From Gaiellales bacterium (lineage in GTDB: Bacteria > Actinomycetota > Thermoleophilia > Gaiellales > F1-60-MAGs149), in the NCBI GenBank assembly GCA_038321545.1, contig JBBQFB010000001.1, positions 5,239 to 69,238 of the forward strand: a stretch of 64,000 bases of DNA. The letters run 5' to 3'. Positions within the stretch are counted from its first letter, which is position 1. Every line of letters begins with the position of its first letter. The position numbers and the translations under genes are program-made. A model generated the notes under the pieces. That model did no database searches. It worked only from the letters and a program-made list of their open reading frames with translations, and was not told the origin of the DNA. Below, in pieces: positions 1 through 64,000 of the stretch.

Positions 1-2
1 TG

Positions 3-428
3 ACGTTCGACCCGCCACCCGGCGACGGCTCGGAGAACGACGACCAGGCGCAGCAGGCGATCGACGGCGACGCGGCGACCTTCTGGGAGACCGAGCTGTA
101 CCGCTCCGACCCCGTGCTGTCGAAGGGCGGAGTCGGTCTCGTGCTTGCCCTGCCGCAGCGCGAGCAGGTCGCCGCCGTCGACCTCCGCACGCCGGCGCCC
201 GGGTTCACGACGGCGATCTACACATCGGCCGTGGCCGCGCCGCCCGACGCCCTGGACGGCTGGGACATCGCCGCCCCGGGGCGCGAGATCTCGAAGACGC
301 GCCAGCGCATCGAGTTCGCCAAGCCCGTCCGTGCCCGCTTCGTCCTGATCTGGATCACGCGCCTGGCACCGGCCGAAGGATCGGGCTTCTCGGCCCGGAT
401 CGCCGAGGCCCAGGTGCTCGGATCGTGA
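3..428 (+). CDS. 3' fragment of a gene cut by the window edge; C-terminal discoidin (F5/8 type C)-like domain, parent protein unknown
   Basis: Frame of track ORF 114..428 stays open back to nt 3 (..AIDGDAATFWETELYRSDP..); stop TGA 426-428; GC-rich third positions. Confidence 0.5.
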   Translation, partial: TFDPPPGDGSENDDQAQQAIDGDAATFWETELYRSDPVLSKGGVGLVLALPQREQVAAVDLRTPAPGFTTAIYTSAVAAPPDALDGWDIAAPGREISKTRQRIEFAKPVRARFVLIWITRLAPAEGSGFSARIAEAQVLGS

Positions 429-442
429 CGTAGACTCGCTCT

Positions 443-1696
443 ATGGCTGCTGTCGGAGACGATCTCGCAGTTCGCGGGCGCGCGGCGCAGCGCACGCTGG
501 CGCAGCTCGGTCGCGACCGCAAGGACGCGGCGCTGCACGCGATCGCCGACGCCATCCTGACGCGTCGCGCGGAGATCCTCGCTGCCAACGGCGGCGACGT
601 CGAGCAGGGCCGCGGCGACGGCCTCTCGATCGCGCTGCTCGACCGGCTGAAGCTCGACGACGCGCGCATCGATGCGCTCGCCGACGCCGCCCGCGCAATC
701 GCGGCGCTGCCCGACCCGTGCGGCGAGGTGGAGGCCGGCTGGCGCCTCGGCAACGACCTCGACGTGACCCGAGTGCGCGTGCCGCTGGGCCGCGTGCTGG
801 TGGTGTACGAGGCGCGGCCGAACGTCACCATCGACGTCGCCGCCCTCTGTCTGAAGAGCGGTAACGTCGCGATCCTGCGCGGATCGCGATCGGCGAACGC
901 CACCAACGCGGCGCTGCTCGCCGCGGTGCACGAGGGGCTCGACGCGTGCGACCTGCCGCGCGATATCGTGATCTCCGTCATCGCCTCCCACGACGAGCTG
1001 GCGATGCTCGTCGCCGACGCGTGCAACGCCGACGTCGTGATCCCGCGCGGCGGCGAGGCCCTGAAGGACTTCCTGCTCGAGCACGCCCGGATCCCGGTGC
1101 TCGCCGCAGCCGGCGGCAACTGCCACGTCTACGTCGACGCCAGCGCCGATCCCGCGATGGCCGAGCGGATCGCCGTAAACGCCAAGACCCAGCGCCCAGG
1201 CGTGTGCAACGCGGCCGAGACGCTGCTCGTGCACGCCGACGCGGCGCCCGCCGTGCTGCCGCGCACGCTCGCCGAGCTGCATCGTCGCGGCGTCGAGCTG
1301 CGCGGCTGTGACCGCACGCGGGCCCTGGCGGGGTCGACGCCGGTCGTACCGGCCGACGAGGACGACTACGCGACCGAGTTCCTCGACCTGGTGCTGGCCG
1401 TCCGCGTCGTCGACTCGCTCGACGACGCGATCGACCACATCGCCCGCTACGCGACTGGTCACTCCGAGGCGATCGTGACGGCGTCGCTGCACGCGGCCGA
1501 GCGATTCACGCGCGAGGTTGACTCGGCCTGCGTCTACGTCAACGCGTCCACCCGGTTCACCGACGGCGGCGAGTTCGGGTTCGGCGCCGAGATCGGCAAC
1601 TCCACGTCACGCCTGCACGTTCGCGGGCCGATCGGCCTGCGCGACCTGACGACCATGAAGTACGTGGTGCGCGGCGACGGCCAGGTCCGCGGATAG
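443..1696 (+). CDS. proA: gamma-glutamyl phosphate reductase
   Basis: 417 aa; typical ProA length and C-terminal block VYVNASTRFTDGGEFGFGAEIGNSTSRLHVRGPIGL. Confidence 0.92.
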   Translation: MAAVGDDLAVRGRAAQRTLAQLGRDRKDAALHAIADAILTRRAEILAANGGDVEQGRGDGLSIALLDRLKLDDARIDALADAARAIAALPDPCGEVEAGWRLGNDLDVTRVRVPLGRVLVVYEARPNVTIDVAALCLKSGNVAILRGSRSANATNAALLAAVHEGLDACDLPRDIVISVIASHDELAMLVADACNADVVIPRGGEALKDFLLEHARIPVLAAAGGNCHVYVDASADPAMAERIAVNAKTQRPGVCNAAETLLVHADAAPAVLPRTLAELHRRGVELRGCDRTRALAGSTPVVPADEDDYATEFLDLVLAVRVVDSLDDAIDHIARYATGHSEAIVTASLHAAERFTREVDSACVYVNASTRFTDGGEFGFGAEIGNSTSRLHVRGPIGLRDLTTMKYVVRGDGQVRG

Positions 1697-1789
1697 GCGT
1701 ATTTTTCGCGTCGGCTGGAGGATCTCTCCAGCGTAACCTGCTGGATTCTGTTCAACCCTTGCAACATTCGTGCCGATGTAGGAGTCAGA

Positions 1790-2113
1790 GTGACCGCGTT
1801 CCCGCATCTCGCCGGCCGCGCCCTCGACCGGCGCCGCCCGGCCTGGCCGGCCCTCGCTCGGCTGACCGATGACCGAGGCGAGCACACCGTGTCGATCCGA
1901 GACGTGTCGGAGGCCGGCCTGTCCCTGTTCGCCGACGGTCGCGCCGGTGACGCGCTCGGCGTCGTGCTGCTGGCCCGTGACGGCTCGGCGCTCGGGGAGC
2001 CGCTGCCGGCGACCGTCGTCTACGTCGACCGCGGCGAGGCGGGCAACGTCATGGGGATCACGTTCGCCGATCCCGGTTCCGCCGCCGTCGCCCTCCGTCA
2101 ACTCGCCGCCTGA
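1790..2113 (+). CDS. PilZ domain protein (single-domain c-di-GMP receptor candidate)
   Basis: 107 aa; RRRPAWPA (RxxxR) followed about 25 aa later by DVSEAGLSL (DxSxxG); GTG start with AGGAG 6 nt upstream. Confidence 0.7.
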   Translation: MTAFPHLAGRALDRRRPAWPALARLTDDRGEHTVSIRDVSEAGLSLFADGRAGDALGVVLLARDGSALGEPLPATVVYVDRGEAGNVMGITFADPGSAAVALRQLAA

Positions 2114-2122
2114 GAGACGCCC

Positions 2123-2701
2123 ATGGCCCCCGTGTTCCCGCAGATCGGTGAAACGCTCGCCCTGAGGGTCGGAGACGACACCGAGCTCGTCGTCCGCGTC
2201 GCGCACGCGGCTCGCAACCAGATGACGGTGACTCCGGCCATTCCGGCCGCCACCGGCGAGGCCATCGAGGCGGCGTTCGTCGCTGCGGACGGCACCGGGT
2301 ATCGCGTCCGCGGACACGTCGTCCACCGTGAGATCCATGAAACGAGGATCGAGGTCGGAGGCGTGACGCCGCTGGCAGGACGGTTCCTGCGACGCTTCGC
2401 GCCCGATCGTCCGCTGCTCGCCGACCTCGCGATCCGCGACGACGCGGGGATCATCTACCGCACGGTGCAGGGCCGCGTGCGCGACGTCGCGCTGGCCGGC
2501 GCCGGCATCGCGGTGGACGGTCTCATGCAGGGCGACCAGGTGCTCGTCACGCTGACCGACCTGAACGGCGTGCGGGTGGTGTCGGAGGTTGCGGCCAGCG
2601 TCGTGCACGTTGCCGCCGGCGTCGTCGGCGTGGCGTTTGCCGAGCCGTACGACGCGGCGCCGGCCATGGCCGCTCTGGCGTCTACGGCTCGAGCCGCCTG
2701 A
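2123..2701 (+). CDS. two-domain PilZ-like protein (YcgR-like architecture) with degenerate RxxxR motif
   Basis: 192 aa; C-terminal half has RRFAPDR then RDVALAGAGI (DxAxxG); N-terminal beta-rich half. Confidence 0.55.
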   Translation: MAPVFPQIGETLALRVGDDTELVVRVAHAARNQMTVTPAIPAATGEAIEAAFVAADGTGYRVRGHVVHREIHETRIEVGGVTPLAGRFLRRFAPDRPLLADLAIRDDAGIIYRTVQGRVRDVALAGAGIAVDGLMQGDQVLVTLTDLNGVRVVSEVAASVVHVAAGVVGVAFAEPYDAAPAMAALASTARAA

Positions 2702-3926
2702 GCAGCGTGCAGCCGTTGTGGCCGCCCAGGCCCATCGAGTTGGAGAGCGCGTACTCGAGGTCGTCGATCTTCCGGGCGCCCTCGGAGACGTAGTCGAGGT
2801 CGCAGGCCGGATCCGCCTCGCGGAGGTTGATCGTCGGCGGGATGATGCCGTCGCGCAGTGCGAGCGCGCAGACGGCGGTCTCGAGCGCTCCGGCCGCACC
2901 CAGCAGGTGGCCGGTCATGCTCTTCGTCGACGACACCGGCAGCTTCGCCGCGTGCTCGCCGAACACCGCATGGATGGCCGCGGTCTCGGCGGGATCGTTG
3001 AGCGGCGTCGACGTGCCGTGCGCGTTCACATAGGACACGCGCTCCGGCTCGAGCCCGGCCCGGCCGAGCACGGCGCGCATCATCTCGATCACGCCGATAC
3101 CCTCGGGATGCGGCGCGGCGATGTGGTACGCGTCGTTGGACGCGCCGTACCCGACCAGCTCGGCGATCGGCTCGGCGCCCCGGTTGATGGCGTCGGCGAG
3201 CCGCTCGAGCACGAGCACCACCGCGCCCTCGCCGATCACGAACCCGTCGCGCGTCACGTCGAACGGGCGTGACGCCGTCGTCACCGGCTCGCCAGGGCGT
3301 GGCTTGCCGAGCGCCTTCATGACGGTGAACCCGGCCAGCAGCACTTCGATCACGCCCGCGTCGGCGCCGCCTGCGAGCACCACGTCCGCCTCGCCGCGGC
3401 GCAGCATCTCTCCCGCCACACCGATCGCGTGGGCGCCGGTGGCGCAGGCCGAGACGACCGCGAAGTTGGGACCGCGGAGACCGAGGCCGGTCGCGATGTA
3501 GCTGGTCGGCGTGTCGACGAGGAAGTTCGGCAGGAAGTGCGGCGACAGCCGGTCGGGCCGCTCCGCCAAGATCGCCGCCTGCTCGATGACCGTCTGCATG
3601 CCGCCGACGGCGGTCCCGAACACGACGCCGGCGCGGGACGGGTTGACGGCGGGCGCTCCGGCGTTCTCCCACGCCTCGCGGGCGGCGGCCAGCGAGAGGG
3701 CGGAAACGCGGTCCATCTTGCGGGCCTCGCGACGGCCGAAGCGCTCCTCGGCGTCGAAGCCTTTCACCTCGGCCGCGACCTCGCAGCCGATCCGGGACGG
3801 GTCGAAGAGCGTGACGGGGCCGAGGCCACTGGTGCCCGCGATGAGCGAGTCCCACGTCTCCGTGATCGTCGTTCCGACGGGCGTGAGCGCCCCGATGCCC
3901 GTGATGACGATCTGATGCGGATCCAC
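2682..3926 (-). CDS. fabF: beta-ketoacyl-ACP synthase II
   Basis: Track ORF 2682..4058 trimmed to in-frame GTG at 3926 (VDPHQIVITGIGALTPVG..); KAS II blocks incl. VSACATGAHAIG, NAHGTSTPLND, GHLLGAAG. Confidence 0.85.
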   Translation of the reverse strand: MDPHQIVITGIGALTPVGTTITETWDSLIAGTSGLGPVTLFDPSRIGCEVAAEVKGFDAEERFGRREARKMDRVSALSLAAAREAWENAGAPAVNPSRAGVVFGTAVGGMQTVIEQAAILAERPDRLSPHFLPNFLVDTPTSYIATGLGLRGPNFAVVSACATGAHAIGVAGEMLRRGEADVVLAGGADAGVIEVLLAGFTVMKALGKPRPGEPVTTASRPFDVTRDGFVIGEGAVVLVLERLADAINRGAEPIAELVGYGASNDAYHIAAPHPEGIGVIEMMRAVLGRAGLEPERVSYVNAHGTSTPLNDPAETAAIHAVFGEHAAKLPVSSTKSMTGHLLGAAGALETAVCALALRDGIIPPTINLREADPACDLDYVSEGARKIDDLEYALSNSMGLGGHNGCTLLRRLEP

Positions 3927-3952
3927 GCGGGCTTGATGGTAGCGTCCCGGCC

Positions 3953-5032
3953 ATGTTGCCGTCCCCCCGGTCGTTCCTGGACGACCTTCTGCGCGCACAC
4001 GCCCCATCGGGTCACGAGGAGCCGGCAGCCGCTGTCTGGCGTGACTACGCACGCCCATTCGCCCGCGTCTCCGGCGACGTGCTCGGCAGCTCGTACGCCC
4101 GTGTGGGCCCCGAATCCGGCCCGCCCGTGCTGCTGCTCGGGCACCTCGACGAGATCGGTCTGATCGTCACTCACGTCGAGCGCGACGACGCCGACTACGA
4201 CGGCCTGGTGCGCGTGCGGACGCTGGGAACGTGGGACGCGCAGGTGCTCGTCGGGCAACACGTGACCGTCCGGACGCGCTCCGGCGACGTGCACGGAGTG
4301 GTCGGCAAGGGGCCCCGGCACCTGATGACCGACAGCGAGCTGGGACGGGCGTCGACCATCGAGGACCTGTGGGTCGATATCGGCGCGCTCGACACCGCCG
4401 ACGCCCTCTCCATGGTCGAGATCGGTGATCCGATCGTGGTCGACCGGCCGCCCGCGGAGCTCGCGAACGGGCGGCTCGCCTCGAAGGCGCTCGACAACCG
4501 TACCGGTGCCTGGGTCGTGCTCGAGGCGGCGCGGCGCGCGGCAACGGCCGGCTCGCTGCAGGTGCCGCTGGTGGCGGGCGCGCCAACCATCGAGGAGACG
4601 CTCGGCGATGGAGCGCGGGCGATGGCGCACACGATCGCGCCGGCCGTCGCGATCGTCGTCGACGTGACGCATGCGAGCGATATCCCCGGCCTCGATCGCG
4701 GCGGCACCGGCCGGATCCGGCTCGGCCACGGCCCGGTCCTGACGCGCGGCCTCGGCCTGCATCCCGGCCTCGAGGCCCGGCTGGAGGAGGCGGCGCGCGC
4801 CGCCGACATCCCCTGGCAGATGGAGGCTATGCACGTCACCTCGAGCACCTACACCGACGTCGACGGGGCGCTGGCCGCGCTCACGGGCACCGCGGCCGCC
4901 CTCGTCTCGATCCCGCTCCGGCACATGCACTCGCCGGCGGAGGTCTGCTCGCTGGACGACCTCGAACACGCGGCCGAGCTGATCGCGCGGTTCTGCCTGA
5001 CGCTGACGCCGGAGGACTCTTGGGACCGCTGA
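3953..5032 (+). CDS. M42 family aminopeptidase (FrvX/glutamyl aminopeptidase-like)
   Basis: 359 aa; ..APSGHEE.., GHLDEIGLIVTHV and overall M42 layout. Confidence 0.85.
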   Translation: MLPSPRSFLDDLLRAHAPSGHEEPAAAVWRDYARPFARVSGDVLGSSYARVGPESGPPVLLLGHLDEIGLIVTHVERDDADYDGLVRVRTLGTWDAQVLVGQHVTVRTRSGDVHGVVGKGPRHLMTDSELGRASTIEDLWVDIGALDTADALSMVEIGDPIVVDRPPAELANGRLASKALDNRTGAWVVLEAARRAATAGSLQVPLVAGAPTIEETLGDGARAMAHTIAPAVAIVVDVTHASDIPGLDRGGTGRIRLGHGPVLTRGLGLHPGLEARLEEAARAADIPWQMEAMHVTSSTYTDVDGALAALTGTAAALVSIPLRHMHSPAEVCSLDDLEHAAELIARFCLTLTPEDSWDR

Positions 5033-5733
5033 GGCTCTCGCTGACTGCGCTCTGCGCGGCGCTCGCACTCGCAGCCTGCGGCGGCAGCGACGATGGCGCG
5101 GCGACCAGCGCGCCGGCCGCGAACGGCGACGCCGCGACGACGGCCGAGGTCGCACCCACCGACGCCGCAACGACGGGGGGCGCGGGCGGTACGGCGTGCC
5201 AGAGCGGCGAGCCGCCGCTGGTGAACCCGAAGACGTACAAGGCGCCCCCGAAGGCGCCGGCGGGCGACATGCTGACGATGAAGACGTCCTGCAGCACGAT
5301 CACGTTCCAGCTGGATCGCGACCTCGGCGGTGAGGTCGCCGACGCCGTCGCCGGCCTCGCGGCCGACGGGTTCTACGACGGGCTCACGTTCCACCGCGTG
5401 GTGCCCGACTTCGTGCTGCAGGGTGGCGATCCGGACGGCACCGGTGCCGGCGGCCCCGGCTTCTCGACCGTCAAGGCCCCACCGGACGGCTACGCCTACG
5501 CCGTCGGCGACCTCGCAATGGCAAAGACGCAGGACGAGGCACCCGGCACCGGGGGCTCGCAGTTCTTCGTGATCTCCGGCGCCCAGGGCCAGCAGTTGCC
5601 GCCCGACTACGCCGTCATCGGGCATGCGACCGATCCCGGCTCGCTCGCCACGATCGGCCACATCGCGGCGCTCGCAGTCGAGGACGGCCCGCCGTCGCAG
5701 CCGGTCTGGATCGTCAAGGCGACCGTGTCGTGA
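5020..5733 (+). CDS. cyclophilin-type peptidyl-prolyl cis-trans isomerase, lipoprotein
   Basis: TTG start after GGAGG; lipobox LALAAC; FHRVVPDFVLQGGDPDGTGAGGPGF, GSQFFV. Confidence 0.85.
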   Translation: MGPLRLSLTALCAALALAACGGSDDGAATSAPAANGDAATTAEVAPTDAATTGGAGGTACQSGEPPLVNPKTYKAPPKAPAGDMLTMKTSCSTITFQLDRDLGGEVADAVAGLAADGFYDGLTFHRVVPDFVLQGGDPDGTGAGGPGFSTVKAPPDGYAYAVGDLAMAKTQDEAPGTGGSQFFVISGAQGQQLPPDYAVIGHATDPGSLATIGHIAALAVEDGPPSQPVWIVKATVS

Positions 5734-5772
5734 GCTAGTGCTCCGCAGCCCGCGGACTTCCGACGCGGGACA

Positions 5773-6588
5773 TCAACCGCCCGCGACGTCGCGACGCTGG
5801 AAGACGATGTACGCGAGCGCCAGGGCCGGGACGGCGTAGAGCGGGCACACCCAGGCGGCGTGGACGATGGGAGCCGTGTCGATCGGTTCGCGCAGCAGGC
5901 CCTGCCAGGCGTCGAACTGGCTCGTCAACAGGTACGGGCGCACGCCGCCGAATCCGGGGAGCACGCCGACCAGCTGCATCAGCAGCGAGAGCATCAGCGT
6001 CCCGACCACCGCGCCCGCCGAGTTGCGGGTCAGCGTCGAGAGCATCACGCCGAGGGCCACGACCGAGACCAGCGGCATCAGGTAGACCGCCAGGCTGACG
6101 AAGACGAGCAGCGTGGCGCGGGTGGCGCTGACCTCGGTTCCGGTCAGCGTCTTCAGCGGATTGAACCCCGACTGGATGCTGCCGGCGACGATCGCCGTCG
6201 TGACCATCAGCGTGATCGCCAGGATGGAGTAGGCGGCGGCGACGAGCACCTTGCCGGCGAACACCTGGCCACGGTTGATGGAGCGCGTCAGGATCGTCTT
6301 CAGCGTCCCGTTCTGGTCCTCGGAGGCGACGATGTCGCCAGCCACCAGCGCAGCGATCAGCGGGAACAGCCAGATCGACCCGAACACCAGCATCAGCAGC
6401 GGGATGGCGAGGCCGCTCGACCGCACGGACGCGCCGAACGGCTCGTCGGTGGGGGCGCCGTTCTGCACCGCGAGCGCGCCGACGAACAGCAGCGGGGCGC
6501 CGATCGCGGCGGCGAGGCCCAGGTAGGTTCGCTTCTGGGACACGAGCTTGCGTGCCTCCCAGCGGCTGACAGTGAGCACTCCGGGCAT
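5773..6588 (-). CDS. ABC-2 type transporter permease
   Basis: 271 aa, about six hydrophobic segments; 1-nt start/stop overlap with upstream ATPase gene. Confidence 0.75.
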   Translation of the reverse strand: MPGVLTVSRWEARKLVSQKRTYLGLAAAIGAPLLFVGALAVQNGAPTDEPFGASVRSSGLAIPLLMLVFGSIWLFPLIAALVAGDIVASEDQNGTLKTILTRSINRGQVFAGKVLVAAAYSILAITLMVTTAIVAGSIQSGFNPLKTLTGTEVSATRATLLVFVSLAVYLMPLVSVVALGVMLSTLTRNSAGAVVGTLMLSLLMQLVGVLPGFGGVRPYLLTSQFDAWQGLLREPIDTAPIVHAAWVCPLYAVPALALAYIVFQRRDVAGG

Positions 6589-7559
6589 CAGACGGCCTCC
6601 AACGCCGGCTCGCCGACCGGCGGATCGGTGGTGGCCGAAGCGAGACCATCACCCTCGGTGATGGCGAAGAACAGCTCTTCGAGCGTCGCCGTGACAGGAA
6701 CCAGCGAGCGCAGCGCGATGCCCTCGCCGGCCAGGGCCAGCGACAGCTCCTCGACCGCTCGCGGCTCGGTGGCGACGAACGCGACGTGATCGGCGAGCCG
6801 CACGACATCGCGAACGCCGCGGCGCCCGGCCGCGAAGGCCGCGGCGCGGTCGTCGTCGGCGGTTGTCATGCGGTACCGGCCGGCGGCGCTCGCGAGCAGG
6901 TCGGCGAGCGGGCCCTGGTACACCATCCGGCCCCGCTGGACGATGCCGACGGCGTTGCACAGCTCCTGCACCTCGTCCATCAGGTGGCTCGACAACAGGA
7001 CGGTCATCCCGTCGTCGGCGAGCCGGCGGATGAGCAGGCGCATGTCGCGCATGCCCGCCGGATCGAGTCCCGTGGCCGGCTCGTCGAGCAGGAGCAGCCG
7101 CGGTGCGCGCAGCAGCGCGCCTGCGATGCCGAGGCGCTGGCGCATGCCGTGCGAGTACCCGCCGACGCGGTCACCCGCGCGGTCGGCGAGCTCGACGGTG
7201 TCGAGCGCGGCATCGATGCGACCGGCGGCCCCGTCACCGTCGAACGCGGCGACCAGCTCGAGGTTCTTCCGGCCGGTGAGATAGGGATAGAACCGCGGCG
7301 CCTCGACGAATCCCGCCACGCCGTCCAGCGCTGCGGCGCCCTCCGCGAGCGGATCGCGCCCGAACAGCCGGGCGGTGCCGGCGGTCGGGCGGATCAAGCC
7401 GAGCAGCATCCGCAGTGACGTCGTCTTTCCTGCGCCGTTCGGACCCAGGTAGCCGTAGACGTCGCCGGGCTGGACGACCAGGTCGATCTCGTCGACCGCT
7501 CGCAGCTCGCCGTAGACCTTGGTGAGTCCGCGGGCCTCGACCGGGAGCGCGTCCGCCAT
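6588..7559 (-). CDS. ABC transporter ATP-binding protein
   Basis: Walker A GPNGAGKTT, signature-like YSHGMRQRL, Walker B LLLLDEP. Confidence 0.9.
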   Translation of the reverse strand: MADALPVEARGLTKVYGELRAVDEIDLVVQPGDVYGYLGPNGAGKTTSLRMLLGLIRPTAGTARLFGRDPLAEGAAALDGVAGFVEAPRFYPYLTGRKNLELVAAFDGDGAAGRIDAALDTVELADRAGDRVGGYSHGMRQRLGIAGALLRAPRLLLLDEPATGLDPAGMRDMRLLIRRLADDGMTVLLSSHLMDEVQELCNAVGIVQRGRMVYQGPLADLLASAAGRYRMTTADDDRAAAFAAGRRGVRDVVRLADHVAFVATEPRAVEELSLALAGEGIALRSLVPVTATLEELFFAITEGDGLASATTDPPVGEPALEAV

Positions 7560-8749
7560 CAGGACACGGCGTCCCGCGCCGCGGCCTCGGCGGCAGCCGC
7601 CGGAACCGAGCCGATCACGGTGTAGGCGACGCCGCCCTTGGCGACGCGGACGATGCTGCCGAGCGCCGTCGAGAGCTCGGTGCCAGAGGCACCGCCGATC
7701 GACACCGTGGGCAGGTCGAGACCTCCCGGCGCCTTGGCCGCCGCCGGATCGGCCTTCTGCTCGAGCACGACGATCGATCCCAGCCCGTGGCCGTAGACGA
7801 GCAGCGCACCGGTTTCGCCGTTTCTGCCGCCGACGCTGCGCAGCGTCGTGCGCTGGAGGCCGGCGACGCTGGCCGGGGCGTGCAGCGGGAAGGCGAGCTT
7901 CGCCTGCACCTGGGCCGGCGTCTCCGCCACGTCCTGCGCACCGCCGTCGGTGCCGGCCTTGTGATCACCGGCCAGCTGGGCCAGATCGACGGTCTGCACC
8001 TTCGCGCCCGCCGGCAGCCCCACGGCGAGATCGCCCGCAGAGATCGTGCCGTACGAGATGTCGGTCGCCGCAATCTCCAGCGTCGGCTGCGACGCGCCGC
8101 GGGCGTAGACGCCGATGCTCAACGGCACGCCGCGGACGGCATCCCAGGCGAGGGCGACCGCGCCGACCAGCCCGCCGTTAGCGGCCGGGCCGACCCGCAC
8201 CTCGTAGGCCGGCCGTCCCGCGACGGTGGTGGGCGTGGCGTTCGACACCAGTGCCTGGCCGGCGACGCGGTCGAGCACCTTCTGGATGTCGGCGGCGGTC
8301 GGCACCGCGTCCTTCGGAGCTGCGACGTCCGGCTTCCGCGCCGGGAGCACGAACCGGTAGACGGTGCTGGTCGCCGGCTGGGTGACCGTCACCGACGAGC
8401 CGTCGCCCACGATCTGGGCGTCCCCGGAGGGCGACTGGATCTCGAGGCGGAAGCGCCCGTCGCCGGACGCCCACAACCGCCCGCTGCCGCCCGCCACCAG
8501 TGGCGAGCCGCCGCCGACGATGCTCGTGTCGATCAGCTTGTTGGTGAACGTGATACGGGCCGTCACGCCGGGCACCGCGGGCGCCGCCGCGGCGTCGGCG
8601 AGGGCCTGCGCGAGCGGCTTCGGCGGGGGTTTCGCGGTGGACGCGGACAGGGTGCCGGCCGCGACGGCGACGGATGCCGCACCGACCGCCACCACTGCGG
8701 TCGCGGCGGCGATCAGGCGGCTGGTGGATGTCTGACGGACGAAGCTCAC
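7559..8749 (-). CDS. secreted LolA/RseB-like protein with DUF4367-like C-terminal half
   Basis: 396 aa; N-terminal signal/anchor (LIAAATAVVAVGAASVAVAAG), GRLWASGDGRFRLEIQS block typical of LolA-fold proteins; GTG start with GGAGG 6 nt upstream. Confidence 0.6.
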   Translation of the reverse strand: MSFVRQTSTSRLIAAATAVVAVGAASVAVAAGTLSASTAKPPPKPLAQALADAAAAPAVPGVTARITFTNKLIDTSIVGGGSPLVAGGSGRLWASGDGRFRLEIQSPSGDAQIVGDGSSVTVTQPATSTVYRFVLPARKPDVAAPKDAVPTAADIQKVLDRVAGQALVSNATPTTVAGRPAYEVRVGPAANGGLVGAVALAWDAVRGVPLSIGVYARGASQPTLEIAATDISYGTISAGDLAVGLPAGAKVQTVDLAQLAGDHKAGTDGGAQDVAETPAQVQAKLAFPLHAPASVAGLQRTTLRSVGGRNGETGALLVYGHGLGSIVVLEQKADPAAAKAPGGLDLPTVSIGGASGTELSTALGSIVRVAKGGVAYTVIGSVPAAAAEAAARDAVS

Positions 8750-8814
8750 GATGGCCTCCGGGTACGGTCGCTACGGACGGCCGCTGGCAGCCGCACCCGG
8801 GTTGTATCCGGCAA

Positions 8815-8833
8815 CCTTGAGAGCGCCTTGAGA
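8815..8833 (-). promoter_or_regulatory. direct repeat CCTTGAGA-N3-CCTTGAGA (11-bp phasing), candidate OmpR-family response-regulator site upstream of the LolA-like/ABC operon
   Basis: Exact 8-mers at 8815-8822 and 8826-8833, in the 85-bp gap between the kinase stop (8835) and the LolA-like start (8749). Confidence 0.4.
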
Positions 8834-8834
8834 A

Positions 8835-10172
8835 TCACCGCAGGACGGGCAGGTCGATCGTGAACCGCCCGCCCCGGACGCGAACGGTGCCGCCGTGCCG
8901 CTCGGCCGTGCTGCGCACGATCGCGAGGCCGAGGCCGGAACCGGGCCGGCCCGACGTCTCCGCGCCACGCCAGAACCGGTCGAAGGCCCGTTCGGCGGCG
9001 TCGCCGACGAGCCCTGACCCCTCGTCGGAGACGGTCACCAGAGCCCGGTCGTCACGCTCCTCGAGGGCGACGGTGACCACGCCTCCGGCCGGCCCGTGCA
9101 GGAGCGCGTTCTCGATCAGGTTCCGCACGGCGCGTTCGAGGGCCGCCTCGTCGCCGAGCACCCGGACGGGGTGCGGTGCCGTCACGACGACGGGTGCCGA
9201 TGCGCCCCGCCGGACGACCTCGTCGAGGCGGACGACGCCCGCCGGCGGCCCGGCACCCTCCTCCCGGGCCAGGGCGATCAGGTCGTCGAGGGTGCGCGAG
9301 AGCCGTTGCGCGTCGGCCTCCAGGTCGGCGATCGCCGCCGGGTCTGCGCCGTGCCGCGCGACGAACGCCGCGTTTCCGAGGAGCGCCGTGATCGGCGTCC
9401 GCAGCTCGTGGGCGGCGTCGGCCACGAACCGCCGCTCGCGCTCGCGAGCGGATTCCAGCGACGCGAGCATCCGATTCAGGGTGTCGGCCAGCCGGGCCAC
9501 CTCGTCGCCCGTTGCCGGGGCGGGCAGCCGCTCGTCGCCCGCGGCGCTCCGGCCGATCGCGTCGGCCGCGTCGGTGAGCCGGACGAGCGGCCGCATCGCC
9601 CGCCGCGTGAGCACCCACGCCGCGATGACGCCGGCCAGCACCCCCAGCAACGCCGCAACCAGCGTGACCCGGCGGATGTCCGACAGGTTCTCGTTCAGAT
9701 CCGACACGTCCGCCGCGACCACCACCGCACCCGCGTCACCCCCGCCGATCGGCGCGATCGGCGCGACCGCGATCCGCAGGTGGCGGTCGCCCGCACGCCG
9801 GCTCGCCAGCGTCGGGCGTCCCGTGGCCACGGCGCGTGCCACCAGGTCGCCGGCGGGCAGGACGCGTCCGCCGAGCGCCAGCGAGCGGTGCAGCAACCGG
9901 CCCTGTCCGTCCACCACCTCGACCAGCAGCGCGCGACCGGCGACCGCGCTGTCGAGGGCGCCCGGCGCGTCCAGCAGCGCCGGCGTCGTCGCCTGCAGCG
10001 CGACGATCTCGGTCGCACGGGCCCGCAGACCATCGTCGAGGGACTGGCGCAGCGCGTTGCCGACGACCACGAGCACGCCGCCTCCCAGCACCAGGGTCGC
10101 GATACCGATCGCCACCGCGGCGGCCGTCGCGACCCGCGCCCTGAGCGTGCGCGGCCCGCGACCGCTCATCGG
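8835..10172 (-). CDS. sensor histidine kinase (HAMP-HisKA-HATPase)
   Basis: Track ORF trimmed to Met39 (MSGRGPRTLRARV.., 7-nt overlap with regulator stop); H-box HELRTPIT, N-box NLIENALLHG, DEGSGL, GSGLGLAIV. Confidence 0.85.
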   Translation of the reverse strand, partial: PMSGRGPRTLRARVATAAAVAIGIATLVLGGGVLVVVGNALRQSLDDGLRARATEIVALQATTPALLDAPGALDSAVAGRALLVEVVDGQGRLLHRSLALGGRVLPAGDLVARAVATGRPTLASRRAGDRHLRIAVAPIAPIGGGDAGAVVVAADVSDLNENLSDIRRVTLVAALLGVLAGVIAAWVLTRRAMRPLVRLTDAADAIGRSAAGDERLPAPATGDEVARLADTLNRMLASLESARERERRFVADAAHELRTPITALLGNAAFVARHGADPAAIADLEADAQRLSRTLDDLIALAREEGAGPPAGVVRLDEVVRRGASAPVVVTAPHPVRVLGDEAALERAVRNLIENALLHGPAGGVVTVALEERDDRALVTVSDEGSGLVGDAAERAFDRFWRGAETSGRPGSGLGLAIVRSTAERHGGTVRVRGGRFTIDLPVLR

Positions 10173-10825
10173 TCGAGCATGAAGCCGACGCCGCGGACGG
10201 TGCGCAGGAGCGGTGGCGGGCCGAGCTTCCGCCGCAGGTAGCCGACGTACTGGTCGACGACGCTGGCGACGGCCGCCCCGCCCCACACCTCGGCCACCGC
10301 CTGCTCACGGGTCACGACCGCCCGCGGGTGCAGCAGCAGCAGTTCCAGCAGGTCGGCCTCCCGCCCGGTGAGCACGAGATCGCGTCCCGCGCGCGCCGCC
10401 GACCGCTGATCGACGTCCAGCACGAGGTCGTCGAACGCCAGCATGCGGGGCGGGACGCGGCCGCGCCGGAGCAGCGCGCGCAGGCGCGCGGCCAGCTCCT
10501 CCGGCGCCACGGGCTTTGCCACGTAGTCGTCGGCACCGGCGTCGAGGCCGGCCACTCGCTCGGCCACGCCGTCGCGCGCCGTCAGCAGGAGAACGGGCAC
10601 GTCGAGGCCGGCGGCGCGCAGGCGGCGGCAGACGGCGAGCCCGTCGAGGCCGGGCATCATCACGTCCAGCACGACGGCGTCGGGCATCCGCCGCTCGATC
10701 GCCGCGAGGGCCGATCCGCCATCGCCGACGGTGTCGACCGAGAACCCCTCCGCGCCGAGCGTGCGCGCCAGCATCCTGCAGATCGAGGGGTCGTCGTCGA
10801 CGACGAGCACGGCGGGCTCCGACAC
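10166..10825 (-). CDS. OmpR/PhoB-family response regulator
   Basis: Track ORF trimmed to GTG at 10825 (VSEPAVLVVDDDPS..); DVMMPGLDG, winged-helix C-terminus (..YVGYLRRKLG..). Confidence 0.85.
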   Translation of the reverse strand: MSEPAVLVVDDDPSICRMLARTLGAEGFSVDTVGDGGSALAAIERRMPDAVVLDVMMPGLDGLAVCRRLRAAGLDVPVLLLTARDGVAERVAGLDAGADDYVAKPVAPEELAARLRALLRRGRVPPRMLAFDDLVLDVDQRSAARAGRDLVLTGREADLLELLLLHPRAVVTREQAVAEVWGGAAVASVVDQYVGYLRRKLGPPPLLRTVRGVGFMLDR

Positions 10826-10895
10826 CCCGCTGACTATATCCGCGGGCAGGTTGGCCGCCGCTGGCCCGGCCCCGCCCCGTTGATACCCTCCGTCC

Positions 10896-12458
10896 ATGGC
10901 GACGAAGGTCACATACATCTCCACGTCACTGCCGAGCGACGAGCAGAACGCGGCGTTCGATGCCGCGGTGGCCGACGTCCGCGCGCAGGTCGGCGCGCAC
11001 GAACTGATCATCGGCGGCACGACCCGCGCCGGAGGGGCAGGCTCCTTCGAGGTCAAGAATCCTGCGAACCACGAGGAGTCGCTCGGCACCTTCGCCGAGG
11101 CGTCGGCCGGCGACGTCGCCGACGCCGTGGCCGCGGCCCGGGCGGCCGCGCACGACTGGAGCTCGACGCCGTACGCCGAGCGCGCGCGGATCCTCCAGCA
11201 CGCCGCCGATCTGATCCGCGAGCGCGTGATGTTCCTCGGCGCCGTGGTGGCGCTCGAGGTCGGCAAGAACCGGGTCGAGTCGGTCGGCGAGGTCGAGGAG
11301 GGCGCCGACCTGATCTCCTACTACTGCGACCGCCTCGTCGAGCACCACGAGTTCCGCACCGACCAGGAATCGCAGACCGGCGAGGACCGGAACACGTCGG
11401 TGCTGCGACCGTACGGCGTGTTCGGCGTGATCTCGCCGTTCAACTTCCCGTCGGCGCTCGCGGCCGGTCCCATCGGCGCCGCGCTCGTGGCGGGCAACAC
11501 GGTGGTGTTCAAGCCCGCCGAGACGACGCCGTGGTCGGGCGTCCTGCTGGCCGAGATCCTGCACGAGGCCGGCGTTCCCGGCGCCGCGTTGAACCTCGTC
11601 ACGGGCGGTCCCACGGCCGGCAAGGCGCTGGTCGCTGCGCGCGGCGTCGACGGCATCGCCTTCACCGGCTCCTACGACGTGGGCCGCGAGATCTACCGGA
11701 CGTTCGCGATCGGCGAGCACTACTCGCGGCCGTGCATCACCGAGATGGGCGGCAAGAACCCGGCCATCGTGACGGCCACGGCCGACCTCGAGAAGGCAGC
11801 CAACGGCATCCTCCGCTCGGCCTTCGGGGCCAGCGGCCAGAAGTGCTCGGCCTGCTCGCGCGTGCTGGTCGACGAGCGCGTGCACGACGCGCTGATCGAG
11901 CGGCTGGCGGAGGGCGCGAAGTCGTGGACGGTTGCCGACTCGGTCGCCGCGGACTGCCGGCTCGGCCCGGTGAACAACGCCGAGGCCTACGAGAAGTACC
12001 GGCGCGCGTCGGCCGACGCGCGCCGCGACGGTCGCGTCGTGGCCGGTGCCGAGGTGCTCACCGACGGGGCGTTCGCCCGCGGGTACTTCGTGGCGCCGAC
12101 CATCGTCGCCGACCTGCCGGCCGGGCACCGGCTCACCACCGATGAGCTGTTCGTGCCGTTCGTCGTCGTCGAGCGGGCGGCCGACCTGGACGCTGCGATC
12201 ACGGCGGCGAACGCACAGTCGCTCGGGCTCACGGCCGGCCTGTTCAGCGAGGACGAGGACGAGAAGCAGCAGTTCCTCGACCGCATCGAGGCCGGCGTCG
12301 TGTACGTCAACCGCGCGGCCGGAGCGACCACCGGCGCCTGGCCCGGCTACCAGACCTTCGGCGGCTGGAAGGGTTCCGGCTCCACCGGCAAATCGGCCTT
12401 CGGGCCGCACTACGTCCAGCTGTTCATGCGCGAGCAGTCGCGCACCATTCTCCCCTGA
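10896..12458 (+). CDS. aldehyde dehydrogenase, most like L-glutamate gamma-semialdehyde (1-pyrroline-5-carboxylate) dehydrogenase
   Basis: 520 aa; FTGS, EMGGKNP, catalytic GQKCSACSR; length typical of RocA/PruA-type enzymes. Confidence 0.8.
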   Translation: MATKVTYISTSLPSDEQNAAFDAAVADVRAQVGAHELIIGGTTRAGGAGSFEVKNPANHEESLGTFAEASAGDVADAVAAARAAAHDWSSTPYAERARILQHAADLIRERVMFLGAVVALEVGKNRVESVGEVEEGADLISYYCDRLVEHHEFRTDQESQTGEDRNTSVLRPYGVFGVISPFNFPSALAAGPIGAALVAGNTVVFKPAETTPWSGVLLAEILHEAGVPGAALNLVTGGPTAGKALVAARGVDGIAFTGSYDVGREIYRTFAIGEHYSRPCITEMGGKNPAIVTATADLEKAANGILRSAFGASGQKCSACSRVLVDERVHDALIERLAEGAKSWTVADSVAADCRLGPVNNAEAYEKYRRASADARRDGRVVAGAEVLTDGAFARGYFVAPTIVADLPAGHRLTTDELFVPFVVVERAADLDAAITAANAQSLGLTAGLFSEDEDEKQQFLDRIEAGVVYVNRAAGATTGAWPGYQTFGGWKGSGSTGKSAFGPHYVQLFMREQSRTILP

Positions 12459-12464
12459 GGTGAC

Positions 12465-12734
12465 GTGATGGAAGGCAACTTCGGCTTCGGCTTCGACCCA
12501 GAGATGCTGCAGCGCGCGCTCGGCGACATGGCCGATCAGGCGCGGCAGTCCCAGCAGGTGGCGTTCGCCGACGCGGCGATCAGCCTGGCCGTGCAGATGA
12601 CGGTGGCGGCGGTCGGGCAGATCGCGCCGTCCGGCACGCCGGAGGAGCAGGCGGAGCAGCTGCGCGCCGCGATCACGCGCATCTACCCCGAGTGCGTGGC
12701 CCTGGTGCGTGAGGCCCGGCAGGGCCTGCAGTGA
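12465..12734 (+). CDS. small hypothetical protein
   Basis: 89 aa, GC-rich third positions, 4-nt GTGA overlap with the downstream VOC gene. Confidence 0.55.
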   Translation: MMEGNFGFGFDPEMLQRALGDMADQARQSQQVAFADAAISLAVQMTVAAVGQIAPSGTPEEQAEQLRAAITRIYPECVALVREARQGLQ

Positions 12735-13108
12735 GGTTCGACCACGCCGTGTTGCTCGCCGCCGATGCGGCGCGCACCGCGGAGTGGTACCAGCGGGTGC
12801 TGGGCGCCCGCATCGAGGAGCTCGCCTACGGCAGGATCGCCGTCGTGCTCGGCGACGCGCGGCTGCACGTGCAGTTTCCGACGTCGACGCCGAACCCGCG
12901 TCCCGCCGCGCCCGCCGGCCCGGGCGCGAGCGACTTCTGCCTCGTCTGGGACGGCACCGCCGCCGCGGCCGTGGCGCACCTCGAGTCGCACGGCATCGAG
13001 ATCGTGGCCGGGCCGGTCGACCGGCAGGGCAGCTCCGGCACCGGGTCGTCCGTCTACTGCCACGACCCGGACGGCAACCTCGTCGAGCTGATGTCCTACG
13101 CGGGCTGA
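12731..13108 (+). CDS. VOC (glyoxalase/bleomycin-resistance/dioxygenase) family protein
   Basis: 125 aa; FDHAVLL.. start, ..VYCHDPDGNLVELMSY end, typical VOC pattern. Confidence 0.75.
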   Translation: MRFDHAVLLAADAARTAEWYQRVLGARIEELAYGRIAVVLGDARLHVQFPTSTPNPRPAAPAGPGASDFCLVWDGTAAAAVAHLESHGIEIVAGPVDRQGSSGTGSSVYCHDPDGNLVELMSYAG

Positions 13109-13115
13109 GGCGCGC

Positions 13116-13141
13116 CCCGCCACGGGCGGGTTCGGTTTGTG
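13116..13141 (+). terminator. candidate intrinsic terminator after the VOC gene
   Basis: CCCGCC-acg-GGCGGG stem (13116-13130) followed by ttcggtttgtg; stem short, loop only 3 nt. Confidence 0.35.
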
Positions 13142-13204
13142 ACTTGACCCTCATCCGCCATCGGGACCCGCCGTAAAAGGCTCCGATCACGTACCTTTCG
13201 TCTC

Positions 13205-13975
13205 ATGGCCCGCCGCCCCGTCATCGGTATCACGCTGGAGTTCGACGACAACCTGATCCAGGAGGTCGAGAAGGGCATCCGCACACCTCTCCAGGAGGAG
13301 GGCGCGCTCGTCATCTCGCTGCCGCGCGACACGCCCATCCACGAGCTGGATGCGGTGCTCGCGATGATCGACGGCGTCGTCCTCTCCGGCGGTGCCGACG
13401 TCGACCCGTCGTGGTACGGCCACGAGCCGTACGAGCTGACCGTCGCGGTGCCCCCCATCCACGATGCCTTCGAGGTCACCCTCGCCCGCCGCGCGCTCGA
13501 GGCCGGCATGCCCGTGCTCGGCCTGTGCCGGGGCGCGCAGGTGCTGGCCGTGGCCGACGGCGGCACGCTCACGCAGGACGTTCCCGCGCTCCACGAGGGC
13601 GCGAACCGCCACGCGTGGCCGTGGTACGAGATCGCGATGTCGCCGGCCGGCGAGCACTGGCACGAGATCCGGTACGAGCCCGACTCGCGGGTCGCGACGT
13701 GGATCGGCGACGGCCCGGCGAACGTCAACTCGTTCCACCACCAGTGCGTGCGGACGGTCGGGTCGCGTCTGCGCCCTGTGGCCTGGTCGCTGGACGGCGT
13801 GATCGAGGCCACCGAGCGCTCCGACGGCGGCGGCTTCGCAATCGGCCTGCAGTGGCACAACGAGATGATGTGGCGCCACGACGAGCGGTTCCTGGCGCCG
13901 CACCGCGAGTTCACGCAGGCGGCCTGGGACTACGCCGCCGCGCGCGAGCGCGCAGCCGTTCCCTGCAGCGACTAG
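13205..13975 (+). CDS. class I glutamine amidotransferase-like, gamma-glutamyl-GABA hydrolase (PuuD/peptidase C26) family
   Basis: 256 aa; nucleophile elbow GLCRGAQVL, FHHQ. Confidence 0.8.
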   Translation: MARRPVIGITLEFDDNLIQEVEKGIRTPLQEEGALVISLPRDTPIHELDAVLAMIDGVVLSGGADVDPSWYGHEPYELTVAVPPIHDAFEVTLARRALEAGMPVLGLCRGAQVLAVADGGTLTQDVPALHEGANRHAWPWYEIAMSPAGEHWHEIRYEPDSRVATWIGDGPANVNSFHHQCVRTVGSRLRPVAWSLDGVIEATERSDGGGFAIGLQWHNEMMWRHDERFLAPHREFTQAAWDYAAARERAAVPCSD

Positions 13976-13982
13976 GCTGTCG

Positions 13983-14723
13983 CTAGCTCGCGCGCGTGAC
14001 GGCCGAGCCGCCGACGATCGCGTCGCGGCCGTCGGCGAACCGGACGCGCGCCTTGTGCGTGCCGTCGTAGTCGGGGCCGAACAGGACCAGCGTGGCGGGC
14101 TCGCCGCGCACGGTGCACGGCTCGGTGCCCTCGGGGTCGACGCCGCGCCAGATGCGGATGAACGGGTTCGACTCCCACTCCTCGGCAACCGTGGTCGACT
14201 CGACGTGGCCGGGGTGCAGGCGGGTCTCGGGCGGGAGGGCCATCAGGACCTCCATGATCGAGTGCACCTGGTCGGCGTAGCCGGTCTCGCCGCCGCCCAT
14301 CGTGCCGCCGACCGTCCCCTTGAACAGGCAGTCCGCCGTCAGGCAGTCGGTACCGTCGACCAGCAGCGCCAGGTGGTCGCGGCAGTGCCCGGGCGTCGCG
14401 AGCGGGCGGATCTCGAGGTCGCCGGATCGCACGACGTCGCCGTCGGCGATCGTGCCCGTGACGCCCTCCACCGACGACGCCAGCTGATGGGCCAGCACCG
14501 GCACGCCGAACCGGCGGCCGAGCTCGCCGACCCGCACGACGTGGTCGGGATGAGCGTGCGTGACGAGCACGTGGGTGATCGTGATCCCCCGCCGGGCGAT
14601 CTCGTCCAGCAGTGGCTCCTCGACGCCGTTCGAGTCGACCAGCACGCCGTGCCCGCCGTCGCGGTCGGCCACCAGGTATGCGTTCGAGAGCCAGGAGGGA
14701 TGCTCGGCGCGGGAGATGATCAC
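13983..14723 (-). CDS. MBL-fold metallo-hydrolase
   Basis: 246 aa; VLVTHAHPDHV motif; directly downstream of the class III ADH gene. Confidence 0.8.
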   Translation of the reverse strand: MIISRAEHPSWLSNAYLVADRDGGHGVLVDSNGVEEPLLDEIARRGITITHVLVTHAHPDHVVRVGELGRRFGVPVLAHQLASSVEGVTGTIADGDVVRSGDLEIRPLATPGHCRDHLALLVDGTDCLTADCLFKGTVGGTMGGGETGYADQVHSIMEVLMALPPETRLHPGHVESTTVAEEWESNPFIRIWRGVDPEGTEPCTVRGEPATLVLFGPDYDGTHKARVRFADGRDAIVGGSAVTRAS

Positions 14724-14733
14724 AAGAACCTCG

Positions 14734-15840
14734 TCAGTCGAAGTGGATGATCGAGCGGATGCCGTCCTGCGCTTCCATCAGCTCGAAGCCGCGGTTGACC
14801 TCGTCGAGCGTCAGCTGGTGCGAGAGCAGCGCCTCGACGTCGACGTCGCCCGCCATCCAGCGATCGACCAGCAGCGGCACCTGCGTCCGGCCCTTGACGC
14901 CGCCGAACGACGACCCGGTGACACGCCGGCCGGTGATCAGGAAGCGCGGCACGATGTCGACCGTCTCCCCCTTGCCGGCGACGCCGATCATGGTCGCGAG
15001 GCCCCACGCCTCGCGCGCCGACTCGACTGCCTGGCGCATGACGTCGACGTTGCCCGTCGCCTCGAAGGTGTAGTCGGCGCCGTAGCCGCCGGTCATCTCC
15101 TTGATCGTGTCGACGACCTCGGGGCCCGCCACGAGCGTGTCGGTCGCGCCGTGGTGACGCGCCATCTGCAGCCGGTCCTCCGACAGGTCGATCGCGACGA
15201 TGCGCTCGGCGCCCTGCAGGCGGGCACCGGCCACGGCACCGAGGCCGACCAGGCCGCAGCCGAACACCGCGACGGTCGCGCCGCGTTCCACCTGCGCCGT
15301 GAACATCGCGGCGCCGAGGCCGGTCGACAGACCGCACGCGAAGATGCAGGCCCCGTCCAGCGGCGCCTCGGGGTTGACCTTTGCGAGCGCGATCTCCGGC
15401 ATCACGGTGTACTCCGCGAAGGTGGAGGTGCCCATGAAGTGGCGGATCGGCTCGCCGCCGCGCGCCAGACGCGGCGTTCCGTCGGGCAGGTAGCCGAGGC
15501 CCTGCTGCTCGCGGATCGCGATGCACCGGTTGGTGCGCGGACTGCGGCAGTGGATGCACTTCCCGCACTCCGGCGCGAACAGCGTCACGACATGGTCACC
15601 GGGCCGCACGAGCGTGACGCCGTCGCCGACCTTCTCGACGACGCCCGCGCCCTCGTGTCCGAGGACGCACGGCGCGTAGCCCGTCGGGTCGGCACCCGAC
15701 GCGGTGTACAGATCGGTGTGACACACGCCGCACGCGACGAGACGGACGAGCACCTCGCCGGCCTTCGGATCCTGGAGGTCGAGCTGCTGGACGACGAGGG
15801 GCTGGCCGAATTCCTCCAGCACGGCGGCTCGGATCTGCAT
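14734..15840 (-). CDS. zinc-dependent class III alcohol dehydrogenase (S-(hydroxymethyl)thiol / formaldehyde dehydrogenase type)
   Basis: 368 aa; CGVCHTD, GHEGAGVV, GCGLVGLG. Confidence 0.88.
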   Translation of the reverse strand: MQIRAAVLEEFGQPLVVQQLDLQDPKAGEVLVRLVACGVCHTDLYTASGADPTGYAPCVLGHEGAGVVEKVGDGVTLVRPGDHVVTLFAPECGKCIHCRSPRTNRCIAIREQQGLGYLPDGTPRLARGGEPIRHFMGTSTFAEYTVMPEIALAKVNPEAPLDGACIFACGLSTGLGAAMFTAQVERGATVAVFGCGLVGLGAVAGARLQGAERIVAIDLSEDRLQMARHHGATDTLVAGPEVVDTIKEMTGGYGADYTFEATGNVDVMRQAVESAREAWGLATMIGVAGKGETVDIVPRFLITGRRVTGSSFGGVKGRTQVPLLVDRWMAGDVDVEALLSHQLTLDEVNRGFELMEAQDGIRSIIHFD

Positions 15841-15856
15841 ATCGGGATGGTACGGG

Positions 15857-15884
15857 TTGCAAGGGTTCTAGGTGTGCCTAAACT
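15857..15884 (+). promoter_or_regulatory. candidate mntH promoter (TTGCAA-N16-TAAACT) with embedded near-palindrome GTTCTAGG-TGTG-CCTAAAC (DtxR-family-like operator)
   Basis: -35 at 15857-15862, -10 at 15879-15884, palindrome 15865-15883; TAGGTGTGCCTAA resembles TAGGTTAGCCTAA of the DtxR consensus. Confidence 0.35.
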
Positions 15885-15892
15885 GCGAGGAG

Positions 15893-17206
15893 ATGGCAAT
15901 CAAGGAGCCGCGTCGTTCTCCTGCCGTCTCGAGCGCGCTGCCGGGCGAGGCGCGAGTGCTGGAGGCGGCTCAGCGATCGCTCACGGGAGAGCGTCGCGGG
16001 CTGCGAGGGATCTGGCCGTTCCTCGGCCCGGCCTTCATCGCCGCCGTCGCCTACGTCGATCCCGGTAACTTCGCCACGAACATGGCGGGCGGCGCGAAGT
16101 ACGGCTACCTGCTGCTGTGGGTGATCCTGGCCGCGAACGTCATGGCGATGATCATCCAGTCGATGAGCGCCAAGCTCGGAATCGCGACCGGGCGCAACCT
16201 GCCCGAGGTGTGCCGGGAGCGGTTCTCGCGGCGCACGTCGTTCGCGCTCTGGGTGCAGGCCGAGGCGATCGCGATGGCGACCGACCTGGCGGAGTTCATC
16301 GGCGCGGCGCTCGGCTTCCACCTGCTGTTCGGTACGCCGCTGTTCCTCGCCGGCCTCGTGACCGGCGTGATCGCGTTCGCCATCCTCGGCCTGCAGGCCC
16401 GCGGTTTCCGACCGCTCGAGGCCGTCATCGCCGGCCTCGTCGGCGTGATCGTGATCGGCTTCGCGTTCCAGGTGTTCCTCGCCGAGCCGTCGCCGTCCGG
16501 CATCGCGAAGGGGCTGTTCACGCCCAAGTTCGCCGGCTCGGAGAGCGTGCTGCTGGCAGCGGGCATCCTCGGCGCGACGGTGATGCCGCACGTGATCTAC
16601 CTCCACTCGGCACTCACGCAGCGCCGCGTAGTGGGCGCCAACGACGCCGAGAAGCTGCGCATCTACCGGTTCGAGCGCATCGACGTGATCATCGCGATGG
16701 GCATCGCCGGCATCGTGAACATGAGCATGCTGACGATCGCGGCCGCTGTCTTCCACTCCCGCGGGCTGACCGAGCTGGGCGATCTCGAGGACGTGTTCGC
16801 CGGCCTCGGCACCTACCTCGGCGACCACTCCGACACCGCCTTCGGCATCGCGCTGCTGGCCAGCGGCCTGTCATCGTCGTCGGTCGGCACGCTCGCCGGA
16901 CAGGTCGTGATGCAGGGGTTCATCAAGCGCCAGATCCCGCTGTTCCTGCGGCGGTCGCTGACGATGGCACCGGCGCTGGTCCTGCTGGCGATCGGCGTCA
17001 ACGCGTCCGACGCGCTGATCCTGTCGCAGGTCGTACTGTCGTTCGGCATCCCGTTCGCGCTGATCCCGCTCGTGATGTTCTGTCGTGACCGCGAGCTGAT
17101 GGGCGCGCTCGTCAACCACCGCGCGACAACCTCCGCGGCCATCGTGTCCGCGTCGGTGATCATCGCGCTGAACATCTTCCTGCTGTACCAGACCTTCGTC
17201 GGCTGA
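15893..17206 (+). CDS. mntH: Nramp-family divalent metal (Mn2+/Fe2+) transporter
   Basis: DPGNFATN, MPHVIYLHS, about 11 TM segments; ATG 15893 preferred over track GTG 15872. Confidence 0.88.
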   Translation: MAIKEPRRSPAVSSALPGEARVLEAAQRSLTGERRGLRGIWPFLGPAFIAAVAYVDPGNFATNMAGGAKYGYLLLWVILAANVMAMIIQSMSAKLGIATGRNLPEVCRERFSRRTSFALWVQAEAIAMATDLAEFIGAALGFHLLFGTPLFLAGLVTGVIAFAILGLQARGFRPLEAVIAGLVGVIVIGFAFQVFLAEPSPSGIAKGLFTPKFAGSESVLLAAGILGATVMPHVIYLHSALTQRRVVGANDAEKLRIYRFERIDVIIAMGIAGIVNMSMLTIAAAVFHSRGLTELGDLEDVFAGLGTYLGDHSDTAFGIALLASGLSSSSVGTLAGQVVMQGFIKRQIPLFLRRSLTMAPALVLLAIGVNASDALILSQVVLSFGIPFALIPLVMFCRDRELMGALVNHRATTSAAIVSASVIIALNIFLLYQTFVG

Positions 17207-18901
17207 TCAGTGGAAGGCGTTCGTGATCGGCATCCGCCGGTCACGGCCGAACGCCTTCGGCTGCAGCTTCAGGCCGGGCGGAGCCTGCCGGCGCTTGTAC
17301 TCGGCGGTATCGACCAGCCGCGCGATCCGGTGTACCAGCGCGGCGTCGCCGAGGCCGAGCGCGACGATCTCATCGGGCGCCAGGTCGCGCTCGACGTAGG
17401 CCTCGAGGATCGGGTCGAGGACCGCGTAGGGCGGCAGGCTCTGGTCGTCGCGCTGGTCCTCGCGCAGCTCGGCGCTCGGCGGCCGGTCGATGATCGATAC
17501 CGGGATCCGTTCGCGGCCGGCCCGCTCGTTCAGCCACCGGCACAGCTCGAACACCCGCGTCTTCGGCACGTCCTTGATCGGCGCGAACCCGCCGGCGGAG
17601 TCGCCGTACAGCGTCGTGTAGCCGACGGCGGTCTCCGACTTGTTCGACGTCGTCAGCACGAGGTGGCCATGCTGGTTCGAGACCGTCATCAGGATCACGC
17701 CGCGGATGCGGGCCTGCACGTTCTCGGCCGCGATGCCGGTGGCGTCGGGCACGGCCTGCGCGAACGCGGCCCGGAGGTCCTCGATCGGCTGTTCGCGGAA
17801 GCCGACGCCGAGGCTCTCCGCCACGCGCCGTGCGTCGGACCGCGTCTCCGACACGTTGAAGCGCGTCGGCATCGAGATGGTGTCGACCCGATCGGCGCCG
17901 AGCGCGTCAGCTGCGAGCGCAGCGACCAGCGCCGAGTCGATGCCGCCGGACAGCCCGAGCAACACGCGCGTGAAACCGTTCTTGGTCGTGTAGTCGCGAA
18001 GCCCGACGCAGAGCGCTGCCCACAGGTCGGCGTTCCCCGACACGGGGTGCGGCGCAATGCGCGGCTCGAGTCGCGGCCGTGGCTGCGGCGGGTCGAACCG
18101 CACGCGCGGCACGAGTGGCTGACGGGTCTTTCCGCGGCGCAGGCGGGTGTCACGCAGGCGGGCGGAGACGGCGGCGCCGGGGTCGACCTCGCAGACCAGC
18201 ACCTCCTCCTCGAACGCCGCCGCGCGGGCGACGATGCCGCCGTCGGCGTCGACCACGACCGACCGGCCGTCGAACACCAGCTCGTCCTGGCCGCCCACGA
18301 GGTTGCAGTACGCGATGATGGACAGCTCGTCGCGGGCGCGCGTGCGCAGCATCTCCTCCCGCGCCAGGGCCTTGCCGACGTGGTACGGCGAGGACGAGAT
18401 GTTCAGGATCACCGTCGCGCCGCCGCGCGCCGCGCGACCGGCCGGGCCGTTGGACAGCCACAGGTCCTCGCAGACGGTGACGGCGCAGAGCGCTCCGCCG
18501 GCCTCGAACGCGAGCCCGTGCCGGCCCGGCGCGAACGTGCGCTCCTCGTCGAAGACCCCGTAGTTGGGCAGGTGCTGCTTGTCGTACCGGGCCTGGATCT
18601 CGCCGCCGGCGAGCAGGAACGCGGAGTTGTGGACGCGATCCCGGCCGAGCCACGGCGAGCCAACCAGCAGCGGCACGCCGATGCGGCCCGCGAGCGACTC
18701 CACCTCGCGCTGGCAGGCGCGCAGGAACGCCGCCCGGAACAGCAGGTCCTCCGGCGGGTAGCCGCTGATCGCGAGCTCGGGCGCGAGCACCAGATCGACG
18801 TCGTCGCGGACCAGGTCGGCGCACGCCTCGACGATCCGGTCGGCGTTGGCGGACACCGCGCCGACCTGCAGGTCGAGCTGGAGCAGCGCGAGTCGAAGCA
18901 C
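17207..18901 (-). CDS. nadE: glutamine-dependent NAD+ synthetase
   Basis: 564 aa; N-terminal CN-hydrolase domain, C-terminal PP-loop GLSGGIDSA. Confidence 0.9.
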   Translation of the reverse strand: MLRLALLQLDLQVGAVSANADRIVEACADLVRDDVDLVLAPELAISGYPPEDLLFRAAFLRACQREVESLAGRIGVPLLVGSPWLGRDRVHNSAFLLAGGEIQARYDKQHLPNYGVFDEERTFAPGRHGLAFEAGGALCAVTVCEDLWLSNGPAGRAARGGATVILNISSSPYHVGKALAREEMLRTRARDELSIIAYCNLVGGQDELVFDGRSVVVDADGGIVARAAAFEEEVLVCEVDPGAAVSARLRDTRLRRGKTRQPLVPRVRFDPPQPRPRLEPRIAPHPVSGNADLWAALCVGLRDYTTKNGFTRVLLGLSGGIDSALVAALAADALGADRVDTISMPTRFNVSETRSDARRVAESLGVGFREQPIEDLRAAFAQAVPDATGIAAENVQARIRGVILMTVSNQHGHLVLTTSNKSETAVGYTTLYGDSAGGFAPIKDVPKTRVFELCRWLNERAGRERIPVSIIDRPPSAELREDQRDDQSLPPYAVLDPILEAYVERDLAPDEIVALGLGDAALVHRIARLVDTAEYKRRQAPPGLKLQPKAFGRDRRMPITNAFH

Positions 18902-18910
18902 CGCGGAATC

Positions 18911-19765
18911 CTATTCGTGCCGGACGCCGGCGAGCGCAGCGACGACGCCCGCGTCGAGCGCGATGGCGTGCGTGAGGGCCGCCGCCTCCGGCGTCTTCGG
19001 GCGACCGCCCGAGATGCAGTGCACGAGCGGCAGGAGGCGCTCGCGCGGCGTGCGGAGACGGTGCGCCTCGCGCTCCACGCGGCGAAGCGACAGCAGCGGG
19101 ACGCCGAGCAGGCGCCCCTCCTCGCCGAGCTGCAGCGCGACGCCGGGCAGGAACGCGTCGGCCGCGCCGACGCAGAACGTGAGCGCCGCAGCGGCGACGA
19201 CGGACTCGTCGAGCCGCGGGTGCAGCTGGCACGTCTCGCGGCAGAGGCTGGCGACGGCGATCGTGTGCTGGATGGCACCGCCCGCGTAGGCGTGGTGGCC
19301 GTCGACCGTCACCGGCGCCTGGCGGACGAGCGTCCGGAACCGAGCGTCGGCGTAGACACCCTCGACGACCGGCCGCAGCGTGCTGTCGTGGATCTCGCCG
19401 ATCAGGAACTCGAGGAAGCCCTCCAGGTCCTCCGTGTCGCGGCGCGCGCCGGGCACGTAGACCAGCGGGTCACCGGCCTCGACCCTCTCGACGGAGCGGA
19501 CGACGATCTGGACGCGGCCTCGGTACTCCTCGACCGCGCCCAGCACCCGCACCGTGTCGCCCTGTGCGAAGCGCCCGTCGAGCAGCGGCACGTCGTCGAA
19601 GCAGACGGCTCGGACGCGGCCCGTGCGGTCGCCGAGCTCGAGCGAGAGAAACGCCGCGCCCGTCCGCGCGCGCCGCACGTCCTTGCGGAGGACCGCGAAG
19701 GTCGAGTCGACGAGGCGGCCCGCGACGAGGTCGCGGATCCACGTCTTGGACTCGACGTCCGGCAT
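18911..19765 (-). CDS. OB-fold plus HD-domain protein, YhaM-like 3'-5' exoribonuclease family
   Basis: 284 aa; N-terminal OB-fold pattern, DGHHAYAGGAIQHTIAV. Confidence 0.7.
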   Translation of the reverse strand: MPDVESKTWIRDLVAGRLVDSTFAVLRKDVRRARTGAAFLSLELGDRTGRVRAVCFDDVPLLDGRFAQGDTVRVLGAVEEYRGRVQIVVRSVERVEAGDPLVYVPGARRDTEDLEGFLEFLIGEIHDSTLRPVVEGVYADARFRTLVRQAPVTVDGHHAYAGGAIQHTIAVASLCRETCQLHPRLDESVVAAAALTFCVGAADAFLPGVALQLGEEGRLLGVPLLSLRRVEREAHRLRTPRERLLPLVHCISGGRPKTPEAAALTHAIALDAGVVAALAGVRHE

Positions 19766-19812
19766 GGGCCGAGTCTACCCGGACACCTGTGGAGGAGGGT
19801 TACGATCCGCCG

Positions 19813-21024
19813 GTGACGCCACGGGCTGGGGCAACGGTGCGGCCCTTCCGGGCGTTGCACTTCGATCAGGAGAAGGTGCCGATCGCCGATGCGATCGCGC
19901 CGCCGTTCGATGTGGTCAGCGACGTCCAGGCGCGGGCGCTGGCGGCGCGCTCGCCGTTCAACATGGTGCACCTGATCCTGCCCGGCCCCGGGCAGGAGCG
20001 CCACGTGCACGAACAGATCTGCGCGTGGCGGCGCGACGGCGCGCTGGTGCTGGACACCGAGCCCGCCTACTACTGGCTCGAGGAGCAGTACACCGCTCCG
20101 GACGGCACCCGGCGCACGCGGGGCGGGTTCATCGGGCTCGTCCACATCGAGCCGTACGATCGGCACATCGTGCTGCGCCACGAGCGGGTTCGGGAGGTGC
20201 CCGTCGCCGGCCGCCTCGACCTGCTGCGCGCGACCCGCGCCCACCTGTCCCCCATCTTCGGCGTGTACCACGACGCCGAACACCGGGCCGAGCTGGCGCT
20301 GCTCGCAGGGCGCGACCCCGAGCCGATGTTCGACGTGACGGGCGACGACGGCACCCGGCACAAGCTGTGGCGGTGCCGCACCGGGCACGCCCAGGTGGCG
20401 GCTGCGCTCGCGGAGTCGACGGTGCTGGTCGCAGACGGGCACCACCGCTACGAGACGGCGCTGCGGTACGCGCAGGAGCGCGGAGCGGACGACGAGCGGG
20501 CGGCCTTCCTGCCGGTGTACCTCGCGAACGCCGACGACGGTCTCGTCATCTACCCGACGCACCGCATCGTCTCGGGCGTGCCCGACGCGCTGCAGGCCGG
20601 GCTCGCCGGCGCGCTGCGCGACCAGGGTCTCGACGTGTCGGAGGCCACCGATCCCGAGGCCGCGCTGGCCGGCGTGCAGGGGCGATCCGCCCTGGTCGTG
20701 GTACGCGAGTGGCGTCCGGCGCTGCTCGCGCAGGGAGACCCGGGCGTGGACTCGGCCCTCGCGCAGGACGCGCTGCTCGGCCCGATCCTGGGGCTCGACG
20801 CGGCGGCCGTCTCGCGCACCGACCGCATCAGCTACAGCCACCGGGCGGACGAGGCGATCGCGCGGGCCAAGGGCGATACGATCGCGATCCTGCTGCGGGC
20901 ACCGACCATCGCCCAGGTCGAGGAGACGGCGCTCGGGTCGCGGACGATGCCGCAGAAGTCGACCTACTTCTATCCGAAGACCGTCGACGGGCTCGTGTTC
21001 TACGGCCTCGACGACTGCACCTGA
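19813..21024 (+). CDS. DUF1015 family protein
   Basis: Track ORF 19564.. trimmed to in-frame GTG 19813 (alternative GTG 19837, VRPFRALHF); APPFDVVSD, ADGHHRYETAL. Confidence 0.75.
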   Translation: MTPRAGATVRPFRALHFDQEKVPIADAIAPPFDVVSDVQARALAARSPFNMVHLILPGPGQERHVHEQICAWRRDGALVLDTEPAYYWLEEQYTAPDGTRRTRGGFIGLVHIEPYDRHIVLRHERVREVPVAGRLDLLRATRAHLSPIFGVYHDAEHRAELALLAGRDPEPMFDVTGDDGTRHKLWRCRTGHAQVAAALAESTVLVADGHHRYETALRYAQERGADDERAAFLPVYLANADDGLVIYPTHRIVSGVPDALQAGLAGALRDQGLDVSEATDPEAALAGVQGRSALVVVREWRPALLAQGDPGVDSALAQDALLGPILGLDAAAVSRTDRISYSHRADEAIARAKGDTIAILLRAPTIAQVEETALGSRTMPQKSTYFYPKTVDGLVFYGLDDCT

Positions 21025-21068
21025 CGCGGGCTGACCGGCGGCGGCCCGCGGTGTCGTACCCTTCGGTC

Positions 21069-22211
21069 ATGGCGCTGCCCCCCGAGTCCGCGATCATCGA
21101 GGCGCTCTCCCGGGTCCAGGACCCGGAGCTGCGACGGAGCCTGACCGAGCTCGAGATGGTGCGACACGTCGAGATCTCCGACGACGGCGTCGTGTCGGTG
21201 CTGATCGCGCTGACCGTCCCCGGCTGCCCGCTAAAGGCCAAGATCGAAGGCGATATCACCGCCGAGCTGCGCCACATCGACGGCGTGACCGGCGTCGCGG
21301 TGGCGTTCACGCACATGACCGAGGAGGAGCGCGCCGCGCTCGGCACCCGGCTGCGCGGCGGCGCGGACACCGGCGGTGCGAAGCGCGAGAAGAAGGGCCT
21401 CGCGATCGACAACCGCACGCGGGTGATCGCCGTGGCGTCCGGCAAGGGCGGCGTCGGCAAGTCGTCGCTGACCGTCAACCTCGCGATCGCGCTGCGAGCC
21501 CAGGGCCACGAGGTCGGCATCATCGACGCCGACATCTACGGGTTCTCCATTCCGGGCATGCTCGGCATCGACCAGCGGCCGGTGACGTTCGACGGCATGA
21601 TCCTGCCGCCCGTCGCGCACGAGGTGAAGACGATCTCGATCGGCTACTTCCTCGATGACGAGGGCGCCGTCATGTGGCGCGGGCCGATGCTGCACCGAGC
21701 GCTCGAGCAGTTCATGACCGACGTGCACTGGGGCGGCATCGACTACCTGCTGATCGACATGCCACCCGGCACCGGCGACATCGCGATCTCGCTCGGCCAG
21801 CTGTTCACCGAGGCCGGCCGCAAGGTCGAGTCGATCATCGTGACGACGCCGAACCAGGCCGCGCAACGCGTCGCCGAGCGTGCGGCGGCGGTTGCGCACC
21901 GCATGAAGATGGAGATCGCAGGCGTCGTCGAGAACATGAGCTACCGCGTCTGCCCGTGCTGCGGCGAGCGCGACGAGGTGTTCGGCGCCGGCGGCGGCGA
22001 GGCGCTGGCCGCCAAGATCGGTGTCCCGTTGCTGGCGCAGATCCCGCTCGAGCCCGCTGTCCGCGCCGGCGGCGACACCGGTGTGCCCGTGATGGTGACC
22101 GAGCCGGACTCGCCGGCATCGCTCGCGATCGCCGAGCTGGCCCGGCAGCTGGTGCGCACCGGCAAGCCGGATCCGGCGCAGCGCATGACCCGCCGCCTGC
22201 AGGTCCTCTAG
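21069..22211 (+). CDS. Mrp/NBP35 (ApbC) family Fe-S cluster carrier ATPase with N-terminal DUF59
   Basis: Last 380 codons of track ORF 19554..22211 from ATG 21069 (MALPPESAIIEALSRVQDPEL); ASGKGGVGKSS; CPCCG. Confidence 0.88.
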   Translation: MALPPESAIIEALSRVQDPELRRSLTELEMVRHVEISDDGVVSVLIALTVPGCPLKAKIEGDITAELRHIDGVTGVAVAFTHMTEEERAALGTRLRGGADTGGAKREKKGLAIDNRTRVIAVASGKGGVGKSSLTVNLAIALRAQGHEVGIIDADIYGFSIPGMLGIDQRPVTFDGMILPPVAHEVKTISIGYFLDDEGAVMWRGPMLHRALEQFMTDVHWGGIDYLLIDMPPGTGDIAISLGQLFTEAGRKVESIIVTTPNQAAQRVAERAAAVAHRMKMEIAGVVENMSYRVCPCCGERDEVFGAGGGEALAAKIGVPLLAQIPLEPAVRAGGDTGVPVMVTEPDSPASLAIAELARQLVRTGKPDPAQRMTRRLQVL

Positions 22212-22263
22212 CTCACCCTTCGGAGGGACGCCGCGCGGCATCCCCCTTTCCGATGGTCTTAGG

Positions 22264-23337
22264 GTGATCGACGAGCTGAACACTCTCGCCCTGATGCGGG
22301 CCCGCGACCAGGGGCGAGCGCTGCTCGCCACGGTCCGCCGGGCCATGATCGAGGTCGAGCGCCCCGCGCGCCACGCTCTGGTGTGCCTCCTCGCCGACGG
22401 GCATCTCCTGATCGAGGACGTCCCCGGCGTCGGCAAGACGACGCTGGCGCGCATCATCGCGCGGGCCATCGGCGGCCACGACTCGCGCATCCAGTGCACC
22501 GCCGACCTGGTGCCGTCCGACATCATCGGCATCGAGATCCGGTCCGACAATCCGGCGTTGCGGCCGCACGTGTTCGATCCGGGCCCGCTGTTCGCGAACG
22601 CGGTCGTGCTGGACGAGGTCAACCGCGCGACGCCGAAGCTCCAGGCGGCGCTGTTCGAGGCGATGGAGGAGCGGTTCGTCTCGGTCGCCAAGAAGCGCCA
22701 TCCGTTGCCGCGCCCGTTCTTCGTGGTGGCGACGATGAACCCGTATAACCCGGAGGAGGACACCTTCCGGCTCGCCCACGGCCAGCGCGACCGGTTCGCG
22801 ATCGCGACCGCGATCGGCTACCCGTCGGAGCGCGGCGAGGTCGACCTGCTCGACCGGTTCGCCGGGTACGACGCGCTCGCCGATATCGATCCGATCGTGG
22901 CGCCGGGCGACGTCGTCAAGGTGCAGCGTGGCGTCGCGCTCGTGCACGTGCCGGACATCGCGCGGGAGTACATCGTCAAGCTGGTGCGCGCGACGCGTGA
23001 CTTCGAGGGCGTCAACGTCGGCGCCTCGCCGCGCGCCGCGCTGTCGCTGCAGCGGTGCTGCCAGGCGCTCGCGCTGATCTCCGACTCCACCGAGGTGCAG
23101 CCCGACCACGTGCAGGAGCTGTTCGTGCCGTGCCTCGCGCACCGCATGCAGTTCCTGCCGGGCGTCGACGCCAACGCGACCGCGCAGGCCATCCTGGAGT
23201 CGGTGACGGCCCCCGCGTGGAAGAAGCCGAAGCTGGTCGCTGCCGTCGACGACCTCCTCGAAGCGCATGTGCCGGCGCCGCTGTCGGCCGACCTGCCGGG
23301 CGTCAGCCGCCTGCAGCGCCGCCTCGAAGGCGGCTGA
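22264..23337 (+). CDS. MoxR-family AAA+ ATPase
   Basis: 357 aa; Walker A GVPGVGKTT, Walker B VVLDEVNRA, ATMNP. Confidence 0.88.
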   Translation: MIDELNTLALMRARDQGRALLATVRRAMIEVERPARHALVCLLADGHLLIEDVPGVGKTTLARIIARAIGGHDSRIQCTADLVPSDIIGIEIRSDNPALRPHVFDPGPLFANAVVLDEVNRATPKLQAALFEAMEERFVSVAKKRHPLPRPFFVVATMNPYNPEEDTFRLAHGQRDRFAIATAIGYPSERGEVDLLDRFAGYDALADIDPIVAPGDVVKVQRGVALVHVPDIAREYIVKLVRATRDFEGVNVGASPRAALSLQRCCQALALISDSTEVQPDHVQELFVPCLAHRMQFLPGVDANATAQAILESVTAPAWKKPKLVAAVDDLLEAHVPAPLSADLPGVSRLQRRLEGG

Positions 23338-23410
23338 GCCGCGCCGACAAGAGGCGAGGCTCATTGCAGACCCCGCAGCGCACACCGCCGGCGTTTGGCG
23401 AAAATCGCGA

Positions 23411-23450
23411 GGGTCTGACCCCCGTGGCCGGGCGTTTCGGGGTCAGACCC
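23411..23450. other. perfect 12-bp inverted repeat (GGGTCTGACCCC / GGGGTCAGACCC) with 16-nt loop in a 338-bp non-coding spacer
   Basis: Arms 23411-23422 and 23439-23450 counted from the MoxR stop; no convincing U-tract on either strand. Confidence 0.6.
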
Positions 23451-23675
23451 CAGAACGCAATGTGCCGGAAGGCGCGCATCTTGACCGATCTGTCGCACGG
23501 CGTTCTGTTACGGCGCGGAGCGAGACGACCGGGTGCGTTGGAGCCGTGGTGGACTGGCGGGGTGCAATCTGCACAGCGATTGCCAGCGCCGGCCCGGATC
23601 CGGTTCGGCGCCGGCGACCGGCACCTACGGCGCACCTCGTCGACCGCCGGGGCGCCCATCGCAGACGCCGACTGG

Positions 23676-24389
23676 CTAGAACGACTGGCGGTCGCCCGGC
23701 CGCAGCGGATACACCGTCACGCCCTGCAGGCCAAGCTTCGCAATCTCCTCCTGCACCGCCTCCGGCGTGCCCGTCAGCGCAGGGAACGTCCCCCAATGGC
23801 CCCCCATCACATGCTTCACGCCCAGCAGGCGCACCGCGTGGGCGGCCTCGAGCGGGCCCATCGTGTACATGTCCCCGATCGGGAGAATCGCGACGTCGGG
23901 CCGGTAGATCTCGCCGATCAGAGCCATGTCGGAGAACACGCAGGTATCGCCGGCCTGATAGACGCGGAACCCGTCGGCGAACGTGATCACGAACCCGGCC
24001 GGCTCGCCGCCGTAGCCGACGACCGCCTCACCGTCGACGATGCTGCCCGAGTGGATCGCGTGCGTCATCGTGAATCGGATCCCGAGCTGCTCGACGGTGC
24101 CGCCGGTGTTGAAGCCGACGACGTCCACGCCCTTGCCGCCGAAGTGCATTGCGAGCTCGTACTTGGCGAGCACCGGGCACCCGTGCTTGGCATGCACGGC
24201 CTCGACATCGGCGATGTGATCGCCGTGGCCATGGGTCAGTAGCACGAGGTCGACGCGCTGCGGATCGCGCAGCGCTTCGGGAATGGTCGGAGCCGTCAGC
24301 CACGGGTCGACGAGGACGTGCGTGCCATCCGCGGTCGTGTGACCCCACGTGCCGTGGCCATACCAGGTGATCTCGACGCTGCTCCCCAT
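23676..24389 (-). CDS. MBL-fold metal-dependent hydrolase (UPF0173-like)
   Basis: Trimmed to Met13 (MGSSVEITWYGHGTW); LLTHGHGDH. Confidence 0.8.
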   Translation of the reverse strand: MGSSVEITWYGHGTWGHTTADGTHVLVDPWLTAPTIPEALRDPQRVDLVLLTHGHGDHIADVEAVHAKHGCPVLAKYELAMHFGGKGVDVVGFNTGGTVEQLGIRFTMTHAIHSGSIVDGEAVVGYGGEPAGFVITFADGFRVYQAGDTCVFSDMALIGEIYRPDVAILPIGDMYTMGPLEAAHAVRLLGVKHVMGGHWGTFPALTGTPEAVQEEIAKLGLQGVTVYPLRPGDRQSF

Positions 24390-24434
24390 CGCGAAGCTCC
24401 TCCTCGACCGTTTCGGCAGGAGCATACTTCCGCC

Positions 24435-25313
24435 GTGACCGGGAGCCAGTACGGGGGAACCGAGGGTCAGGTGCGCCGTGCACTGGACGGCGTGTACGAG
24501 CGGCTCGACCCCGGAGACGCGCTGTGGCGCTGCACGGCCGGGCCGTACCGCACACCCGTCGCTGTCGTCGTCGCGGACGGCCCGGTGGTCGTGTCCCGCG
24601 CCACCGTGCTACCCGCCGCGGAGCTGACCGGCCCACTGGCGCGGGCCGTCGTGATCGAACATGACACGCTGCTGTTCGGCCGGTTCGCTCAGGCCGACGG
24701 CGCGATCCGGGTCGAGCACGCCATCGTCGGCGGCCACACGATGAACGAGCAGGAGGTTCGGATCGCGGTGTGGGCCGTCGGCTGGGCCGCCGGCGCGTAC
24801 CGGCCGCGCTGGGAGCGGCACCTCGCGGGGGAGGTGCTGACAGGCGGCGAGCCGGTGCCCGGCGTCGCTGCACGCCGCGGGGCCGAGGAGCGCGTGGCCT
24901 CCACGCAGGCGCGGGTCGAGCGGTTCCTGAAGGAGGAGCACGGGGGATTCGCGTACGACGAGGCGTGGGGCTACCACGGTCCGTTCGGATCGACGCGGGT
25001 GTTCGTGTCGGTGCGCCACGTGCTCGAGACGTCGACCGCCGTGCTGGTCGCCTCGCCCGTGCTGTCGGGCGTCGAGCTCACCGACGCGCTCGCCCTGGAC
25101 GTCGCCGAGCTGACCGCGGCGCGCTCCTTCGGCCGGTTCGCCTACGCGGCCGAGCGGTCGGAGCTATGGGCGGAGCACGCCATCCTCGGCGACGACCTCG
25201 ATCCGGAGGAGCTGGCGGCGGCCATCACTGCCGTCGCAGAGCTGGGCGACGGCGAGGACGACCGGCTGCAGGCCGCGCACGGCGGCCGCCGCTACGCCGA
25301 CCTCACCCGCTGA
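24435..25313 (+). CDS. hypothetical protein with two YbjN/T3SS-chaperone-like repeats
   Basis: Trimmed to in-frame GTG 24435; internal duplication visible (LLFGRFAQADGAIRVEHAIVGG.. vs RSFGRFAYAAERSELWAEHAILGD..). Confidence 0.5.
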   Translation: MTGSQYGGTEGQVRRALDGVYERLDPGDALWRCTAGPYRTPVAVVVADGPVVVSRATVLPAAELTGPLARAVVIEHDTLLFGRFAQADGAIRVEHAIVGGHTMNEQEVRIAVWAVGWAAGAYRPRWERHLAGEVLTGGEPVPGVAARRGAEERVASTQARVERFLKEEHGGFAYDEAWGYHGPFGSTRVFVSVRHVLETSTAVLVASPVLSGVELTDALALDVAELTAARSFGRFAYAAERSELWAEHAILGDDLDPEELAAAITAVAELGDGEDDRLQAAHGGRRYADLTR

Positions 25314-25314
25314 C

Positions 25315-26778
25315 CTACGGCGCCGCGAGCAGCGTCGAGGCGGCCGCGCCGGCCCAGTCCAGCACATCGGGCGGATACACGCCCAGCCAGACGATCACGG
25401 CGACGGCCAGCACCGCGCAGAGGCCGCCCCACGCAGTGCCCGGCGCCGCCGGCAGCATCGCGCTCGACTCGCGGCTGCGGTCGTACAGCGCGAGGCCGAT
25501 GCGCAGGTAGTACCCGAGGCTGATCACGGTCGACGCGACGCCGACGATGGCGAGGTAGGTGTAGTCCGCATCGACCGCGGCGGCGAACAGGTAGAACTTC
25601 GCGAGGAAGCCGGCGGTCGGCGGGAAGCCGCCCAGCGACAGCAGGAAGATCGCGAGCGACGCGCCCAGGACGGGCCTCGAGAAGCCCCATCCGCGGAGCG
25701 ACTCGAGGGTCGCCGGCTCGCCGGTCTCGCGCTCGCGGATCGCGACGACCGTGAACGCGCCGACGCTGGTCACGGCGTACACGGCGAGGTAGAACAGCAG
25801 CGCCTTCGCGCCCGCCTCACCCGACACGACCGCCATCAGCAGGTAGCCCGCGTGACCGACGGACGAGTACGCGAGGATCCGCTTCAGGTTCGTCTGCCGC
25901 AGCGCGGCGATGTTGGCGAACAGCATCGTGATGATCGACGCGGCCGCCAGCGCGGGCCGCCAGACGTCGCCCATCGCGGGCAGCGCCTGCACCAGCACGC
26001 GGAACAGGGCCGCGAAGGCCGCCGCCTTGGTGGCGGCCGACATGAACGCGGTCACCGGCGTCGGCGCGCCCTCGTACACGTCGGGCGTCCACATGTGGAA
26101 CGGGACGACCGCGATCTTGAACCCGAGCCCCGCCAGCACCAGCGCCGTGCCCGCCAGCGCGAGCAAGCTGTGCGGATCATGCGCGACGCCCTTCGCGACC
26201 GCGGGGAAGTCGAACGAGCCGGTCGCTCCGTACAGGAACGCTGCGCCGTACAGGAGGATCGCAGAGCCGATCGAGCCGAGCACGAGATACTTGAGCCCGG
26301 CCTCGAGGGAGGCCGAGCTGCGGGTCTCGAATGCGCACAGCGCGTACAGCGAGATCGAGAACATCTCGAGCGTGACGAACAGCGAGATGAACGAGTTGGA
26401 CGCCGCGAGCAGGTCCATGCCGGCTGCGGCGACCAGCAGGAAGGCGACGAACTCCGGCCCGTGCTCGCGCAGCCGCGACCAGCCGTAGGCGCCCATCAGC
26501 GTCAGCAGGCCGGAGCCGGCCACGATCACGCGGACGACGTTCGCGAACCGGTCGACGATGAACTGGTCCTGGAGGACGTTCCAGGCACCGCCGCCGTAGT
26601 CCCAGATCACGCCGACGGCGACCAGCGAGCCGATGAAGCAGCCCATGCCGACGAACATCGCGAGGTCCCGGGCCCGGCGATCGCGCACGGCGACCGCGGC
26701 CAGCAGCAGGAACCCGGCGCCGCCGAGCAGGATCAGGTCGGGCGCAAGGGCGCTCCACTGGACGTGCGGGATCGTCAC
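25315..26778 (-). CDS. nuoN: NADH-quinone oxidoreductase subunit N
   Basis: 487 aa polytopic antiporter-like subunit; last gene of the nuo operon; GTG start overlapping the nuoM stop (GTGA). Confidence 0.9.
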   Translation of the reverse strand: MTIPHVQWSALAPDLILLGGAGFLLLAAVAVRDRRARDLAMFVGMGCFIGSLVAVGVIWDYGGGAWNVLQDQFIVDRFANVVRVIVAGSGLLTLMGAYGWSRLREHGPEFVAFLLVAAAGMDLLAASNSFISLFVTLEMFSISLYALCAFETRSSASLEAGLKYLVLGSIGSAILLYGAAFLYGATGSFDFPAVAKGVAHDPHSLLALAGTALVLAGLGFKIAVVPFHMWTPDVYEGAPTPVTAFMSAATKAAAFAALFRVLVQALPAMGDVWRPALAAASIITMLFANIAALRQTNLKRILAYSSVGHAGYLLMAVVSGEAGAKALLFYLAVYAVTSVGAFTVVAIRERETGEPATLESLRGWGFSRPVLGASLAIFLLSLGGFPPTAGFLAKFYLFAAAVDADYTYLAIVGVASTVISLGYYLRIGLALYDRSRESSAMLPAAPGTAWGGLCAVLAVAVIVWLGVYPPDVLDWAGAAASTLLAAP

Positions 26779-28244
26779 TTCGCGGCCTCCGTCGCAGCGG
26801 GCACGGCGAGCTGCGATGCCGGAATGTCGACCCGGCGGGTGACGGCGTGCGGGTAGAACGAGAGCGCAAGCACGGCCGCGACGAGCGGGATGATGGCGTA
26901 GAAGGCGCCCGAGCTCAGCTCCGGCGGGTTGGATGCACCGACCGCGTCGCCCTCACGGTCGTGCAGCAGCGCGGAGATCCACCGGAGCATGTACATGGCT
27001 GCGAGCACCACGGCCAGCGACGCGATCACACCGACCGCGGCCTTCGCCTCGAACGCGCCCAGCAACACCAGGAACTCCGACGCGAACGCGCTGGAGCCCG
27101 GCACGGCGAGCACGGAGACGCCGACGATTATGACGATGGTCGCGAGCACCGGCCGTCCGCGGGCGAGACCGCCGAGCCGCGCGAACGCGTCCTGGCCGGT
27201 GGTGTGCGAGATCCAGCCGGCGAGCAGGAACAGCGCGGCCGACAACAGGCCGTGGTTGACCATCTGGAACGCGGCGCCGGTGGCACCCTGGTCGTTGAGC
27301 GCGAAGATGCCGAGCGTCACGAGGCCCATCTGCGCGATCGACGAGTACGCGATCACGCCCCGCGCGTCCGGCTGGCGGAACGCAAGCAGTGAGCCGTACA
27401 GGAGGCCGATCACGGCCGCCGTGACGAGGATCCAGCGGAAGTCGGAGACCGGCTGCGGGAAGATCGGCAGCACGATCCGCAGGAAGCCGTACGCGCCGGC
27501 CTTCGACGCGACACCGGACAGCACGGCCGCCACCTCGGGTGGCGCGCTGCGGTACGCGTCGGGCACCCAGCCGTGCAACGGCCACACCGGGGCCTTGATC
27601 GCGAACGCCAGGATGAACGCCGCGAACACCCAGTTCGAGCTCGATGTACCGACCTCGGCGAGGTCGAACGAGCCGGCCTTGAGGCCGATCACGATCATCC
27701 CGACCAGCATCAGCAGCGTGCCCACGAACGTGTAGAGGAGGAACTTCAGCGTGCCCTTGCGGCGCTCGGGCCCGCCCCAGATGCCGATCAGGAAGTAGAG
27801 CGGGATCAGCATCGCCTCGAACCCGACGTAGAACAGGATCAGGTCGCGAGCGCAGAACACGAGGATCAGCGCCGACTCCAGCACCAGCAGCAGCACGAAG
27901 TACGGCCGGCCGCGGTACCGGCCCTCCCACGCCGCGTAGCCGAGCGCGCACGTCATCACGAGCACGGTCATGCAGACCATCACCAGCGACAGGCCGTCGA
28001 TGCCGACGTGGTAGCGGACGCCCAGATCGGTCAGCCACGCCCTGTTCGTCTCGAACGCGAACGTGCCGTCGGTCGGCGTGTCGGGGATGATCGTGCGGAG
28101 CAGCCAGTAGATCGGCAGCACCTGGGCGGCGACGGCGACCATCGCGAGAGCCTCGCGCGACAGGGGCAGGACCAGCACGACCAGCGCGACGAGGAGCGGG
28201 AAGACGATCAGCGCCGTGGCGTTGACGGTGTAGACGTCGAACAT
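26775..28244 (-). CDS. nuoM: NADH-quinone oxidoreductase subunit M
   Basis: C-terminal 489 codons of track ORF 26775..30056 from MFDVYTVNATALIVF; TGATG overlap with nuoL stop. Confidence 0.9.
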   Translation of the reverse strand: MFDVYTVNATALIVFPLLVALVVLVLPLSREALAMVAVAAQVLPIYWLLRTIIPDTPTDGTFAFETNRAWLTDLGVRYHVGIDGLSLVMVCMTVLVMTCALGYAAWEGRYRGRPYFVLLLVLESALILVFCARDLILFYVGFEAMLIPLYFLIGIWGGPERRKGTLKFLLYTFVGTLLMLVGMIVIGLKAGSFDLAEVGTSSSNWVFAAFILAFAIKAPVWPLHGWVPDAYRSAPPEVAAVLSGVASKAGAYGFLRIVLPIFPQPVSDFRWILVTAAVIGLLYGSLLAFRQPDARGVIAYSSIAQMGLVTLGIFALNDQGATGAAFQMVNHGLLSAALFLLAGWISHTTGQDAFARLGGLARGRPVLATIVIIVGVSVLAVPGSSAFASEFLVLLGAFEAKAAVGVIASLAVVLAAMYMLRWISALLHDREGDAVGASNPPELSSGAFYAIIPLVAAVLALSFYPHAVTRRVDIPASQLAVPAATEAAK

Positions 28245-30175
28245 CAGGCGGCCTGCACCATGAAGTAGAAGACGAGGCCGGCCACACCGAGTGCGAACGC
28301 CAGCGCGTAGACGCGCACGAGCCCGGTCTGCACCACGCTGAACGCGCGTCCGGCGCGCGTGGCGAGCGAGCCGAGCGCGTCGGGTGCGAGCAACAGCACC
28401 GATTGCTCGAGCGTGCGTCGCAGGGTGTTCGAGAGCCAGACCGCCGGCACGTAGCACGTGAAGTGGTAGAGCTCGTCCCAGAAGAACTGGCGCTCCGAGA
28501 TGACCGCCAGCGCCCGCGGGAAGGCGACCGGGGCGGTGCGGCGGCCGCGGCCCCAGAGGCGCGCCGCGACGAGGATGCCGGTCACGCCCGCGGCGGTGGC
28601 CACGGCGGTCGCGATCCAGTCGTTGGAGTCGGACGGCACGAGCATCGGGACGCCGCCGTAGACGACCGGGTCGAGCCAGCTCTCGAACGCGTGCGTCACG
28701 CTCGGGAACTGCAACAGCCCGGCGACGGCGGCCAGCGCAGCGAGGATGTAGACCGGTATCAGCATCGTCCGCGGACCCTCGCCGTGCTCGGTGTGGTGCG
28801 GCGCGTGCTCGGCGGCGAACTCGCTCGGCTCGCCGCGGAACACGACGAACATCAGGCGCGAGGCGTACAGGCCGGTCAGCAGCGCGCCGACGGCGCCGCC
28901 GATGAACGCCAGGTAGCCCCAGAACCCGCCCAGCTCGAGGCCGGATGCCAGGATGGTGTCCTTCGAGATGCCGCCCGACAGCGGGAACACTCCGGCCAGC
29001 GCGAGGGTGCCGATCCACATGCAGATCGCGGTCTTCGGCAGCCACTTCTGCATGCCGCCCATCTTCCGGATGTCCTGCTCGTCGGCCAGCGCGTGGATGA
29101 CGACGCCGGCGCCCATGAACAGCAGCGCCTTGAAGAACGCGTGTGTGGTCAGGTGGAAGATGCCCGTCCAGTAGGCACCGAGCCCGACGCCGACGAACAT
29201 GTACGCGATCTGGCTCATCGTCGAGAAGGCGATGATGCGTTTGATGTCGGTCTGCGTGAGCGCCGTCAGGCCGGCCATCAGCAGCCCTGCCACGCCGATC
29301 GCGACGATCACGTGCTGGATCGTGGGCGCGTACGAGTAGAGCGGGTTCATCCGCGCGATCAGGTACACGCCCGCCGTCACCATGGTGGCCGCGTGGATGA
29401 GGGCGGAGACCGGAGTGGGGCCCTCCATCGCGTCGGGCAGCCACGTGTGCAGCGGCAGCTGCGCCGACTTCGCCAGCCCGCCGACCAGCAGCAGCGCGCA
29501 GATCCAGTTGATCGTGGACGTGTCGACGCCCAGCTGCGCGCGCTCGCCGAACACCTCGATGTAGTCGACGGTGCCGAGTTCGCGAAAGATCATGAAGATG
29601 CCGATTGCCAGGCCGACGTCGCCGACGGCGTTCATGACGAAGGCCTTCTTGGCGGCGGCGACCGCGCTCGGCTTCTGGTGCCAGAACCCGATCAGCAGGT
29701 AGGACGACAGGCCGACCATGCCCCAGCCGACCAGCAGCACGACGAAGTTCGCAGCCAGCACCAGGATCAGCATCGAGAACACGAACAGGTTCAGGTACGC
29801 GAAGTAGCGCCGCTCCTCGAGGTCGCCGTGCATGTACCCGACCGAGTAGACGTGGATCAGGAATCCGACGCCCGTCACCACGAGCAGCATCACGGCGGAC
29901 AGCTGGTCGACCAGGATCGAGTTGTCGACGTGGAGCGTGCCGGCCTGCATCCAGGTCCAGGCGACCGAGTGGATGGAGCGCGTGTCCTCGCTGAGGGCGT
30001 GGAGGCGGAGGAACACCCCCGCGCTGAGCACGAACGCGGCGAGCATCACGAAGCACGCGATCCAGGCCGCCGTGCGGCGCGGCACGCGCTCGCCCGCGAA
30101 CCCCAGGAGCGCGATCAGCACGCAGCCGGCGAGCGGCGCGGCGTACGCCAGCCAGGCCATCATGGAGATACTCAT
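28244..30175 (-). CDS. nuoL: NADH-quinone oxidoreductase subunit L
   Basis: 643 aa antiporter-like subunit with C-terminal extension. Confidence 0.92.
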   Translation of the reverse strand: MSISMMAWLAYAAPLAGCVLIALLGFAGERVPRRTAAWIACFVMLAAFVLSAGVFLRLHALSEDTRSIHSVAWTWMQAGTLHVDNSILVDQLSAVMLLVVTGVGFLIHVYSVGYMHGDLEERRYFAYLNLFVFSMLILVLAANFVVLLVGWGMVGLSSYLLIGFWHQKPSAVAAAKKAFVMNAVGDVGLAIGIFMIFRELGTVDYIEVFGERAQLGVDTSTINWICALLLVGGLAKSAQLPLHTWLPDAMEGPTPVSALIHAATMVTAGVYLIARMNPLYSYAPTIQHVIVAIGVAGLLMAGLTALTQTDIKRIIAFSTMSQIAYMFVGVGLGAYWTGIFHLTTHAFFKALLFMGAGVVIHALADEQDIRKMGGMQKWLPKTAICMWIGTLALAGVFPLSGGISKDTILASGLELGGFWGYLAFIGGAVGALLTGLYASRLMFVVFRGEPSEFAAEHAPHHTEHGEGPRTMLIPVYILAALAAVAGLLQFPSVTHAFESWLDPVVYGGVPMLVPSDSNDWIATAVATAAGVTGILVAARLWGRGRRTAPVAFPRALAVISERQFFWDELYHFTCYVPAVWLSNTLRRTLEQSVLLLAPDALGSLATRAGRAFSVVQTGLVRVYALAFALGVAGLVFYFMVQAA

Positions 30176-30480
30176 CAGCCGCGCAGCTCCACGAGCTCGT
30201 CGGTGTCGAGCGTCATCTTGCGGCGCTCCATGGCGACGATCAGGCCCAGCCCGACGACCACCTCGGCCGCCGCGACGCCCATCACGACGAGCGCGAACAC
30301 CTGGCCGGACGGGGTGCCGACGTAGCGCCCGAAGCCCACCAGCGTCAGGTTGACCGAGTTCAGCATCACCTCGAGCGACAGCAGCACCACGATCGGCGAG
30401 CGGCGCAGCAGCACGCCGGCCAGCCCGATCACGAACAGCAGGCCGGACACGATCAGGTACGAGCCGATCGACGGGGTCAC
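30175..30480 (-). CDS. nuoK: NADH-quinone oxidoreductase subunit K
   Basis: 101 aa from in-frame GTG 30480 (VTPSIGSYLIVSGLLF..), three TM segments. Confidence 0.88.
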   Translation of the reverse strand: MTPSIGSYLIVSGLLFVIGLAGVLLRRSPIVVLLSLEVMLNSVNLTLVGFGRYVGTPSGQVFALVVMGVAAAEVVVGLGLIVAMERRKMTLDTDELVELRG

Positions 30481-31052
30481 TCGCCGCCGCTCCGGATCGC
30501 AGCCAGCTCGCGCGCCTGCCGCACGCGGCGCTCGCGCTCGTCGAGGTCGACGCGCATCGGGCGCGGCCCCGCGCCCAGCACGACGGCGGCGATGGCCGCG
30601 ACGAGCAGCAGCAGCGAGACGAGTTCGAACGCGCCGACGTACGTCGTCAGGAACACCTGGCCGACCGTCTGCGGCGAGCCGAACGAGTCCTTGACCGTCG
30701 CGGGCTGATCGAGCCCGGTGCGGCCGATCACGAGTGCCAGCTCGACCAGGATCGCACCCGCCGCGATCGCGCCGACGACCACCTGCCAGGTGCGGCGCTT
30801 CGTCGCCGGCAGCTCGCCGCGCGGCCCGATGTAGGCGATTACGAACAGGAACATCACCATCACCGCGCCGGCGTAGACGATGATCTGCGCCGCGGCCACG
30901 AAGTCCGATTGGAGCAGCAGAAACAGCGTCGCCAGCGATGCCAGGTTGCCCAGCAGCGCGATCGCCGAGATGAACGGGTTGCCCTGCAGCACCACGGCGA
31001 GCGCGCTCGCGATGGCGGCGGCGGAGGCGACGAACCAGACGACCGTTGCCAC
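30477..31052 (-). CDS. nuoJ: NADH-quinone oxidoreductase subunit J
   Basis: 191 aa from GTG 31052 ([14 protein letters not shown]..). Confidence 0.85.
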   Translation of the reverse strand: MATVVWFVASAAAIASALAVVLQGNPFISAIALLGNLASLATLFLLLQSDFVAAAQIIVYAGAVMVMFLFVIAYIGPRGELPATKRRTWQVVVGAIAAGAILVELALVIGRTGLDQPATVKDSFGSPQTVGQVFLTTYVGAFELVSLLLLVAAIAAVVLGAGPRPMRVDLDERERRVRQARELAAIRSGGE

Positions 31053-31609
31053 TACCAGAGCCCCTTGACTTCGTCGTCGCCGGGCGTGCCCTCGGGATTG
31101 GTGGCGGTCGTGATCTCGTACATGCCGAGCGTGCGCTCCATCTCCTGCACGGGATGGTCGAACACGTCGATCGCCTTCGACGGCGTCCGCCGGATCGGCT
31201 TCTCGAGCAGCATCTCCTTCGTGTACACGAGCGCCTCGCGGGAGATCTCCGACAGCTCGAAGTCGTTGCCGAGCGTGATCGCGTCGAACGGGCAGGCCAG
31301 CTCGCAGTAGCCGCAGAAGATGCAGCGGGCCATGTTGATCTCGTAGATGCGGGCGTACCGCTCGCCGGCCGAGACGCGGTTGTCCACCGTGTTCTCGGCG
31401 GGGACGACGCGGATGCAGTCCGACGGGCAGGCGGCCGCGCACAGCGAGCAGCCGACGCACTTCTCGAGGCCATTCTCGTGGCGGTGCAGCTGGTGGCGGC
31501 CGCGGAACCGCGGGTAGACCGGGCGCTTGTACTCGGGGTACTGCTGCGTGACCGGCTTCCGGAAGAGGTGCCGGAGGGTGACGCTGAATCCCTTGACCTG
31601 ATCGAGCAT
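31052..31609 (-). CDS. nuoI: NADH-quinone oxidoreductase subunit I (2x[4Fe-4S])
   Basis: [12 protein letters not shown] and [12 protein letters not shown]. Confidence 0.93.
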
Positions 31610-31621
31610 GAGCGGCGGCGC

Positions 31622-32611
31622 CTATCCGTAGACCACGAAGAACGCGGTGACGACGAGGTTGAGGGTGGCGGCCGGCAGCAGCACCTTCCAGCCGAGCGAC
31701 ATCAGCTGGTCGAAGCGCACGCGGGGCACGGTGGCGCGGAGCCAGATGAAGATGAACAGGAACAGGCCGGTCTTCAGCAGCATCCAGATCGGGCCAGGCA
31801 GGAACGGGCCGGCCGGGCCGGCCAGGAACAGCACGGACGCCAGCGCCGACAGCGTGATCGCGTTGATGAACTCGGCGTTCGCGAACATCGCGAACCGCAT
31901 GCCGCCGTACTCGGTGTGGTACCCGGCGACCACCTCGCCGTCGGCCTCGGCGAGGTCGAACGGCGGCCGGTTCGACTCGGCCACGGCTGCGACCATGAAC
32001 ACCAGGAAGCCGAGGAACTGCGGGACGATGTACCAGAGCCAGTTGTCCTGCTTCTGCGCGATCTCGATGAACGAGAGCGACCCGGAGTGGATCACGACGC
32101 CGATCACGGCCAGCGTGAACGCGACCTCGTACGAGACCAGCTGGGCGATCGCGCGCATGCCGCCGAGCAGCGAGTACTTCGAGCCCGACGCCCAGCCGCC
32201 GATCAGCAGGCCGTAGAAGCCGAGCGAACCGAGCGCCGCGACGAACAGCAGCGCCACGTTGGAGTCGGCCATGTACAGGTGGAAGTGGATGTCGGTACCC
32301 GGCACGGTGGCGAGCCCGCCGAACGGCATCAGGCCGAACGCCCCGATGGCGCAGAACAGCGAGATGAACGGCGCCAGCAGGTACAGCCGCGGACGCGCCC
32401 CGTCGGGGATCATCGACTGCTTGCGCAGCAGCTTGCCGAGGTCGGCAATCGGCTGCAGCAATCCGTACGGGCCGACCCGGTTCGGGCCGAGCCGGGCCTG
32501 GAACCGCCCGATCAGGCGGCGCTCGACCCACGTCATGACCGCGAAGAACGCCATCAGCAGGTTCACGAGCGCGAACCCCTTGATGGCGGTGATGTAGAAG
32601 CCGTCGACCAT
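31622..32611 (-). CDS. nuoH: NADH-quinone oxidoreductase subunit H
   Basis: 329 aa from ATG 32611 (MVDGFYITAIKGF..); ..ERRLIGRFQARLGPNRVGPYGLLQPIAD.. Confidence 0.92.
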   Translation of the reverse strand: MVDGFYITAIKGFALVNLLMAFFAVMTWVERRLIGRFQARLGPNRVGPYGLLQPIADLGKLLRKQSMIPDGARPRLYLLAPFISLFCAIGAFGLMPFGGLATVPGTDIHFHLYMADSNVALLFVAALGSLGFYGLLIGGWASGSKYSLLGGMRAIAQLVSYEVAFTLAVIGVVIHSGSLSFIEIAQKQDNWLWYIVPQFLGFLVFMVAAVAESNRPPFDLAEADGEVVAGYHTEYGGMRFAMFANAEFINAITLSALASVLFLAGPAGPFLPGPIWMLLKTGLFLFIFIWLRATVPRVRFDQLMSLGWKVLLPAATLNLVVTAFFVVYG

Positions 32612-34896
32612 CAGGCGGTGACGACCTCCGCGTCGCCGGAGACGGGTGGGCCGCCCCAGTTGATGCGCACGGCACCCGCGCGCAGCCGACGCGAGGTGCG
32701 CACCGGGCCGGCATGGTCGCCGCCCGCGTGGCGCACCGTCACGACGTCGTGCTCCGACACGCCGAGGCGCGCGGCGTCCTCGTGGTTGAGCATCACCCAG
32801 GGCGCGCGCTGGTGCGCGAGGGCCGGCGTGCGCTCGACCGCGACGCCCGAGAAGAAGGGGCGCGGGGCGATCAGCGCGAAGCGGCCGTCGGCGACGGGCG
32901 CGGCGGGTGCCGGCGCGGGGTCCGTCGAGGTACCGGGGGCGGGGCGCGTGCGGGCCGGCAGCGGCGCGCGACCGTTCAGCTCGCTCCATGTGAGCGGAAT
33001 CCCGAGCTCGCCGGCCAGCTGCGCGTACGCCTTGGACGGCGCCGGCGGGATCTCGATGCCGAGGTGCGCGGCGATCGCGACGTACGCGGCCAGGTCGGGC
33101 ACGCCGCTGGGCGGCTTCGTGGCCGGCCGCAGCCGCTGGATGCGTCCCTCGAGGTTGGTCGTCGTGCCCTCGCGCTCGTAGTCGACGGCCTGCGGCAGCA
33201 CGATGTGGCTCCACGACACCGACGTGTTCACGAACGGCGAGACGCAGATCACGTGGCGCAGCTGCGACAGCGCCATCTGCCAGCGATCGGCCGCGGGCCA
33301 CTCCGCTGTCGGGTCGACGCCGAGCAGCACCAGCGCGTGCACCGCGCCGGCCTCGATCGCGGCCAGCACCTCGTCGCCTCCGCCGGCCAGCCCGAGCATC
33401 CGCGCGCCGCGCTCGTTCGGCCCGGTGGGGAGGGGCAGCACGCCGCCCCGCTCGTGCAGCCCGAGCGCGTTCGCGGTCGCCGCGATGGTGGCGACGTCGA
33501 CGTCGTCGGTGACGATCAGGATCGGGTGCTCCGCACCGGTCAGCGGGCCGGGATCGGCGACCAGACCGGCGAGAGCCTGCGCCGTGGTCGTGCCCGCAGC
33601 GGTCTGGCGCACGGTGCCGGCGTCCCGATCGAGCAGCGTGCCGCCCGGTCCGACCATCATCACGTGCGCGCCCCGGCGACGGGCCTTGCGGATGCGCAGG
33701 TCGAGCACACCGCCGCGGTCGGCCACGTCGCTGTCGCCGACGACCACGATCACGTCGGCACGGTCGAGGTCGTCGATGCGCGCCGCGTACGGGTCGAGCA
33801 GCTCCCAGGCGCCGGCGCTCGCGGTGGGGCCGGACGCCGTCAGCGCACGGACGTCGCGGGCGATGCGGCCCCAGGCGTACGCCTCCTCGTTGGTGAGGTT
33901 GCCGGCCGTGACGATGGCGACCGACCCGGCGCCCTCGAGGGAGTCGACGTGGCGGAGGCGCTGGCTGACGGTGCGGGTGGCCTCGTCCCACGAGACGGCG
34001 TCGAGGCCGGTGGCGGAGCGCATCAGCGGCTCGCTGAGGCGGTCGGCGAGCGGCTCGAAGCGCGCGAACCGGCCGCGGTCGCAGAGCCAGCCCTCGTCGA
34101 CCTCGGGATGGTTGCGCGACAGCACGCGCTCGGTGCGGCCCTCGCGGACCGTGGCCCACGTGTTGCACCCGACGGCGCACCCGCCGCAGACGGACGGCAC
34201 GTTGACGATCTCCCACGGCCGCGCCTTGAAGCGGTACGGGGTCGGCAGCAGAGCGCCCACGGGGCACAGCTCGGTCACGTTGCCGGAGAAGGCGCCGACG
34301 TACGGGCGCTCCTGGAACGTCGCGATCACGCTGAAAGCGCCGCGCTCCCGCGCGATCAGCTCGCCATCCTCGGCGACGTCGGAGGAGAACCGGGTGCAGC
34401 GGTAGCAGAGGATGCAGCGCTCGCGATCGAGCACGATCGACGGCGAGATCGGCAACGGCTTCTCGTACGTCCGCTTCGGCAGCGTCATCCGGCTCTTGCC
34501 GGGGCCGTACCGGAACGCGAGGTCCTGCAGCGGGCACTCGCCGCCCTTGTCGCAGACCGGACAGTCGAGCGGATGGTTCAGCAGCAGGAACTCGAGGACC
34601 GCGTCCTGCCCCTCCTCGGCCTTCGCGGAGGTGGCGGCGCTGCGCACGATCATGCCGTCGGCGGCCGTCATCGTGCAGGCCGCCTGCAGCTTCGGCATCG
34701 GACGGCCGCCCATCTCGACCTCGACCAGGCACATGCGGCACGCGCCGACCGGCGGGCCGAGCCGCGGCTCGTAACAGAAGACGGGGATCTCGATGCCCGC
34801 GTGCGCCGCCGCGACGACCAGCGGCGTGCCGGCGGGCACCTGCACCTCGCGACCGTCGAACGTGACGGTGACCGTGGCGGCTTCGGTCGTCGCCAT
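32611..34896 (-). CDS. nuoG: NADH-quinone oxidoreductase subunit G
   Basis: 761 aa from ATG 34896 (MATTEAATVTVTFDGREV..); CYEPRLGPPVGACRMC, CPVCDKGGECPLQD. Confidence 0.92.
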   Translation of the reverse strand: MATTEAATVTVTFDGREVQVPAGTPLVVAAAHAGIEIPVFCYEPRLGPPVGACRMCLVEVEMGGRPMPKLQAACTMTAADGMIVRSAATSAKAEEGQDAVLEFLLLNHPLDCPVCDKGGECPLQDLAFRYGPGKSRMTLPKRTYEKPLPISPSIVLDRERCILCYRCTRFSSDVAEDGELIARERGAFSVIATFQERPYVGAFSGNVTELCPVGALLPTPYRFKARPWEIVNVPSVCGGCAVGCNTWATVREGRTERVLSRNHPEVDEGWLCDRGRFARFEPLADRLSEPLMRSATGLDAVSWDEATRTVSQRLRHVDSLEGAGSVAIVTAGNLTNEEAYAWGRIARDVRALTASGPTASAGAWELLDPYAARIDDLDRADVIVVVGDSDVADRGGVLDLRIRKARRRGAHVMMVGPGGTLLDRDAGTVRQTAAGTTTAQALAGLVADPGPLTGAEHPILIVTDDVDVATIAATANALGLHERGGVLPLPTGPNERGARMLGLAGGGDEVLAAIEAGAVHALVLLGVDPTAEWPAADRWQMALSQLRHVICVSPFVNTSVSWSHIVLPQAVDYEREGTTTNLEGRIQRLRPATKPPSGVPDLAAYVAIAAHLGIEIPPAPSKAYAQLAGELGIPLTWSELNGRAPLPARTRPAPGTSTDPAPAPAAPVADGRFALIAPRPFFSGVAVERTPALAHQRAPWVMLNHEDAARLGVSEHDVVTVRHAGGDHAGPVRTSRRLRAGAVRINWGGPPVSGDAEVVTA

Positions 34897-36230
34897 CAGG
34901 CCGGCACCAGCGGGAGGTTGCGCTTCAGCTCGGGGTAGAGGGCGCCGAACGGCGCGGACAGGCCCTCGGGCACGCCGACGCCGATACAGGCCTCGAACTC
35001 GGCGCGGAAGTGCTTCAGGTACGAGCGCACCGGCATCGCACAGGCGTCGCCGAGCGGACACAGGCACTTGCCCTCGATGCGGTCGCACATCTCGACCAGC
35101 AGGTCGATCTCGTGCATCTGCGCCTCTCCCGAGGCCACGCGCTTCAGCAGCTCCACCATCCAGCGCGTGCCCTCGCGGCACGGCGTGCACTTGCCGCACG
35201 ACTCGTGCCGGTAGAAGTCGGCGACGCGCAGGGCGAGATGCACCATCGAGGTGCGGTCGTCCATCACGATCACGGCGCCCGATCCGGCCATCGACCCGGC
35301 CGCTGCCACGGTCTCGACGGCCAGCTGCACGTCGAGGTCGTCGGGCATGAGGATCGGCGCGGACGAGCCGCCCGGAATGAAGCACTTCATGGGGCGGCCG
35401 CCGGCGACGCCGCCGCCGCACCCTTCGATCAGGTCGCGGTACGTGGCGTTCACGGGCAGCTCGTAGTTGCCGGGCCGCTGCACGTGCCCGGACAGCGACA
35501 TCAGGCGCGTGCCCGTCGTCTGCTCGGTGCGCAGCTGCTGGTAGCGGTCGGCGCCCATCGCGAAGATGAACGGCACCGTCATCACGGTTTCGACGTTGTT
35601 GAGCAGCGTCGGGCTCTTCCAGGCGCCGGACACGGCCGGAAACGGCGGCTTCGCGGTCGGCTGGCCGCGCTCGCCGTTGAGGGCCGACAGCAGCGCCGTC
35701 TCCTCGCCGCAGATGTAGGCGCCGGCGCCACGGTGCACGTAGATGTCGACCTTGCCCGGCGCGCCGGGCAGCGCGGTGCCCAGATACCCGCGCTGGTAGG
35801 CCTGCGCGATGGCCCCCGACAGCTCGTCGGCCTCGGCCGCGTACTCGCCGCGGATGAAGATGTACGTGGCCCGCGCATTGATCGCGTTGCAGAGCATGAT
35901 GCAGCCCTCGATCAGGGCGTGCGGGTTGCGCAGCAGCAGCTCGCGGTCCTTGAAGGTGCCCGGCTCGGACTCGTCGGCGTTCACGACCAGGAACCGCTCG
36001 CCCTTGCCGATGAACGACACCTTCATGCCGGTCGGGAAGCCGGCTCCCCCGCGTCCGCGCAGGCCGGAGTCCTTCAGCTCCTGCACGAACTCGTCGAACG
36101 GCCGCGCGGCCTGGGCGAACGCCGTCTTGTAGCCACCCGATGCCTCGTAGGCGGCGATGTCGGCGCGGTCCCCCTCGAAGTCGAGCAGGATCGCGTCGGG
36201 GCGCGGGGCGGCGTAGGTGGGACCCTGCAT
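34896..36230 (-). CDS. nuoF: NADH-quinone oxidoreductase subunit F
   Basis: 444 aa from ATG 36230 (MQGPTYAAP..); GRGGAGFPTG, ESCGKCTPCREG. Confidence 0.93.
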   Translation of the reverse strand: MQGPTYAAPRPDAILLDFEGDRADIAAYEASGGYKTAFAQAARPFDEFVQELKDSGLRGRGGAGFPTGMKVSFIGKGERFLVVNADESEPGTFKDRELLLRNPHALIEGCIMLCNAINARATYIFIRGEYAAEADELSGAIAQAYQRGYLGTALPGAPGKVDIYVHRGAGAYICGEETALLSALNGERGQPTAKPPFPAVSGAWKSPTLLNNVETVMTVPFIFAMGADRYQQLRTEQTTGTRLMSLSGHVQRPGNYELPVNATYRDLIEGCGGGVAGGRPMKCFIPGGSSAPILMPDDLDVQLAVETVAAAGSMAGSGAVIVMDDRTSMVHLALRVADFYRHESCGKCTPCREGTRWMVELLKRVASGEAQMHEIDLLVEMCDRIEGKCLCPLGDACAMPVRSYLKHFRAEFEACIGVGVPEGLSAPFGALYPELKRNLPLVPA

Positions 36231-36712
36231 CAGTGTCCTGGCTCGCGGGATCGGAGGTCGCCGACGACCGTCTTCGCGTCGTCGGCGGTGAAGTGCTCGA
36301 GATAGCGGTGATCGACCGACACGACCGGCCCCCAGCCGCAGCCGCCGAGGCACTCGACCGACCGCAGCGTGACGGCGCCGTCGGCCGACGTCTCGCCGAG
36401 CCGGCAGCCGAGCTCGCGCTCGAAGGCGCCGACGACATCGGTTGCGCCGACCAGGCAGCACGACACGTTCGTACACACCTCGACCAGGTGCTCACCGACC
36501 GGCTCGAGGAAGAACATGTCGTAGAAGGACGCCACCGCCTGGCAGTGCGCGACCGGCAGGTCGATGCAGCGGGAGACCTCTTCGAAGGCCTCCGGCGACA
36601 GCCAGCGGTACTTCTGCTGGGCGAGGCGCAGCGCGGCCAGGATCGCCGAGCGGCGGTCGGGGTACTTCGCGATCTCCCGCTGGATGGGTTCGTACAGCGT
36701 GTCCAGGGCCAT
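36230..36712 (-). CDS. nuoE: NADH-quinone oxidoreductase subunit E
   Basis: 160 aa from ATG 36712 (MALDTLYEPIQREI..); CTNVSCCL, ECLGGCG. Confidence 0.9.
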   Translation of the reverse strand: MALDTLYEPIQREIAKYPDRRSAILAALRLAQQKYRWLSPEAFEEVSRCIDLPVAHCQAVASFYDMFFLEPVGEHLVEVCTNVSCCLVGATDVVGAFERELGCRLGETSADGAVTLRSVECLGGCGWGPVVSVDHRYLEHFTADDAKTVVGDLRSREPGH

Positions 36713-37968
36713 CAGCGGTCGCAATCCCCCATGACCGGGTCGATCGACGCCAGGATCGCGATCAGGTCGGCCAGGTAGTGGCCGGTCGCGAGCGCCGCGA
36801 GCGACGACAGCGTCACGAAGCTGGGCGGTCGCAGGCGCGCGCGCCACGGCTTCGCGGAGCCGTCCGAGATCATGTAGAAGCCGAACTCGCCGCGGGCCGA
36901 CTCGATCGGCGCATAGATCTCACCGGGCGGCACGCGGAAGCCCTCGGTGACGATCTTGAAGTGATGGATGAGCGACTCCATCGAGGTGTGCAGCTCGTGG
37001 CGCGGCGGCAGCACGACCTTGCGGTCGTCCGAGATGACCGGGCCCTCCGGCAGGCCGTCGAGGCACTTCTCGATCAGGTCGAGCGACGACCGCATCTCCT
37101 GGACGCGCACCCAGAAGCGGTCGAACACGTCGCCGTTCTGGCCCAGCACGGGCTGGTAGTCGAGCTCGCGGTACGCGCCGTAGCCGCCGTTCGCCGTGCG
37201 CAGGTCCCACGGGATGCCGGAGGCGCGTACGTTCGGGCCGGACTGCGCCATCAGCATCGCGAACTCGGGCGGCATCACCCCCACCCCGACGGTGCGCGAG
37301 CGCCAGATCGGATTCTGTCCGATCAGGTCCTCGTACTCGGAGATGCGGCCCCGCATGTACGAGATGAACTGGCGCGCCTTCGGCTCGAAGCCCTTCGGGA
37401 TGTCCTCGGCGACGCCGCCCACCTGGCTGTAGCGCGGGTGCATGCGCTGGCCGGTGACCATCTCGAACAGGTCGAGCACGTAGTCGCGGTCGCGGAAGCA
37501 GTAGAACAGCAGGGCGATGCCGCCCAGGTCGACCGACCCGGTGCCGAGGAAGATCAGGTGCGAGTGCAGCCGCGTGAGCTCCTGGAAGATCACGCGCAGG
37601 TACTCGCCGCGACGCGGCACCTCGAGTTCGAGCAGCTTCTCGACGGCCATGCAGAACGCGACCTCGCCCGAGAAGAACGACAGGTAGTCCATCCGCGGGA
37701 CGTACGTGATCGCCTTCCAGTACGTCTTCTGCTCGATGTTCTTCTCGATGCCCGTATGCACGTAGCCGAGCTCGTTGCGCAGGCCGGCCACGATCTCGCC
37801 GTCGAGGTGGACGACGAGGCGCAGCACGCCGTGCGTGGACGGATGGTTCGGGCCCAGGTTGATCTCGAGCAGGTCGGGGTTGTCGGTCGACGGCACCGTC
37901 ACCGACGGCGTCGGCGAGGGGATGGCCAGCGTCGGCCACGCATGCTTGCGGGGCTGGGTGGCGGCCAT
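36712..37968 (-). CDS. nuoD: NADH-quinone oxidoreductase subunit D
   Basis: 418 aa from ATG 37968 (MAATQPRKH..); LGPNHPSTHGVLRL. Confidence 0.93.
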   Translation of the reverse strand: MAATQPRKHAWPTLAIPSPTPSVTVPSTDNPDLLEINLGPNHPSTHGVLRLVVHLDGEIVAGLRNELGYVHTGIEKNIEQKTYWKAITYVPRMDYLSFFSGEVAFCMAVEKLLELEVPRRGEYLRVIFQELTRLHSHLIFLGTGSVDLGGIALLFYCFRDRDYVLDLFEMVTGQRMHPRYSQVGGVAEDIPKGFEPKARQFISYMRGRISEYEDLIGQNPIWRSRTVGVGVMPPEFAMLMAQSGPNVRASGIPWDLRTANGGYGAYRELDYQPVLGQNGDVFDRFWVRVQEMRSSLDLIEKCLDGLPEGPVISDDRKVVLPPRHELHTSMESLIHHFKIVTEGFRVPPGEIYAPIESARGEFGFYMISDGSAKPWRARLRPPSFVTLSSLAALATGHYLADLIAILASIDPVMGDCDR

Positions 37969-38603
37969 CAGACGTCGTCCGAGAACTGCACGGGCTCGCC
38001 GCCGACGGGCGAGTCCTTGCGATGCGGGTGGCCTTCCCAGTAGTCGGGAAGCAGGATCCGGACGAGGTTCGGGTGACCCGTGAAGACGACGCCCATCATG
38101 TCGTAGGCCTCGCGCTCGTGGTAGTCGGCGGAGGGGAAGACGCCGATCAGCGTCGAGATCTCCTCGCCGTCGTCGAGCCAGGCCTGGATCCGCACGCGGC
38201 GGTGCTCGCCCGGCGCGACGGTCATCAGCTTCAGCAGGTGGCTGGAGACCGTGAAGCGCTTGTCGCCGAGCGGCTTCGGCACGGCCGCATTGCCCCACGA
38301 TCCGGAGCGGTTCATGTCGCGGCCGCCGAAGGCGTTCGTTCCCCAGTAGCCCGCGACGTCCCCGCCGTAGCCGAGCCAGTCGGCCGTCACGACGTCGGAC
38401 AAGAAGTCGTAGCCCTCGTCGTCGCGCATGAACGTGGCCGTCTCGACCCAGCGATCGGCGGCGACCACGATCGTGAGCTCGTCGCGGTCGATCTTGTGCG
38501 TCAGCACGCCGCCCTCCCCGAGGGCGGCGGTGAGGCGCTCCAGTGCGCCCACGTCGGGGTCGCCCCACGTCGGCTGCGAGATCTCGCGAATCGGGTCAGG
38601 CAT
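37968..38603 (-). CDS. nuoC: NADH-quinone oxidoreductase subunit C
   Basis: 211 aa; position between nuoB and nuoD, typical ..[19 protein letters not shown].. Confidence 0.9.
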
Positions 38604-39123
38604 CGCTCTGCTGCTGGAGGTATGCGGGCGGGATACCGGCCTTGATCTTCTTCTGCAGCGTCAGCAGGCCCTCGACGACCGCCTCGGGACGCGGCGGGCA
38701 GCCCGGCACGTAGACGTCGACCGGGACGATCTTGTCGACGCCCTGGAGGACCGCGTAGTTGGCGAACATCCCGGCCGTGGACGAGCAGGCGCCCATCGCC
38801 ATCACCCACTTCGGCTCGAGCATCTGCTCGTACAGCTGCCGGATCGGCTCGGCCATCTTGTGGGCCACACGGCCCGACACGATGATCAGGTCGGCCTGAC
38901 GGGGCGTGGCGCGCACGACCTCGGAGCCGAACCGCGCGACGTCGTAGCGCGCCGAGGTGATCATCGCGATCATCTCCATGGCGCAGCACGCGAGGCCGAA
39001 GCCGAACGGCCAGACCGAGTTGGACGAGGCCCAGGCCATGGCCTTCTCGACCGTCGTCGTCATGACGATGTCCTCGAGCTGGGTCGCGCGCAACGAGCGC
39101 CGCACCTGTGCGGGCGGGATCAC
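38596..39123 (-). CDS. nuoB: NADH-quinone oxidoreductase subunit B
   Basis: 175 aa from GTG 39123 (GTGA overlap with nuoA stop); [25 protein letters not shown]. Confidence 0.9.
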
Positions 39124-39482
39124 TTCCACTCGAGTGCTCCCTTCCGCCAGATGTAGATGTAGCCGACCGCCAGCACCGCGACGAACGTGCACAGCTCGAT
39201 GAAGCCGAACGTGCCGAGCTTGTCGAGGATCACGGCGAGCGGGTAGAGGTAGACGATCTCGATGTCGAAGACGATGAACAGCATCGCCGTCAGGTAGTAG
39301 TTGATCGAGAGGTTCGTGGGCTGGAACGAGCCCGGCGAGACGCCCGACTCGAACGAGTACGACTTCTGCCGGCCGGGCCGCCGGCCGCGCGTGCCGAGGG
39401 CGACGGACGCGTACAGCAGGCTGCCCGCGACGAGCGCGGCAAACAGCAGGTAGATGAGCAGGGAGGCCCAGTCGCCAAGCAT
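39120..39482 (-). CDS. nuoA: NADH-quinone oxidoreductase subunit A
   Basis: 120 aa, three TM segments; GAAGGAGGGGG SD 6 nt upstream of ATG. Confidence 0.9.
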
Positions 39483-39551
39483 CAGCGCCCCCTCCTTCGG
39501 CTGTTCGCAGCCAGTTCCTTGAGCCCCATGGCAGCTGCCACCTCGCGGCAG

Positions 39552-39580
39552 ACTCTAGCGCGGCCTCTCAGGAGTAACAA
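39552..39580 (-). promoter_or_regulatory. candidate nuo operon promoter TTGTTA-N17-TAGAGT (read on minus strand)
   Basis: -35 = complement of 39575-39580, -10 = complement of 39552-39557; would give a 5' UTR of roughly 60-65 nt. Confidence 0.35.
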
Positions 39581-39708
39581 ACCACCATCCGGCGTTCGGC
39601 ACCCGAAGTCGTCCAATCGCAAGCAGGGAGCCGATTTGCGGGCGATCATCGTGCGCTTCGGCACGTGTCACAAGCCGTGCCTGGCGGAAGGCACTACGCT
39701 TGCCTGCG

Positions 39709-40275
39709 ATGACGGGCACGGTCACGATCGTCGAGTACCGCGAGGCGTGGCCGGGCGAGTTCCGCGTCCTCGCGGCCGAGCTGCGAGCCGTGTTCGGCGA
39801 GGCGGTGCTGCGGGTCGACCACATCGGCTCGACCGCCGTGCCGGGCCTCGCGGCCAAGGACGTGATCGACGTGCAGGTGACCGTCGCGGCGCTCTCCGAC
39901 CTGTCGCGGGCGACGGCCGGGTTCGAGGAGGTGGCGGGGCTGGCCGACCATCCGCCGCCGGGGTTCGCGGGCCATCCCGACGAGCTCGCCAAGCGCTACT
40001 TCCGCGCACCGGCCCGCCTCCGGCCCGCCCACGTGCACGTGCGCGAGGCCGGCCGGCTGAACCAGCGCTACGCCCTGCTGTGCCGCGACTACCTGCGGGC
40101 GGCGCCGGATGCGGCCGCCGCGTACGCCGAGGTGAAGCGCGTGCTGGCACGCCGGTTCCCCGATCACCGCGACACCTACAGCGACGTCAAGGACCCGGTC
40201 GTCGACGTGCTGATGGCCGGTGCCGAGGCCTGGGCGCGCACGACCGGCTGGTCGATCGGCCCGGCCGATGCCTGA
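39709..40275 (+). CDS. GrpB family protein
   Basis: ATG 39709 within track ORF 39700..; EYREAWPGEF, VDHIGSTAVPGLAAKDVIDVQV. Confidence 0.8.
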   Translation: MTGTVTIVEYREAWPGEFRVLAAELRAVFGEAVLRVDHIGSTAVPGLAAKDVIDVQVTVAALSDLSRATAGFEEVAGLADHPPPGFAGHPDELAKRYFRAPARLRPAHVHVREAGRLNQRYALLCRDYLRAAPDAAAAYAEVKRVLARRFPDHRDTYSDVKDPVVDVLMAGAEAWARTTGWSIGPADA

Positions 40276-40849
40276 GCCGAAGGCCGACCTGCGGCGACGA
40301 CTGCGCCGAGCCCGCGCCGACCGCAGCGATCACGAGCGCGCCGCCGCCGGCGCCGCGCTGGCACGCCACGCGGCGGCGCTGGACGGCGCCACGATCGCGG
40401 CGTTCGTCGGCGTCCGTTCGGAGCCGCCGACGCTGCCGCTGCTCGAGGCGCTGCACGCGCGGGGCGTGCGTGTGCTGCTGCCGGTGTTGCTCGACGATAT
40501 GGACCTGGACTGGGCGGCATTCACCGGCCCGGCCGGGCTGGGGGAGGGCCGGCTCGGGATGCGAGAGCCGGCGGGACCGTCGCTCGGCCGCGATGCGATC
40601 GCGGGCGCCGACCTGGTCCTCGTGCCAGCGCTGGCCGTCGACGGGTCGGGGAGCCGGCTCGGTCAGGGCGGCGGCTCGTACGACCGCGCGCTCCCGCGCA
40701 CGACGGCGCGGGTGGTCGCGGTGGTGTTCGGCGATGAGGTGCTCGCCACCCTCACAACCGAGCCGCACGACCGGCCCGTGGACGGCGTCCTGACGGCAGA
40801 TGGCGGACTTCGCTGGTTTCGGGAATCTCCGGGCGGTGGTAGGCGTTGA
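40268..40849 (+). CDS. 5-formyltetrahydrofolate cyclo-ligase
   Basis: From Met17 of track ORF (MPEPKADLRRRLR..); LVLVPALAVD..G.RLGQGGGSYDR. Confidence 0.8.
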   Translation: MPEPKADLRRRLRRARADRSDHERAAAGAALARHAAALDGATIAAFVGVRSEPPTLPLLEALHARGVRVLLPVLLDDMDLDWAAFTGPAGLGEGRLGMREPAGPSLGRDAIAGADLVLVPALAVDGSGSRLGQGGGSYDRALPRTTARVVAVVFGDEVLATLTTEPHDRPVDGVLTADGGLRWFRESPGGGRR

Positions 40850-40876
40850 AATAGTCGCTACGCTGAGAGGACACCG

Positions 40877-41296
40877 ATGTCCGACACCCTCGCCACACCC
40901 AGTATCACCATCACCCCGAAGGCCGCCGACAAGGTGCGCGAGTTCATCGCCGCCGAGGATGACGGCGCCGAGGTCCTGCGCATCGCCGTCCAGGGCGGTG
41001 GCTGCAGCGGGTTCCAGTACGCGCTCGGCTTCGACGAGGCGCCGGCCGACGGCGACGCCGTCATCGAGATGCACGGCGTCCGCATCGTCGTCGACCCCTT
41101 CAGCCTGCCGTACCTCAGCGGCGCCGGGATCGACTTCGTCGACGGGCTGAACGGCACCGGGTTCAAGATCGAGAATCCGAACGTCGTGGCCGGCTGCGGT
41201 TGCGGCTCCTCCTTCCAGATGAAGGACGGCGACGATTCCGCCGATGCCGCGGCCGACTCCGGCGACGCCGGCTGCTCCACCTGCGCCTCGCACTGA
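40877..41296 (+). CDS. HesB/IscA/ErpA-family Fe-S cluster insertion protein with acidic Cys-containing C-terminal tail
   Basis: GGGCSGFQY, GCGCGSSFQ then 24 extra residues MKDGDDSADAAADSGDAGCSTCASH. Confidence 0.85.
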   Translation: MSDTLATPSITITPKAADKVREFIAAEDDGAEVLRIAVQGGGCSGFQYALGFDEAPADGDAVIEMHGVRIVVDPFSLPYLSGAGIDFVDGLNGTGFKIENPNVVAGCGCGSSFQMKDGDDSADAAADSGDAGCSTCASH

Positions 41297-41308
41297 GCCG
41301 AGCCGCCG

Positions 41309-43258
41309 CTAGGGCGTCAGCGTGTAGCCGAGCGCGATGTCGTTGCTCCGCACCGGTACCGAGACGATCGCCGTGCGGTCCGTGGTCGGCGCCGACCGCG
41401 CGTTCTGCGGCAGGACGACGAGGACGGTGCTGTTGGCGGGGAGTGGCGCATCGAACGCGACCAGGTAGTCGCGCCCGTCGGGTAGCCGCACGCGGATGCT
41501 CGTGACGCCGGCCGCGCTGCGCTCGCCCGAGCCCGAGCCGACGCCGGTCACCGTCAGGCCGCGGATCAGGTCGTACGTCGCCTGCTTGTAGGCCGGGAAG
41601 CGCATCTGCGCGACGAGCCCGCGGGCGCCGACGATGCGGCGCCGGACGTGAATCGTGGTCGGCGTGAAATCGTGCGCGACGGTCACCTGGCGACTGCCGC
41701 TGCCGGCGCGGGTCTGGCTGTGGATCCTGGAGAACGCGCCGCCGCCGGGGCGGACGTTCGCGCCGAGCCGGCCCATCGTCGGCGAGTAGCGGGGAAAGCC
41801 CGGCTGCGTCTCGAGGATCGTGCGGTTGCCCCCCGTCAGGCGCAGGCCGAACCCGCTCGAGGTGACGCCGTTGCCACCGGTGCCGGACAGCGGCACGCCG
41901 GTGCCGTCGAACAGGCGCGACAGTTCAGCGCCCCCGTTCCCGATGTCGCCGGCCGGGGTGATCGCCGTCGAGTAGGCGGGGGTCGTGATCGCGAGCCGGC
42001 GGATGTCCGGGTCGAAGCCGTAGGCGGAAGGCAGCGGCACCTCCTTCAGCGGTCCCAGACCGAGCACCGCGGCGCGGGTGGCCAGCGACTCGAAGCGGGC
42101 GGCTGTCAGCGCCGGGTCGAGGCGCTGCTGTGACGCGTCGTTCCTGATCCCGAAGAACGTCGAGCCGAGCAACGGCCCCTCGCTCGCGGCGAGCCGGTCG
42201 TACGTGCGCAACGACTGGTCGAACAGGTACTTCGCCTGTGCCCGGGCGGTGGTGCCGAACGCGAGCCGGCGCGACGACGCGACGGCGAGCAGACCGTTCG
42301 CCGCCAGCGCCCAGTAGCGGCGCAGCTGCCAGCGCAGGTAGCCGTGCCCGGTGTCCCAGTTGAGCATGCCGGCATGCGTCCAGTCGCCGTACAGGACGCG
42401 CTGCTGCCAGCGCCGCGCGATCTCGCCCTCGCGCCGCGAGATCGACTTCATGCCCTGCGACCGGGCCAGGTCGTACGGCCCGACGACGGCCAGCACCATG
42501 CTCGCGTACTCGCCGGTCGAGTTGCTGTTCTCCTTCGCGCCGGGCCGGTCGGGCCGGTAGTGGAAGCCGTAGCCGGCGTTCAGGTTCGTCGTCCCGCCCG
42601 CGTTGTTCTTGCGCGCATGGTCGAGAAACGACTTCAGCAGAGCGCGGTAGGGCGACTTCGCGAGCGACCGGCCGTTGACGACCCAGTCGGCCAGGAACAG
42701 GTCGGCGTTCCAGTTGACCTGGTCGAGGTGGCGCTTGCGGTTGAACGGCGACCGGGCGACGAGCGCGATCCGGTTGCGGATGCGCCGCTGGAGCTGCGCC
42801 GGCAGGCCGATCCTGGCCCGCGCCTGGTAGGCGGCGGCGAGCGCCTCGGCCACCTTCGGGTCGAGCGAGAAGTGTCCCGGCGTATTGGGCCAGTCGATGC
42901 GCGATGTCCAACCGGGGCCGGTGCTGCCCTTGAACCGGAACGCGGGCGCCTGCGTGAGCAGCTTGACGATCGACCGGGCCCGTGCGTCCTGTCGGCTGGC
43001 GCCGGTGTGACCGGCCAGCGCGGCGTTCGCGTGGGCGTACAGCAGCGCCGCGTTGACGCGCACGAACACCGTGCCGCTGGTGCGGTAGGCGCCGGCCCTC
43101 GCGTCCCACGTCGGATCGAGCGCCACCTGCAGCCGATCGGCGAAGGCCAGGTAGTCGCCGTTCGTGAGCGACGTGGCGGGTACGGCGGCAGCCGCCGGCG
43201 TCGCGGCAACAGCAAGCACTGCCGCCGCGAGCACGGCCCGGACCAATCCTCCCCACAT
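41309..43258 (-). CDS. large secreted hypothetical protein (family not recognised)
   Basis: Track ORF 41309..43288 trimmed to Met11 (MWGGLVRAVLAAAVLAVAATPAAAAVP, signal-peptide-like); GC-rich third positions throughout. Confidence 0.6.
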   Translation of the reverse strand: MWGGLVRAVLAAAVLAVAATPAAAAVPATSLTNGDYLAFADRLQVALDPTWDARAGAYRTSGTVFVRVNAALLYAHANAALAGHTGASRQDARARSIVKLLTQAPAFRFKGSTGPGWTSRIDWPNTPGHFSLDPKVAEALAAAYQARARIGLPAQLQRRIRNRIALVARSPFNRKRHLDQVNWNADLFLADWVVNGRSLAKSPYRALLKSFLDHARKNNAGGTTNLNAGYGFHYRPDRPGAKENSNSTGEYASMVLAVVGPYDLARSQGMKSISRREGEIARRWQQRVLYGDWTHAGMLNWDTGHGYLRWQLRRYWALAANGLLAVASSRRLAFGTTARAQAKYLFDQSLRTYDRLAASEGPLLGSTFFGIRNDASQQRLDPALTAARFESLATRAAVLGLGPLKEVPLPSAYGFDPDIRRLAITTPAYSTAITPAGDIGNGGAELSRLFDGTGVPLSGTGGNGVTSSGFGLRLTGGNRTILETQPGFPRYSPTMGRLGANVRPGGGAFSRIHSQTRAGSGSRQVTVAHDFTPTTIHVRRRIVGARGLVAQMRFPAYKQATYDLIRGLTVTGVGSGSGERSAAGVTSIRVRLPDGRDYLVAFDAPLPANSTVLVVLPQNARSAPTTDRTAIVSVPVRSNDIALGYTLTP

Positions 43259-43268
43259 CCATCGCAGC

Positions 43269-44222
43269 CTACTGCTTACGAAGCACATTGAGTCCGAGGA
43301 ACTCGTACGCGATGTTCGCCGCCAGGATCGCCGTGGGACCTCCCGGGCCGTCCAGCTGCGGCGATACCTCGACCACGTCGTAGCCCACGAACGGCAACCC
43401 GGCGAGCGCCCGCACGAACCGCAGCGCCTGGTACGGCAGCAGGCCGGCGGCCTCCGGTGTGCCGGTGCCCGGTGCCAGGCACGGGTCGATCACGTCGATG
43501 TCGAACGACAGGAACACGGGCGCGTCGCCGACCCGCTCGCGCACGCGGCGGCCGTAGTCGGCGGGCGTCATGTCGCGCAGCTCCTCGCACGGGATCACGT
43601 CGAAGCCGAGCTCGGTGCGCGGCCGGTCCCACTCGCCGGGGTCGTACAGCGGGCCGCGCATGCCGGCCATCACGGACTGCTCGGGCAGCAGCAGGCCCTC
43701 CTCCACCGCGCGCCGGAACGGCGTGCCGTGGAAGATGCGCTGGCCGTAGTAGCTGTCGTTGGTGTCGCAGTGGGCGTCGAGCAGCACGAGCGCGACGGGG
43801 CCGTGCACCGCGGCGTGGGCCCGCAGCTCTGCGAGGGCGATCGTGTGGTCGCCGCCGAGCACGATCGGCGTGACGCCGGCGCGCACGATCGCCTCCAGCT
43901 GCGCAGCGATCTGCGCGACCGACGCCGCCGCGTCGCCCGGCGTGGTGTCGACGTCGCCCCAGTCCACCACCGACTGGGTGGCGAAGCAGTCGACCTGCAG
44001 GTTCGGGTTGTACGGCCGCAGCAGGATCGAGCCGGCGCGGACCGCCTCCGGGCCGAACCGCGCGCCGACCCGGAAGCTCGTACCGGTGTCGAACGGCACG
44101 CCGACGATGGCGACATCGACGTCGTCGAGGTCCTTGACGTGCGGGCACCGGGCGAAGGTGCGCACGCCCGTGTAGCGGGGAGCGAGGAAGGCGTCGGCGG
44201 GGCCGTACCGGGGTGTCGTCAT
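43269..44222 (-). CDS. agmatinase / guanidino-acid hydrolase (arginase-family ureohydrolase)
   Basis: From Met92 of track ORF (MTTPRYGPADAFL..); GGDHTI, DAHCDT, SFDIDVID. Confidence 0.85.
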   Translation of the reverse strand: MTTPRYGPADAFLAPRYTGVRTFARCPHVKDLDDVDVAIVGVPFDTGTSFRVGARFGPEAVRAGSILLRPYNPNLQVDCFATQSVVDWGDVDTTPGDAAASVAQIAAQLEAIVRAGVTPIVLGGDHTIALAELRAHAAVHGPVALVLLDAHCDTNDSYYGQRIFHGTPFRRAVEEGLLLPEQSVMAGMRGPLYDPGEWDRPRTELGFDVIPCEELRDMTPADYGRRVRERVGDAPVFLSFDIDVIDPCLAPGTGTPEAAGLLPYQALRFVRALAGLPFVGYDVVEVSPQLDGPGGPTAILAANIAYEFLGLNVLRKQ

Positions 44223-44240
44223 GCGTGGAATGATCCCCCT

Positions 44241-44978
44241 ATGCGACTCGACGGCAAGCGCGTGATCATCACGGGAGGTACCGCCGGCATCGGATTGGCG
44301 ACGGTGCGACTGTTCAACGACCTCGGAGCACGCGTGCTCGCGGTGTCCCGCACGGCGCCCGAAGCGCTCCCGGCCGGCGTGCAGCACCTCACGGCCGACA
44401 TCGCCGACCGCGCGGCTGCGAGGGCGATCGCGGAGGGCGCAAGCGACCTGCTGGGCGGAGCCGACGTGCTCGTCAACAACGCGGCGCAGGACCACACGAA
44501 CCTGATTCTCGAGACGTCGGACGACGAGATCGACGCGGTCCTTCAGGTCAACCTGGCCGCCCCGATCCGCGTCACTCGCGAGGTCGCTCGGCTGATGGTG
44601 GAGCAGGGCACCGGCGGCGCGATCGTCAACCTCTCATCCCGTCTCGGCTCGATCGGCGTCGCGACGATGGGCACGTACGGCGCCGCGAAGGGCGGCATCA
44701 ACGCGTTCACCCGCCACGCCGCGATCGAGCTGGCGCAGCACGGCATCCGCGTCAACGCGGTCGCGCCGGGACTGACCGAGACGCCGCTCGTGACCGAGTG
44801 GCTGTCCGGCCAGGACGACCCCGAGGCGTTCCGCGCCCGGGTGGCCGCGCAGATTCCGCAGGGCCGCATCGGTGCTCCGGACGAGGTCGCCTGGGCGATC
44901 GCATGGCTCGCGAGCGACGTCTCACCGCACGTGACCGGTGCCGTGATTCCGATCGACGGCGGGTACACGGCGGCATGA
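44241..44978 (+). CDS. SDR family oxidoreductase
   Basis: ATG 44241 in frame of ORF 43164..44978; TGGTAGIGLA, YGAAKGG. Confidence 0.85.
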   Translation: MRLDGKRVIITGGTAGIGLATVRLFNDLGARVLAVSRTAPEALPAGVQHLTADIADRAAARAIAEGASDLLGGADVLVNNAAQDHTNLILETSDDEIDAVLQVNLAAPIRVTREVARLMVEQGTGGAIVNLSSRLGSIGVATMGTYGAAKGGINAFTRHAAIELAQHGIRVNAVAPGLTETPLVTEWLSGQDDPEAFRARVAAQIPQGRIGAPDEVAWAIAWLASDVSPHVTGAVIPIDGGYTAA

Positions 44979-45664
44979 CGCGCGTCGCCGTGGTCACGGG
45001 CGGCTCGTCCGGGATGGGCGCGGCGTGCGTGCGGCGCTACCTCGACGAGGGCTTTGCCGTGGCGTCGCTCGACCTGGCGCCGGCGGACGTGGAGGGCGTG
45101 CTGGCGATCGGGCTGGACGTGACCGATGCCGCCGCGCTGGCGGCCGCGGCCGGACGGGTGGCGGACGAGCTGGGCGCGCCGTCTGCGCTCGTGAACGCCG
45201 CAGGCGTGTATCCGCCGACCACGCTCGAGACGACGACCGTCGAGCTGTACCGGCGCGTGTTCGACAGCAACGTCCTCGGCACGGTGCTGACCACGCAGGC
45301 CTTCGCACCGGGCATGGCGGACGGTGGTGCGATCGTCAACTTCTCGTCCGTCAACGCGTTCACGCCCTCGGCCGGGCAGCTGCTGTACGGCGCCGCGAAG
45401 GCGGCCATCGTCCAGCTCACGAAGTCGCTCGCGCTCGAGCTGGGCCCGCGGCTGCGCGTGAACGCGCTCGCGCCCGGGTGGGTCGACACGCCCGGCACGC
45501 GGGCCAACGAGCGGCTCGCGGCAGCGATCCCGAAGATCCCGCTGCGCCGAGCCGCGTCGCCGGACGAGATGGCCGACCTGGTGTTCTTGCTGGCCGGCGA
45601 GGGGCGGGCGCTCTACGTCACGGGAGAGACGGTCGTCGCGAGCGGCGGCCTCGTGTTCCGCTGA
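44975..45664 (+). CDS. SDR family oxidoreductase
   Basis: ATG 44975 (ATGA overlap); TGGSSGMGAA, YGAAKAA. Confidence 0.85.
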   Translation: MTRVAVVTGGSSGMGAACVRRYLDEGFAVASLDLAPADVEGVLAIGLDVTDAAALAAAAGRVADELGAPSALVNAAGVYPPTTLETTTVELYRRVFDSNVLGTVLTTQAFAPGMADGGAIVNFSSVNAFTPSAGQLLYGAAKAAIVQLTKSLALELGPRLRVNALAPGWVDTPGTRANERLAAAIPKIPLRRAASPDEMADLVFLLAGEGRALYVTGETVVASGGLVFR

Positions 45665-46917
45665 TGTCCGGACCGCGGTACTGCATCATCGGTGCCGGCG
45701 CGACCGGGCTGGCCTCGATCGAGGCGCTGCGCGACGCGGGCATCGAGTTCGACTGTTTCGAGGCCGACGACCGCGTCGGCGGTCAGTGGCACACGGGGTA
45801 CGAGGCGCTGCACCTGATCACGCCGCGCGACAGTTCCGGCTTCACGGGCTACCCGATGCCGTCGAGCTATCCGCTCTACCCGAGCCGCGACCAGATGCGC
45901 GACTACCTGCTCGACTTCGCCGCCGTCCGCAAGCTCGTCAGCCACGTGACGTTCGATACCCGCGTCGACCGGATCGAGCCCGACGGCCGCGACTGGCTGG
46001 TCGAGACGAGCGACGGCGAGACCCGGCGCTACGCCGGTGTGATCGTCGCGAACGGCCACCTGCGGGTGCCGCTGCAACCGGAGCTCCCCGGATACACCGG
46101 CCTCCAGCTGCACGCCGCCGGCTACAAGAGCACGGCCGATATCGAGGGTCCGCGGGTGCTCGTCGTCGGGTCGGGCAACTCCGGCTGCGACATCGCCGTG
46201 GACTGCGCGCAGCGGCCCGGCCACGACACGACGATCTCGATCCGCAAGGGCCACCTGTTCCAGCCGAAGACGTTCGCCGGCAAGCCGCGCGGCGAGTTGT
46301 GGATCATGCGCCTCCCGCCGCGGCTGCAGGACTACGCGCTTCGCACGATGATCCGGATCGCGGTCGGCAGGCCCGAGGAGTACGGCCTGCCGTCGCCCGA
46401 GACCTGGCGCCTCACCGACCAGAAGCCGATCGTCAACTCGCAGCTGCTGCACTGGATCCATCACGGCCGCGTTGCGATCGCGCCCGGCATCAAGGGCGCG
46501 GACGGGCTGGACGTCGAGTTCGCCGACGGTGCGACGAAGGCGTTCGACACGATCGTGTGGTGCACGGGCTACAGGGTGGAGCTCCCGTTTCTCGACCGCG
46601 GGTTGCTGCAGTGGCAGGACGGCGTGCCGCTGCGAACGGCTGGCTGCGTGCTGCCGAAGCGCGGGCCGGGGCGGCTGTACTTCGTCGGCCTGGTGGCGCC
46701 GCGCGGGCCGCAGCTGTCGGTCTACTCGCGTCAGGCCGCGCTGGTGGCACGCATGCTGCGCCTGCAGGAGCGGGTCGTGACGCCGCTCGCCGAGACGTTC
46801 ACGAGCCACGGCGCACCGGAGGCGCGGATCGACATCGTGCGATCCGTCTGGCAGCGCCAGATCGATCTCGCCGAGGACGTCGTAGGGCGGATGGAGGGCG
46901 GCGAGCGTGCGACCTGA
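45664..46917 (+). CDS. flavin-containing (class B) monooxygenase-like FAD/NADPH oxidoreductase
   Basis: ATG 45664 (1-nt overlap with SDR stop); IIGAGATGL and VVGSGNSGCDIA dinucleotide motifs. Confidence 0.8.
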   Translation: MSGPRYCIIGAGATGLASIEALRDAGIEFDCFEADDRVGGQWHTGYEALHLITPRDSSGFTGYPMPSSYPLYPSRDQMRDYLLDFAAVRKLVSHVTFDTRVDRIEPDGRDWLVETSDGETRRYAGVIVANGHLRVPLQPELPGYTGLQLHAAGYKSTADIEGPRVLVVGSGNSGCDIAVDCAQRPGHDTTISIRKGHLFQPKTFAGKPRGELWIMRLPPRLQDYALRTMIRIAVGRPEEYGLPSPETWRLTDQKPIVNSQLLHWIHHGRVAIAPGIKGADGLDVEFADGATKAFDTIVWCTGYRVELPFLDRGLLQWQDGVPLRTAGCVLPKRGPGRLYFVGLVAPRGPQLSVYSRQAALVARMLRLQERVVTPLAETFTSHGAPEARIDIVRSVWQRQIDLAEDVVGRMEGGERAT

Positions 46918-47287
46918 CCGGTTCCGCAAGCTGGTCGCGCGGCGCTGCGCGAGCGCGCGGCACGACGCAGGCGTGACGGTCGCCGCGGCGGCCGAGTCAT
47001 TGCGGATCCACGTCAACGACGTGCACCGGGTCGAGTCGGGCCACCAGCCGCCGTCGGTCGCCTATGTAGCCGGGCTGGCCGAGCTGACCGTCGTGACGTG
47101 CGACTCCCCCCTCGGCCGGAGCGCCACGCCCCGGCCGTGGGACGCCGTACCGGAGGGCGCGGTGCCGGCATCGCTGCTGCGCGACGCCATCCTGCTGACG
47201 CATCCGGACCGCCACCCACCGGTGCGCCAGGACCAGGCGACGCGGGTCACACAGGAGCTGAACGGGCTGCTCGACCGCCGCGGGTGA
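46907..47287 (+). CDS. small XRE-like HTH protein with C-terminal J-domain-like HPD segment
   Basis: 126 aa; ..GVTVAAAAESLRIHVNDVHRVESG.. then ..LLRDAILLTHPDRHP.. Confidence 0.5.
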   Translation: MRPDRFRKLVARRCASARHDAGVTVAAAAESLRIHVNDVHRVESGHQPPSVAYVAGLAELTVVTCDSPLGRSATPRPWDAVPEGAVPASLLRDAILLTHPDRHPPVRQDQATRVTQELNGLLDRRG

Positions 47288-47303
47288 CCTTACGCTACCC
47301 GCC

Positions 47304-48413
47304 GTGAACGACCGCTTCGGATCCCGCCTCACCGAGCTGTGCGGCATCGATTCCTTCACCGGCGACATCCCCGGTGTCGACCGCGCCGCCCACCTGCTCG
47401 CGCGGTGGGCCAGCGAGGCGGGGCTCGAGGTCGAGCTCGTGCCGTCGCCCGACGGCCTGCACCTGATCGCGTCCACGCAGGGCGCCGGTCGTGGCCGCGT
47501 CCTGTTCATCGGGCACCACGACACCGTGTTCCCGGCGCCGACTGCGGTCGAGCGTCCGGTCACGGTCGCGGGCGGCCGCCTGTTCGGCCCGGGCGTGGCC
47601 GATATGAAGGGCGGCGTGCTCGTCTCGCTGGACGCGCTCGCACGGCTGGCGGCCGACCCCGCGGGCTCGCACGGGCGGGTCGAGCTGCACTGCGTGCCGG
47701 ACGAGGAGGGCCGCAACGTCGAACCGCACACGCTCGATCGGATGCGCGGCGCCGACGCCGCGCTGTGCTTCGAGTGCGGCAGAGCGTCGGGCGCGATCGT
47801 GACGGTGCGCAAGGCGGGCACCTGGCTCGACATCTACGCGAAGGGGCGCGCGGCGCACGCCGGCACCGAGCCGCACGAGGGCCGTTCGGCGCTGATGGCG
47901 CTAGTGTACGAATCGATCCGGATCTGCAAGGAGATCGACGGCGCCCGGCCGGGGCTGACGGCGAACATCACCTGGTTCCACTCCGGCGACGTCAAGAACA
48001 CGATCCCCGACCGGGCCGAGGCGACGGTCGATGTCCGTGCGCTCACGAGTGCCGATCTGGACTGGGCGTTCGACCGGATCGGCGAGTTCGGCGTGCACGA
48101 CGGTGTCGACGTGCGGCGCTCCGACGACCGTGGCTTCCCGGCCATGGAGCGTGCGAACTGGCTCGCCGACCGCACGCTCGAGATCCTCGCCGAGCTCGGC
48201 CAGCCGGCGTTGGAGGAGATGGCGGGCGGCGTCTCGGACGGCTCGTGGATGAGTAGGATCGGCATCCCGACGGTCGACGGCATGGGCCCGGTGGGCGCCC
48301 TCGACCACACCGAGGACGAGTACATCGAGATCGCGTCGATCGATCCGCGCATCGAGGCCACGGTGCGTCTGGTGCGGGAGCTCGGGCGGATGGGGTCATC
48401 ACCTGGCACTTGA
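47304..48413 (+). CDS. M20 family metallopeptidase (carboxypeptidase G2 / ArgE-DapE-like)
   Basis: 369 aa; GHHDTVF, GVADMKGG, PDEEG; last 8 codons lie in the repeat anchor. Confidence 0.85.
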   Translation: MNDRFGSRLTELCGIDSFTGDIPGVDRAAHLLARWASEAGLEVELVPSPDGLHLIASTQGAGRGRVLFIGHHDTVFPAPTAVERPVTVAGGRLFGPGVADMKGGVLVSLDALARLAADPAGSHGRVELHCVPDEEGRNVEPHTLDRMRGADAALCFECGRASGAIVTVRKAGTWLDIYAKGRAAHAGTEPHEGRSALMALVYESIRICKEIDGARPGLTANITWFHSGDVKNTIPDRAEATVDVRALTSADLDWAFDRIGEFGVHDGVDVRRSDDRGFPAMERANWLADRTLEILAELGQPALEEMAGGVSDGSWMSRIGIPTVDGMGPVGALDHTEDEYIEIASIDPRIEATVRLVRELGRMGSSPGT

Positions 48414-49205
48414 GCGATCCGACCCGGCTGCTCGTCCGGCCGACCGCAGACAAGCCGGCCCGGCGCACCGCTCCGGGCTGCGGCGTAGACCCCACTCATC
48501 GCAAGCCGGCGAACGCCTCACCAGCGCTACTCCCAGCACCCAATACCCCACCCAAAATCCGCGGCACCCAACGCAGACCCGCCCAGCGCAGCCCGAAGCA
48601 GCTCAGCCCGAAGGCTGCGATCCGCCTCGTCCCGGATCCGGATGGGGTCATCACCTGGCACTTGAGACGTCCCCCTGTCGCCTCCGCGCTTGCGGCTGGT
48701 GCCGGCCACCGACGAAAGCTGCACGCCACCGCCGCTGCACCCGCGGATGCCTGGCGTCTGCGATCCGACACGGCCGCTCGTCCGACCCACGACAGACAAT
48801 CCCGGCCCGGCGCAGGCTCCGGGCTGCGGCGCGGACCCCACTCATCGCAAGCCGGCGAACGCCTCACCAGCGCTACTCCCAGTACCGAATACCCCACCCG
48901 AAATCCGCGGCACCAAACGCAGACCCGCCCAGCGCAGCCCGAAGCTGCTCGGCCTCAAAGGCTGCAATCCGCCCGCCGCAGACTCGCCCAGCGCAGCCCG
49001 AAGCAGCTCAGCCCGAAGTCTGCGCTCGGCCTCGTCCCGGATGCGGATGAGGTCATCACCTGGCATTTGAGACGTCCCCCTGTCGCCTCCGCGCATGCGG
49101 CTCTTCACGGCCACCGACGAAAGCCGCACGCCACCACGGCCACCCGCGTACGCCTTGCGTCTGCGATCCGCGACGGCTGCTCGTTCGGCCTGAGGCGGAC
49201 CCAGC
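48392..49205. repeat. mosaic degenerate tandem repeat (three units anchored by GGGGTCATCACCTGGCACTTGAG), apparently non-coding
   Basis: Anchor at 48392, 48644 (identical) and 49049 (2 mismatches); exact 49-mer at 48488-48536 and 48834-48882; shared or missing sub-modules between units. Confidence 0.85.
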
Positions 49206-49253
49206 CTCGGAGCCGTCCAACACCGGGACGTGAGCCTCACAGGCTGCGATCTG

Positions 49254-49967
49254 TCAGCCGCCGATCACTCCCGGCACCGGCTTGTCGCCGAACCACTTCC
49301 GCCACGCGTCGCCCAGCGCGCCGCTCGCGATCGCCCGGCCGATGCCGTCGTCCAGCAGCGCCACCGTGCCGGCGTCGCCCAGACGGCACGCGGCACCCCA
49401 GGCGTTCTGCGTCTCCGCGACGTGCGCGATGCGGAACCGGCCGCTCGCGAGCTGCGCGCCGAACGCCGGCTCGTCATCGACCATCGCGTCGACCGCTCCC
49501 GACTCGACGGCTGCGACCATCTCGGCGAACACGTCGTCCGAGGATCCGTCGAAGCCCACCAGCTCGGCCGCGCCGAACGACTCGGCGAGCCGCATGTTGG
49601 TCGACGCGACGATCGCGCCCACACGCCGTCCGGCGAGATCTGCCAGCGAGCCGATATCGGAGTCGGCACGCACCAGCACGGCCTCGTCGATCGCGCCGTA
49701 CGGCCGCGAGTAGGAGAACACCTTGCGGCGCTCGTCGGTGATCGCCGAACCACACCAGATCGCATCGACCTCGCCGTCGGCGAGCGCACCCGCGAACCGG
49801 TCCCAGCGCCGGAACTCCCACACCAGCAGGAGCCCGATGGCGTCGGCCACACACGCGGCGGCGTCCGGCTCGAAGCCGTCGCGCGAGCCGTCCGGCGCCG
49901 TCCAGAACAGCGGTCGCGCGTCCATGTCGGCGCAGCACAGCGTGAGGCGGCCCGGTACGACGGTCAC
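49254..49967 (-). CDS. family-3 solute-binding-protein-fold protein without signal peptide
   Basis: Trimmed to GTG 49967 (GTGA overlap with GS-like stop); SBP_bac_3-like blocks (..DAIWCGSAITDERRKVFSYSRPY.., ..VDAMVDDEP..); no N-terminal hydrophobic segment. Confidence 0.75.
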   Translation of the reverse strand: MTVVPGRLTLCCADMDARPLFWTAPDGSRDGFEPDAAACVADAIGLLLVWEFRRWDRFAGALADGEVDAIWCGSAITDERRKVFSYSRPYGAIDEAVLVRADSDIGSLADLAGRRVGAIVASTNMRLAESFGAAELVGFDGSSDDVFAEMVAAVESGAVDAMVDDEPAFGAQLASGRFRIAHVAETQNAWGAACRLGDAGTVALLDDGIGRAIASGALGDAWRKWFGDKPVPGVIGG

Positions 49968-51334
49968 GGCAGCGCCCGCAGGTACATCTCGCGGTGCCAC
50001 TCGGTGACCGTCGAGCAGAACCGCTCCCACTCGTCGGTCTTGTACTCCACGAACGCGTCGAACAGCCCGGCCGGCAGCGCGCCGCGCACGACGTCATCGG
50101 CCTGCAGCAGGGCGAGCGCGTCGCCGAGTGTCCGCGGCAGCTTCGCGTCGCCCGCAACGGCCGGGTCGGACGAGTCGCCGGCCTGGGGCGGCCCCGGATC
50201 GAGGCCGGCCTCGAGGCCGTGCGCAATCGCCACCAGCACCGCGGCATGCGACAGGTACGGGTTCACGCTGGCGTCCGGCAGCTTGTACTCCAGGCGTCCC
50301 GACGCCGACACGCGGATCGCGCAGGTACGGTTGTCGAAGCCCCAGTTGACGGCACCGGGAGCGAACTGCCCGGCGTCCCAGTAGCGGGCGTAGGAGTTCA
50401 CCGTCGGTGCACAGAGCGCGAGCATGCCGGGTGCATGCGCGAGGATGCCGGCGATCGCGTGACGCGCCGTGTCGGTGACGTGCAGCGTCGGGTCGGCCGG
50501 ATCGGCGAAGACGTTGTGGCCGTCGCGCCACAGTGACAGGTTGTGGTGACACCCGTTCGCCATCGCGCCCACCGCCGGCTTCGGCATGAAGCTCGCGATC
50601 ACGCCGAACTCCCGCGCCACCTGCGCACACACCTGCCGGTACGTGACGAGGTTGTCGCAGGTGCGGTCGCAGCGGTCGTACTGGAAGTTCAGCTCCAGCT
50701 GGCCCGCGTCCTCGTAGTCGCCCTCGATCATGTCGAGCCCGAGGGCCTGCGCGTAGCCGACGACCTTGCGGACGATCGGCCGCATCATCTCGAGCGCGCC
50801 GAAGTGGTACGCGGGCGACACGTTCGGCTGCGACCACGGCTCGATCTCCGGGCCGAGCCAGCTCATCTCGGGCTCCGTGCCCGACCGCAGCTCGTAGCCG
50901 GTCCGCTGCTCGAAGTCGGCGTGCACGCGGGTGAGGTTCGACCGCACGCACGTCGGCAGCGGCGTGCCGGGATCGACCGCCCGGTCACGGCGGTGGTAGA
51001 GGTTGCAGTACATCCGCCCGAACCCCGTGTCCCATGGGAGCACCTGGAACGTGCTCGCGTCGGGCAGCGCCACGAACTCCTCCGCCTCGCCGCCCGAGGC
51101 GATCAGCGTGCCGGCGCGGCTGGTGGCCAGATCCGCGACGGCCGAGCCGTGGAACTGGACGCCGCGCTCCAGGTTGCGCGCCAGGTGCCGCGCAGGGACG
51201 ACCTTCGCCATCACCCGGCCGTTGAGCGTCACGAACTGGTAGTAGACGAACTCGACGCCGGCGTCGCGGATGTGAGCGGCCAGGTCGGGCTCGAGCGTGG
51301 CGTTGGCGGCGGCCTGCTCGTCGAGCGCGGTCAC
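49964..51334 (-). CDS. glutamine synthetase family protein (GS-like gamma-glutamyl ligase, substrate unknown)
   Basis: 456 aa; ..FMPKPAVGAMANGCHHNLSL.., GS beta-grasp N-terminus. Confidence 0.88.
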   Translation of the reverse strand: MTALDEQAAANATLEPDLAAHIRDAGVEFVYYQFVTLNGRVMAKVVPARHLARNLERGVQFHGSAVADLATSRAGTLIASGGEAEEFVALPDASTFQVLPWDTGFGRMYCNLYHRRDRAVDPGTPLPTCVRSNLTRVHADFEQRTGYELRSGTEPEMSWLGPEIEPWSQPNVSPAYHFGALEMMRPIVRKVVGYAQALGLDMIEGDYEDAGQLELNFQYDRCDRTCDNLVTYRQVCAQVAREFGVIASFMPKPAVGAMANGCHHNLSLWRDGHNVFADPADPTLHVTDTARHAIAGILAHAPGMLALCAPTVNSYARYWDAGQFAPGAVNWGFDNRTCAIRVSASGRLEYKLPDASVNPYLSHAAVLVAIAHGLEAGLDPGPPQAGDSSDPAVAGDAKLPRTLGDALALLQADDVVRGALPAGLFDAFVEYKTDEWERFCSTVTEWHREMYLRALP

Positions 51335-52197
51335 GCCACGACCACGAGCGGTGCGAAGTCGCGATCGATGGACGGTGTCCGGTAGCCGTCCTCGCGGTAC
51401 AGGATCGGGAAGAACGCCTCGTCCATCTCGAGCTCGCCGGGCCGCATGTACTTGCTGTAGATCTCGTGACGGTTCGTCTCGTGCCAGCGCGTGTCGGTGG
51501 TCACCATGTGCGAGATGATCGAGCGCCGCTCACGGTCGAGCCGCTCGTTCGGCGGCGAGCCGTGCCAGCACCATCCGTCGTGGAACGCGCACCCGCCGGC
51601 CGGCACCTCGATCGGCACCCACTCCACGGCGTCGGCGTACTCCGCGTCGACGACGCCGCGCAGGTACCCCGTCCAGTCGTCGGGCGCGTGGAACTGGCCG
51701 CCCGGCGCCGATCGCGGCCAGTGGTTCGAGCCGCGGGCGTAGTAGATCGTGCCGGTGTCGGCGTGCGTGTCGTCCAGCGCGATCCAGCACGTCGTCATGT
51801 TCTGCGGCACGACGAACGTCTCGTAGGCGGCGTCCTGGTGCGCGAGCAGCGCCTTCGATCCGGGCGGCTTCCAGATCATGTTGTCCTGCAGCAGCCGCAT
51901 CCCGGGAGCCTGTGCGAGCTGCGCGCCCCAACGGCCGTTGCGCTCCGAGAGCGTCGTCGCGGCGAGCACCTGGTCGGCCTTCCACACGTTGCACAGCTGC
52001 CGCGCGACGTTGGCCGGCGTTACGCCCGGCGTGTAGTTGACCTCGTCAGGGCGCAGGCCGGTCGGCCACTGGTGGTCGAAGCAGGCGTGGAACCGCTCGC
52101 GCACGCGCTCGAGCTCGTCCCGTCCCATGTAGTGCTCCACGACGAGAAATCCGTCGCGCTGGTACTGCTCGATCTGGTCCTGCGTGGGCCCGTTCAC
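51331..52197 (-). CDS. phytanoyl-CoA dioxygenase (PhyH) family Fe(II)/2-oxoglutarate dioxygenase
   Basis: GTG 52197 with AAGGAG 7 nt upstream; HQDAAY (HxD) and distal WHGSPPN. Confidence 0.8.
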   Translation of the reverse strand: MNGPTQDQIEQYQRDGFLVVEHYMGRDELERVRERFHACFDHQWPTGLRPDEVNYTPGVTPANVARQLCNVWKADQVLAATTLSERNGRWGAQLAQAPGMRLLQDNMIWKPPGSKALLAHQDAAYETFVVPQNMTTCWIALDDTHADTGTIYYARGSNHWPRSAPGGQFHAPDDWTGYLRGVVDAEYADAVEWVPIEVPAGGCAFHDGWCWHGSPPNERLDRERRSIISHMVTTDTRWHETNRHEIYSKYMRPGELEMDEAFFPILYREDGYRTPSIDRDFAPLVVVA

Positions 52198-52263
52198 CTC
52201 TACGCTCCTTGCGATCGCCGCTCGGCGACAGTTATACATCTAGTCAATAGAAGTTTCAAGCGG
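52198..52263. promoter_or_regulatory. AT-richer divergent control region between phyH operon and GntR gene, with GT-N3-AC candidate operator (GTTATAC, 52231-52237)
   Basis: acagttatacatctagtcaatagaagtttcaag is the most AT-rich stretch I noticed in the window; contains TTGACT (minus strand). Confidence 0.3.
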
Positions 52264-52986
52264 ATGGATGTCACCGCCCGACAGACCGTGTTCGCACCGC
52301 TCCAGGTGGAGGGTGCGGTGGAGGCGATCGTACGCCGGATCGGCGAGGCGATCGGCTCCGGCGTGCTCGAGCCGGGCGAGCGGCTGCCGAGCGAGGGCGA
52401 GCTCGCCGCGCGTCTGGCCGTGGCGCCGATGACCCTCCGGCAGGGGCTCGCGATCCTCCGGGACGCCGGTTTCGTCGAGACGCGTCGGGGCCGAGGGGGC
52501 GGCTCGTTCGTCGCTGCCGACGCGCGGCACGCCCTGCAGCCATCCGCGACCGTCCCCGGCGAGGCCGAGCTGCGCGAGCTGACGGACTGGCGCCGAGCCA
52601 TCTCCGGCGAGGCCGCGGCGCTCGCCGCGCGACGGGCATCGGCCGCCGAGCGGAGCGGCCTGCACGGCGCGGCCGAGGCCGTCGATGCTGCGGCCGGGTC
52701 GTTCGCCGGGTTCCGGCGGGCCGACGCGCGGTTCCACATCGCGATCGCCGAGGTGAGCGGCAACGCGCGCCTGGTGCGCGCCGAGACGGCGATCCAGGCC
52801 GAGGTCGGCGAGTTCCTCCGGCTCGTTCCGGGGCCGGAACTGGCGCGCCGCGCCTCGGGGGCCGGACACGGGCCCGTGCTCGACGCCGTCGACGCGGGCG
52901 ACGCGGAACGGGCGCGCGCCACCATGGAGCGGCACGTCGAGGCGACCTATGACTGGATCGCCGGCCTGCGCCTCGGACTCAGGTAG
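52264..52986 (+). CDS. GntR/FadR-family transcriptional regulator (HTH + FCD domain)
   Basis: ATG 52264; LPSEGELAARLAVAPMTLRQGLAILRDAGFVETRRGRGGGSFV. Confidence 0.88.
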   Translation: MDVTARQTVFAPLQVEGAVEAIVRRIGEAIGSGVLEPGERLPSEGELAARLAVAPMTLRQGLAILRDAGFVETRRGRGGGSFVAADARHALQPSATVPGEAELRELTDWRRAISGEAAALAARRASAAERSGLHGAAEAVDAAAGSFAGFRRADARFHIAIAEVSGNARLVRAETAIQAEVGEFLRLVPGPELARRASGAGHGPVLDAVDAGDAERARATMERHVEATYDWIAGLRLGLR

Positions 52987-52989
52987 CGG

Positions 52990-53220
52990 TCAGGCGGCCT
53001 CGCCCTCGACCAGGAGCCGGAGCCCGCGGGGGTGGGCGACGTAGCTGGCGCCGTCGAGGCGCTCGAGGACGGCGATCACGTCATAGGCGCGGTCGACGAG
53101 GTCGGTCCTGAGACCCTCGTCCTCCGTGCCGGCAAGGACCGCGATGAGGCGGCCGAGTTCATTGTGGAGGCGCGTCCGGGGGGTGATCAGGTCGGGAGCG
53201 CAGTCGTCGCAGGGGGCCAT
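52990..53220 (-). CDS. small hypothetical protein
   Basis: 76 aa; third codon positions almost all G/C; no recognisable motif. Confidence 0.5.
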   Translation of the reverse strand: MAPCDDCAPDLITPRTRLHNELGRLIAVLAGTEDEGLRTDLVDRAYDVIAVLERLDGASYVAHPRGLRLLVEGEAA

Positions 53221-53289
53221 CGCAAGCGGAGTGTCGGCACGAATCGCCCCGACCCTTAGGTTGTCGGTGCGTACCCGTCGAAGTGCAAA

Positions 53290-54240
53290 TCAACCCACGC
53301 GGCCGCCGCGCACCGGACCGCTCGGTCCGTCGCCGGGCGGAGCCGCCCGATCGCCCAGTTCCTGGCGCGCGAACTCGAGAAAGGCCTGGGTCGCCCGCGA
53401 CGACGGGCGGTGGGCGAGACGGACGGCGAACAGCGTCCGCGCGGTCGTCAGCCCGTCGACCGTGGCGGACGCGACGAGCCCGTCGGCTTCCTCGCGCTCC
53501 ATCGACAGGCGGCTCATGAACGAGACGCCGATGCCGGCCTCGACGGCCGCCTTGGTGGACTCCGCCAGCCCGAGCTCGGCCACGATGTTGAGGTCGCGCG
53601 GGCGCACGCCGACTCGCCGCAGCTCGCGCTCGATGACGGCCCGCACGCCGGAGCCCTCCTGCTGCACCACGAGCGGCGCCGCGCGAAGCTCGTCCAGCGA
53701 CACGACGCGACCGGCGAACGGGTGACCGGCGGGGACGCAGAGGACGACCTCGTCGCGCAGGAACGGCTCGAACAGCAACGATCGATGCGGCCGTTCGGCG
53801 CCGACCACGCCGAGCTCGATCTGACGATCGACAACTTGCGCGATCACCGAGTCGGTGTCGTCGACGCGCAGCGCGACGCTCACCTCGGGATGCCGCTCGC
53901 GGAACCGGCCCAGGATGGGCGGCAGGATCCGCTCGGACGGCCCGGCCGAGGCACCCAGCGAGAGCTGGCCGGCGACGTCGGTGGCGCCCTCGTCGAGCGC
54001 GCGGAAGAGATCGTCCTCGGCGCCCAGGATGCGCTGCGCGTGCCGGTAGGCGGCGCGACCGACCTCGGTGGGCTGCACCGACCGGCCGGAGCGGTCGAGC
54101 AACGTCGCCCCGAGCCGTTTCTCGAGCGCGCGGATGGCGAGCGACACGGCGGGCTGCGTGACGCCGAGCTGTTCGGCGGCCTGGGAGAACGATGCGCGGT
54201 CGACGACGGCGACGAGGGCGGCGAGCTGCCGCGTGTCCAC
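53290..54240 (-). CDS. LysR-family transcriptional regulator
   Basis: GTG 54240 (VDTRQLAALVAVVDRASFSQAAEQLGVTQPAVSLAIRALEKRLG), 1-nt overlap with CapD-like stop. Confidence 0.88.
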   Translation of the reverse strand: MDTRQLAALVAVVDRASFSQAAEQLGVTQPAVSLAIRALEKRLGATLLDRSGRSVQPTEVGRAAYRHAQRILGAEDDLFRALDEGATDVAGQLSLGASAGPSERILPPILGRFRERHPEVSVALRVDDTDSVIAQVVDRQIELGVVGAERPHRSLLFEPFLRDEVVLCVPAGHPFAGRVVSLDELRAAPLVVQQEGSGVRAVIERELRRVGVRPRDLNIVAELGLAESTKAAVEAGIGVSFMSRLSMEREEADGLVASATVDGLTTARTLFAVRLAHRPSSRATQAFLEFARQELGDRAAPPGDGPSGPVRGGRVG

Positions 54241-56093
54241 TAGTGGCCGACCGTCGCGGGATCGCGGCCGGGCGTCGCGCGGATCGGGTTGCGCACCGTC
54301 TCGTGCACGGCGGCGACGAGCCCGTCGGCATCGCCCGCCAGCACGCGCGCCTCGAGCACGCCGAGACGCTCGGACAGCCAGTGCACGTCGATCGGGCCGC
54401 GTCGTGCGACCTGCAGCTTCTCGTGCCGGGTGCGCTCGACCGCCTCGTCGCCCTCGAACAGCTCCTCGTCGAGCTTCTCCCCGGGCCGGATGCCCGTGAC
54501 CCGGATCTCGACCGGCTTGCCCGACAGGCGGATCATGTCCTGCGCGAGCTGCATGATCGAGACCGGCTCGCCCATGTCGAGCACGAAGATGTCGCCTGAC
54601 TCGCCCACGCCGCCCGCCTCGATCACGAGCTGCGCAGCCTCCGGGATGGTCATGAAGTAGCGCGTCATGCGGGCATCCGTGACGGTGACGGGGCCACCGG
54701 CGGCGATCTGCTCGCGGAAGATCGGGATCACGGAGCCGGACGACGCGAGCACGTTGCCGAACCGCACCGCGATGAAGCGCGTGTCGGAGTCGGCCTGCGC
54801 CGCAGCCTCGACCACCCACTCGCAGAGCGCCTTCGAGGCGCCCATGACGGTTTGCGGGTTGACGGCCTTGTCGGTCGAGATCAGCACGAACCGCTCGACG
54901 CCGGCGTCGCGGACGATGGCTGCCAGGTCGCGCGTCGCGAGCGTGTTGTTGCGGATCGCCTCGAGCGGGTTCTGCTCCATCACCGGTACGTGCTTGTACG
55001 CCGCCGCGTGGAACACGACGTGCGGCGCGTGGGTGTCGAGCAGCGCGCGCATGCGCTGCGCGTCCTTGACGTCGGCCAGCACCGCGACGACGCCCGCGAC
55101 GCCGCGGTCGTTCAGCTCGCGCTCGATCGTGAACAGGTTCGTCTCGCTGTTGTCGATCAGCACCAGCGAGGTCGGGCCGAGACGGCCGATCTGCCGGACG
55201 AGCTCCGACCCGATCGATCCGCCGGCGCCGGTCACCAGCACCACGCGACCGTGGACGTACGACCCGATCTCGGTCAGGTCGAGGCGCACCGGCTGCCGGC
55301 CGAGCAGGTCCTCGACCTGCACGTCGCGCAGCCGCGTGACGAGCGAGTCGGCGTCGAGCAGCTCCTTCGGCCCGGGAAGGGTGCGGACCGGGACGCGGCG
55401 GGCACGGCACACCTCGACGACGGTCTGGCGGCGGGCGCCGGATGCCGACGGCATCGCGATCACGACCTCGTCGACGGGCGAGTCGCGGAGGATCCGGTCG
55501 AGGTCGTCGATCGTGCCGAGCACCTTCACGTTGTGGAGCCGCAGCCCCTGCATGCCCGCGTCGTCGTCGAGGATGCCGATCGGCGTGAAGGCGGAGCTCT
55601 TCTTGACCATCTCGCGCACGATCAGCTCGCCGGCGTTGCCGCCGCCGATCACGAGCACCTCGCGGCCGCGGACGAACGGGCCCTGCCGCTCGAACACGAT
55701 CCGGGCCGCCGCGCGGGCCATGACGAGCAGCAGCCCGGCCAGCACCAGATCGAGCACGACCACGCCGCGTGGCAGCGGGTCGTTGCCGCCGCGATCGATC
55801 GGCGGCAGCAGCCACATCGAGGCGTAGGCCAGGATCACGCCGATCAGCAGAGCCTGGCCGAGGGCCAGCACGTCATTCAGCGACGTGTTGCGCCACCGCC
55901 GCAGGTAGACGCGCATCCCGATCAGGACGAGTACCTGCATCAGGACGAAGCGCCAGCCGCCCGCGTCGCGAAGGCGTTCCCAGTACGGGGAGATGGCGTC
56001 GAAGCGAAAGAAGAACGCCGCGTACCAGGCCACGAACAGCAGGGCCACGTCGATCGCGACGTTCACGAGCCGGTGCCGCGTCAGCAGGCCCAT
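54240..56093 (-). CDS. membrane-anchored NDP-sugar 4,6-dehydratase/epimerase (CapD/PglF/WbpM family)
   Basis: 617 aa; four N-terminal TM segments, VTGAGGSIGSEL Rossmann motif. Confidence 0.88.
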   Translation of the reverse strand: MGLLTRHRLVNVAIDVALLFVAWYAAFFFRFDAISPYWERLRDAGGWRFVLMQVLVLIGMRVYLRRWRNTSLNDVLALGQALLIGVILAYASMWLLPPIDRGGNDPLPRGVVVLDLVLAGLLLVMARAAARIVFERQGPFVRGREVLVIGGGNAGELIVREMVKKSSAFTPIGILDDDAGMQGLRLHNVKVLGTIDDLDRILRDSPVDEVVIAMPSASGARRQTVVEVCRARRVPVRTLPGPKELLDADSLVTRLRDVQVEDLLGRQPVRLDLTEIGSYVHGRVVLVTGAGGSIGSELVRQIGRLGPTSLVLIDNSETNLFTIERELNDRGVAGVVAVLADVKDAQRMRALLDTHAPHVVFHAAAYKHVPVMEQNPLEAIRNNTLATRDLAAIVRDAGVERFVLISTDKAVNPQTVMGASKALCEWVVEAAAQADSDTRFIAVRFGNVLASSGSVIPIFREQIAAGGPVTVTDARMTRYFMTIPEAAQLVIEAGGVGESGDIFVLDMGEPVSIMQLAQDMIRLSGKPVEIRVTGIRPGEKLDEELFEGDEAVERTRHEKLQVARRGPIDVHWLSERLGVLEARVLAGDADGLVAAVHETVRNPIRATPGRDPATVGH

Positions 56094-56113
56094 AAGGAGC
56101 GATTATAGGCCCG

Positions 56114-57112
56114 TCAGCCGAGGGCCAGGTTCACCAGGTCGGCAGGATCACGGCGAACGCGCGGAGGGCGGTCGGCCGGTTTGCGCTCGATCCGGACATC
56201 GCCTGCCCGATCCAGCTGCCGCATCCGGCCATCACGCAGCAGTTGCTCGTCGACGCCGCCGAGCCGGCCGGCGAACGTCGTGTACACCGGCGTGCCCAGC
56301 ACGACGGCCTCACGGTTCATGGTGCCACCGGCCGAGACGACCAGGTCGGCGCCCGCCACGAGGCTCTGCCCGTCGAGGGCGGCATCCGGCACCACGACGC
56401 CGTTCAGTCCGAGCGTGCGGATGCGCTCGCCCTGCTCCTCCGTGCGCGGCAGCACGACCGTCACCACGCCGTCGGTGGCCGCCAGGCGCTCGAGCACGCC
56501 GGCGAACACGTCGTTCTCGAACCGGTGGTAGAGCGCCAGTTCCGGCGGCGGGCGCAGCACGGCCAGCAGCTCGCCGGCGGCCGCGAACGCCGCCGGCACC
56601 GCCAGGTCGGGCTCGAAGCCGGCCAGCGCGTACTCCTCCTTCAGCCCCGGGTACCGGACGAGCCGCGCGCCGGTGGCGCCGTACCGCGCCAGTCGCTGCG
56701 GCGGGATCGCCTCCGGCACCAGCGTGCGCCGTGCGAGCCGGCAGTTGAGCGAGTGCTGGAGGACGGCGTACTCGTAGTCGAACATCGTCGTGGCCGGGAT
56801 CCGGAGCAGCCGCGCCACGATCGGCTGGTCCGTCGAGCCGTGCGCGAGCGCCGCATCGAACGAGCGCCCGCGCGCCCACCGGTGCAGGGCCATCACCCGG
56901 CCGGCCGCCGCCCGCGCCTTACCGGCCCGGCCACCGCCGCCGTGGTGACCCGTGACCATCGGGTCGAGTCCGTTCAGGCGCGCGATCGCAACCGTCTGGC
57001 CGTAGTCGCGCGCCGTCACCTCGACGGTGTCGCCCCGTTCCTCGAGCGCGCGCACCAGCGGCGCCAGCACGACGGCGTGCGGCGCGTTGGTGAGATCGAC
57101 CCAGACTCTCAC
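56114..57112 (-). CDS. DUF354 family protein (GT-B / epimerase-like fold)
   Basis: GTG 57112 (VRVWVDLTNAPHAVVLAPLV.., GTGA overlap with DegT stop). Confidence 0.65.
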   Translation of the reverse strand: MRVWVDLTNAPHAVVLAPLVRALEERGDTVEVTARDYGQTVAIARLNGLDPMVTGHHGGGGRAGKARAAAGRVMALHRWARGRSFDAALAHGSTDQPIVARLLRIPATTMFDYEYAVLQHSLNCRLARRTLVPEAIPPQRLARYGATGARLVRYPGLKEEYALAGFEPDLAVPAAFAAAGELLAVLRPPPELALYHRFENDVFAGVLERLAATDGVVTVVLPRTEEQGERIRTLGLNGVVVPDAALDGQSLVAGADLVVSAGGTMNREAVVLGTPVYTTFAGRLGGVDEQLLRDGRMRQLDRAGDVRIERKPADRPPRVRRDPADLVNLALG

Positions 57113-58185
57113 GCCGTGGCGCGGACCGACGCGACCGCGGCCACGACCTCCCGCTGCTGGTCCTCGGTGAGCGTCGGGAACATCGGCAGGGCGATGCCTT
57201 CGCGGGCACACGCCTCGGTGACCGGCAGGTCGCGCTGCGGCAGGTGCGCGAACACCGGCTGGCGGTGCAGCGGCCGCGCGTAGTAGACGCCGCAGCCGAC
57301 GCCGGCGGACTTGCAGGCCTCGACGACCCGCTCGCGCTCGGCGACGCGGGCCATGTAGAGGTGGTAGACGCCGCCGTCGGGCGGCAGCGTGGCGTCCTCG
57401 TCGAGCCCGAGGTCGCGATACCGCGCGGCGGCCGCCTGGCGGCTCGCGTTCCAGCCCGTCACGCCCTCCAGGAACACCCGCAGGACGGCGGCGTGCAGCT
57501 CGTCGAGGCGCGAGTTGTACCCGATCTGGGTGAACGTCTGCTTGTCCTTGGAGCCGTGGAACCGCAGCGTCCGGCAGGTGTCGGCCACGTCGGCCCGCGG
57601 CGTCGTGATGAGGCCGCCGTCGCCGAACGTGGAGAGGTTCTTGGTCGGGAAGAACGAGAACGTCGCGACATCGCCCACCTGCGCCACGCCGCCGGTGGCG
57701 CCGAACGCCTGCGCGGCGTCCTCCACCAGCGCCAGGTCGTGCCGGTCGCAGAGTGCGCGGAACGCCGCGAGGCCGGCCGGGTGCCCGAACAGGTGCACGA
57801 CGACCACGGCCCGCGTGCGCGGGGTGACGGCGGCCTCGACCGCCGCCGGATCGAGGTTGTAATCGGCGCCGATATCGGCGAACACGGGCACGGCGCCGAT
57901 CGCGCCGATCGCCTCGGCGGTGGCGTAGAAGGTGTACGACGGGCAGATCACCTCGTCGCCCGGCCGGACGCCGACTGCGCGCAGCGCGAGCGCGAGCGCG
58001 TCGGTGCCGTTGGCGACCCCGATGCCGTGCTCCACGCCGAGCGCGGCGGCGGCCTCCTCCTCGAAGGCCTTGACCTGCGGGCCGAGGATGTAGCGACCGG
58101 AGTCGACGACGTCGATCAGTGCCTGCTTGGCGCGCGGGAGAAGCTCCGCCCACTGGCCCTGCAGCTCCATCAGGGGAACAGCCAT
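57109..58185 (-). CDS. DegT/DnrJ/EryC1/StrS family PLP-dependent sugar aminotransferase
   Basis: ATG 58185 (MAVPLMELQGQW..); GVANGTDAL, SFFPTKNL. Confidence 0.88.
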   Translation of the reverse strand: MAVPLMELQGQWAELLPRAKQALIDVVDSGRYILGPQVKAFEEEAAAALGVEHGIGVANGTDALALALRAVGVRPGDEVICPSYTFYATAEAIGAIGAVPVFADIGADYNLDPAAVEAAVTPRTRAVVVVHLFGHPAGLAAFRALCDRHDLALVEDAAQAFGATGGVAQVGDVATFSFFPTKNLSTFGDGGLITTPRADVADTCRTLRFHGSKDKQTFTQIGYNSRLDELHAAVLRVFLEGVTGWNASRQAAAARYRDLGLDEDATLPPDGGVYHLYMARVAERERVVEACKSAGVGCGVYYARPLHRQPVFAHLPQRDLPVTEACAREGIALPMFPTLTEDQQREVVAAVASVRATA

Positions 58186-58252
58186 AGGGGAGGCAGGATA
58201 CTGCGCGCCTCTCCGCTCAAGCGCGCCGGCGGTTTGGGCGATACAGAGGACC

Positions 58253-59824
58253 ATGGTGTCCGGCGCAGACCAATTCGCCGCGCTGTCCCGGATCGCGGGG
58301 CTCGTGGACGCGCCCGGCGCGTTCGAGCAGCTCGCACCGGCCGCCGTCGGCGCCACCCGCGCGCTGGTCGGCGCGGACGGCGTCTGGCTGTGTGTCCGGC
58401 GGCGTCGCCACGCCGACCTCGTGCTGCGCCACGCCGACGGCGTCGAGCCGCGGATGGCGTACTCGGGCGACATCCCGATCGCCGCCGACGCGCTCGTCGA
58501 GACGGCCGCGCTGGCCGGCGGCACGCTCCGCATCGACGACTACGAGTCCCACGAGACATCCGACCCGCACCTGCGAGCGCAGGGCGTGCGCGCCGTGCTG
58601 GCCGCGCCGCTGATCGCGGGCACGCTCGACCAGGGCGTCCTGATCGCCTTCCGCCACGACGGCCCGTTCCCGGACGGTGCCGACACACTGCTCTCCCAGG
58701 CCGCACAGACGCTCGCGCTCGTGCTCGCCACGCACGACGCACGCCGCGCGCACGGCCAGGCGCTGGCCCGTGAGCAGTTGCTGGCGCGCGCCACCAACGA
58801 GACCGCGGCCGCGGCCGACCTCGAGGTCGCGATGCACCACACCGCGCAGGGCGCCGCGGGCGTCGCCGACGCCGTGTTCGCCGCGGTGCTGCTCGCCGAC
58901 GGTGCGCGGACGCGTCTGGTCTCGGCCACCGGCGATCTGCTCGGAGGCCCGCGCACCGGCCTCTCCGCCCTTCCGCCGGCACTCGCGACGGGCCGGCCCC
59001 AGCTCTACATCGACGCGGTCGGCCTGATCGCGAAGCTCGGCGTCCCGCTGCCGCCCGAGAGCGAGGCCCGCGGCCGCCTGTGCGTGCTCGAGCCGATCGC
59101 CGACGGCGCCGACGTGTTCGGCGCCGTGCTGGTGCTGCTCGCCGCCGATGCGCCCGATCCGTCCGTGTTCGGCTCGCTCGAGACGCTGGCGGGCAACGCC
59201 GGCGGGGTGCTGCGTCGGGCGCGGCTCCACACCGAGATCGAGAGCGCCTACCTGTCGACGGTGACGGCGCTGGCGAACGCGCTCGAGGCCAAGGACCTGC
59301 AGACCCAGGAGCATGCCAGCGCGACCTCCCGCCTCGCGGTCGCCGTCGGCCGCGAGCTCGGGCTGACGGGCCACGACTTGCGCGACCTCGAGTTCGCCGC
59401 GGTGCTGCACGACGTGGGCAAGATCGCGATCCCCGACGAGATCCTCGCCCGCCGCGGTCCGCTCAGCGACGAGGAGTGGACGTTCGTGCGCGACCACACC
59501 GTGGTCGGCGAACGCATCCTGCGCGGCATCCCGTTCCTGCAGTCGGCCGCGTCTGCGGTCCGCTCGGCGCACGAGCGCTGGGACGGCGCCGGGTATCCCG
59601 ACGGGCTCGCCGGCAGCCAGATCCCGCTGCTGTCGCGGATCGTGTTCGCCTGCGACACCTGGGACGTGATGACGTCCGACCGGCCGTACCGCGGGGCGCT
59701 CACGCGCGACGAGGCGGAGCGCCGGATGCGGGCCGAGGCGGGCCGCCAGCTCGACCCGCAGGTCGTGTCCGCGCTGCTCGCGGTGGTCGGACGCCGCGAC
59801 GTGCGCGAGCGCGTCGCTGCGTAA
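58253..59824 (+). CDS. GAF-GAF-HD-GYP domain protein (candidate c-di-GMP phosphodiesterase)
   Basis: ATG 58253 with AGAGGA upstream; HDVGKIAIP, HERWDGAGYPDGL. Confidence 0.85.
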   Translation: MVSGADQFAALSRIAGLVDAPGAFEQLAPAAVGATRALVGADGVWLCVRRRRHADLVLRHADGVEPRMAYSGDIPIAADALVETAALAGGTLRIDDYESHETSDPHLRAQGVRAVLAAPLIAGTLDQGVLIAFRHDGPFPDGADTLLSQAAQTLALVLATHDARRAHGQALAREQLLARATNETAAAADLEVAMHHTAQGAAGVADAVFAAVLLADGARTRLVSATGDLLGGPRTGLSALPPALATGRPQLYIDAVGLIAKLGVPLPPESEARGRLCVLEPIADGADVFGAVLVLLAADAPDPSVFGSLETLAGNAGGVLRRARLHTEIESAYLSTVTALANALEAKDLQTQEHASATSRLAVAVGRELGLTGHDLRDLEFAAVLHDVGKIAIPDEILARRGPLSDEEWTFVRDHTVVGERILRGIPFLQSAASAVRSAHERWDGAGYPDGLAGSQIPLLSRIVFACDTWDVMTSDRPYRGALTRDEAERRMRAEAGRQLDPQVVSALLAVVGRRDVRERVAA

Positions 59825-59850
59825 CAACCCGCCTCGGTTACGCTCCCCGG

Positions 59851-61026
59851 GTGGAAGATCGACTGGTGACGGACGCCGCGGGCGTCGATGAGGTCGTCGC
59901 GCTGGCGCGCGCGGCCGGGCGCTGCGCGATCGACACGGAGTTCTTCTGGGAGCGCACCTACGCCCCCGTGCTGTGCTTCGTGCAGATCGCCGTCAACGGC
60001 GAGGTCGTGTTGATCGACCCGCTGGCGGGAGCGCCGCTGGATGCGATCGCCGACCTGATCGCCGACCCCGAGGTCGAGATCCTGATGCACGCGCCGGCCG
60101 CCGACGTGCTGGCGTTCGGGCTGCACTTCGGCATCCGCCCCACCCGCATCCGCGACACGCAGGTGGTCGCCGGGTTCGTCGGGCTGACGGCGTCGGCCAG
60201 CCTGGAGCGGCTGCTCGGCGACGCGCTGAAGGTGTCGCCCGACCACCACGAGTCGTTCTCCGACTGGAAGCGCCGCCCGCTGTCGGCCTCGCAGCTGGTG
60301 TACGCCGGCGACGACGTGCGCTGGCTGGAGGCCCTCTGGGACGAGCTGAAGCACCGGCTCGAGAAGGTCGGTCGGCTCGACTGGGCGCTGGCGGAGGTGG
60401 CACGGCGCTCGCCCGACGGCGGCGATCCGACGCCCGACCCGCGTGAGGCGTGGCGCAAGGTGCAGCGCCGGGGACGGCTCTCGCCGCGCCAGCTGGCCGT
60501 GCTGCGCGAGCTGGCGGCATGGCGCGAGGTCGAGGCACGCCGCCGTGACCTGCCGTCCTCGTGGGTCGTCAAGGATCCGACGCTGGTCGAGGTGGCCCGG
60601 GTCGCGCCGACCACGGCCGATGCGCTGGCCCGCATCCGCGGCGCCGCCACCGGCCTCAAGCCGCGCGACATCGAGGCGATCCTGGCCGCGGTCGCGGCTG
60701 CCGCAGACGCCGACCCGATCCGCGTCGAGTCGCCGGCGCCGCCGGCCGTGCAGCGCCGCGCCGACGCAGCTGCCGGGCTGGCCGGCACGTTGCTGAAGGT
60801 GCGCTGCACCGACGCCGGGATCGCTCCCGAGCTGGTCGCGACGCGCAGCGAGCTCGAGCGGTTCATGGAGGCCGTCGTGCTCGGCGACCTCGACGGGCTG
60901 CCACTCGGCCTGGACTGGCGCCGCGCGCTGGTGGGCGACGAGCTGATCGCGCTCGTCGAGGGCCGCGTCTCGCTCGCCCTGCGCGACAAGCCGCCCTACA
61001 TCGCGATCGAGGCCGTCGACCGCTGA
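59851..61026 (+). CDS. rnd: ribonuclease D
   Basis: GTG 59851 (alternative 59866); DTEF, YAGDDVRWL (DEDDy), HRDC-like region. Confidence 0.85.
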   Translation: MEDRLVTDAAGVDEVVALARAAGRCAIDTEFFWERTYAPVLCFVQIAVNGEVVLIDPLAGAPLDAIADLIADPEVEILMHAPAADVLAFGLHFGIRPTRIRDTQVVAGFVGLTASASLERLLGDALKVSPDHHESFSDWKRRPLSASQLVYAGDDVRWLEALWDELKHRLEKVGRLDWALAEVARRSPDGGDPTPDPREAWRKVQRRGRLSPRQLAVLRELAAWREVEARRRDLPSSWVVKDPTLVEVARVAPTTADALARIRGAATGLKPRDIEAILAAVAAAADADPIRVESPAPPAVQRRADAAAGLAGTLLKVRCTDAGIAPELVATRSELERFMEAVVLGDLDGLPLGLDWRRALVGDELIALVEGRVSLALRDKPPYIAIEAVDR

Positions 61027-61030
61027 CCGG

Positions 61031-62098
61031 TCAGGGCGTGTGGCCGGGCAGCCACCACACGACCTGCAGCACGCCGATCGCCGGCCCCACGACCAGGTAG
61101 ACGCGCCACAGCCGGCGGTAGCGGCCGCCCAGCCATGCCAGCGCCCAGAACACCGGCAGCGCCAGCAGGCCGTACCGCGCGATGCCCGCGTAGCGCCCGG
61201 TCGACAGCGGCAGCACGATGGTCAGCAGAGCGAACACGGTCCACTCCACCGGCACGCGCCGGACGACCCCGATGATCGCCGCCAGGTAGCCGACCGTGAA
61301 GTACGGCGACAGCGAGGCCACGAAGTCCTTGTCGAGCGAGATCCGGTTGACCAGGGCCTTTGCGGCCGCGAGGCCGGGAGAGCGCCGGAACCAGAACTTG
61401 CGCTGCGCCTCCTGGAACGCCAGCGGGCTGCCGGTGCGCGCCTGCAGGTAGGCGGCGAACGCGCCCAGGCCGATCGCCGGCGCCGCGACGGCGAACAGCC
61501 GCGCGACGATCGGCCCGCCCGCCCGCAGCGCCGCACCGGCCAGCGGCAGTGCGAACAGCACGCCGTTCGACCGCGACAGGCCGACGGCGATGCCGAGCGG
61601 CACGGCAGCCCAGAAGCGGCCGCGCTGCGCGAGCGCCACGGCACCGAACCCGGCGGCCAGCGCGAACGGCTCCGAGTACAGCATCGAGAGCACATAGGAG
61701 AGCGGGAAACACGCCAGCGCGACGCCCGTCCGGGTCGCCACGGCGGCGTCGAACAGGTACCGCGTGACGTACACCACCGCGACCAGCCCGGCCAGCCCGG
61801 CTGCGTTGGCCAGCACCAGGCCGCCGGCCAGTGGCGGGATGCCGATCTCGTCCAGTCCGCGCAGGAGCAGCGGCAGCAGCGGGAAGAAGCCGTGCTGCTC
61901 GGCCAGCGTCGCGGGGTACAGCACCCGCGCGACGTCGAGGTAGCGCAGGCCGTCCCAGGCCACCAGCGTGTCCCAGAAGTGCTCCGCCGGGTACCGCACC
62001 GGCGCGTCGCCCGCCGCGACCCTGCGAGCCGACCACTCGGCGGCTGCGAGGTAGAGGACCCGCGTGAGGGCCCAGGCGACGACGACCGGCCGGATCAC
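61031..62098 (-). CDS. polytopic membrane protein, PIG-V-like mannosyltransferase family
   Basis: 355 aa; WDGLRYLDVA motif region and multiple TM segments. Confidence 0.55.
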   Translation of the reverse strand: MIRPVVVAWALTRVLYLAAAEWSARRVAAGDAPVRYPAEHFWDTLVAWDGLRYLDVARVLYPATLAEQHGFFPLLPLLLRGLDEIGIPPLAGGLVLANAAGLAGLVAVVYVTRYLFDAAVATRTGVALACFPLSYVLSMLYSEPFALAAGFGAVALAQRGRFWAAVPLGIAVGLSRSNGVLFALPLAGAALRAGGPIVARLFAVAAPAIGLGAFAAYLQARTGSPLAFQEAQRKFWFRRSPGLAAAKALVNRISLDKDFVASLSPYFTVGYLAAIIGVVRRVPVEWTVFALLTIVLPLSTGRYAGIARYGLLALPVFWALAWLGGRYRRLWRVYLVVGPAIGVLQVVWWLPGHTP

Positions 62099-62099
62099 C

Positions 62100-62723
62100 T
62101 CACGCCGGAGCCGCGCGTCGCCACTTCCGGACCAGCCACACGATGCCGACGACGAGGGCGACGCCGACGAGGTAGTCGAAGTACTTCAGGCGGCCCTCCC
62201 ACGTCTCCCAGTCCTGGCCGACCCAGACGCCGAGCAACGTCAGGCCCGTGACCCACGGCAGCGCGCCGAGGAACGTGTAGAGCGTGAACTTGGCGAACGG
62301 CATCCGGGCCACCCCGGCGGGCAGCGAGATGAACGTGCGGACGATCGGCAGCATCCGCGACCAGAACACGACCTTGTTCCCGTACCGCTCGAACCAGCGG
62401 TCGGCGAGCTCCATCCGCTTGGGCGTGACGTGCACGTACTTGCCGTACCGCTCGATGAACTCGCGGCCGCCGGTGGCGCCGATGCCCCACGCGATCCACG
62501 AGCCGACGACGTTGCCGAGCGTGCCCGCCAGGATCGCCGTGACGAGGCCCATCTTGTCCTGCGACACGAGGTAGCCCGCGAACAGCTGGATCACCTCGCT
62601 CGGCACCGGGATGCACGCCGACTCGAGGGTCATCAGCAGGAACACCGCCGGCCCGCCGTGGTCGCCGATCGTCCTGGTCACGAAGTCGACGAGCGACTGG
62701 AGGATCGAGAGGGTCGGGATCAC
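62100..62723 (-). CDS. DedA family membrane protein
   Basis: 207 aa; ..FLLMTLESACIPVPSEVIQLFAGYL.. Confidence 0.85.
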   Translation of the reverse strand: MIPTLSILQSLVDFVTRTIGDHGGPAVFLLMTLESACIPVPSEVIQLFAGYLVSQDKMGLVTAILAGTLGNVVGSWIAWGIGATGGREFIERYGKYVHVTPKRMELADRWFERYGNKVVFWSRMLPIVRTFISLPAGVARMPFAKFTLYTFLGALPWVTGLTLLGVWVGQDWETWEGRLKYFDYLVGVALVVGIVWLVRKWRRAAPA

Positions 62724-62748
62724 GTCCCGGATCCCGAGGCTCGGGGCA

Positions 62749-62976
62749 CTAGGGCACCGCCGTCAGGAACGCGCACGGCCGGGCATCACCGGGAAGCGGC
62801 GACGAGCCGACCTTCTGCACCTCCTGGCGACCGAGCTCACCGAGCTCGACCACGTCTCCGACTGCCGGCGGCTGTCCCTCGCGCTCCTGTAGCCGGTAGC
62901 CCGTGGGCGTCCAGATGTACAGCAGGTAGCCGGGGGCGGCCGCGCCGCCTTCGGAATCAGAAGTCGTCACGGACAC
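62749..62976 (-). CDS. small hypothetical protein
   Basis: 75 aa; moderately GC-rich third positions; 20-nt overlap with the upstream radical SAM gene. Confidence 0.4.
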   Translation of the reverse strand: MSVTTSDSEGGAAAPGYLLYIWTPTGYRLQEREGQPPAVGDVVELGELGRQEVQKVGSSPLPGDARPCAFLTAVP

Positions 62977-64000
62977 GGCGGTAGAGGGTGTCGCGCTGCA
63001 CCGGCTTGTAGCCGGCGGCGCGGATGACGCGGCAGAAGTCCTCGACGGTGGCGCGGTACGTGGTGCCGGCCGCCGACACGACGTTCTCCTCGAGCATCAC
63101 GGAGCCCAGGTCGTCGGCCCCGAAGTGCAGCGCGACCTGCCCGATCTTCATGCCCTGCGTGACCCACGACGACTGGATGTGGTCGACGTTGTCGAGGTAG
63201 ATCCGGGACACGGCCTGCGTCAGCAGGTAGTCGAACGACGTCGGTGTCTCGGTGATCTGCTCGCCGAGCCGCGTGTTGTCGGGCTGGAACGTCCACGAGA
63301 TGAACGCGCGGAACCCGGGTGCCTCGTCCTGCAGGTCGCGGATGCGGCGGAAGTGCTCGACGCGCTCGGCGACCGTCTCGACGTGGCCGTACATCATCGT
63401 GGCCGACGTGGAGATGCCGAGGCGATGCGCGTGGCGCATGACGCCCAGCCAGTCGTCGGACTTCGTCTTCTTCGGCGCGATGATGGTGCGCACGCGATCC
63501 ACCAGGATCTCGCCACCGCCGCCCGGCAGCGAGTCGAGCCCGGCGTCGCGCAGCCGCGACAGCACGGTCGGCACCGGCAGCTTCGAGCGCCGCGAGATGA
63601 ACTGGATCTCAGGCGGCGACAGCGCGTGCAGGTGAACCTTGTAGCGCTCCTTGATCGACCGGAACAGGTCCTCGTACCACTCGATGCCGAGGTCGGGGTT
63701 GTGACCGCCCTGCATCAGCACTCCGGTACCGCCGATCGCGAGCGTCTCGGCGATCTTCTTGAAGATCACGCCCTTCGGGAGGGTGTAGCCCTCCTTCAGA
63801 TCGCCCGGCCGCCGGTAGAAGGCGCAGAAGTCGCAGTCGGTGACGCAGACGTTGGAGTAGTTGATGTTGCGGTCGACGATGAACGTGACCTCGGCCGGAT
63901 CGACCTTGCGGTTGCGCAGCTCGTCGGCGGCCTGCCCGATCGCGACCAGGTCGCGGCTCCCCAGCAGCACGAGCGCGTCCTCGTCGGTGATCCGCTGGCC
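62957..64000 (-). CDS. radical SAM enzyme of the futalosine menaquinone pathway (MqnC/MqnE type), 5' end outside window
   Basis: Frame open to nt 64000; CVTDCDFCAF (CxxxCxxC), ..GGGEIL.., ..FISWTFQPDNT.. Confidence 0.8.
   Translation of the reverse strand, partial: GQRITDEDALVLLGSRDLVAIGQAADELRNRKVDPAEVTFIVDRNINYSNVCVTDCDFCAFYRRPGDLKEGYTLPKGVIFKKIAETLAIGGTGVLMQGGHNPDLGIEWYEDLFRSIKERYKVHLHALSPPEIQFISRRSKLPVPTVLSRLRDAGLDSLPGGGGEILVDRVRTIIAPKKTKSDDWLGVMRHAHRLGISTSATMMYGHVETVAERVEHFRRIRDLQDEAPGFRAFISWTFQPDNTRLGEQITETPTSFDYLLTQAVSRIYLDNVDHIQSSWVTQGMKIGQVALHFGADDLGSVMLEENVVSAAGTTYRATVEDFCRVIRAAGYKPVQRDTLYRRVRDDF

Follow-up and report, generated by a model that had tools for sequence, protein, structure and literature searches.

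Several kinds of repeat are known from the noncoding DNA between bacterial genes, and three of them come close to the locus described here. In mycobacteria, MIRU units of 40 to 100 bp lie in tandem at many loci. The REP/BIME elements of proteobacteria are mosaics of short modules in 3′ intergenic DNA, often between convergent genes, with a palindromic core of 20 to 40 nt (units of about 35 nt) in alternating orientation and a high copy number. MITEs and foldback elements are small (less than about 600 bp) and noncoding, have long terminal inverted repeats, and are recognized by the target-site duplication around each copy, by dispersed copies, and by a parent IS.

We describe an intergenic array from an actinobacterial contig that is a new instance of this known kind of bacterial repeat. 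As at MIRU-VNTR loci, noncoding intergenic copies stand head to tail, the copy at the edge overlaps a flanking gene (here a peptidase gene) and supplies its stop codon, copy number and indels vary among relatives, and copies within a genome are closer to each other than to orthologous copies. Its units differ from MIRU in length (252 to 405 nt), in having been seen at a single locus, and in carrying inverted-repeat arms. No resemblance to MIRU in sequence is known to us, and the likeness is to the description of that family only.

With MITE and foldback elements the array shares small size and noncoding character, a convergent intergenic site, presence/absence polymorphism and, in the copies of a related assembly (L004), an element of about 360 nt with long terminal inverted repeats. 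It departs from them in that flanking sequence is included in the tandem period, and neither a target-site duplication per copy nor dispersed copies nor a parent IS was found in the sequences searched; only the L004 array as a whole is flanked by a duplication, of 16 to 22 nt. The REP/BIME likeness lies in the mosaic of short modules and in the 3′ position between convergent genes, but the array has no palindromic REP core in alternating orientation and no high copy number in the window. A REP-like hairpin, GGGGTCTGACCCC-N15-GGGGTCAGACCCC, does exist in the same clade and is unrelated to the array.

RESULTS

Diverged tandem units between two convergent genes

The window, by which we mean the whole 64-kb stretch of DNA analyzed, carries on its plus strand a gene for an M20/M25/M40 peptidase (47304 to 48413; "glutamate carboxypeptidase"; Pfam PF01546 and PF07687). 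The product matches database protein P0001 at 100% and is a member of Gaiellales-like MAGs. Its convergent neighbor on the minus strand (49254 to 50030; PF00497) encodes an SBP_bac_3 solute-binding protein (SBP), for which orthologues were found. The 840-bp gap between the two genes (48414 to 49253) is filled by about 2.4 head-to-tail, diverged units (the first of 252 nt, the second of 405 nt, the third truncated) with a period of about 400 bp, which together cover 48387 to 49240. No other substantial repeat occurs in the window.

All motifs and coordinates reported in the initial annotation of this DNA were recovered, and chance would not be expected to produce any of them. The 23-mer that it used as an anchor occurs exactly at 48392 and 48644 and with two mismatches at 49049; it has no other site in the 64 kb and matched in 0 of 100 shuffles. 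An exact 49-mer is present at 48488 and 48834, the hairpin sequence CAGCC-CGAA-GGCTG is present at 48604 to 48617, and the block said to follow all but the first anchor stands at 48667 and 49072. A 20-mer described as duplicated, at 48926 and 48985, has a third site at 48580.

Self-comparison aligned 48414 to 48608 with 48760 to 48954 (88 to 90% identity), 48567 to 48735 with 48972 to 49140 (90%), and 48738 to 48787 with 49141 to 49190 (84%). When it was run both gapless and gapped, the longer pairs were 48414 to 48626 with 48760 to 48973 (90%) and 48572 to 48787 with 48977 to 49190 (88%), and an internal pair joined 48918 to 48973 with 48977 to 49031 (84%).

From these alignments the array can be read, on the plus strand, as follows. 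Anchor copy 1 (48387 to 48414; 28 nt; CGGATGGGGTCATCACCTGGCACTTGAG) is followed by the body of unit 1 (48414 to 48638), which consists of a P module and a tail and is 89.7% identical to 48760 to 48984, with 1-nt indels. Anchor copy 2 (48639 to 48666) is identical to copy 1 and leads into the R module of unit 2 (48667 to 48759), where the blocks conserved with L004 are CGCCTCCGCGC..CGGCTGG..CCGACG..GCTGCACG..GCTGCAC.CGCGGATGCC. The P module and tail of unit 2 (48760 to 49043) contain the internal pair noted above as a duplication of 59 nt. Unit 1 corresponds to unit 2 minus this duplication and minus the 94-nt R module, which accounts for the anchor spacings of 252 and 405 nt. Anchor copy 3 (49044 to 49071), with its two mismatches, opens the last unit, in which an R module and a truncated P module (49072 to 49240) are 88.6% identical to their equivalents in units 1 and 2 up to 49190; the array ends at about 49240. 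A profile search with nhmmer likewise places the third unit at 49044 to 49240.

The repeat begins within the peptidase ORF. The last 27 nt of the gene (48387 to 48413) are part of it, and anchor copy 1 provides the final eight codons, for RMGSSPGT, and the stop. Peptidase homologues are conserved as far as "...ELG" and then end differently in every lineage (RRIS, QRPVA, R, AGSV, LRDASRR, SGVLKP, and others); the tail RMGSSPGT* of the window protein comes from the repeat.

No coding signal in the array

The initial annotation had called the spacer noncoding and had remarked that it stands out from its surroundings, and both statements hold. GC content is about 0.7 in all three codon positions across 48414 to 49230, compared with a GC3 of 0.9 to 1.0 in the flanking genes, and no stretch of the window longer than the 840-bp spacer lacks a codon-position GC signal. 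Mismatches between units fall by phase as 12/6/5 and 6/10/9, with no 3-nt periodicity. The indels between units measure 1, 2, 59, and 94 nt, and neither 94 nor 59 is a multiple of 3. Six-frame translation of the array, searched as a concatenation, gave 0 matches among 5.8e9 proteins, and the longest ORFs of the array had no Pfam match at the cutoff. Neither a protein homologue nor a third-position bias in substitutions, which the initial annotation had named as the marks of a repetitive gene, was found.

One could still imagine a repetitive protein-coding gene, or tandem genes for small proteins on the minus strand, given the long open frames (133, 132, and 64 amino acids on the minus strand and 126 on the plus strand) and a UGAUG stop/start overlap within the minus strand of the anchor. 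Against this stand the missing GC3 signal, the breaking of the frames between units by the indels just listed, the empty protein and Pfam searches, and a lack of similarity to the family of the 106-amino-acid gene that adjoins the peptidase gene in relatives (see below). We regard a coding array as hardly credible, and this reading is effectively refuted. A related candidate, a decayed duplicate of that membrane-protein gene, was rejected as well; a profile of seven orthologues searched against the six-frame array translations reached a best E value of 0.08. Mutagenesis specific to A residues, as in DGRs, was also set aside, since the differences between units are not A biased (14 transitions plus 9 transversions in one comparison and 10 plus 15 in the other). 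No reverse-transcriptase domain was found among the neighboring genes scanned or called.

A junction that varies among relatives

We collected orthologous loci by looking up exact protein matches. At seven of them (L001 to L003, L012 to L014, and L016), a convergent gene for a small membrane protein of about 106 amino acids adjoins or overlaps the peptidase stop without any spacer, and we read this spacer-free junction as the ancestral empty site. Other relatives have different contents at the same place: an unrelated 229-bp spacer (L015), a different tandem repeat that is cut off by the end of its contig (L023; period, 154 nt; identity, 95%), a glyoxalase gene (L024, a 4.17-Mb genome), and, going by the gene calls, some 490 bp of inserted sequence annotated as a 161-amino-acid ORF (the P0020 contig). 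The junction is hypervariable and prone to insertion.

Outside the window, the unit described here was found only in L004, at this same gene junction. Among relatives with DNA available, L004 is the closest, at 86% nucleotide identity in the peptidase gene and 88% over 5.5 kb. Its 700-bp insertion (5495 to 6194) holds about 1.8 units in tandem, 84 to 88% identical and repeating every 398 nt, and window positions 48594 to 49190 are colinear with L004 positions 5547 to 6136. By genome, then, there are 2.4 units in the window, 1.8 in L004, and none in the other relatives. The L004 array is flanked by TAGCCGG[TGTCCG]CGGTGAGCAT on the left and by AGCCGGCGGTGAACAT (also delimited as TCAGCCGGCGGTGAACAT) on the right; this direct duplication (16 to 22 nt) is the segment in which the two genes overlap in the empty genomes. 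Any insertion that keeps both ORFs intact requires such a flanking duplication.

The two arrays share 61% identity over all alignment columns and 73% over ungapped ones, near the 68% at 4-fold degenerate sites of the peptidase gene, so they are probably orthologous and diverging at an approximately neutral rate. Copies within each genome are 84 to 90% alike. That contrast with the 61 to 73% between genomes, together with the variation in copy number and indels, is the behavior of a tandem array and indicates either concerted evolution or independent recent duplication.

One part of the unit exceeds this background. The 63-nt island at 48843 to 48905 on the plus strand (unit 1 copy, 48497 to 48559) is the best conserved stretch between the window and L004, with 28 of 30 matches in its best window (permutation P = 0.006). 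To judge from the alignment, the island and the R blocks are better conserved than the rest, which counts somewhat against a wholly neutral array and may reflect constraint, such as from binding of a protein, from a role as a transposition end, or from an RNA motif.

Inverted-repeat arms and the question of mobility

In L004, GTGGATGGGGTATTGGGT (at 5589 and 5985) is 94% complementary to ACCGAATACCCCATCCAC (at 5857), with an 18-nt core. The arms reach 40 to 57 nt around a body of about 250 nt, and 0 of 500 shuffles scored as well. The 3′ part of the window island corresponds to the right arm of the ancestral inverted repeat; the L004 left arm, when reverse complemented, aligns with the island at a score reached by 0 of 500 shuffles. 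In the window, the left arm (tail plus anchor) is decayed, its scores being equaled in 241 of 500 and 23 of 500 shuffles. The L004 arms and the right-arm match of the window suggest that the ancestral unit was foldback or MITE-like in shape.

These arms lend some appeal to the idea of a nonautonomous mobile element (a MITE or foldback element with long terminal inverted repeats) that was inserted repeatedly, or beside itself, at this site and is present elsewhere in the genome; recombination between two such copies at different loci would then have produced the rearrangement in the window described below. Further features pointing in this direction are the presence/absence polymorphism in close relatives, the duplicated target segment around the L004 array, the position of the array at a synteny breakpoint, and the fact that the best conserved part is the right-arm island. 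The initial annotation had likewise suggested a pile-up of decayed MITE/REP-like elements, and the inverted repeats of 18 to 57 nt in L004 bear out the shape, but not the pile-up. No unit shows a target-site duplication of its own, and no direct repeat lies at the arm ends. The repeated unit extends into the gene end in both genomes, its period taking in that sequence along with about 30 nt between elements, which argues for segmental duplication rather than repeated insertions.

The search for further copies also weighs against mobility. A unit profile run with nhmmer over the window and about 120 kb of related loci (about 180 kb in all) found no additional copy, whereas the true REP-like hairpin appears three times in the same sample. 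There was no blastn match in plasmids or phages. Scans of genome and metagenome contigs for the island pattern gave only chance matches, in unrelated phyla, the collections being ones that lack the source genome and L004; scans of viral contigs for the inverted-repeat core also gave chance matches only. Thus, the dispersed copies that the initial annotation had proposed to look for were found neither in the window and related loci nor in plasmids and phages. No transposase with matching ends was seen, and no account of Gaiellales repeats or of the hairpin motif came up in our literature search. Overall, we consider a mobile element unlikely.

Little sign of an RNA

A tandem small-RNA locus was another of the options raised at the outset, and it gained no support. 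Neither the window nor the L004 and L023 loci gave an Rfam match better than an E value of 0.76, so that no known RNA family came into question, and the window contains neither tRNA nor tmRNA. Promoter-like and terminator-like sites were not found. Whole-unit folding was no better than that of shuffled sequence on either strand (z = −0.42 and +0.36). The UUCG hairpin noted in the initial annotation is present at 48604 to 48617, but its counterpart in unit 2 is mutated.

The conserved island and R-module blocks do leave a place for a functional RNA or cis-acting element under selection, be it tandem small RNAs, a structured 3′-UTR, or a terminator or insulator module. From the four copies that contain R, RNAalifold predicts a hairpin of about 73 nt in this module, including a few two-sided changes, and two L004 copies fold with z near −2. 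On the other side, single-sequence folds of this hairpin disagree between copies (z from −0.7 to −2.2), and its outer stems are invariant and thus show no covariation, for which only four or five sequences were usable; a stable structure was rejected on these grounds. Unit 1 lacks R entirely, and the element is missing from most close relatives. A functional element of this sort seems to us quite improbable. We also dropped the idea of a G-quadruplex; the one canonical motif, on the minus strand at 48532 to 48553, is confined to unit 1 and hence is not conserved.

The array lies exactly at a synteny breakpoint

The segment from 48390 to 49252 has no counterpart in either of the syntenic blocks that flank it. 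On the left, homology between the window and L001, L004, L023, and L024 stops at 48370 to 48389. On the right, homology to the SBP loci L025 and L026, in which ADH and/or WecG genes follow the SBP gene, starts at 49253. None of the genes found behind the peptidase gene in relatives occurs anywhere in the window. Since the left homology ends and the right homology starts at the edges of the array, the array marks precisely the meeting point of two blocks that are neighbors nowhere else. Either the DNA was truly rearranged here, with truncation of unit 3, or the contig is chimeric at this point.

An assembly artifact, with two loci wrongly fused in this MAG contig or a repeat miscollapsed, is suggested by that coincidence, the array falling precisely at the switch between blocks found side by side in no relative, and by the related contig L023, which ends in a tandem repeat at the same junction. 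Yet an independent assembly, L004, has a homologous array on the same peptidase gene, and the units are 10 to 12% diverged and hence assemblable. Both blocks are similarly diverged (86 to 88%) from the same group of relatives, and a chimeric join would touch the right-hand junction only and not the array. We consider an assembly artifact of either kind very improbable.

DISCUSSION

We propose that the locus is probably a lineage-specific array of noncoding tandem duplications, minisatellite-like with its period of about 400 bp, at a convergent junction that tolerates insertions. Of the options in the initial annotation, a local duplication or recombination scar fits best, given the restriction of the unit to one junction, its concerted evolution, and its position exactly at a synteny breakpoint.

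The anatomy of the array, its noncoding nature, its presence or absence among relatives, the levels of divergence, and the breakpoint are observed; the order of events that follows is inferred. Foreign or de novo noncoding DNA may have been inserted between the peptidase gene and its convergent neighbor, genes that otherwise abut or overlap, in an ancestor shared by the window and L004 lineages. The inserted piece would have had a body of about 250 nt with inverted repeats of about 40 to 57 nt on either side. The whole spacer, including the gene-end sequence, would then have been duplicated head to tail. Later reshaping by unequal recombination or replication slippage, together with gene conversion, could have kept the copies within each genome 84 to 90% alike while the two genomes drifted apart at a roughly neutral rate.

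Further illegitimate recombination is envisioned in the window lineage. There, the peptidase ORF may have become fused in frame to the anchor, acquiring a new tail of seven to eight residues, the 94-nt R module would have been deleted from unit 1, and a 59-nt stretch would have been duplicated in unit 2. Unit 3 would have been truncated where the chromosome was rearranged, or the contig joined, onto the SBP block. Most probably, the array has no sequence-specific function; at most, it may serve as a passive spacer or insulator between the convergent transcription units.

A bolder proposal combines the inverted-repeat arms, the R hairpin, and the 63-nt island into an undescribed nonautonomous element of Gaiellales-like Actinobacteria that targets overlapping convergent 3′ ends, amplifies in tandem, and promotes rearrangement; alternatively, the island and R would form an unrecognized cis-acting RNA or protein-binding module. 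We consider this proposal, in either form, improbable.

The locus also has consequences of a more practical kind, and the main value of the finding is as a caveat for annotation and assembly. The final eight codons of the annotated peptidase derive from a repeat, and since the contig switches synteny exactly at the array, the join needs to be verified. Should the unit turn out to be mobile or transcribed, a little-studied order would gain a new repeat family; neither property is shown by the evidence at hand. As it stands, the site illustrates how, in an uncultured actinobacterial lineage, a junction of overlapping convergent genes can act as a sink for insertions and local amplification.

Synteny and composition of the array

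The window passes from one syntenic block to another exactly at the ends of the noncoding tandem array, at 48370-48389 and at 49253. In relatives, the genes found 3′ of the M20 peptidase encode a small membrane protein, an Fe-dependent repressor, and a hydrolase, and all three are absent across the whole 64-kb window. The switch of blocks at the array reflects either a rearrangement or a chimeric metagenome-assembled contig.

The array itself has a strongly C-rich plus strand in the window (GC skew of -0.21); the colinear array at the same peptidase junction in a relative, L004, is not C-rich (GC skew of +0.04). A canonical G-quadruplex motif, GGGTGGGGTATTGGGTGCTGGG, lies on the minus strand at 48532-48553; it is one of only five such motifs in the window and is found in the first array unit only.

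Within the operon, the second short-chain dehydrogenase gene is reduced to a mere 40-amino-acid remnant in the related loci L001 to L003; it is intact (about 229 amino acids) in L004, L012, L016, and L023. At this position, the window (45068-45628) carries about 560 bp that are extra relative to L001 (about 3239-3361).

Other repeats and the peptidase junction

In contrast to the array, a REP-like hairpin appears to be a repeat family that is truly dispersed in this clade. This motif, GGGGTCTGACCCC-N15-GGGGTCAGACCCC, forms a 13-bp stem and is intergenic both at 23403-23477 of the window, where the stem arms are 23410-23422 and 23439-23451, and in two related loci (L025, 8678-8718; L026, 5160-5200). 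It was not mentioned in the literature searched.

A different tandem repeat, unrelated to the window array, lies directly 3′ of the peptidase stop codon in the related locus L023 (6709-6965; ENA ERZ25039524 contig_56683). It has a period of 154 nt at 95% identity and contains a 9-bp palindrome, ATGTCCGAT...ATCGGACAT; the contig terminates within this repeat.

The peptidase C terminus (window 48384-48413) was compared with those of related database proteins (P0003, P0241, P0243, and P0244). Past the conserved "...ELG," the residues differ even among peptidases that share 90% identity or more, with tails of RRIS, QRPVA, or R or a frameshifted end. In this clade, the DNA just 3′ of codon ~361 therefore undergoes very fast turnover.

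Follow-up and report, generated by a model that had tools for sequence, protein, structure and literature searches.

In the Ipu pathway of Pseudomonas sp. KIE171 and the Pip pathway of Pseudomonas sp. KU43P, a ligase glutamylates an amine, an oxygenase hydroxylates its alkyl group and a hydrolase frees glutamate. In the Puu pathway (PuuA/PuuB/PuuC/PuuD), a glutamine synthetase (GS)-like ligase traps a primary amine. P450s of the CYP151 family are used for pyrrolidine, piperidine and morpholine, i.e., secondary amines, and the pip/mor genes serve cyclic amines. Tdm, the TMAO demethylase, and TMADH both yield dimethylamine (DMA). In PMC9477822, actinobacterial pip/mor genes are linked to cyclic amines, and MorA, a related P450, is reported to oxidize free morpholine (its reference 59). 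In 1-naphthylamine degradation, glutamylation precedes oxygenation, with the gamma-glutamylated amine as the oxygenase substrate (PMC11335346), and BesE is an Fe/2OG hydroxylase that uses gamma-glutamyl-propargylglycine (bioRxiv 10.1101/2025.10.10.681649). In Proteobacteria, dmmDABC lies next to Tdm, and DmmD adjoins the DMA monooxygenase (PMC5520151).

Gene organization of the locus

We analyzed a 64,000-nucleotide stretch of DNA (the window) from an uncultured soil actinobacterium, whose genome is a MAG that is 86% complete. The locus under study contains the following features:

51331-52197, minus strand: PhyH-family Fe(II)/2-oxoglutarate oxygenase, operon gene 1, 288 aa (Pfam PhyH, 83 bits)
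49964-51334, minus strand: putative GS-like glutamate-amine ligase of an oxygenase-linked clade, 456 aa (Gln-synt_C, 262 bits; weak Gln-synt_N)
49254-49967, minus strand: SBP_bac_3 protein, predicted cytoplasmic (signal-less), glutamine/arginine-binding type, 237 aa (SBP_bac_3, 71 bits)
52264-52986, plus strand: FadR-type GntR regulator, GntR HTH and FCD domains (Pfam GntR, 52.7 bits; FCD, 77.7 bits)
52198-52263: divergent control region between GntR and PhyH, 66 bp
52254-52259: conserved TTGAAA box within the 66-bp spacer
52239-52251: inverted repeat TCTA-N5-TAGA within the spacer
52205-52210: PhyH Shine-Dalgarno sequence AAGGAG within the spacer
51328-51335: 8-nt direct repeat CGGTCACG (plus strand), copy 1, spanning the PhyH/GS overlap
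49961-49968: 8-nt direct repeat CGGTCACG, copy 2, spanning the GS/SBP overlap

The initial annotation had described three minus-strand genes joined by GTGA overlaps, and we find both stop/start overlaps, at 51331-51334 (PhyH/GS) and 49964-49967 (GS/SBP). Pfam matched all four domain types that it had named, and the AT-richer region across which it had placed a divergent FadR-type GntR gene is exactly 66 bp long, with 51.5% GC (27% in a 30-bp core) against 71.7% for the window. The PhyH gene starts with the GTG at 52197, 7 nt downstream of AAGGAG; the ATG at 52239 given by the ORF-finder listing was rejected, since it falls within the conserved putative operator. In 18 related loci the corresponding spacer has conserved a TTGAA(A/C) box together with the inverted repeat TCTA-N5-TAGA, and because a strict sigma-70 scan reported no promoter, the operator and promoter roles that we assign to this spacer are provisional.

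Conservation of the operon and loss of the ligase gene

The order GntR|PhyH-GS-SBP, with identical overlaps, is also found in L006, L007/L008, L010, L011 and L015, and the triad is present in several uncultured Actinomycetota; since order and overlaps recur in independent contigs, the arrangement exceeds chance. The ligase gene is precisely absent from the two nearest relatives, which keep GntR|PhyH-SBP, and clean losses of it across lineages, with PhyH-SBP retained, number three or four at the least. Loci L049 and L009, which have no GS gene, keep a single copy of CGGTCACG, and blastn against them places the break points at exactly 51328 and 49968. The expectation that the triad and its GntR would be conserved elsewhere is thus borne out by their recurrence in several contigs, but what is stably conserved is the core GntR|PhyH(-SBP) rather than the triad.

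The 8-nt repeat flanking a gene that is missing in the closest relatives, together with the many contexts in which PhyH is found, would suit a locus with no shared pathway, in which the PhyH protein would be the hydroxylase of some unrelated, amino-acid-like molecule and the GS-like gene a passenger inserted between PhyH and SBP. We consider this unlikely, since the trees of ligase and PhyH agree over the lineages that have the ligase, a pattern that speaks for vertical co-inheritance with later losses, since translational coupling is kept at both ends of the ligase gene, and since ligase and SBP genes are adjacent in P450 clusters too.

An M20 peptidase and a PuuD-like (C26) hydrolase had been put forward as possible deglutamylating enzymes, although neither was thought to be coupled to the operon; in the source genome, both are indeed uncoupled. 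The M20 candidate is not supported: relatives have an M20 coupled to the operon, and the enzyme in the window is a paralogue of that protein, 35% identical to it and non-syntenic.

The ligase and its relation to P450-type amine clusters

Positions equivalent to D50/S53/E327/R359 are H62/A65/F324/K351 in the ligase, with metal, ATP and glutamate residues retained, and the protein scores under every NCBIfam equivalog cut-off, including those for GlnA, type III/GmaS and PuuA (for the PuuA model, 242 bits where 650 are required). Because D50, S53 and E327 are replaced by H, A and F while the catalytic residues remain, the sequence marks it as an amine-type member of the GS family rather than a true glutamine synthetase, as the initial annotation had suspected. 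The phylogenetic placement that it had called for groups the ligase with those of P450 clusters in one clade (support 99/99), sister to the Mgs-linked GmaS-type ligases. Identity to the P450-cluster ligases is 54-69%, with an identical H/A/F/K pocket signature, against A|V/A|S/W/R in GmaS.

Members of this ligase clade sit in clusters with GntR, P450, ferredoxin, SBP, C26 hydrolase, aldehyde dehydrogenase and permease genes, and the P450s of these clusters are 54-66% identical to the P450 beside glnA-xplB in Gordonia KTR9, which belongs to the CYP151 family (CYP151C). In the xplAB neighbourhood of Gordonia sp. KTR9 plasmid pGKT2, the gene order is GntR-cache-P450-glnA. The GntR regulator is 59% identical to that of the P450-type cluster L001, 42% to that of Streptomyces L003 and 35% to that of Gordonia KTR9, and it accompanies PhyH in at least 20 loci, stand-alone PhyH genes included. 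The operon shares with the CYP151-type clusters (Mycobacterium pip/mor and the KTR9 xplAB neighbourhood) its ligase clade and pocket, a homologous FadR-type GntR and, in many cluster members, a homologous signal-less SBP, whereas a single PhyH Fe/2OG oxygenase stands for their P450, ferredoxin and reductase, and the C26 hydrolase, aldehyde dehydrogenase, permease and cache protein are absent from it. Since the nearest ligase, SBP and GntR homologues all cluster with a P450, PhyH is a like-for-like replacement for that P450, and the parallel that had been drawn with GS-like plus oxygenase amine pathways is a real one.

Compared by description and not by sequence, the Ipu and Pip pathways have the same glutamylate-then-oxidize logic, but with a P450 in place of PhyH, with a hydrolase that is missing here, and with no SBP-fold partner described. 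Aniline and 1-naphthylamine degradation likewise turns an amine into an oxygenase substrate by gamma-glutamylation, but acts on aromatic amines with a Rieske oxygenase and has a C26-type hydrolase in the cluster, features that the present operon lacks. The GS-like ligase of Puu is matched here, and its aldehyde dehydrogenase and C26 steps are matched in the P450-type sister clusters, whereas the operon itself is without oxidase, aldehyde dehydrogenase or PuuD.

The oxygenase and the solute-binding-fold protein

Residues H120, D122, H212 and R224 are invariant across 63 PhyH orthologues. The solved folds closest to the AlphaFold2 model (pLDDT 95) are SnoN/SnoK, MysH, PHYHD1, proline hydroxylases, EctD and GriE, all at 21% identity or less, and the nearest folds act on free amino acids and bind substrates that bear a carboxylate. 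In the SBP, the first beta-strand begins at residue 7 and therefore leaves no space for a signal peptide, while the transporter-type homologues in L012, L035 and L041 have about 50 additional residues with a lipobox. Its top PDB matches are GlnPQ binding domains and AncQR, it is nearest to glutamine binders, R80, T77 and D165 are conserved, and the residues binding the alpha-carboxylate and alpha-amino groups are retained. FCD-type regulators usually bind carboxylates, and since this property, the SBP residues and the substrates of the PhyH folds all fit, an amino-acid-like, gamma-glutamyl substrate for the oxygenase is suggested.

Another reading is a biosynthetic tailoring unit yielding a hydroxylated gamma-glutamyl compound, by the protecting-group logic of beta-ethynylserine (BesE) or butirosin. 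It has a precedent in BesE, an Fe/2OG hydroxylase that uses a gamma-glutamyl dipeptide, and some relatives have a deprotecting M20 enzyme coupled to the operon. The likeness to BesE is one of function (an Fe/2OG oxygenase with a gamma-glutamylated substrate, as proposed here); BesE has a biosynthetic setting and a ligase from another family. We regard a biosynthetic unit as very improbable: scaffold-forming biosynthetic genes lie near none of the loci, the genes around them serve housekeeping or catabolism, the regulator belongs to a catabolic type, and permeases, aldehyde dehydrogenases and hydrolases are present in the homologous clusters.

Association with methylated amine genes

PhyH orthologues lie immediately after Tdm genes (NCBIfam NF053776, 1192 bits against a cut-off of 1100) in 21 loci, i.e., in the position that dmmDABC holds in the Tmm/Tdm/DmmDABC and N-methylglutamate (GmaS, MgsABC, Mgd) pathway, and PhyH also occurs within a TMADH-like-ETF operon (L097) and beside a TMAO-permease-like APC transporter. 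Among 151 genomes of the class, 8 of the 9 with Tdm also have PhyH (p = 2.6e-10; p = 2.5e-4 when restricted to one family), and the gene-called Tdm islands (L098 and L099) hold no candidate for the DMA step other than PhyH. As its relatives adjoin TMAO demethylase genes, PhyH may perform the dimethylamine step, and methylated or secondary amines are the class of substrate to which the data point. The source genome carries a GmaS-MgsABC island. Compared with the described pathway, no Dmm-type enzyme takes part, the oxygenase depends on Fe/2OG and the ligase pocket is unlike that of GmaS; Tdm was not found in this 86% complete MAG, which counts against the pathway proposed below.

The top PDB and NCBIfam matches of the ligase are methylamine ligases, and with an SBP of glutamine-binder type they could indicate a two-enzyme route that shortens the use of monomethylamine or of some other primary alkylamine, in which the ligase forms gamma-glutamylmethylamide and PhyH demethylates it to glutamine and formaldehyde, bypassing N-methylglutamate. 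This is improbable, as it would duplicate the complete GmaS/Mgs/SoxB-like route of the same genomes and islands, it leaves the specific link to DMA-producing enzymes unexplained, and the pocket signature is unlike that of GmaS.

Proposed pathway

We tentatively favor a pathway in which a small secondary amine, probably DMA, is gamma-glutamylated and then oxidatively N-dealkylated, and from the data above we infer the substrate, which step comes first and what SBP and GntR do. The operon would be a GntR-repressed catabolic and nitrogen-scavenging module. The ligase would use ATP and glutamate to form a gamma-glutamyl-dialkylamide (N5,N5-dimethylglutamine from DMA), PhyH would hydroxylate an N-alkyl carbon with Fe(II), 2-oxoglutarate and O2, and the carbinolamide would release an aldehyde (formaldehyde from DMA), leaving a gamma-glutamyl-monoalkylamide (gamma-glutamylmethylamide) for the GmaS/MgsABC N-methylglutamate route elsewhere in the genome. 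The cytoplasmic, glutamine-binding-type SBP would bind the gamma-glutamyl amide, either to hold or present it or to help process the carbinolamide, and GntR would sit on the TCTA-N5-TAGA repeat until freed by a carboxylate-bearing intermediate.

Several findings count against this pathway. Losing its first enzyme is odd unless a paralogue substitutes; PhyH in Tdm genomes is accompanied only by an Mgs-linked GmaS-type ligase, usually without a cytoplasmic SBP, and genome G048 gave no GmaS-type match at E <= 1e-90; identity between PhyH of the operon clade and the PhyH linked to Tdm or TMADH is only 47-60%; the operon itself has no transporter or formaldehyde-handling gene; and MorA is reported to act on free morpholine. 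Of the proposal that glutamylation precedes hydroxylation, the amine-type ligase stands, but the order is not established, because PhyH orthologues occur in Tdm-containing genomes without this ligase or the SBP.

The reverse order is possible, and nearly as likely as the favored one: PhyH would oxidatively dealkylate the secondary amine in its free form (giving methylamine and formaldehyde from DMA), the ligase would trap the primary amine as PuuA does, and the SBP would bind the gamma-glutamyl amide product. It accords with MorA, with the PhyH genes that stand alone after a Tdm or TMADH-like gene, and with the GcvT-like gene that adjoins PhyH in L097 (compare DmmD beside the DMA monooxygenase, PMC5520151); takeover by a genomic GmaS would readily account for a ligase gene that was cleanly lost more than once, and the aldehyde dehydrogenase and C26 hydrolase of the P450 clusters are Puu-type post-ligase steps. 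Against it, the H/A/F/K pocket differs from that of GmaS, so that the ligase is more than a spare methylamine ligase; DMA lacks a group by which it could be anchored, in contrast to the carboxylate-bearing substrates of the nearest PhyH folds; carboxylates are what FCD regulators normally sense; and the amino-acid-binding SBP, which remains beside PhyH even where the ligase is missing, would have no job.

On the favored, glutamylation-first reading, the operon appears to be a novel form of the glutamylate-then-oxidize amine pathways already described, with PhyH in the place of the P450. Gaiella occulta is a possible cultured organism in which to test it. The dimethylamine step is poorly understood, and PhyH may fill it.

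Operon organization and control region

The three genes of the operon and the divergent regulator gene, defined from a codon-position gene call together with the raw sequence, lie on contig C1 of a 375-contig, 86% complete metagenome-assembled genome (G000), in a window of 71.7% GC. The genes and the conserved elements associated with them are as follows:

51331-52197, minus strand: PhyH oxygenase, 288 aa; GTG start at 52197, with AAGGAG 7 nt before it
49964-51334, minus strand: GS-like ligase, 456 aa
49254-49967, minus strand: SBP_bac_3 protein (SBP), 237 aa
52264-52986, plus strand: GntR/FCD regulator, N-terminal GntR winged helix and C-terminal FCD domain
52254-52259: TTGAA(A/C) box, kept in 18 related loci
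52239-52251: TCTA-N5-TAGA inverted repeat, kept in 18 related loci
51328-51335 and 49961-49968: copies of an 8-nt direct repeat (plus-strand reading) at the GTGA overlaps

The raw sequence bears out the initial annotation of this region: both minus-strand junctions are GTGA stop/start overlaps, and the spacer separating the divergent regulator from PhyH, described as 66 bp and AT-richer, is exactly 66 bp, with a GC content of 51.5% and a core of 27% GC. Every domain named there was also recovered by Pfam and NCBIfam, and the regulator, with both a GntR winged helix and an FCD domain, belongs to the FadR subfamily. The spacers of 18 related loci share the TTGAA(A/C) box and the inverted repeat, which is placed between the box and a TATAAC; this conserved anatomy suggests a repressor-type layout. 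Since a strict scan of the control region for sigma-70 consensus promoters and terminators scored no promoter and found nothing, we describe these elements as a putative operator and promoter. A longer PhyH start, the ATG at 52239, falls within this conserved putative operator.

Placement of the GS-like ligase

The ligase carries a Gln-synt_C domain (262 bits, Pfam) and scores below the cut-offs for GlnA (TIGR00653, 245 bits versus 429), for GmaS (TIGR03105, 'type III glutamate--ammonia ligase', 307 bits versus 470) and for PuuA (NF045547, 242 bits versus 650). The closest solved structures are the glutamate-methylamine ligases 9qur and 7cql, with true GS behind. When the ligase was aligned to the GS of B. 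subtilis (4lnf), all of the metal, ATP and glutamate residues (E131, E133, E212, H269, R321, R339, R344 and E357) were found to be kept, but the ammonium-site and flap residues are changed (Salmonella numbering first: D50′ to H62, S53′ to A65, E327 to F324), as is R359 (to K351), so that the motifs FDGSS and GYEAP of 4lnf read FHGSA and GQFAP. The same ammonium-site changes are present in all 11 of the ligases from PhyH or P450 clusters (oxygenase-linked ligases) that we compared with it, and the resulting pocket signatures cleanly separate three groups.

Pocket residues at D50/S53/E327/R359 (Salmonella numbering)
True GS: D/S/E/R
GmaS-type: A or V / A or S / W / R
Oxygenase-linked: H/A/F/K

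In the ligase tree, a single clade (100/100) comprises two sister groups, one GmaS-type and one oxygenase-linked. The GmaS-type group adjoins MgsABC genes and includes the copy on contig C34 of this genome, an Mgs-linked paralogue with the pocket V/A/W/R where the operon ligase has H/A/F/K; no mgs genes are present within the operon. The oxygenase-linked group is itself well supported (99/99), with PhyH-linked and P450-linked ligases intermixed inside it, and proteobacterial GMAS, the GS of B. subtilis and 15 further GS-like paralogues of this genome all fall outside both groups. The tree and the pocket residues thus place the operon ligase in a sister clade of GmaS rather than in GmaS itself. 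They also uphold the initial proposal that it is not a bona fide GS, because its ammonium-site residues are replaced and it does not cluster with true GS. In the genome as a whole, GS-like paralogues number about 20, and there are four MgsABC-like sets and several pairs of GS-like and C26 genes (on contigs including C34, C22, C26, C83, C293, C40 and C241), a gene content that points to an unusually large repertoire for gamma-glutamyl amine metabolism.

P450-type sister clusters

Homologues of the ligase with 54-69% identity occur in clusters from Streptomyces, Actinomadura and metagenomes, alongside genes for a GntR(FCD) regulator, a cache-domain protein, an amino-acid permease, a P450, a ferredoxin (and reductase), a signal-less SBP_bac_3 protein, a C26 hydrolase and an aldehyde dehydrogenase. 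The P450s across all of these clusters are 54-66% identical to one another, and their GntR proteins are 35-59% identical to that of the window. In addition, the N-terminal part of a ligase-oxidoreductase fusion on pGKT2 of Gordonia sp. KTR9 belongs to the same ligase clade, and this fusion adjoins an FCD regulator, a cache protein and a P450, which we take to be CYP151C. CYP151 enzymes such as PipA and MorA serve the use of pyrrolidine, piperidine and morpholine. The work on CYP151 and secondary amines has been summarized (PMC9477822). On this RDX-degradation plasmid (locus L089), ligase and FAD oxidoreductase are fused in one 814-aa frame (8992-11436), the FAD oxidoreductase part lying upstream of a flavodoxin-P450, and PLSDB lists no feature over the ligase part. 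Our searches of the literature for glutamylpiperidide and for an xpl/cyp151C cluster found nothing usable.

Since homologous GntR, ligase and SBP genes accompany a P450 elsewhere, these clusters and our operon appear to share one chassis of regulator, ligase and SBP, in which a single Fe/2OG oxygenase replaces the three-component P450 system. The operon is not, however, a pathway of the Ipu/Pip type, which needs a GS-like ligase, a P450 system and a C26 hydrolase in one cluster: the ligase is present, but P450 and ferredoxin are absent, with PhyH in their position. Coupling of gamma-glutamylation to amine oxygenation is known as a kind. New in this system are the putative use of a PhyH oxygenase for it, a cytoplasmic SBP that is conserved as a partner, the connection of this oxygenase family with trimethylamine N-oxide (TMAO) demethylase (Tdm) and trimethylamine dehydrogenase (TMADH), and the modular, seamless way in which the ligase has been lost.

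The PhyH oxygenase and the cytoplasmic SBP

The oxygenase is a PhyH protein (Pfam, 83 bits versus a cut-off of 22), with an HxD...H triad and a 2OG-binding Arg on a double-stranded beta-helix, and H120, D122, H212 and R224 are invariant across 63 PhyH sequences. With a mean column identity of 64%, the family is unusually conserved. It is also abundant in metagenomes from soil: among the candidates scored, 1106 protein clusters matched at E <= 1e-40. The structural model is confident and matches PhyH-type structures, but no solved relative is close enough (<=21% identity, TM ~0.7) for a substrate to be read from it. One PhyH copy, in a genome without a Tdm or GmaS-type match (G142, C89:668-1504), has an in-frame TAG and may be decaying.

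The third gene encodes a genuine SBP fold (SBP_bac_3, 71 bits), with a confident, closed model (pLDDT 95; TM 0.8-0.87) whose nearest structures are AncQR, SocA and glutamine-binding proteins (GlnBP); by sequence, its best match is to the glutamine-binding domains of GlnPQ. R80, T77 and D165 are kept, and by homology R80 would bind the alpha-carboxylate and D165 the alpha-amino group of the ligand, while C12 and C72 are conserved in the cytoplasmic clade only. The protein begins with the first beta-strand, the mature fold starting at residue 7; neither candidate start gives a hydrophobic N-terminus, and no export signal or lipobox is present, whereas transporter-type homologues have about 50 extra residues and a lipobox. 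Neither in the window nor in the related PhyH-SBP operons does a permease or ATPase gene adjoin it. Both versions of the system, with PhyH and with P450, include it; it is retained with PhyH after ligase loss and is mostly absent from genomes with Tdm and PhyH. A signal-less SBP of the glutamine-binder type, conserved in both versions, has no described function.

In three Solirubrobacteraceae loci (L012, L035 and L041), PhyH follows a complete polar-amino-acid ABC transporter (lipoprotein SBP_bac_3, permease and ATPase), which suggests that an amino-acid-like substrate may be imported in these bacteria. The cytoplasmic SBP is not a copy of this transporter SBP; the two are only 26% identical, so a shared ligand gets no support.

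Conservation of the triad and probable loss of the ligase gene

Our scan for PhyH relatives returned 141 loci, of which 80 were kept; those of the 80 with a named taxon are all from uncultured Actinomycetota, and include Gaiellales, Solirubrobacteraceae, Thermoleophilia and Acidimicrobiales. The complete arrangement of a divergent GntR gene followed by PhyH, ligase and SBP genes recurs in L006, L010, L011, L007/L008 and L015, so the combination highlighted at the outset is conserved elsewhere. In L015, the ligase gene is split into two frames (8245-9231; G007 C2:325147-326509; residues 3-142 and 140-456), and is either a frameshifted pseudogene heading to loss or an assembly error.

The two closest relatives, L049 and L009, are about 87% identical to the window in DNA and syntenic with it from 59203 to 51328, where the ligase gene is precisely absent, window base 51328 being joined to 49968. 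An 8-nt direct repeat, CGGTCACG (plus strand), is present at both GTGA junctions flanking the ligase gene in the window, and these two relatives hold one copy of it and no ligase gene (L049, 7860-7872). Translational coupling has thus survived the removal, or the insertion, of an entire gene. All of the operons with GntR, PhyH and SBP, with or without ligase, fall into a single clade of the PhyH tree (26 loci, 97/89), and the ligase-bearing operons form three sub-clades within it, each sister to ligase-less PhyH-SBP operons, an order mirrored by the ligase tree. For these reasons we read the distribution as that of a probable ancestral triad, followed by at least three or four clean losses of the ligase. 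Genomes with these operons carry 6-19 GS-like paralogues, and in those that lack the operon ligase, the paralogue that still matches it best is of the Mgs-linked type (46-48% identity).

Two other genes of the window had been considered as deglutamylating partners. An M20 peptidase gene is coupled downstream of the triad in L007/L008 and L015, but the M20 of the window is only 35% identical to those coupled in L007, L015 and L018, its gene is convergent with the operon, and the 840-bp gap between the two is occupied by a local repeat (48392-49205). Synteny with L049 and L009 ends exactly at the SBP stop, which marks this junction as a rearrangement point, and for this genome we reject the M20 as the operon's deglutamylase. 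The second gene, a PuuD-like hydrolase, is the sole C26 member of the window and is part of a separate group at 36 kb from the operon, with which no link was found; it scores 78 bits against a PuuD cut-off of 266, and its neighbours are an aldehyde dehydrogenase and a glyoxalase:

10896-13975, plus strand: aldehyde dehydrogenase, small protein, glyoxalase-fold protein and PuuD-like C26 hydrolase (13205-13975)

A flavin monooxygenase (FMO) of the window (45664-46917) was rejected as Tmm (88 bits versus a cut-off of 675).

Association of PhyH with methylated-amine genes

In 21 Gaiellaceae loci, the gene order is ACAD-like, a 772-aa protein and PhyH, and the 772-aa protein is a TMAO demethylase (equivalog NF053776, 1192 bits versus a cut-off of 1100). 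In the Acidimicrobiaceae and genome G048, PhyH is found with an OYE/Fe-S flavoprotein of TMADH architecture, ETF alpha and beta, an Fe-S oxidoreductase and an APC permease (best model the Methylocella TMAO permease, 181 bits, under the cut-off), with a GmaS-type ligase, MgsABC and a SoxB-like oxidase nearby. A GcvT-like (DmmD-like) gene next to PhyH (L097; in G048 it faces PhyH) recalls DmmD beside the dimethylamine (DMA) monooxygenase (PMC5520151). Among 151 genomes of the class, 9 contain Tdm, 11 contain PhyH and 8 contain both (hypergeometric p = 2.6e-10, and 2.5e-4 within the one family that holds most of them, both values being inflated by relatedness).

DMA is the product of both Tdm and TMADH. 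In the two Tdm islands that we gene-called (L098 and L099), the steps from methylamine onward are covered, and no other candidate for the DMA step was seen. The absence of dmmDABC from many organisms with tmm, tdm and gmaS is a recognised gap (PMC5520151). Gene position and co-occurrence both connect the PhyH family with Tdm and TMADH-like genes, which makes it a specific candidate, open to direct testing, for the DMA step of Actinomycetota. Our literature searches found no paper on phytanoyl-CoA dioxygenase together with these methylated-amine genes, and nothing usable on a PhyH/2OG enzyme linked to dimethylamine.

A PhyH homologue with 64% identity (P0228) is named Gaiella occulta, and G010 appears to be the genome of this organism (L094, L098 and L100). 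A divergent GntR-PhyH pair (contig C5) adjoins its nuo operon; the genome further has a complete GmaS-MgsABC-SoxB-like-ACAD-Tdm island and one orphan cytoplasmic SBP, whose neighbourhood (L100) is uninformative. A cultured organism is thus available for direct test. An ACAD-fold protein directly upstream of Tdm recurs in methylated-amine islands, as does a flavin reductase fused to a cNMP-binding domain, and together they may form a two-component amine N-oxygenase in place of Tmm. The genes lie at:

L098: 11018-12430 and 6192-7169
L081: 3128-4540
L093: 3652-5019 and 7471-8079

Proposed function

The data agree with an amine-catabolic module that combines a glutamate-amine ligase with an oxidative, N-dealkylating oxygenase, for small secondary or methylated amines. 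On the order of the two steps, where Ipu/Pip-type pathways put the ligase before the oxygenase, the genomic evidence is divided. Our tentative preference is for the ligase acting first: DMA would be converted by the GS-like ligase to N5,N5-dimethylglutamine, which PhyH would demethylate to gamma-glutamylmethylamide, and this product would feed MgsABC. We favour this order because the ligase has the pocket of the P450-linked clade for secondary amines and not that of GmaS, because both the SBP and the FCD regulator suggest an intermediate that resembles an amino acid, because free amino acids are the substrates of the nearest PhyH folds, and because there are precedents in other amine pathways. 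The reverse order, with PhyH acting before the ligase, is in our view only slightly less probable: PhyH does without this ligase or SBP where it stands next to Tdm or a TMADH-like gene, G048 itself has no GmaS-type match, and the ligase has been repeatedly dispensable. Possible at a lower probability are a short cut from methylamine to glutamine, a function in biosynthesis, and three genes that merely lie together.

We further propose, as a speculation that may well not hold, that the PhyH family is the missing DMA-level Fe(II)/2-oxoglutarate demethylase of Thermoleophilia and Acidimicrobiia, doing the job of DmmDABC; in the lineage of the window its substrate would be gamma-glutamyl-dimethylamide from a dedicated ligase for secondary amines, and a cytoplasmic binding protein of transporter origin would be the third partner. 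Peptide amidation, with its pair of hydroxylase and lyase, offers an analogy for this SBP, which may hold the substrate or act as a carbinolamide lyase.

Methylated amines form a considerable pool of organic nitrogen, and they give rise to climate-active aerosols. If the proposal is true, PhyH as a DMA demethylase would be new enzymology in the methylated-amine cycle, and the SBP as its third partner would be a new cytoplasmic role for this fold. The locus illustrates the modular evolution of amine catabolism, in which one ligase/SBP/GntR chassis is combined with either a P450 or a PhyH oxygenase, and in which the ligase gene can itself be removed seamlessly between two 8-nt repeats with translational coupling unbroken.
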